Positions 1 through 40,697 of a DNA stretch of 40,697 nt are shown here, piece after piece. The notes under the pieces were generated by a model. The model searched no databases, was not told where the DNA came from, and saw only the letters and a program-made list of their open reading frames with translations. The DNA comes from Hyphochytrium catenoides (Eukaryota > Protista > Hyphochytriomycota). The DNA is taken from positions 1 to 40,697 of the forward strand of contig FLMG01004424.1 of the NCBI GenBank assembly GCA_900088475.1. The letters run 5' to 3'. The position numbers were made by a program, and so were the translations under genes. Positions within the stretch are counted from its first letter, which is position 1; each line of letters starts with the position of its first letter.

Positions 1-1630
1 TAGGTGCAGCGAGTGCACTAGCACCTTCACCGGAAGAGTGATAGAACTGCTGACGAAGTATGAATAGTCCTTATACATGATTGACACTTGCGTCAAGGGA
101 CCCTGCTAAAGCGTGCTAAGAAAGCATACTGCCTCGGCTCTGGCGCTGCCAGATTAGGTCAGTCAAAGTGCAGCTAATGCACCCTCGTCGTTCGTCATTG
201 TCACGCTATTGATAGGGTCATTGGTCGATGGTGCTTAGCCATAGGTAGCGGCGACACCAGCTTCAGATACCCTAAACGACCTATGTGAGCGTGTACTACT
301 ATTCCAATCAGAGAACTTTCAGCAGTCAGCAGCAATAGGGGGACTCTTGTCCGGGATGAGAACAAGCAAGAATCACCGTTAGCTTCAACCCGCTTGTCTG
401 CCTCTGTGATTCTGAAGCTTTCTCCTCGAACATTTTTCCAATATCAGCACACCCGTGAACGACAGGCATACTCTATATCAGAATACCAGTCACAATTTCC
501 GATTGTATTTGGAATTGAGAGCGGTGTTCACTCGACAGTAATCAATCAGTCTGATCTTTGGTTCTGGAATGGAGCAGTTTGAAGTTGGGCCTTCAGCAAT
601 CAGAAGCACAGCAAGGCCCGTAACCAGGGCGTGGCGCTGGATCGGCATCATCCTTAATGTTATAACTGTTGCCGCGTAGCAGATGCTTATGAGGCGAGGA
701 GTGGTGAACGTAGCAGACAGTCTCAGTCATCGGAGAATCTCGGCCTACTGATAACGGTCGGCTAGTTGAGTGCTTCATCTGGTAGTAACAGGGCCAATCC
801 GGAAATCAATCACAATGTGATATCGGGAGCCAGGATATGTTGATGCCATAGACGAAAGGAGTTGCCGTCATGCCTTTAGGAAAATGTAGTGCTGCGGTCT
901 CTTCACCCTCATCCCAGATCCATCGCCCCCGCCAGCACCACTGGTTATGACCGGGGACCTTGTCGTCTTCGCAGGCCCAGCGGGGTGGTGCATTAAAGGA
1001 AGACATAATGACCTCTGAGAGGAGCGTGCAGAGCCTGAGTAGAGAGCTGCTGGTGGATGCTGAATTCTGCTCTTGTCGAACTTTCTCACCAAAGTCAGCT
1101 CTGCTCTTGCTGTCCGTTTTATCAACTACTGTTTGCTTCGCTATTCTATGATATACAGAACTATACTCCCCAAATGTCAGGCTGCGATCGAGTGCCACAA
1201 ACAATTCATTATTCCCGAATGACGGCGAGTGGCATCACACACGAATAGACACTCCAAGTGAGTCCGAATGGCTTAGAGGAGTTTACGGAGAGAAGGTTGA
1301 ACTCTGCTCATTGTGAGATGGTAGGCACGCAAGTGGGTCAGCACGATGGCTCGGCAAGCAGAGGAGAAGGGTAGAAGGAAGGACCGATAAAAGGCAATCT
1401 TTAAGGTCTATCAAGACCACGCTTGCGAGAGTCGTCGGAGACAGAGAGACAAGCGAGGTAGGGGTCGAATATCTGTACAGCGTCAAAGCTCCTATAGGTT
1501 CCTGTTATATCACATGCGAAAGCACTTTACTTCCTACTAGTGCTTTGGTTTTCTTTTTATTCGGTAGGCCTGACCCCTCGGTATACCTCCTTACCTCTCT
1601 ATAATCTCACAACTTGACATCAGCACAAGT

Positions 1631-4264
1631 CTAGGGTTCCACAGATCTCAGCGATGCAGCCACTTTCTCACAGTTGTAACTTTTGCCTTTCTGGCTGTCT
1701 GCCCTGTAAAATACTGCCGGCTGACCCAGTGGAGCAGGGTATGACCGCCATTTTCCTTCCTCATAATAAGGAGAAGAGGAAGAGATTTGCTCATTCGACC
1801 AAACATGCCTCCACTGCCCGGTTGGTAGGTAAAAGCGCACATCTTGAACCCCTGGCGCCAAGACTGGTGCAACTAGTAGACAGGGCCCCACCATAAATTG
1901 ATTCTCAAGAGCTAAGACATTAGGGTCGTCTGGAAACTCCAGCACCATGTGACGCGTTAGAGGCCACCCTTTTTGCACTGCTTCCTCTATTAAAAGATCC
2001 CGATATGGGGCCAGCTGCTGGTGCCACTTAGCCGCTCGAGCAAAGGCCTCTATTGTCTCCGGCGTAGAATAGACTTGATGGTTGTCGTCTGGAAGAGTTC
2101 CGACATGGGTCCGGAAAATGACGTCAGAGAATGCTGACAGCTCGCACCATCGAAGAAGCAACTCCTGGGTCCGCACGTACGCAATAAAGGGCTTTTTGAA
2201 GGAGGTATAGCCACCAATGTCGCTGTGAGCCAAAGCGTATCCCGAGAGACCACTTGAGATAGCTGAACGTAAAGCGCTCGTAAGTCCATCATACTCATCC
2301 CAGACTACGACATGATCCCCGTGCCATAACAAGCGAGTCAAGCCAGGAGTACGAGTCCAACCAGATCTAGAGAAGGGTATGATGTCATCATACCCTGCCG
2401 TAGCTCGTCGGTTAAGCTCCTGCCATTGCTCAGGGTAGACATTGTGGTTGTTGACTGGATCGCGACCGCTATCATTGTGAATGAGAGCATCTAGTGGTAG
2501 AGATTCCGCAAAGTCAGCCATCCAGCCATAAACTTCGGGTTCACAAACGTCAGCCCCTTGCTTACAGTGACAAACCTTCATCATGTTGCAACGAATGACA
2601 TCCACATACCAATCAACCGCTTCCGGGTTGGAAAGGTCTATCATAGCGTACGAGAAAGTCTTGGAGCCACACTCCTGAAGGTAAGGCTCTCCAGTAGCTC
2701 GATTCTTGACAAAATATCCCTTTGCCCGCCCGATCTCGTAAAGGTTCTCCCTAGCGTTGGGTTTCAGGGCAGCCACCGAGTTTGAGACATAGGGATTGAT
2801 GTAAGTCATTATTCTTACATTCTCCTCCTTCAGCTCTGCCACCAGGCCCTCCCACTGTGGGTAGTGGTCATAGTCGTTCTCCCAGTTCCACCAGAGTCTA
2901 CTGCCCAACCGGTCAAACCGTAGTCCTGGCCAATCCTGCAACCAAAAGCCCGAGATTGGCACACCTCCTGCTTTGAGCTTCTGATAGACCTTTCTCACGG
3001 CTTTCGTTCCGCCCGTGAAGCCAATGACTGCGCCATTGTGATAGATCCACTTAGCTAGGCGCGGAGCTCGCCCTGTGTGCAGCGTTAGCTCTTCGATAGC
3101 AGCGAGCGGCTCCTTAACAGCTCCGATGTGGCCCACCAGCTCAGGGACATAGGGATTCTTGGCGTTACCGCCCTCTCGAAGTAAGGTCAATTCCATGGTG
3201 ATTGAATCTTCAAGATTCCACATAATGTATTCTGAGTTGTCCAGGGCTAACATTCTGCCTCTACTGGTGACCAGGGCTGGCATAGGAGCATAAGATGTGA
3301 ACCACGTGCCCGAAGCTGTGAATTGTGTGACAAGGTTGACGAGCCAAGAGAGGGGCTGTGTTCCTCTCCCTGCGCCCTGCTCAATCACGAAGGTTGGGAA
3401 GGCTTTCCCTCGCATGTTAACATGGGTCGCCTGCTCACCAAAGCCATAAATCGCCTCAGCAATGCCTTCCTTATCCTCGAAGTCAAGAGAGAGGGAAATT
3501 CTATCCACCACCTCCTTTGCATCCTGCTGTTCGTTGTCAACAAGCTTGGGTCTGAGTCCAAACTGTAGTTGATTCCCAGACACAGGAGATACAGAGAGCG
3601 TGAAAATATATGGCACTGTGCGTCGCAGTCTCCCTCCAGTGACATCGCCGTGTATTTCTATGGAAGCACTGTCTTCAGAGACGATGACTTCCTTTATGCT
3701 CTGAACAGCAGAGAGGTCACAGCTATGCCGATATTGCTGTCTCCACCAGGAGGGTCTAAATAAGGAATTGACAAGCCGAATAAGCTTCTGGAGGCCATAG
3801 AGGACGAGATTTTGGTCTTGAAGGAGCCATAGCCCCGGGTAGCAAGGGTCCCTGAACTCATAGATCCCGCCCTCGAAAGCGTCGACAGCTAGGTGAACGC
3901 GGCCGACTTGGACCCATGGTCTATTATTGCTCGGTGTATGAAAGACCGTTGTTCCGCTAAGCGATGAAGAAACATGGACATAATTAGTTTCTGGTACAAT
4001 CCGTACTTCATATAGCCCGCTAAGGGAAAGGTTCTGGGAAGGCAAGCCGACAGGATCAACTACCTGCTCTACTATGGGCTTGGTATTGGAGTGATAGCCA
4101 TCCAGATAGATGACGGCCCACGCCAAGAGGGTAAAGGCTGGGATGGAGAGTATGAAAGGTACCGACAAGTGCAAATCTGGCGAGAAATGGAGAGGAGCAG
4201 CCAGCCATCTACTGAGGGCCTGGGTGGCGCTCGAGCGCCTGTGACTGCTGGGAGAGAACTTCAT
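1631..4264 (-). CDS. yihQ: Glycoside hydrolase family 31, YihQ/sulfoquinovosidase-like, with N-terminal membrane anchor; intronless, 877 aa
   Basis: Uninterrupted ATG-to-TAG ORF. GH31 nucleophile motif WMADFAE, acid/base motif LWHGD, HSDIGGY, FRTH and C-terminal QFMVGPCLLVAPV...FYLPTGQWRHVW. The YihQ-type block GFTGGT...GFWLQDWPG...GSRLWWNW is present. Hydrophobic segment LSVPFILSIPAFTLLAWAVIYL near the N-terminus. The symbol denotes family resemblance; orthology was not tested. Confidence 0.9.
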   Translation of the reverse strand: MKFSPSSHRRSSATQALSRWLAAPLHFSPDLHLSVPFILSIPAFTLLAWAVIYLDGYHSNTKPIVEQVVDPVGLPSQNLSLSGLYEVRIVPETNYVHVSSSLSGTTVFHTPSNNRPWVQVGRVHLAVDAFEGGIYEFRDPCYPGLWLLQDQNLVLYGLQKLIRLVNSLFRPSWWRQQYRHSCDLSAVQSIKEVIVSEDSASIEIHGDVTGGRLRRTVPYIFTLSVSPVSGNQLQFGLRPKLVDNEQQDAKEVVDRISLSLDFEDKEGIAEAIYGFGEQATHVNMRGKAFPTFVIEQGAGRGTQPLSWLVNLVTQFTASGTWFTSYAPMPALVTSRGRMLALDNSEYIMWNLEDSITMELTLLREGGNAKNPYVPELVGHIGAVKEPLAAIEELTLHTGRAPRLAKWIYHNGAVIGFTGGTKAVRKVYQKLKAGGVPISGFWLQDWPGLRFDRLGSRLWWNWENDYDHYPQWEGLVAELKEENVRIMTYINPYVSNSVAALKPNARENLYEIGRAKGYFVKNRATGEPYLQECGSKTFSYAMIDLSNPEAVDWYVDVIRCNMMKVCHCKQGADVCEPEVYGWMADFAESLPLDALIHNDSGRDPVNNHNVYPEQWQELNRRATAGYDDIIPFSRSGWTRTPGLTRLLWHGDHVVVWDEYDGLTSALRSAISSGLSGYALAHSDIGGYTSFKKPFIAYVRTQELLLRWCELSAFSDVIFRTHVGTLPDDNHQVYSTPETIEAFARAAKWHQQLAPYRDLLIEEAVQKGWPLTRHMVLEFPDDPNVLALENQFMVGPCLLVAPVLAPGVQDVRFYLPTGQWRHVWSNEQISSSSPYYEEGKWRSYPAPLGQPAVFYRADSQKGKSYNCEKVAASLRSVEP

Positions 4265-4839
4265 TTCGACTAACTAACCAAAATGATGGCCCTGTCCTAG
4301 CAGCAGGCCGCGGTTCCGCCCCTGCCTAAGGGAGAGGTGAAGCCTGACTTATGTGCCCTAAGTTGCGGTGAAGATTAGCCAAGCCCAGGTCATTGGCCTA
4401 ACGGTAGGGCTTGATTTGCTCAGATAAAGCCGGCATTGCTACTACTATGGTCACTTTCTTCTATTGTCAGGACCGCTTATTATCAGCAGAGCGCTAGACC
4501 TGATACAGAGACTCCCTGAAGGTTCCTAGTTCTCTCGGTCTTGATGACTTGTGGGGAGATGTACTTCAACAGCTCCGAAGCATCGGCAGGCTGAGCTCTA
4601 CATGTCCATCACAAGACACTCATCAGCCCGATGTCAACATGCACCCTCCACACACAAACGCCCAATGTTCAGGTGAAGGATCCCCGCTAACGTGCAGCAT
4701 ACCTTCGGAAAACACGCAATCACAACGACAAATCTCCGTTGTTGGAGCGCTTGAGCCATCTGTGGTGACCTCACCGTCATCGTCTACTAACTAGAGACTA
4801 GAGCTGCATATACCTTCCTTCCCTGCCCTTCCCGCCGGG

Positions 4840-6200
4840 ACCTCCAGTAGTCCTGCTGGCTCAGTCATCCGTCTCCAGCAGCTTGCTACTAGCTGCTGAG
4901 CTTCTCCTGCACCACGAGTAGTGATGCTATTCACCGGGGTTCAGAAGCTCGCCGACCGTCTAGCAGCAGCGCTGCTCCCCGTAGTTTTTCGATCGCAGTG
5001 TCTTCTCTCGCTGCTGGTCTTCGCAGATTGACTAATAGTGTCAGATAATAGTAGTCGTCACAACGTTAACAACATCTTTTTTGTAGAGCTAGTGGTGAGA
5101 GCCCCAACGGACGCCTCACCGTCCGTCCTCTGTTCCTCAGAGTACGGTTCGGTGCGCCTCGCCAGCGTGCTTCTTAAAATTAGGCTATTTGGATGCTAAA
5201 GCTACCTTTGCCGTCGATGATGATGTAGATATAGTTATTTATCGATTATCCTGTCCCGCTCATGGGTTGAAGACCTCCGCCGCTGCCCCCATCATCATCA
5301 TTGGCAAGGTAATAAGGCGGGAGCCTTTCTTCTTCTACACCAGGGGTTAAGGACCTCTCTCTTGACTGTCTTGCCCACAGCCCCAGTCGCCCGCCATCGG
5401 AGTCTGGCCTCTCCTCGAGTAGGACCATGAAGTTGGAGATTAAAGAGCGTTCTCGACGCTGATTCTGGAGACTTCGGTAGTATTCTCACGTTTTCGCTTT
5501 TTATGATTACGTTCCTCGGTCACGAGCGACGACTTGGCGATCCACCGCCCGCCGCACTATTTGCATTATTATCTCCTCCACCATCGTCGGCGAAAAGAAG
5601 CTAGTTTTTTATCGCCTAAGAGGAGGAGAAGAGGTCAGACTCCGACATCGTCGTCTCGGGGCGGTGTGGGCAACAAAGACAGTCAAGAGAGAGGTCCATA
5701 TGATTATCCTCTTTTGTAGTAGAATGGTTCTCCCGTTGTATCTTGCCAATGGAGGCAAGGGAGGGCTTCCTCCAGCCCATGAGCGGAACGGACGACAGGA
5801 TATTATCCTCATATTATTCAACGGCAAAAGAAACAGCTTCATTAGCCAGATAACCAACAAACTTTAATAAGCACGCTGGCGAGGCGCTCCGAACGCTACT
5901 CTGAGGAACAGAGGATGGTGGCGTTGGCGCTCTTCTTATTATACTAGCAGCGTCAACAAATTGTGGTGACTAGTACGTAGGTAATGCTATTATTAGTCAG
6001 CGAACAAAGAAGAAGAGCAGCAAGAAGAGGAGACTTCTTAACATTGCCAGCGGCGATGGAAAAAGCGGGAACGAGAGCTGCTGGTGGACGTTGACCTGCT
6101 AAACGCCGGTAGTAGCAAGTCACTCGGCTCGCCGCGCAGGAGACGCTCAAAGCTGGCTGGATGAGGAGAGAGCAGCAGCAGGTGCAGGAGATACTAGTGC
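4840..6200. repeat. Long imperfect inverted repeat (arms ~4840-5423 and ~5615-6200, spacer ~190 nt)
   Basis: Colinear reverse-complement blocks read directly from the sequence: 5397-5411/5631-5645 (14 of 15), 5351-5372/5676-5697 (22 of 22), CTTGCCAATG and CCCATGAGCGG blocks, 5126-5172/5869-5915 (44 of 47), a TATTAGTCA block, 4897-4910/6136-6149 (13 of 14). Outer boundaries are approximate. Confidence 0.9.
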
Positions 6201-7985
6201 TGGAGGAGGAGGAGTGAGGAAGCGATCAGAAGATGATGATGGATTAGCTGGGGGATGGGCCAGGAGGAGATCTGGGGAGGAGGCTAAAGGCAAAAATAGC
6301 GTAAACACTGCGTAAAACGTCAGTACCCTCCCTCTTGTGTGGCAGCGGTGGGTGTAACGAAAAGTATGTGCGATGCCGAAATGCCGAAAGTATCACCTCA
6401 CCTTTGTGAACAAATATTTCAGGAGGATGGGAACCGTTGTTATCGGGCATCCTCACGTAGGGCTCTTTAATTTAGGGACAGGCCCCACGTTTGGCTCGGT
6501 TTCTAGGATTACATTTCGGTACCGAGCAAGGTTTCCCAGTGTCATGTGAAACGGTTACAGTCCCAGTAGGAGGAGGAGGAGGAGGAGGAGGGAAGGCGTG
6601 GCGGTTGGGAGCTGGGGGAGGAAGAAGCTTGTAGCAGCAAGGAAGCCTCGGACATTGAGGCAGTCGACAGACGGAGGCAAACTTCTTCACCACTAAGAAG
6701 ACACTTGCTGCTGCTCTTCTCCGACCTCGGCTTCCCCGCTCTGTCTTATTAGCAGTGGTGGGGCAAACAATGCTTGTTTGATGACATAAGGAGAGAGAGG
6801 GTAGTAGTAGGGAGAGGGAGGATGTAAAACCAGCACGGGAAGGTGGTAGGAGGAGCTAGAGTCTCATAAGAGTGGGTCACCATTGAATACATAGTCATAA
6901 TCTATTCAGGGTCCTCTTCGTGCATCGTGCAGGGATGGGCGGTGAAGGAGAAGGAGAGGCGACGAAGTCGACCAAGGCCCTCCCATAGTGAGCGCCCTTC
7001 AAGAGGCATTGGATCGAAATAGATAAGGAGCGTGGAGGAGAGAGCAAAGGTATATGCAGCCTGATACTCAGCTCGTATAATGGCAACGGCCAGCCCATCA
7101 TCGCACGCATCTGTCTGCTGGATGCCTCCCCCGCCTCGCTTTTAACTCTGCTTATACTGCACAACTGAAGACCACACACCCGCAATCAGCAGGATTTGAA
7201 AAACCTGGTCGCTGTCCATAAGAGCTGAACGGGTGGTGGGTTCTCCTCCTGCTGGCGGAAGTATGGTCACCCTCATAGAGGGAGAAGCACCTAGGACTTT
7301 TAAGAGACCAGACAAGATCTATATATACATTTCCTGGTCAATGGGTGGCACATGTTGCGCTTGAATGAGTCAGGGACGTGACATAGACTTTGTCAGGCAG
7401 CATCGCCACATATAGTACAGGAATCGCGACCGGGACCAGGCGATAGTGGCATCATCAGCCACCAAGACGATCCTTGCACTTGCTCTATGCCATTTCTTCG
7501 GAAATAGCTTCACGATAGGAAGATTGCACAGTGGTTCAACGCATGTTGTGGCTTGGATATCTTCCGACTATCTAGTGGATATATTAGGGAAAGGTGCGAG
7601 CTGATAGGACCATTATTACCGCGATCGTTGGCAGTTCGGGGGAAACCCTCAGGACCGGGGAAACCCGTCAGGGCCTTCCTTCTTCTTTTAAATCTTCTTC
7701 TTCTTTCACGGAGTTGCCTGAGATTGGCACTACTACTCTTAGTCCGCATAACAACAACCGGGAAGAGCTGAAGGAGAGCCCAAAGGCAACATATTCTACT
7801 TGCGTTGTCCGTCTTAGAGAGGTCAGGACCCCAGTACTTCGACGCTTGTGTTTCTCTCTTACCTCGGGGCATGCAAGCGCTGCTATCTACCTTCTTCATC
7901 AAGAAGAAATAGAGACTACCGACGGCGGAGAGGCGTCTCTCAGTTTGCCACTCCTGACCCACCAGCTACATTACCTCCGCTCATT

Positions 7986-10289
7986 ATGATGGCCGCTGGC
8001 GGTCGTCACCACCAACGAAGGGTTCTTACCTCAGTCTTCCAGGATGAGATATTTCTTTCAGGCGAAGAGAAGACAACGCGCACGATGCTCCACGTACTAT
8101 TGGGCACCAAGCTCTCCGCCTACTTCAAGCGCTTCTCGGCCATCTGTTTGCCCTTTCCAATCGTCGCACCGCTCTTTCTCATCTGCTCGACTGCAGCTCT
8201 TCTGAACCCGCTCTTCACCCAGCTTCTACCACCCACTCCAGGCACGCTATGGTTCACCGAAGACTTTCTTCCATTGTTCAGTTTATTGGTTGCTGTGCTA
8301 ATAAACTTGATTGGCTTTGGCGACACTAATGCCAGGACCTATAGGCTCATGTGGAGCAACTTTTACACTTGGATGTCGATGGCGGAAGTAGTTGGCTTTG
8401 GTCTGGGCTACGCTGCCCTGCTTCAATGGACAAGGAAGGCCATTCTTCTCTGTTTAGCAGTCCTGGTGCTGTTGAACTATTGCCTGGCATACGATGGGAT
8501 GCCGTCAGGTGCGCGGAAGAGGCTCCGATGGATGATCCTTTGGATTTGCCTGTTGTCTTTGATGCTAGGTTGTATCATCTACCTCCAATGGGTTCCTGGA
8601 ATGGTGGAGAGGAAGGTGAAGTTGCTGTCCATTAAGGCTTTGACAACACGGAACGATGGCACGCCAGAAGGTACAGCCGAGTGCTCTTCCTCGACAACAT
8701 GGGGCAGCCATTCAGCGAACCTTGACAACGAGGTTGACGAGGAGGGAGCCCCATGGTCGCCAAGTTTCTCCTTGAGAGAGTTCACTCTCAATCGATGTGT
8801 AGGCTTCGCTGTACTCACGCTGAGGATTCTTTTCGATGCCTTTACTGATCCTCAGGCCTGCACACTTACAATGTCTGCTCTCCAGAATGAGACAATTATT
8901 TTGTATCAGAAAGGAGATGGTAATGAGCCCGGCGATGTGAAAAACCAGAACAGTCTCGTTTTATCGTGCTGTGAGACGGCTAAACTACCGCCGGACAATC
9001 AGAAGAGTGGATCAGTGATGCCAGAGAGATGCGGGTTAACAATGGAGGTTAGGCCCTTGTGTCGTCAATACTTCTCGCCGCCGATAGAACAGAGATCTGG
9101 TCCTCTTAACACCCTTCAAGAGCTCACTACCAATGAGACTGGAGGAACAATAGAAGCATCGACGGAGGCCCCATCAACTTCGTCACAGACATGTCTGACG
9201 GCGGCAGTACCACCAAGACTTAGCAGCCATAGCAAAGAGCTAACGAAGTCAAGGTTAGCAGTCAACGGTTGGCGTTGGAAGCTTGTCAGTCAGCCAAAGA
9301 AGCTGCTATTAGAGGATGACGAGTCCCGGCATACTCTGCTTCATAAGCTGATTGGGAACTCCTGGGCGGACTGGTACCTCCGTCTAGTAAGGGGCACTCC
9401 TCGGAGAGAAAGATCAATGCTCTGTCTCTCTGTCGCTTGCATTGTTGTCTACTTCGTCGTAGGCGCACCATATGTCTACATCGAAGGGTCGCGGCCAGCT
9501 TTAACCCCTGTCCTCTATCTCAGCGCTGCATTTCTAGTGGAGTTCGCCCTCTCAATGTCCAACTATGCCCTGGCAAAGAGAGTTTTCCATACCTTCGAAT
9601 TCTGGCTGGTGATGACCAAGATGATCTTTTTCCTTGGCTCTGTTGCTTACGCCTTTTGCTGGGAATATAATGGCCCTTGCTTCTGCTATCTCCTGGCTGC
9701 GGTGTTTAACACTCTTATCGACACCTTCCCGGACAAGCTCAGAGGCCTTTCTCGTCTGCTCATGCTTTTTTCTTTTTCTCTTTCTAGTCTTGCGCTCTTC
9801 GCACTGTACTATAGAAATGGTTCCGGCATGACCTGCGCAGCGATGCGAGTTACACTCACTGGTCGCTCTATAACGGCGGAAGCGGCGTGTGCCCTAAGGA
9901 AGGAGTTAGAGGAAGCATCCCAGCGACAAGGGATGTCTTTCTCTGACGCGCTTTTTGGTGCATTGGGGCAGCAAACTCTCTCGGTTCTTGACATTGGTCT
10001 AAGCAGTGGGGTCGGCTACGTTGCCCTTTGCGTAAAGCAGCTTTACGTGGCCCTTCGCTACCCTAAGCACTGTGTGCTGCTGAAAGGGAGGATCAGAGTG
10101 GAGCGAAACTCTGCGACAGAAGAAGTCAAGACGACAGCAAACGAGAGAGACTCTATACTCAGAAACGCATCGTCACTTCCCTCCTCCTGTGTGGCGCCCG
10201 CCCATGACCACCAAGATAACTCCAAGTGGATAGAGAAAGATGAGAAAGAGGGAGAAGAATTCAAAGATAGGAGAGATCAAAGAGGGTGA
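7986..10289 (+). CDS. Uncharacterised polytopic membrane protein, two ~6-TM units (paralogue A)
   Basis: The open frame runs from 7848 (GTG); the first ATG is at 7986. Two hydrophobic units are separated by a Ser/Thr-rich linker. Each has T-[ML]-L-x-x-L-[LI]-G, N..(F..W), D..P...R and P..C.L motifs shared with the ORFs at 12181 and 22818. The 5' end is uncertain. Confidence 0.8.
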   Translation: MMAAGGRHHQRRVLTSVFQDEIFLSGEEKTTRTMLHVLLGTKLSAYFKRFSAICLPFPIVAPLFLICSTAALLNPLFTQLLPPTPGTLWFTEDFLPLFSLLVAVLINLIGFGDTNARTYRLMWSNFYTWMSMAEVVGFGLGYAALLQWTRKAILLCLAVLVLLNYCLAYDGMPSGARKRLRWMILWICLLSLMLGCIIYLQWVPGMVERKVKLLSIKALTTRNDGTPEGTAECSSSTTWGSHSANLDNEVDEEGAPWSPSFSLREFTLNRCVGFAVLTLRILFDAFTDPQACTLTMSALQNETIILYQKGDGNEPGDVKNQNSLVLSCCETAKLPPDNQKSGSVMPERCGLTMEVRPLCRQYFSPPIEQRSGPLNTLQELTTNETGGTIEASTEAPSTSSQTCLTAAVPPRLSSHSKELTKSRLAVNGWRWKLVSQPKKLLLEDDESRHTLLHKLIGNSWADWYLRLVRGTPRRERSMLCLSVACIVVYFVVGAPYVYIEGSRPALTPVLYLSAAFLVEFALSMSNYALAKRVFHTFEFWLVMTKMIFFLGSVAYAFCWEYNGPCFCYLLAAVFNTLIDTFPDKLRGLSRLLMLFSFSLSSLALFALYYRNGSGMTCAAMRVTLTGRSITAEAACALRKELEEASQRQGMSFSDALFGALGQQTLSVLDIGLSSGVGYVALCVKQLYVALRYPKHCVLLKGRIRVERNSATEEVKTTANERDSILRNASSLPSSCVAPAHDHQDNSKWIEKDEKEGEEFKDRRDQRG

Positions 10290-11341
10290 GGAATATATGA
10301 ACGGAAGGATAGAGGCTTTCTGGTCGTCTCCACGACGTCATTCATAAGATATCTGAGGTGCTTCAACTAATAATAAAGCGGTGACCAAGCAGCGGTAGCG
10401 TAAATAGATTAGCACTGATGCTGATGCCTCTGACTACTTCATCATAAACTGCCTTGATGGGGACCAGCAGCTATAGCAGAGAAGGAGGCAGCAGCTAGTG
10501 GCGGTGGCGGGGACTCCTGCTGCTGCTGGCATCATCAAGGTGTTCTGATGAATTAGAAAGCAAGTAATACATTCTGTTTGTAGCGCAGCCAATCCTTTCA
10601 CCACTGAGGAGGTCCCTGGCTGCACCACTGCCTGCCTAACGAAGACACCCAAAGAGCTAGCAGAAGAACTGTTCTCAACATAAAGATGATCACCTCTTAA
10701 TCTCATACTTCTTAGGACGACAGATGAGCATGCATCAGAGGACGAGCAGCTAAGATCTTCGCAGATGAGATTAACGTAGTGGCGGCTATTGCAGCTGCAA
10801 ACCATGGTGGTTGAGGGTCTTCAGATGGAGCTCCTAGGCACCTGAAGAAGAAATGAGCGATATCCTTCTCGAGTGTCTCTCACTCTCTCTCAGTGCGGCT
10901 TCTTCCCGTTGTTGGTCGTGTCTTTCCTACCAGTGCACTCACTCCTCTTCTCACTCTCTCTCTCCTCTCTCTCGCCTGATCTCATCACTTGGCCCTTTGA
11001 GACTGTTGTCTCTGTGCCTTTACCTTCCTTCCTCTTTGCTTCCCTGCTGCTGCTCTCGTCTCTCTCTCCTGGCCCAAGGTTATCTGTTAATAACATTCCT
11101 CCTCCTTCTTTGCCGTCTGTCTTCCAGCTTCTGGAACTAATACACTGTAAGACGTTTATCTCTTTTCACTCTGTCTTGGGAGACCAGAGCATTAGGAGAA
11201 AACTGCTGGTGAAACGGCTTTGGAGGGACTTCTTCGTCCTTGTTCTTCAGCGTCAGTAACCGTTTCTCCCCCTAGGTCATTTTTGAGTCTTGACGAAGAA
11301 GAGACGCACAGAGAGGACAGAGGAGAGAAAGAAAGAGAGGT

Positions 11342-11351
11342 AGAGAGAGAG

Positions 11352-11402
<51 letters not shown>
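11342..11402. repeat. (GA)n microsatellite
   Basis: Pure GA run 11359-11402 within a longer purine-rich tract. Confidence 0.95.
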
Positions 11403-11404
<2 letters not shown>

Positions 11405-12180
11405 CAACAAAGAGCAAGAAGATCTTGAGTTGCAATGGTAGCTTTCGTAGCAGGAGCTTTCACCTCTTTCGAGCCCGAGGCGGGAGTCATAGGAGGAGCT
11501 GGGAGAAGTGCCGATCGGAAGACGCGTTACCATGTCCCCGAAGGAGAGACAGCGGAGGATGCAGAGCAAAGGGGAGGAAGAGAGCTGTTGATGAGAAGAA
11601 GAGGATTGGGACGGAGCGCGGGACCACCTATTTCCTCGTTCCTCCTCCTCCTCCGCTTCGTCTGTCAGAGCTTCTAACAGTAACAAGTAAGGAGAGCATG
11701 CTTTTGGCGGTGCCTTGCTCGTAAAAGAAGGAGAGTGTGGCTAAATGGAGAAGGAAAGGGTCTTCTTAAGGGTCCCGTAGTCCCTCTTCTCCCACTCCTC
11801 GGCCGACGAGTCTCCTTCAGCTTCCTCTCTCGCTCTACGTCAGCAACCCTTCCCGTTGTCATTTGACCTGTCCAGCCCGTCTGCCACCCGGTTTAGCTCG
11901 GACGTGCTCCTAGGCTCTACACAGAGGCTAGAGGAGTTCCCACCGGAAGGAAGTCAGGAAGAAGGCAAAGAGGCCAAGAGACTGGAGCCCTAACACTTGA
12001 GCTACAACGTAAGACAGTCGGCCACCACTTGCAAACAGTTACCATGAAGGTGGCAGCTTGTAGAAGAAGAGAGAAAGAGACGAGCAATGTCCCAGGAAGT
12101 CCAGTGCTGTCAACTACGAAGTGAGAACCTCCTGGGGAGAATAGTAGAATCTAGCTCTTTCTCCTCCGGTGGAGTCAACC

Positions 12181-14577
12181 ATGGTCTCCGTGGACGTGAA
12201 CGCTTCGTCGTCACCTTCACAGGGCTCATATTTCCCAACAGCCTCTCTCTCTCTCTTTTCCCCGCAAGCAACTAGCCAGGAGAGAGAACAGCGAAGTGCA
12301 TCGAGGACGTCGGCAGCTACTGCTTCTTCTCCCAAAAGCACCCATCTGCAACTAGCAGCTGTTGATGTGAGAGAGATCGTGGAGAAGAAAAGAGAAAAGA
12401 AATTATGGGCTAACACGGAACCCAATAGCATTAATAAGCAAGAAGGGACGAAGCAGTCAAAGACTAAGGCCTTAGTGGCCACTTGCGCCTGGCAGGAGCT
12501 GTCCGAGGAAGAGAGTCGGACGACGGTGCTAGTCTGGCTCTTCGGCCAGCGCTTCACTGACAAATTCTTCCGATGGACACGCCTCTTTCCTTTCCTGAGC
12601 CCTCTCTCGTTGGCCGGCTTTTTCTTCACCGCATACTTTCTGCTTCTTTCTTCTGCCCCAGAGGAGACCAAGATAATGGTCTACTGGGCGGTAGCGTTCC
12701 CATGTCTTCTCTCTATTGCTCTGCATAACTTCGCGGTCATGAACCTGCTCATGGTCCGTCAACTGTTACGGATGTTCGACACGTGGTGGTTCCTTATAGA
12801 GACAGCTCTTCTATCCCTTACTCTGCCTTTCCTCCTCTGTCTCAAGGCGACAGGGATCCTTTATAGCATCAATCTCTTCTTCGGAGTTATTCTAGGCTTC
12901 CTCTCTTACGACAGTCTTTCCCTAAATGTGAGGACAAGCGTGAGAAGGTCGTTATTCCTGTCTTCTGTCTTCTTCTTCTCTCAATTTGCCATCATCTACT
13001 TCCGTCTACCTAGTGAACTCTGCTTCTATCGCTTGGAGCTAGCAGGAGGCGCGGGAGGAGGACCTTGGTTCAAGCCCGAGTGCTCGGACGAAACACTTAA
13101 TGAAAGACCTGAATGGAGCTTGTCTCTCTTTCAGTTCAGCAGCACTCGGCTGTATACCATCAGCATCTTGGCTTTCAAGCTCACCTACTTTGCCCATCGG
13201 CACCCGCAGGATTGCGTGCTAATACGCTCACATGTTCGTTTAGTGGAGGCGGCAGTCGCGGCAAATTCTGCTGCGCAGCTGAATAGAGCGTCTCATGGGG
13301 CTATACTACGGCTGCTGCCTGAGACTAGTATCAAGACCATCACCAAGCCAAGACCCAAGACATTAGTGTGTCCATCAAGAGTACTCTCAGATACTAGCAC
13401 CTCTAACAAGGCGGTTGTTGTCGATACTACTGCCACCTCCATCGTCGCTGCTGCGGAGGATAATAGGTCCACGAAAGGAAGTGCAGTAGGAGAGAACGGA
13501 CAAAGGAAGAAGAAGAAGAAAGCTCTCGTGGCCGGCAATCCAATCCATCAGCTAACCGTAGATGATAGCAACACCACTTTGATGATGTCTCTCTTTGGAT
13601 CGTCGTTTAGTCAGCGCTGGTTTCAAAAGAAGAGAAGCCTCGTCTGGCAGAGCTCCCTGGCCGTTGTGGGCTACTTCTCTGTTATCTTCGCCATTCCCTT
13701 GGGGCTAGATGATTGGACGATGACCGTGCTTACGTTAGGTGTCATGGCCCCTAGCACTCTGTATCTGATGCTCTACTTCTCAGGGCTGATGAATGTTTAC
13801 ATTGTCCGCCGATGTCTCAAGATCTTTGACACCCGATGGATACTTTTAGAAGCTACGGTCTTTGTGTTTACTATGCCACTTGTCTTCTGCCAACGGGGTC
13901 ACTGGACATTCGGTGTAGGCGCCAATGGGCTCATAGGCATTTGCTTTGGCTATCTCTTCTATGATAGCTTCCCCATTGGGGTTAGAAGATCGATGCGCGT
14001 AGGCTTGGCAGGAACAGCTGTGGCATATGTTATCCTGTTAGTTCTTTTTTACTCCAGAACTCTTCCTGGTACTTGCTTCTACCGTGTCAGTTGGCATGGA
14101 AAGGATCACTTCTTACTAGACAAAGGACTTCCACGGCAGGCGGCTGGTCAGGGGGAAGAAGATGGGTCAGCAGCTATTGTCCACTGCATCTTCCTCTTAC
14201 GCAGACAATTCTTCTCAACTTCTTTCACGATGACCCTGTCCGTCTTTGAGCTATGTTGCAGTCGGTTCTCAACGCTCACCATAATGGTATCAAAGATTGT
14301 CGCCACGGCTCTAAAACACCCTGAGGACTGCGTCCTCCTAAAGTCGCGTCTACGATTAGTAGAGACGGCAATAATAGAGTCATCCACGCAACAGGCTGCA
14401 GAAGGGCCCCCACTAGAAGAAGATCCTGGCAATAGCAGTGCTAGTGACGTCGCAGACAAGGCAACGTGTAGATTCTCATTAGGAGAAGGAGACAAGAAAG
14501 GGACATCAGTCGCAGTTCACCCTGCTGTTAGTGCTTCAATGGCAGTTAGTGCTTTCGATTCTCTGTCGGGCTCCTGA
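12181..14577 (+). CDS. Uncharacterised polytopic membrane protein, two ~6-TM units (paralogue B)
   Basis: Intronless ~800-aa ORF; first ATG at 12181 with an in-frame stop shortly upstream. The internal duplication is visible: KALVA..., MN...FDT.W...E, YDS, CFYR, HP.DCVL..S..RLVE each occur twice. Confidence 0.85.
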   Translation: MVSVDVNASSSPSQGSYFPTASLSLFSPQATSQEREQRSASRTSAATASSPKSTHLQLAAVDVREIVEKKREKKLWANTEPNSINKQEGTKQSKTKALVATCAWQELSEEESRTTVLVWLFGQRFTDKFFRWTRLFPFLSPLSLAGFFFTAYFLLLSSAPEETKIMVYWAVAFPCLLSIALHNFAVMNLLMVRQLLRMFDTWWFLIETALLSLTLPFLLCLKATGILYSINLFFGVILGFLSYDSLSLNVRTSVRRSLFLSSVFFFSQFAIIYFRLPSELCFYRLELAGGAGGGPWFKPECSDETLNERPEWSLSLFQFSSTRLYTISILAFKLTYFAHRHPQDCVLIRSHVRLVEAAVAANSAAQLNRASHGAILRLLPETSIKTITKPRPKTLVCPSRVLSDTSTSNKAVVVDTTATSIVAAAEDNRSTKGSAVGENGQRKKKKKALVAGNPIHQLTVDDSNTTLMMSLFGSSFSQRWFQKKRSLVWQSSLAVVGYFSVIFAIPLGLDDWTMTVLTLGVMAPSTLYLMLYFSGLMNVYIVRRCLKIFDTRWILLEATVFVFTMPLVFCQRGHWTFGVGANGLIGICFGYLFYDSFPIGVRRSMRVGLAGTAVAYVILLVLFYSRTLPGTCFYRVSWHGKDHFLLDKGLPRQAAGQGEEDGSAAIVHCIFLLRRQFFSTSFTMTLSVFELCCSRFSTLTIMVSKIVATALKHPEDCVLLKSRLRLVETAIIESSTQQAAEGPPLEEDPGNSSASDVADKATCRFSLGEGDKKGTSVAVHPAVSASMAVSAFDSLSGS

Positions 14578-15098
14578 AGAACGCTGCTAGATGCGGTCAC
14601 TTGCGCCTGGTCGTGGATAATGACAAATGGATAGTCCCTTCCTGCAGTGCTCTCTCATGACGCCTTGGGGAGGGTCCCGGGGCCCTAGAGCCCACTTGGC
14701 CATCTAGCTGTGAATTGAGGGCACAGCGCATTGGACGAGGAGGCAGAATTGGTAAGATCAAGCACAAGAGGACAAGGAGGAAAAAGGGAGAACCCAGCCA
14801 GTTTACTATCGTTAAGGACGCAGTAGGACTGATCCCCCGCTAACTCAACGTACCGTGCTAGCTACTAAGCTAATAATAATAACGGACCAAAGTTAAGAGA
14901 GGCTAATTTTCTCTAGGGCTGCCTCAGCCACCGCCAAGCTCGACCTCCATTCCACGACCCGTCATATACGCCCAACATAGCCTAGATCCTCCCTTTGCTT
15001 TCCCGCTAGTTGGCAATAGACCCACTTAATAGTGAGAAGCTGCCGCCGTTGTCTGCTTCGCGAAAAATTGTGCGACGTGTGACCCAACTTTGGGTCAT

Positions 15099-18000
15099 TT
15101 AGTAGTCCACTTCGAGGCTTCCCTCGCCTCTTTCCTGCTGCTGATCATCTTCATCTTCCTGTGTCGAATCTTCGTCGTCGTCGTCATCGTTTTGATCCTC
15201 ATAATCTGAAAATGACAGCGATGACAATGAGGACTCTTCTTCTTCTTCGTCTTCCTCAACAGAGAACCATCGCTCCCTATGTCTTAGCCATTTCTGTCTC
15301 TCACCCATTCTGATAGCAGCCTGGACTTCCTGCCATTCGTTGACTGTTAAGCTGGCGTAGTAGTTCTCTTCCTCCGAAAAGCACCAGCGCTCAAAATGGA
15401 GATATCTGTTGTGCCGTAGCGCTTCTTTAAGGGAAATTGGGGAAGGCAGGAAGCTCATAATCCTCAGGAGAAGCTCCACAGAGAGATGTAGAGGGGCAGC
15501 CACCTCTTCTAGGGTTCTCATGATAAGGAAAGAAGAGATCTCGAACGGCTGGTTGGGGATCTCTCTCGTGGAGATAATTCGGTGCTGAGGGCATACTAGA
15601 AGGAACGAGAGAGATCTCAACACGACTGCTGATTCTTCCTGACAGTCATCAGGAAGGAAAGAGAGAGACAGCATCTTGTGCTGGACGTTATTGTTGAAGA
15701 CTACGAGGTTTCCTTCATGAACGGGCACAAGACCCACTTGTTGGCTCCCTACAAAACCGTCACCTTCGTAGTACGGGAACAATAAGTCCACACAAAGCTT
15801 CTCGTCTTCATCTTGCTCTTCTTCCTCCCCCTGCGGAGAGAGTTCCAAATGCTCTTCGACAGGTTCCACCTGCCTGAAGGCTAGCCCTCCAGTAGTGAGG
15901 GAAGGGTCAACACGATAGAAGCAAACCCCCACAGCAAGAATATCCTCATGGGGTGCGCCTTCTCTCTTCCACTCTTCCTCAGGTATTTCTTCCCCAGACG
16001 TAGCAGAATGTTCCGCCGCTCGAACGATTACCTGTAGCTCACGCTGGCGAAGAGAGAAGCCACAGCAGCGCTCGAACAAAGGGAGTAGAAGAGAAAAGGC
16101 TTGAGAAATGGCACCATACATTCCTCCATAGAGCTCCTTTGGAAGGGAAACGATGTCTGACCTAATCTCGGTTTCGCCCTTGTCTGACACCCAAAACATG
16201 GAAGGAAGTAGCTGATAGGGAGAGTGCGGCTTCTTCCATCTCAAGCTCTCCGACGCTCTCCAAAGCTCATGAGCCTCTGCAAAGTCCCTGGGATAGCTAA
16301 GACCATCTATGTAGGGATAACGGAACGGATCTACGACTGTGTAAGCGTTGGTATCCCTTCCACTAGTTTCCACGTGATTCGCCCTTTCCTGGTCAATGAA
16401 CAGCTCTCGCAGCCCAGGGCCATGAGAGGCGAGCACAGCGTCCATTTCTCTATTTAGCTTCCCTACTAGGGCCCGCGGAACTATGTTGTCTGCCCAGAGA
16501 ATTCTAGCACGGTTACTGACGATAAGCTTCTCCTCATATAAGTGCCGCGAGAAGTGCATTTGTCCCATGTCTTGACCTCTAAACTTCAGAATATGTGGTT
16601 GACACTGGCGTTGGCTCTCTTTGTTATCAATTTCCTGCCGGAGACCCAGAAGTTTACACTCCATTTCTTTGTCCTGTAGCTCGCCTACTTGATGACGGAT
16701 TAATACGTCCACTGGCCCTTCAATGGACACACCGGCATGCAAGGCTTGTGGATAGGCTAGCCGCACTCTGCGGGCTTGCTCACTACTCACACCTACGGCT
16801 GACCGATAGATAGAAACATATGAGCGCAAAGCCAATGCACAGACCCAAGAGAGAATGTCCAGCGGACCAAATGATAACCCAAAATAACGAGACCTCTTGA
16901 CTGTTAGTGGGCAACGCTCAACGATCCTCATTCCCCTGTGTTTGGCACTTTAAGTTCCATCTGATGCTTACCACTTCCATCAAGCACTTCCTTTGTAGGA
17001 TATATTATCTGTCCGTTCCTAGTAAAAAAAGGCGATCTTGACACCGGATCATAGCCAGCACCGATCACGTCGCCCACGGAAAAGGTAAGTGATTTTAAGC
17101 TCTCATTGCTGGCGCATTCATTGTTGGGGAAGATCCTCCCCCACAATGAGGCACGAATGCCGGCATCCCTGCGACCATGAAGAAAAATGAGTCTTCGCAA
17201 TGAACTAGCCGGGCTTCAGTCATTGCTACTTCTACAGAATGTCAGCTCTGTCTGTAACAAGAGTACCAGATAGGACTTGAAGAGGAACACTAGGAAAGGG
17301 GTGGAAAGGAGCGGGTATTTTGGTACGAAGAGACGGTCAACTCTCCACACGTATAACGTGCTGCCGAGCTCTTGCTGACCTTGAATAACCTATGCTGAAG
17401 CGATTGGCTGGTCGCCTATACCGGTAGGTGAAGATTCCTTCACAAGGAGCCGATGAACCAAAATGGATGTCCTCCGGGTGGTCTTTCTCAGCAAAACCAA
17501 GAGATACACTCCAGCGTCTCTCTTCCTGGTCACCTTCGCTTGTCTGAACCTTCAGAATCACGCACTCAAGGTAGTATAAACTTTCAGAGTTCTCCTCACA
17601 GCACAGGGGCTTTTCAGAAAGGAGGGACACAATCTTGGATGGATTCGGGCAGCTGCTACGTGTTGCAAGAATCTGCCCATTATTAAAGTCACGATAACGG
17701 AGAGAAGGCAGCCTTTGCGCTCCTTGAAAAGCGTCATTCTCGGTGATCTTGAGAGCGTTCTCTTCGCCTTCGCCACTGGGTAGTACATAGTAACGCACCC
17801 AATTGGAACGGTCGTAATAAGTCAGTGGCGAGGTTGGAAGCTCCTTTATCACCTTGAGTGCCTGGGTCTGGGCGGCCAAAAGAGTCTCACCATCCAAGCC
17901 TACAGGAGACTCTGAGGAGAGAAATAGTGTGGCAATTGGAGGTAAGGATGGAGGATCAATAGAGTTACGTAGAAGATGTTAATCGCCATTGTCATAAAAA

Positions 18001-20354
18001 TCTCTTCTATGAGCTAGCACCCCCATCCTTTACAAAGTCAAGCTATTCATTTTTAGTCCCCCTTGCCTGACACAGTGCAGCTGGCGGAAAGAATACTAAA
18101 GCTTACCTGAGGAACGGCTTGGGCGACCGCCACCCCTAATCCTCTTCGTCGCAAGAGCCTGCCCAGCACCCGCACAAGACCGTAATGCTCTTTGCGGTGT
18201 CAGGTCTGTTTCACCGCAGCGGAAAGTAGACACCAGAACATAGGCATGCATAGGAGAGATCCCGCTGATCCCCACAGCGTGTAGGTAGAGCATCGCCTGT
18301 GCTGCTTTGGAGGAGGTGACAGCCTGGTGCCAATCCTCTTCTTTCCTAACTCTTTTTAATAAGGCATCTATTCTCTCTCTCTCGCTCTTTGGAGGTGTAT
18401 ATCCTATCAACGGAATTTCATCCTCCAAAAAGGTCCATAAGTCCTCCTCATCCTCCTCGCTGTCGTCTATCTGCTCTTTGTTTCCTGCTGTCTCATCCTC
18501 TTCGCTTATTGTCCCCTCATCCATGCTTTCTTCCCCAGACTCTTGGCCAATGTGACCCGCAAGACCCAGGATCAACCCTAACTGCTGCCCACAGAACTTT
18601 AGTGCTGCCGCCTTGAGCCAGTGAAGAAGTTTCAACCGAGGCTTCGACGACGAATCATGTGTAATGTCAATGGAAGGATTGTATTCGTTGGATAGCGTTG
18701 CATATAAGGCGAGAAGTACGTTCGAAGACCCCACGGCCTTTAGGCTCCAAAGTAGCTCTAGCACAGCTTCCAGGACTTGCCGAGTCATCATAGGAAGCGT
18801 GTCGTGAAGAACCTCTCCGAGGAACTCAGGTGGGAACGAAGCACCATGCTGGCAGAGTTTGAAAACCAAAGTGAGTGCAGATCTCGCGTCTACCTCCCAG
18901 GCTGCTCCGTCGAGCCCGGCTATATCATAAAAGACAGCTCTCCGCTGTAGGAGCCCATGTCCAATGAAAGAGGAAAGGGACGACATGGCCTCAGGTTCCT
19001 TGGCCATCTGGGAGGTGAAAAGAGGGTGGTGAACTAAGCTAAGGCAGGCGCTGAGCACAAGCTGGTTAGATGTTGGATAAAACCCGTCAAACCAGTGGGA
19101 GTCCCATCGTTGCACGTACTCCAGCATTGGTTGCAGCTGTTGCACCAGATGGGCAACGAAATCCTTCCGCTCTAGAAGGTGACGCATTCTCCAAGCGTTC
19201 TTACCTACGGCAATATAGTGCAGAAAGCTCACAAGAGACCAACCCCTTTCTGGTTTACCTACTCCGTCTTCATCAATGTCCGTCACCGGTTCGGTTGTCT
19301 GGGTGCCAGCAGATCGGTAAAGTGCGTCCAAGAGAGGCTCTTCTAGCACCGGCGAGTATGGAACACTAGCTCGGGCGAGGATGCGCGTTAGATTTCGCTG
19401 TAAACAAAGGTTCCAGTCGTCAGAAGGCTCCTCGTCTATAAACAGGTCTAGATGCCTGCTAAAGAGGTCAGCAAGTAGTTGTCGCTCCTTTCTTCCTTCA
19501 AGGATGGGGTGCACAAGATTGTGAATGACGGGTAGCGATGAGCAAGTATCAGACACTTCCCCAGCGAGTGCGTTTGGTGAGGCGGACGGGAAAGACTGAA
19601 GCGAGTCGACAAGGAAACATCGATGAGAGACAAGCGAGAGTAGGCGCTCGTGGATAGTTGCCACTTCTGCTACTAGTCCCCAAAGAAATTGCAGCAGCTC
19701 ATGCTTGTCCTCCACTCCTACAGAAGGGAAGATCGGAGTCGAATGCGAACGGTCTTGCAGTCGCGGGGAGTATTCATCAGAGGGAGCAGTAAACGTTGCA
19801 AGATTGGCGGCTATGGCCCTCACTGCCGCGTGGGCTAGCTCTTGAGTCTTGGTCTGTACGACTCTCAACCTATCGGTCTGCTTGACTAGACTGGTTATTT
19901 GCTGTGACAGCGTCTTATCGGTCTTCGTTTCCGTAGTTGGTAATGATGGCGTAGAAAGCCTGGGTGGTAGCTCTGCGCAGGTAGAGGGCGTCTCAGGCTG
20001 ATAGACATGGTCCAACAGATACTTTCCGCTGGAAAGCACTCTAGGTCCAAGTCTGAAAGCAAGGAGAGTGCTACCGTATCTCATTGTCTCAAGTCGCTCG
20101 GCTTCAATTGTTCCTCTCACCAGCTTTGAAGGTCCACATTGTGGATGGAGTTTGAGCAGTAGATCTTTACACAGATCCACGAGCCGGGAGAAAAATATAG
20201 CGCCTCCAGCAGGCGAGAGAAGGGAGGACGTACCCAATGTCGTGAGATGAGGAAGGTAGAACTCTAGGGGCAGCGCGTTCTGATCGGGACTTGTCGTGGA
20301 GGGTCGCAGCATCTTATCTAGTGTGAGCTCCACGCAGGGACAGAGGGGTAACAT
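15099..20354 (-). CDS. Multi-exon protein: helical N-terminal region + SPRY-like domain + DUF4246-like (2OG-Fe(II) oxygenase-like) domain + acidic tail
   Basis: Four ORFs join in frame through GT-AG introns 17900-18106, 17169-17379 and 16799-16971. Exons 18107-20354, 17380-17899, 16972-17168 and 15099-16798 total 4665 nt (1554 aa). SPRY-like motifs: YYLECVIL, SVSLGF, SIGYSRDAG, FSVGDVIGAGYD...FFTRNG. DUF4246-like motifs: YQLLPS, LQVIVRAAE, EG..HEDILAVGVCFY, EGNLVVFNNNVQH, FLLVCP..RIIST..IP.QP. The gene probably extends 5' into the 20314-21642 ORF. Confidence 0.75.
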
Positions 20355-21642
20355 TTGACGTAGGCTCTCCCTCCTTGCTTGCCTCCTCTTCCTCTTCCTC
20401 GGAGATGTAATATAGGTCGTGATGCACCTCTAAGATCCATGAAAGTCCCTTCTCTCTGTTCTCGACACCAGTAATTAGATGGCCAAGGACTTCACGCATA
20501 ACCTTCCGCCATGCCTCAGAACCTTCATGTTCAAAGTAGCGACGGAGAAAGGGGCTAAAGGCGCTGATCAGTCTCCAGGCAGTAGCGTGGACGCCTAGGT
20601 CTCGTCTCACAAACCAATGTTGAGGGACGCTGGGCATAGAGTCATCCCAGTAAGTTTGGTGTGGACTTAGCTTCTTTAAACTCTGAAGGCGGAGCCACAC
20701 CTCAAACAGGCCCTCCTCTGATTGCCAGTCTTTATCAGGCTGGCGCCGTGAAGACGTAAATCTGAAGAATGGCGCTTTGGTTAAAGGAAGGTGACGCTCG
20801 TCTTCCCAAGGTTCAGTCTCTTCTCTCGAGCCCTTTGCCTCTTGGTGATAGGCCTTGCGTGCCCGCAACAAGTCCAAGCTCGTGACAATCAGGTTAGCAT
20901 TGGCCTCACTCTTGTCAGACTCGTCCTTCAGCTTCACTTCTTCCAGAAACTGGAACAAGGAGGCAAAGGCCAACCCAACATCTCGCAGAGTTCGCAAGTC
21001 CACCAGAGGATTGTCTGGATGACTTGTCTCCTCAGCATTAGAGGTGAAGTCAGCGAGGGAGAAAAGCTGCGCCATACTTTGAAGCAATGGCCTGGCGCCC
21101 AGGAAAGCAAATAGCAGCTTCACTTTCTGCTCTTCCTCGTCATGACTGCTTTCATCTGCAGCTCTCTTCCCTTTTCCCTTCTCTGGTCTATTGATAGTGG
21201 ACCCCCCCTGGCGCTCGTTTTCCTTCCCTGTCTCCATGGCGCATATCGATCTTCCCGTGTCTGAGGAGAAGAGTCTGGACTCAAAAGGTCGGATCAGTTG
21301 TAAGTAAGAGCAGATGTCCGCTAGAAGATCATTGACTTCAGCTTTGTATGACCCTCGCTCTCTCTCCTTATTCTCTACCAACAGGACAGCCCGGTTTGCC
21401 ACCTCTTGCGCTTTGGCTGTGTATTCATCTAGGCGGTCAAAAGCTCGGGTCCAGGATTCGCCGCTCGGTGCCCATCTCTTACTTGGCCACACATTCAGGC
21501 CGCTCGCAGTGACGCCGTGCCAAGAGCTGGTCTCTGTCGAGAGATCAGATGCTATTGTCGTCCGTGTCACGAGCTCAACCTTCATCATCCCTTCCATCCC
21601 ATCTTCTTCTTCTCCCTCTGACCTGTGAATGTTGACGTCCAT
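20314..21642 (-). CDS. Hypothetical 442-aa ORF, probably the first exon of the SPRY/DUF4246 gene
   Basis: Long ORF with ATG at 21642 on the same strand. It overlaps the next ORF by 41 nt in a different frame. Candidate splice sites that would join the two exist (see findings). No recognisable domain. Confidence 0.6.
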   Translation of the reverse strand: MDVNIHRSEGEEEDGMEGMMKVELVTRTTIASDLSTETSSWHGVTASGLNVWPSKRWAPSGESWTRAFDRLDEYTAKAQEVANRAVLLVENKERERGSYKAEVNDLLADICSYLQLIRPFESRLFSSDTGRSICAMETGKENERQGGSTINRPEKGKGKRAADESSHDEEEQKVKLLFAFLGARPLLQSMAQLFSLADFTSNAEETSHPDNPLVDLRTLRDVGLAFASLFQFLEEVKLKDESDKSEANANLIVTSLDLLRARKAYHQEAKGSREETEPWEDERHLPLTKAPFFRFTSSRRQPDKDWQSEEGLFEVWLRLQSLKKLSPHQTYWDDSMPSVPQHWFVRRDLGVHATAWRLISAFSPFLRRYFEHEGSEAWRKVMREVLGHLITGVENREKGLSWILEVHHDLYYISEEEEEEASKEGEPTSNVTPLSLRGAHTR

Positions 21643-21814
21643 CTTCTACTGACGCTGCGTGGCAGCCCGTAGCGGCCGATCGGGAGGATGATGGCGGGAG
21701 ACGGAGCTGTCGGGCCTGCTACAGGTCAAGTAACGTGGCCATCTGGTGAAGTGGGCGTGGAGATCCTGAAGGGATACCGCGATGAGCTATCCTCAGAGAG
21801 GAGGGCTGATAATT

Positions 21815-21942
21815 GAGAGAGCGAGAGAGAGAGAGAGAGCGAAGAGAGAGCGAGAGAGCGAGAGAGCGAGAGAGAGAGAGACCGAGCGAAGAGAGAGAGA
21901 GAGAGCGTGCGCGCGCGCGCGAGAGAGAGAGAGACAGAGAGA
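21815..21942. repeat. Compound GA/GC microsatellite between divergent genes
   Basis: Interrupted (GA)n with an embedded GCGTGCGCGCGCGCGCG run at 21905-21921. Confidence 0.9.
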
Positions 21943-22817
21943 AAAAGACAAGGAGAAGCAGAGGATGGAAGCGTTGATGCGCGGGAAGCAGCTTTAAGAT
22001 CATCAGAACCCTCACGAATCCATGGCCGTTAGCGCCCACTCAGCACCCACACCAATTGCAGTCCTCCTCCAGGACGCTCTGCAGACCTCCTCCAGGGGCT
22101 AATAGTAGGCATGAAGAAACGGGTGGAAAGGTGTGGCGTGGGTGTGAGCGTGTAACGACCGAACGAGGAAAAATAGAGGAATGGCCTGTCTCTTAGTTCT
22201 GCTGCATGCGGCCTGCCCCTAACATTCATTCTTCCCCTGCGTCGCACTCTGCTCTGCCCCTCATCATCAGCAGCAGTGAGCAGTAGCCGTAGAACAGAGA
22301 GAAAGAAGAAGTTGGAGCAACAACCTCTTCTGGAGAAGTCGAAGAAGAGAAGAGCTGCTCCGATCGTCGTTTGTTTGGTCCATCCTCTTGACTTTCCTCG
22401 CCTTGGACTTGCATGTGTTGGTTCGACGTTTGAAGGCCTCTTCTCTCTCAATCTCTTACCCAGCACCCGCTCATCAGCAGTAGCACGGACGGCTCTTACT
22501 ACTATTCTTCTAGCCCTCTGTGTTTATCTCTACATTTATCCTACTACTTTCTGGGACCCACTACTATCTGCGTGATGGTCTGGGTGGAAATCGTCATAGG
22601 AGACGTGCGATGTCGCCAATGACTCAGCACCAAAGCGCTGATGGAATCAAGGGAGCGAGAAGAACAATCTAGGAAGGCATCATCAGACAAGACCCAGTGT
22701 TTCTCTCCGGAAGTAAGATTTAACTGACGATGGATAACAGAAGAATGGGCTGATATATCGGCGGTTTCTCTATCTTGCTAGATTGTACAAAGAGATGATA
22801 CCGGGGCCAGACGTGAA

Positions 22818-24995
22818 ATGAGGACCAACGGTACCGGGGACAACGTAAAAGACGACGCTCAACGGAAGACCGACAAAGCTATTATTCACATGAGGAATAG
22901 CATCTCCACCGCAGATGATGCCTATCTAAGGAAAAGCGACGGACGTACGACGAGAGAGGAGGACGCCGCTGGTGCCGGCAGCGGTAATGTCGTGATGCGG
23001 CCGAAGAAGACGAAGGCCTTGGTAGCCGTCACTAGAGCGATAGAGCTGTCAGAAGAAGAAAGCACAGTCACGCTGATGTCCAGATTTCTAGGAGCGAACT
23101 TCTTTCAAGCCTGGGTGCGGCACCGACAGCTCCTGACACGAATTAACCTGCTAGGAACCGCCCTGCACTTCGTCACAGGCTATTTTCTACTTCTCTCCGA
23201 CGCGAAGGGGACAACAAAACTCCTTGTCTATTGGGCTGTGGCCTTCCCCTGCGTGGTCTCCCTCGCGTTTGAGGTTGGCTCTATCATGAACCTTACGCTT
23301 ATCCGCCAGTGTCTGTCTATGTTTGACACGTGGTGGTTTTTGACCGAAACTCTTCTCCTGACCGTCACTCTACCTTTCGCACTCTGTCTAGAGAGCTGGG
23401 CTATTTTTTATAGCGCAAACCTCTTCTTTGGAGTCTGCGCCGCCTTTCTATTCTATGACAGCCTCCCGCTTGCAGCGCGGAAGAATGTTCGCATTCCGCT
23501 GCTCATTAGTTCCTTCTTCTTTCTCTCACAGTTCAGCATTATTTACGCAGAACTGTCACCAAATATGTGCTACTACCGCTTCGATGCTTCTGATGGCCTA
23601 GTCTTGGGAGCTGCTACTTGTCCAGGCAGCAGGCTAAGGGCCCAAAGAAAGCCCTGGAGCATCCAGCTCTTTGACTTCTGCATCAACCGCTTCATCACCC
23701 TGACCATCCTCACCTTCAAGTTTACCTTCTTTGCCTTCAAAAACCCTGAGGACTGCGTGTTGATAAGGTCAAGAGTTAGATTAGTTGAGACACTAGTATT
23801 AGACGAGAAAACTCCTCAAGAACAAGAGGCTAGCGCCCAGACAGCAGCAGCACCAGGACCTGGGGCATCCCGTGAGCGAAAGGGCATAAGGAGGATCAGA
23901 CCCGCAGCAGAAGAAGCAGGTGTAGGAGCAGGGACAGCAACGAACGACGAAAGAGACTCAGTTGTGCCAGAGGCTCCGATGAAAGTCGTCTCAATTGACA
24001 GCAGCAGCAGAGACCAAGCGGCGCCTTCTTTAGCACCGATGCAGGGAAGTTCCCTTGAAGAGAAGCTGGTTGGCGGCCCATCTGGACACCATGGACAACA
24101 AAAACAGACCAAGAGAGGAAGCCAAGCAACTACTCCTAACAATCCTCTTAAAGGCGACAACGCGCATGCAACCATAATAGACAAAGCGGCTGAACATCTG
24201 CACCACCCCGGAGGAGAAACCTCAAAGGTAGAAGTAGCAAACGGAGTATCAAGAACAGTAGTAGCTCGAGCAGAGAAGAAAAAGACCATCGTAGCAACGA
24301 CTCAACACCGCCAACTGACAGTGGAAGAAAGCCAGACGANNNNNNTGACGCTTCTCCTGCCGAGTACGTTGTACCTTTGTCTGCATAACTCCTCAATGAT
24401 GAACCGCTTCATCGTGAAGGAGTGCCTGACAATGTTTGACACGCGCTGGGTACTGTTGGAGGCAACACTCTTCTCCGCATCCCTGCCTATTGTCTTCTGT
24501 CAGCGAGGCCACTGGACAATCCTCTCTAGTTCTTGCACTCTCCTAGGCATATGTGCTGGTTATCTCTTCTATGATAGTTTGCCCCTCGCCGCAAGAAAGG
24601 CATTCCGCTTTTCCCTGACCATCTCGGCATTCTTTTACATCTACATTCTGACCACGCTGTACTCCGGAACCCTACGGAATATGTGCTACTACCGCTTCCG
24701 GCTGGATGAGACAGGTCATATCACTGCCACACGAGGCATCCAAACTCCCGATAGTACTATCGAGAGCGGCTTTGAAGATCCTACTAGTTCTGATTCCTGC
24801 GGACAGGCAAGCGGCACAGGGAGTTCTTTCTCGCTAACTCTGTCCGTCTTTGATTTCAGCTTGAATCGTCTATCTACGCTGACCATTCTAACGTTGAAGA
24901 TCATGGTCTCTGCCCTTAAGCATCCGGCAGACTGCGTCCTAGTAAAGTCGCGCATGCGGCTAATCGAAGGCACTCCAATATTGCATTCCGTCTAG
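22818..24995 (+). CDS. Uncharacterised polytopic membrane protein, two ~6-TM units (paralogue C); spans an assembly gap
   Basis: Clearly homologous to paralogue B (e.g. VYWAVAFPC, MFDTWWFL.ET, LPFALCL, FCQRGHWT, ALKHP.DCVL.KSR.RL.E). It contains NNNNNN at 24340-24345. Confidence 0.85.
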   Translation: MRTNGTGDNVKDDAQRKTDKAIIHMRNSISTADDAYLRKSDGRTTREEDAAGAGSGNVVMRPKKTKALVAVTRAIELSEEESTVTLMSRFLGANFFQAWVRHRQLLTRINLLGTALHFVTGYFLLLSDAKGTTKLLVYWAVAFPCVVSLAFEVGSIMNLTLIRQCLSMFDTWWFLTETLLLTVTLPFALCLESWAIFYSANLFFGVCAAFLFYDSLPLAARKNVRIPLLISSFFFLSQFSIIYAELSPNMCYYRFDASDGLVLGAATCPGSRLRAQRKPWSIQLFDFCINRFITLTILTFKFTFFAFKNPEDCVLIRSRVRLVETLVLDEKTPQEQEASAQTAAAPGPGASRERKGIRRIRPAAEEAGVGAGTATNDERDSVVPEAPMKVVSIDSSSRDQAAPSLAPMQGSSLEEKLVGGPSGHHGQQKQTKRGSQATTPNNPLKGDNAHATIIDKAAEHLHHPGGETSKVEVANGVSRTVVARAEKKKTIVATTQHRQLTVEESQTXXXTLLLPSTLYLCLHNSSMMNRFIVKECLTMFDTRWVLLEATLFSASLPIVFCQRGHWTILSSSCTLLGICAGYLFYDSLPLAARKAFRFSLTISAFFYIYILTTLYSGTLRNMCYYRFRLDETGHITATRGIQTPDSTIESGFEDPTSSDSCGQASGTGSSFSLTLSVFDFSLNRLSTLTILTLKIMVSALKHPADCVLVKSRMRLIEGTPILHSV
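24340..24345. other. Assembly gap (6 N)
   Basis: Run of N inside paralogue C. Confidence 1.
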
Positions 24996-25520
24996 CACTG
25001 GTGCTGCTGGTGCCTCGAGCACTTGAAGAATGCGGGAAGAAGGGTGACAAATATTGTAGAAGGATCAGGAGTGTGGATCGTAAGCAGTGGGCTATAGATG
25101 GCTCAGCTTTCAAGAGATGCCGTGAAGAGTACGGCCAATGCGTGAGCACCTTACATCGAAGCATAAATCCGACCAAAGAAGAATGAGAAAGAGGGCAGGA
25201 AAAAGGAGACTTCTTTTCAGCTTAACCTCTGCCGCGCAACAGGAGATGAAATGACACTGATCTCGGGTCCCATGTATCTCTGCTTTTACCCTCTCTCCCC
25301 TCTCGCTCGTCCTTCTCTCTTTCGCTGTCATCTTCTCCTTCTTTCTCGTGCTGTCTTCTCTTCATAGTAAGCTGTTTCCTTTTAATGAAAGCAATTGTTA
25401 TCCTTGTATCGGGCTGTATCATTAATAGACCTCACCCCAGCGCGGGAGACTCCCGGCACTGTCTTAACTCTTCAAACACTTTCATAACCTTGGACGTCAC
25501 AGCGAAGGCCGCAAGTATTC

Positions 25521-25575
25521 AGGATTGGGTGTCGGATATTTAAGCTCGGCATAATCATATCCGACACACAACCCT
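25521..25575. repeat. Short inverted repeat / stem-loop (19-bp stem with 2 mismatches, 17-nt loop)
   Basis: AGGATTGGGTGTCGGATAT ... ATATCCGACACACAACCCT; the inner 11 bp are perfect. Confidence 0.8.
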
Positions 25576-26660
25576 AAAGAGAGAGCATTGATACTCAGTA
25601 TAGTACTGAGAACGGCATCAGCAGTGCCTCGGGTTCCCCGATGTGTCTCCAGCGCAAGCGCAGCCGCTTCCTATACTTTGCTAAGGGACAGCCTCCCGTC
25701 TGGCAGTGGGTTTTGGGGCTCCCATGCTTATAGCACACAGCAAACGATCCTCTGCCACCATTAGAGGTAATGAGAACCACTTTCAACTCTGTTGCCTCAG
25801 TTTACACGTGCCAACCACCGTCAGTCTCTCATTTTATGGCGATAGACCGTCCGCTTGTGTAAACAAAGGCCATCGTCTCAGGGATCTCAAGCTGGGTGGT
25901 GTTTGTCGCCCCACCATCATCCCTATGGAGATCTACCAGCTTCTTTCTGGGAGAGAGAAACAAAGAGTGACGTCGTTCAGGCCAGCCTGACAACAAACCT
26001 TCCTGTTGTCATCTGCTTCCTGCATCTCAGAGTCTCTCTCTTCTCTCTTCCGTCCGCTTGCGTCCAGAGCTTCACCATCCAACCAACCAAAGTGATGATG
26101 TGATGATGCACTGATCAACTGACAAAGATCACAAGATCGCTGACGTGCCGATGTACAAACCCGACACTGAGGATCAGATAAAGATTATTTGAGATGATTA
26201 TCACTCATTCGGTTCTGAAATCTGCGTTTGAGTTCAGGGGGTTGATCTGTACATCATTGTGGTTGTAGTTGTGTGTAATTCAAAGCAAGTGTGTACCCTT
26301 AAGCGCCATAGGCAGGAATGGACTGTATGTGCGTTGTACGATGTATGGCTCGCCCAGGTCTGGTCTATGACCGCCATCAACATCGAAATTTATTGCAAAG
26401 CTCATAATTCTTAGCTTCTGAAGCTTCAGAATGAATCTCCGTCTTCATCATCATCGGACACGATCTGCTTTTATGCCTGCGGCTTCCTAGTGTCTGGCTG
26501 CAGAGTTAACTTTGCCATGGAAAGAACCCCATGGAGTCCAGGACTAGGTGCGCCTTGAAGCGATGGCGAGGCTCATGACTAAGAAGTAGGTAGAGACCAT
26601 GCTCTCAACTGCAGTAAGTGGAGCTGGAGGCGGGGAGAACTAGGAGCAGTTGCAGGAAAG

Positions 26661-36810
<10,150 letters not shown>

Positions 36811-37271
36811 ATCTCGGCGGCGCTAGGTTAGGTAAAGGCTACTGCAAACTCTAATCTTATCCATATACATCTGCGGTCTCTGCGGACTCGATACACACAA
36901 CTAGATTGCACACAGATCTCAGAGATTTGTGAAAGCTTCAGAAATTCGCCAGATCTGTGTGCGGCTTCAGACGACTTAAGAGAGTTGTGGCTCGAAAATA
37001 AAGAACAAGAATCTCAATGAAGAAAAGTATTCGCTTGCTCCGTATTCTGATTGCTTCAGGCCATTTCCGTAATACAATTCGGAATCGTTTGAAGGCTTTT
37101 GCGAAGCACTCTCAGTCTAGGGTTCCCAATCTAAAATCATTTAGGGAAAAGTCTCAAAAGCGTTTGCGATCATGCTCTCGTTTCCGTCCCAGAGTCCAGA
37201 AATTAGATGTTCTCTTCCTTGCTTTGGTTGTTATCTGCGCAGACACATTCCTTAGCGGTAATGCGGGATCT

Positions 37272-37345
37272 GAGCAGATGAGAATGAGTTTTGTCGGTAT
37301 TATCGGCGGAGCAGATGAGAATGAGTTTTGTCGGTATTATCGGCG
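37272..37345. repeat. Perfect 37-bp tandem duplication
   Basis: GAGCAGATGAGAATGAGTTTTGTCGGTATTATCGGCG at 37272-37308 and 37309-37345. Confidence 0.95.
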
Positions 37346-37874
37346 TAGCGGCGGCATGCACGAGCCCGCGTTAGGGGAGAAGAAAAAAGACAAAGAACGT
37401 TTATTCAGGGGATAAGTCGACACTATCGCTTCAGAACTTCTATAGTTTACGAAGTACACGGCTGCCTGGCGAATGCCCGCAGAGTTATGAAGCTAGCAAA
37501 GCCTGGAAATTTGGTTGGGGAGTGGGGGTGGGGGGCTCTGGATGAGCGAGGGACCAACATAAGACCTTTCTCTTTATGACAAAGAGTGAACAAGCAAAGG
37601 AAGAAGTGAGCGACAACCATAAGACTATGGACAAACAGAGATGGCCATTCAGTGCCTTCCAAAAAGATAGTCCAGGTACTAGCTCTATGATTGCTTTCCA
37701 CCTTCCTGTAGCTTTGGTTGCAACTTGCCCCTTGCATTCGAGAGTAGAAGCGCAACGAATGCAAGGAGATTCAATTGGCATGGTTGTACCCGGCATCGAA
37801 CAGAACGAGAAAGAAGCTAAGAGGACGAAAACCCATGGCACTTGGGAGACGACCAAGACCTCACGACTTCTCTA

Positions 37875-38339
37875 TCAATAGAGTACGCCAGCCTCAAGCA
37901 ACCGGTCCCATAGATTGCCTGTCGCATATGATACCGCCAGGGCATCGCATCCGCCGACATATTGACCACCAACAAACACAAAAACTCTATTTCTCTCTCC
38001 TCTCTCCCTGCCAGAGCTAAACCGCCCGACAAGCTCCATCTCCATCTTCTCGCCTGCCTCCGCGAGGTCGATAAGATGGAACCCTACATTGCACTGCTTG
38101 AATATTTGTGATGCTTTCTTCGTGTATGGACAAACCGATCGGCCAAAGATAATGACAGTTCTAGTCGCTAGTAGATAGTCCAATTCTCCTTTCTCGTCCG
38201 TCGAAGAGAGAGAGAATGATAATGTCTGACGGTGAGCGAGAGAGGTTGGAGAGTAGCCAAAGGATGCCTCAGCTTCAGGTGCCTGTGACGGCGTTGGCGG
38301 GAGACCAGGGGATGGTAGAGAGATGGAAAGCTCAGTCAT
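37875..38339 (-). CDS. Glutaredoxin-like protein (CPYT active site) with Ser/Pro-rich N-terminal extension
   Basis: VIIFGRSVCPYTKKA...VFVGGQYVGGCD...GNLWDRL matches the glutaredoxin fold pattern. The open frame starts at 38444 (TTG); the first ATG is at 38339. Confidence 0.8.
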   Translation of the reverse strand: MTELSISLPSPGLPPTPSQAPEAEASFGYSPTSLAHRQTLSFSLSSTDEKGELDYLLATRTVIIFGRSVCPYTKKASQIFKQCNVGFHLIDLAEAGEKMEMELVGRFSSGRERGERNRVFVFVGGQYVGGCDALAVSYATGNLWDRLLEAGVLY

Positions 38340-38482
38340 TCTCTGGTGAGAGAGTCTGGGGCTGCTTATAGTTTGCAAGTCAGCAAAGCGCAGATCACTT
38401 TCTGGCTCTCTTGTGAGGTTGAGTGCAGGATGCTGAATGATCAATGAGAGCTTGTCTGTTTCTTCTTGTGGGCCAATCTCCC

Positions 38483-38540
<58 letters not shown>

Positions 38541-38549
38541 TTCTCTCTC
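38483..38549. repeat. Interrupted (CT)n/(GA)n microsatellite upstream of the glutaredoxin gene
   Basis: CT run with three TT interruptions. Confidence 0.95.
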
Positions 38550-39323
38550 CTAGGTGATCTGTCAGTCTCTTGATCTCGTACAACGTAGAAGTTGACTACT
38601 CTTCGTTCATCTTCTGAATCTTCTCTTCGTCATCTCTCTCCTTTCTTTTTCCTTCCATCTCCTCTGTGTCCAAAAGACACACTCTGTCTCTGTCTTTCTG
38701 CTGTAGTTTTGAACCTACCAATCATCATCGAAACTAATGGAAGAAAGCCGAGCTTTGTTTGCAGACACACCAATGGTTGCGATGGAAACCACGATGCAAG
38801 ACAGAGTACAGAATCTGCCACTTCGAGTGGGACAATCTAGCGTCTAAGACAGAGGCCAGTTCATGATAGATATAGAACATTTGCAGCATAGAGATTCTAG
38901 TATGGTTGAGATAATAACCTTTTCTAAAGGTGATAAATAAGGTTATGGTAGTCGAACATAGCTGCATAACCCTATCATACCATCGTGCGACGGGTTTTAA
39001 TATGGTTTAGAAAGCAATAGGAAAAACCTGCAAGGGGTGGCAATGGACCGATGACCCCTATAGCCCTCTCACCTGGACCGCTTGGGGCTAATATGTTACT
39101 CATAAATTGAATAAATGCATTGGCCCTCTACAGCGGGTTTGAAGCCTGTATGACCAACACTGATGTCAGAGGGATCATGACTGTTCGAACTTCATCGAAA
39201 TTTTGCGTGCGTTGTCGTTGTGCACCTGGAGTATGTAGGAAGGTAGGCTGTACAGTACACACTACAGTAATAACAGCACACTCTTGATTTCTTTCGAATT
39301 GCGATTCTCAAGTCTCGAATCTG

Positions 39324-39397
39324 AAATCCAGACGATCTCCGGATCTCCATTTGGGATCTCAAATCTCAAATCCAGACGATCTCCGGATCTCCATTTG
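39324..39397. repeat. 30-bp direct repeat, two copies, period 44
   Basis: AAATCCAGACGATCTCCGGATCTCCATTTG at 39324-39353 and 39368-39397. Confidence 0.95.
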
Positions 39398-39966
39398 TGA
39401 GACGGCGGGATAATCTCCAGCCCCGCTGCGGAGTGTCTGAGCCGTGAAGGATTTGGGGAACTCAAAACCTAGCAGAAGAACTGGCACCTGTACCGCACTG
39501 AAACTGGCTGTAACATGGCTAATATAAGCGGCTGATGTTTACTTTATGATCACGCCGATCTTATGATCCTCATTCATAGTGCAATCAACTCTGGAATATC
39601 GACCCTTTCTCCGCCGCTAATTAGTCTTTAGGAATTCCATAATCATGCTTACCCAGAGGACAGAAGCCGTCCATCGACTGTACTGCCCCTCTTGTGGCAA
39701 AGTCGTTATGATGAAGTGGATGGGATGACGTTAGTATGTATAGACTAGCCCGTCAGAGCCGCGGAGCGCCAGACAAGCCGCGCTTCCGTTTGTTTGTTTA
39801 CCGCGCTCCTATCTATCTAGGCGTTCTTTTCTCAAGATGCAAGAGCTTCTTTTGACACTGAAAACCCACGCACCTTTAGATCTTGAATCTTATTGAACAT
39901 TGTCACTGGAGACCGTCAGCTTATACCTGCAATGCTCTCTGGCCCTCTCATCTCTCTCTCCCTTGC

Positions 39967-40503
39967 TTATTTAAAGGCATCCTTCAGCACGAGGACTTGA
40001 CCATCAATGACGTCGAACTGCGTGTGTGCGATGTTCCGGATAATTTCTTTGAAGAGCGTCTTCTCTTCATTGGTGGCAATCTGAATCCTCTTCTTCTTCA
40101 GATTCTTGAACAACGTCTTCAGCTTAATCTTGCCTCCCACAGACAGCATCTCTTCTCGCACCACGGCTTCAGATAGACCTTTGGGGACTGGGCCAGGGGA
40201 GACATAGAAGGGAAATGCGATGTAGGTTAGTGACGTAGAGGCCGACCGGCAGCGTATGGCGAGAAAGAGATCACGGAAGAAGAGAGGAGTTGGACGCAAA
40301 ACCATAGGAAAGTGACAGAGGGCTAGAGCAGAGACCGATGGTATGGTTGTTAAGGATGAGCAATAGAGACAAATCAGATGGCATTAGAAAGATGACGCAA
40401 AAGAGTGAGGAAGAGCGTCTTCTACTGTGACCATTGGCAGCAGGGACTGTTGGCCGAGGACGCTGGGGAGGAGGCTCTGGCGTGGCTGCTGCATCGGTTT
40501 TGT
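39967..40503 (-). CDS. 3' exons of a gene continuing beyond the window; C-terminus resembles the TFIIF-alpha (RAP74) winged helix
   Basis: Last exon 39967-40187 encodes LSEAVVREEML...IKLKTLFKNLK...EEKTLFKEIIRNIA...DGQVLVLKD, which recalls the RAP74 C-terminal pattern. A probable preceding Pro-rich exon 40432-40503 joins via a phase-1 intron 40188-40431 (weak donor GTCACA). Confidence 0.55.
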
Positions 40504-40697
40504 CTGGGGGAGAGACGTCAAACAGCCACCGCTCCATGTCAGCATCGAACCCCGATTAAGGAGATCAAAGATGAAAGAGACGAAGAGAACGACCAATAAA
40601 GCTTCACAGGAAGCTGAGACTTGTGGATCCTGAAGGACAAAAGCAAGCCGACATATTTGTCTCCTGTCCCAAAGAGAGAGAGAAGCAAGACCGAACA

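Follow-up and report, generated by a model that had tools for sequence, protein, structure and literature searches.

The stretch of DNA analysed here (the window, 40,697 nucleotides of Hyphochytrium catenoides contig FLMG01004424.1) carries, on the minus strand at positions 1631-4264, a single unbroken ORF of 877 aa running from ATG to stop, which encodes a candidate sulfoquinovosidase (Table 1). An in-frame stop lies four codons 5' of the ATG, and the second Met of the ORF is M283, within the conserved fold. The gene is intact. The ORF is also unbroken in two further assemblies (represented by independent contigs from this organism), with a depth equal to that of the flanks, and the allelic contigs differ by 13 synonymous and 13 non-synonymous changes, with no stops, no indels and the residues of the active-site fingerprint (see below) unaffected. 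Like this gene, the neighbouring ORFs are long, lack introns and have a similar GC content; one of them is a DUF4246 ORF.

A silent relic, or a foreign gene (a bacterial contaminant or a recent transfer) with no role in the organism, is a reading that we regard as highly improbable. The absence of introns would agree with such an origin, yet the neighbouring ORFs share this character and the GC content; similarly, no RNA run containing the locus was found and searches of public protein collections did not return the exact 877-aa protein, but the 877 codons are open in the independent assemblies, at flank-equal depth and with variants that introduce neither a stop nor a frameshift, and the nearest relatives are eukaryotic, not bacterial. 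A tblastn search against plasmids returned only distant bacterial YihQ-like matches (32-33% identity). Bacterial contamination or recent transfer was rejected, based on the eukaryotic relatives in the tree and the intact allelic contigs.

Table 1. Features of the candidate sulfoquinovosidase gene, in window coordinates
Feature	Position	Strand	Basis
Candidate sulfoquinovosidase CDS, 877 codons + stop, intron-free	1631..4264	-	ORF analysis, profile and PDB sequence matches
N-terminal tail, residues 1-33, net positive (4 K/R, 1 D/E), predicted cytosolic	4166..4264	-	Low pLDDT; positive-inside rule
Hydrophobic segment V35-L54, 20 residues, probable uncleaved type II signal anchor	4103..4162	-	Hydropathy, model helix, relatives
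N-terminal GH31 beta-sandwich, residues 77-270; low-confidence helical insert ~143-179	3455..4036	-	Model secondary structure, weak PF13802
Catalytic (beta/alpha)8 barrel PF01055, residues 420-754	2003..3007	-	Pfam E 2e-35
Block with T417 (=YihQ Q262), Q443 (=Q288), R456 (=R301) and W459 (=W304); residues 417-461	2882..3016	-	Alignment
Four-Cys insert C559, C565, C567, C574 (residues 559-574), directly before the nucleophile	2543..2590	-	
D584, predicted catalytic nucleophile (=YihQ D405)	2513..2515	-	Alignment
D650, predicted general acid/base (=YihQ D472)	2315..2317	-	Alignment
Y686 (=YihQ Y508), third predicted sulfonate-site residue	2207..2209	-	Alignment
H720 (=YihQ H537), predicted substrate-binding His	2105..2107	-	Alignment; role per literature
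C-terminal beta-sandwich PF21365, residues 766-857	1694..1969	-	Pfam E 4e-19

The protein belongs to GH31 subfamily 13 and is grouped with the characterised sulfoquinovosidases by sequence, profile, tree and fold. Among PDB sequences, the best matches were characterised sulfoquinovosidases only (8r56, 5aed, 5ohs and 6pnr, E-values of 1e-88 to 1e-96), with YicI following at 1e-30; chance is not an issue, given E-values of ~1e-95. The YihQ equivalog model NCBIfam PRK10426 was matched with 564.4 bits, above its cut-off of 553, while other GH31 profiles stayed below theirs (PRK10658, 158 bits versus 606; MalA, 98 versus 800). The three-domain GH31 fold is present (PF01055, PF21365 and a weak PF13802), and residues 85-875 of the AlphaFold model (pLDDT 88.7, pTM 0.89) align to residues 8-678 of YihQ. 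The preliminary description had proposed superposing such a model on YihQ and building a GH31 tree, and both bear out its placement. In VIA-align, the model superposes on YihQ with a Z of 48.9 and an rmsd of 1.8 Å over 662 residues, and the four crystallised sulfoquinovosidases (Z 47.7-48.9, rmsd 1.8-1.9 Å, 651-663 residues) surpass every other GH31 enzyme, the best of which reached a Z of 38.8. The Foldseek TM-scores (target-normalised) are 0.90-0.94 for the four sulfoquinovosidases versus 0.62-0.69 for YicI. In the tree, the protein falls inside the YihQ/GH31_13 radiation, as an ingroup with E. coli YihQ against the GH31 outgroups (support 100). Membership in other GH31 groups (YicI alpha-xylosidase, alpha-glucosidases and the SqgH clade) was excluded by lower profile scores, Z and TM values.

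The active site was located by script and by HMMER alignment with E. coli YihQ in its native numbering (PDB 5aed), and each of its codons was checked in window coordinates. The motifs start at residues 416 (FTGGT), 441 (WLQDW), 454 (GSRLWWNW), 581 (WMADF), 647 (WHGDH) and 680 (HSDIGGY), and all eight active-site positions align with those of YihQ (Table 1). The spacings between Thr, Gln, Arg, Trp and Tyr given from the letters alone (26, 13, 3 and 36, the last counted from the acid/base Asp) were all found to be exact. The Q/E-R-W-Y motif, responsible for O4 and sulfonate recognition (PMC12780224), is therefore present as Q443, R456, W459 and Y686. The conserved blocks that hold Arg, Trp, Tyr and the two catalytic Asp are modelled with a pLDDT of at least 91, the active-site geometry being taken from the alignment. 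T417 stands where the second position would have its described partner, which is Gln in QQRWY enzymes and Lys in KERWY enzymes. This departure from the canonical pairing with Q288 (by Gln, or the Lys of the Lys/Glu pair) was counted against the assignment.

In FastTree and IQ-TREE analyses, the protein groups with P0001 and P0002 (support 100), two proteins from eukaryote-like metagenome contigs that are its sole close kin (45-52% identity) and share both the Thr and the four-Cys insert, within a clade of ~30-34 representatives (support 95-98). The named members of this clade are all eukaryotic and comprise green, chlorarachniophyte and chromerid algae, as well as Monosiga and Anaeramoeba. The protein thus appears to be a further member of a eukaryote-wide enzyme group already in databases, in which NCBI names the Anaeramoeba flamelloides homologue KAJ6233665.1 "sulfoquinovosidase". 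Counted as cluster representatives (n=34), Arg, Trp, both Asp and His are conserved in 34/34 and Tyr in 29/34. Inserts similar to the four-Cys insert occur in other clade members, whereas bacterial sulfoquinovosidases are without it. Within the clade, the first position of the fingerprint is occupied by E, Q, T, S, Y or W (E>Q>T), and elsewhere by Q, E, M, H or T, so it is not a defining feature. Since this position varies freely and the tree implies six or more origins of Thr, Thr is not special: the variant TQRWY fingerprint noted initially stands as to T417, but not as a distinctive character. Outside the clade, the sulfonate Arg is lost in 79 of the 139 family sequences, and subfamily membership alone is therefore no guarantee of sulfoquinovose specificity. 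This Arg is missing from roughly half of the nearest bacterial "YihQ-like" clusters; those without it should not be named sulfoquinovosidases.

Genes for the downstream pathway were searched for around the locus. YihO, YihP, YihR, YihS, YihT, YihU and YihV gave no Pfam or tblastn matches in the 40.7-kb window (sulfo-EMP proteins only; ORFs of at least 110 aa), in line with the earlier observation that no sulfoglycolysis genes are adjacent. The linkage to sulfoquinovose catabolic genes that is used as a criterion in bacteria is not seen in the window, and clustering of this kind is not expected in eukaryotes. These observations bear on a reading that we consider unlikely, namely that an enzyme of the same fold and clade acts on another alpha-glycoside, with the RWY triad serving that ligand (another sugar with an anionic C6, for example a glucuronide or a 6-sulfated or phosphorylated glucoside, or else a neutral alpha-glucoside). 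The missing pathway genes would be compatible with it, as would the first fingerprint position, unlike that of both characterised types. In addition, the family tree shows 19 or more changes of Arg to Gln, pointing to a plastic specificity; within the 34 clade members, however, Arg, Trp and His never change and Tyr only rarely does. Moreover, the four crystallised enzymes with the RWY triad are all sulfoquinovosidases, and activity on pNP-glucoside is undetectable in GH31_13 enzymes according to the literature.

The N-terminal TM segment proposed in the preliminary description was recovered as one hydrophobic helix, V35-L54, a segment that E. coli YihQ does not have. Its mean Kyte-Doolittle hydropathy is 1.99 over 19 residues, it is covered by a helix in the AlphaFold2 model (residues 34-57), and it is preceded by four K/R versus one D/E. 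The protein contains 10 Cys and has sequons at N78 and N597. In P0001, the closest relative, a short Lys-rich n-region is followed by a hydrophobic segment beginning in the first 20 residues, and most clade members have such a segment within ~30 residues of the start, many of them with Cys- and sequon-bearing inserts. Judged from these sequence features, the segment would be a secretory-pathway anchor, with the catalytic domains predicted on the non-cytosolic side. The Ser/Arg-rich N-tail, which is also readable as an organellar presequence, was counted against this assignment. There is a slim chance that the protein is a true sulfoquinovosidase located neither at the surface nor in the secretory pathway, carrying instead a signal for mitochondria (stop-transfer) or another organelle, or being made as a soluble protein from another start. 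Residues 1-33 are indeed enriched in S, R, A and L, contain one acidic residue and have a short predicted helix at 13-22, but the arrangement in P0001 is that of a typical signal anchor and the early hydrophobic segments and Cys/sequon inserts of the clade speak in the same direction. Another start is disfavoured by the position of M283 inside the conserved fold and by the in-frame stop above M1.

Taken together, sequence and model make it probable that the gene encodes an anchored retaining GH31_13 alpha-sulfoquinovosidase acting outside the cytosol on plant or algal sulfolipid. The candidate sulfoquinovosidase reading made initially is supported by placement, superposition and residue identities, with activity and localisation as predictions. 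In the proposed mechanism, the protein would be inserted co-translationally via its one N-terminal signal anchor, with the N-terminus in and the catalytic domains out, and would therefore act at the cell surface or in the endomembrane lumen. D584 would attack the anomeric carbon, with D650 as the acid/base, while the C6 sulfonate would be held by R456, W459 and Y686, and O4 read by Q443, backed by T417. Sulfoquinovosyl glycerol or SQDG would thereby be converted to sulfoquinovose and glycerol or diacylglycerol, the substrate presumably being the sulfolipid of plant or algal material eaten by the organism.

A broader, and tentative, picture is that this plastid-less osmotrophic soil protist mines the sulfolipid of pollen, algae or litter via a surface sulfoquinovosidase, the sulfoquinovose passing to bacteria or into an unknown eukaryotic pathway, and that an ancient eukaryote-wide secreted (E/Q/T)-Q-R-W-Y clade serves as a general digestive gateway to sulfolipid. 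If true, the gateway clade would span choanoflagellates, anaerobic amoebae and algae, and extend beyond a bacteria-only picture of sulfoquinovose turnover. The gene and its clade are ready targets for the first biochemistry of a protist GH31 sulfoquinovosidase, and they offer a way to find out if extracellular opening of the sulfolipid pool occurs in heterotrophic eukaryotes. For annotation, a warning follows from the comparison, as the five-letter fingerprint shrinks to (Q/E)-R-W-Y.

Compared with known systems, E. coli YihQ (PDB 5aed/5aee/5oht) has the same three-domain architecture at 33% identity, with identical Q-R-W-Y, Asp/Asp and His residues at identical spacing. However, YihQ is a cytoplasmic enzyme without a hydrophobic N-terminus, encoded in the yih sulfo-EMP operon, whereas the H. 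catenoides protein adds ~84 N-terminal residues with the anchor, as well as the four-Cys insert, has Thr for Gln262 and lacks pathway neighbours. Agrobacterium SmoI/AtSQase (KERWY; 5ohs/7ofx), BmSQase (8r56) and the E. rectale sulfoquinovosidase (6pnr) are equally good structural matches (Z 47.7-48.7); these are bacterial enzymes for which neither a TM helix nor a signal peptide is known, in line with predictions for examined bacterial sulfoquinovosidases, and AtSQase has a Lys/Glu pair versus Thr/Gln in the H. catenoides protein. As described in the literature, these enzymes show that the first two fingerprint positions may be exchanged together, with R-W-Y kept. The same reaction, SQGro to sulfoquinovose, is carried out by the NAD+-dependent GH188 enzyme SqgA, whose function was validated in eukaryotic algae, and by the GH31 SqgH clade. 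The protein described here is neither of these, SqgA being unrelated in fold and mechanism and SqgH having the residue set R302, T377, K412 and F513, without Q/E-RWY.

Homologues of YihQ in eukaryotes were noted in 2016. The uncharacterised homologues of Cymbomonas, Mesostigma, Amorphochlora, Vitrella, Monosiga and Anaeramoeba flamelloides fall in the same clade, at 30-47% identity to the H. catenoides protein. The characterised sulfoquinovose degradation pathways are all bacterial, with none characterised in eukaryotes (PMC12890257, a review of January 2026). The initial remark that this catabolism is poorly characterised in eukaryotes is in line with this review as regards the pathway, but secretory sulfoquinovosidase homologues have already been explored (the NCBI name and a 2026 preprint). 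In that preprint (bioRxiv 10.64898/2026.02.11.705467), animal homologues from Tridacna and other aquatic invertebrates are described with a signal peptide and a GPI anchor or TM helix, and the proposal is the same as ours, a heterotrophic eukaryote having a secretory YihQ homologue with Q288, R301, W304 and Y508 that digests dietary SQDG. In the animal proteins, the signal peptide is cleavable and the GPI anchor or TM helix is at the C-terminus; the H. catenoides protein would instead be held by its predicted N-terminal signal anchor.

The candidate sulfoquinovosidase (SQase) is encoded by one single ORF of 877 codons, with an in-frame stop four codons upstream of its ATG and a second Met only at residue 283, within the conserved fold. 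When this protein (the window protein) was compared with all PDB sequences, the top six matches were characterised SQases (E 1e-88 to 1e-96), covering Bacillus BmSQase (8r56), E. coli YihQ and the Agrobacterium and E. rectale enzymes, and the next family was YicI (E 1e-30). It scored 564.4 bits with the NCBIfam YihQ equivalog PRK10426 (curated cut-off, 553), and fell far under the respective cut-offs of the alpha-xylosidase and MalA models. An AlphaFold2 model, built from an input alignment of 70 sequences, had a mean pLDDT of 88.7 and a pTM of 0.89, with all fingerprint residues in blocks of pLDDT ≥91. Using this model, Foldseek placed 23 chains from four SQases on top (target-normalised TM 0.90-0.94), followed by YicI (0.62-0.69). 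The superposition on YihQ proposed in the preliminary description agreed with this, as VIA-align gave Z 47.7-48.9 for the SQases (rmsd 1.8-1.9 Å over 651-663 residues) versus only 38.8 for the top non-SQase GH31, pairing model residues 85-875 with YihQ 8-678. In comparison with YihQ, the window protein has three extra parts: residues 1-84 (tail, anchor and stalk), a helical insert at ~143-179, which is of low confidence in the model, and a four-Cys loop at 559-574.

Residue equivalences were taken from a HMMER alignment to PDB 5aed (YihQ, native numbering) and two multiple alignments (table below). The fingerprint residues and their spacings of 26, 13, 3 and 36 are as first described, and their codons were located in window coordinates. 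The reading of the protein as an SQase is thus supported, as far as homology and a predicted structure can indicate. The Thr at the first position, initially regarded as a distinguishing variant, did not keep this status, having at least six independent origins on the tree, and it is neither unique nor diagnostic. Among 173 sequences, QQQWY was found in 65, QQRWY in 29, EQRWY in 16 and TQRWY in 8, along with many rarer combinations. Given the variability of the first position, only (Q/E)-R-W-Y is usable as a fingerprint; a 2025 paper gives it in this form too (PMC12780224).

Coordinates of the gene, its active-site residues and domains, and other features
Feature	Position	Strand	Remark
Window protein ORF	window 1631-4264	-	877 codons
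First fingerprint position	T417		YihQ Q262
Second fingerprint position	Q443		YihQ Q288
Fingerprint Arg	R456		YihQ R301
Fingerprint Trp	W459		YihQ W304
Nucleophile	D584		YihQ D405
Acid/base	D650		YihQ D472
Fingerprint Tyr	Y686		YihQ Y508
His	H720		YihQ H537
N-terminal mutarotase-like domain			weak Pfam match
GH31 catalytic barrel	residues 420-754		Pfam, E 2e-35
GH31 C-terminal domain	residues 766-857		Pfam
Leu/Ser-rich, intron-free long ORFs	window 7848-10289, 12169-14577, 22818-24995	+ (all)	no Pfam family
DUF4246 protein, 610 aa	window 15099-16931	-	Pfam
Two long ORFs	window 18096-20354, 20314-21642	- (both)	Pfam-negative; 41-base overlap
Glutaredoxin-like ORF	window 37875-38444	-	Pfam
Bacterial 'YihQ-like' examples (P0003-P0019 and others)	L005:10001-12280, L006:10001-12181		

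When 1.84 billion cluster representatives were searched exhaustively without a profile, 842 relatives were found at E ≤1e-30, of which the best 150 scored 335-647 bits, none under the 322 bits of YihQ in the PDB search. Two trees, both rooted on more distant GH31 proteins, were built with FastTree (177 rows, 614 columns) and IQ-TREE (LG+G4, SH-aLRT; 68 rows, 568 columns). In both, the window protein and its closest relatives, the metagenome proteins P0001 and P0002, form one group (support 100) within a clade of ~30-34 representatives (support 95-98). The named members are all eukaryotic (Cymbomonas with two paralogues, Mesostigma, Amorphochlora, Vitrella, Monosiga brevicollis, and Anaeramoeba flamelloides, whose protein bears the NCBI name 'sulfoquinovosidase'), further eukaryotic members are MMETSP or EukProt transcripts, and on the P0002 contig the gene calls are fragmented, as is usual for eukaryotic genes that are spliced. 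The clade is therefore eukaryotic, spanning phototrophs and strict heterotrophs. Across its 34 representatives Arg, Trp, both Asp and His are invariant, Gln is present in 33 and Tyr in 29 (the remainder having Phe), while the first position holds E (17), Q (8), T (6), W, S or Y (one each). EQRWY is the commonest clade fingerprint (17/34; e.g., P0038, P0039, P0058 and P0142); it matches neither described type (QQRWY, KERWY) and sets an acidic residue adjoining Gln. Small ORFs with faint or weak LRR matches lie near the GH31 genes of P0001 (L001:551-1249) and P0039 (L004:10303-10968), probably by coincidence.

Among the nearest bacterial 'YihQ-like' cluster representatives, Gln replaces the sulfonate-binding Arg in 79 of 139 (QQQWY), with a minimum of 19 switches between the Arg and non-Arg states across the tree. 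Signal or lipoprotein peptides occur in several of the non-Arg proteins inspected, and no sulfoglycolysis genes neighbour two examples that lie on long contigs of Binatia and Myxococcota. Together these proteins may make up a large GH31 group that is exported and has a non-sulfonate specificity, now lumped with SQases.

The N-terminal hydrophobic segment of the preliminary description was recovered at residues 35-54 (20 residues, mean hydropathy 1.99), with residues 34-57 helical in the model, and has no counterpart in YihQ. It is preceded by four K/R and one D/E, and followed by a slightly acidic stretch. The Ser/Arg-rich tail could be read as a mitochondrial-type signal, a minor rival. Most clade members, however, carry a hydrophobic segment within ~30 residues of the N-terminus, that of P0001 following immediately on a short, Lys-rich start, and many have a pre-nucleophile insert with Cys and N-x-S/T sequons. 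The window protein itself has sequons at N78 and N597 and 10 Cys, four of them in this insert and common to P0001 and P0002. These features, together with the positive-inside rule, support a probable uncleaved type II signal anchor, which would place the catalytic domains outside the cytosol.

Logan contigs from two DNA runs under one organism label cover the entire ORF at a depth equal to its flanks. They differ from it at 26 sites, without stops, indels or changes at fingerprint residues. Given about three non-synonymous sites per synonymous site, the 13 synonymous and 13 non-synonymous changes indicate purifying selection. Allelic or strain divergence is ~1% over the locus; upstream of the gene, a 1-base deletion at window 4296 is seen in one run, and a 38-base stretch at 4578-4617 is replaced by a single G in both. 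Contigs of 151-185 bases with 98.7-100% identity were found in two soil metagenomes from separate studies; soil is therefore a habitat of this organism or of a very close relative. None of the RNA runs searched was found to carry the locus, and the searched protein collections held no exact copy of the protein.

As previously noted, no sulfoglycolysis genes are adjacent, considering ORFs of at least 110 aa and the sulfo-EMP set. The other long ORFs have no Pfam family except the DUF4246 protein and a glutaredoxin-like piece, and in tblastn of E. coli YihO, P, R, S, T, U, V and CsqR against the window only the yihQ homologue itself matched. The second and third Leu/Ser-rich ORFs, which have internal repeats, are paralogues with 40% identity across 676 residues; the first is a distant paralogue of both. 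The two overlapping Pfam-negative ORFs could belong to a single gene interrupted by a frameshift or short intron.

GH31_13 is the recognised SQase subfamily, with members reported to lack activity on pNP-glucoside, and mention of algal and animal GH31 homologues goes back to Speciale et al. 2016. In a preprint of February 2026, homologues from animals are described as having signal peptides, GPI anchors or C-terminal TM helices, and are proposed to digest dietary SQDG (bioRxiv 10.64898/2026.02.11.705467). The functionally validated algal enzymes are NAD-dependent GH188 SqgA, unrelated to GH31 SQases (PMC12780224), and according to a 2026 review eukaryotes have no characterised sulfoquinovose degradation pathway (PMC12890257). 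Our literature search found no paper tying sulfoquinovosidase to hyphochytrids, oomycetes, choanoflagellates or Anaeramoeba. The additions made here are modest: a version with a putative N-terminal signal anchor, from a soil protist that is probably non-photosynthetic, a eukaryote-type clade now delineated whose sulfonate site is invariant, and a first fingerprint letter shown to be free to vary. If the host is truly plastid-less, the enzyme must use foreign sulfolipid rather than the cell's own. The window protein is no new kind of enzyme, but a well-defined member added to the already known SQase homologues.
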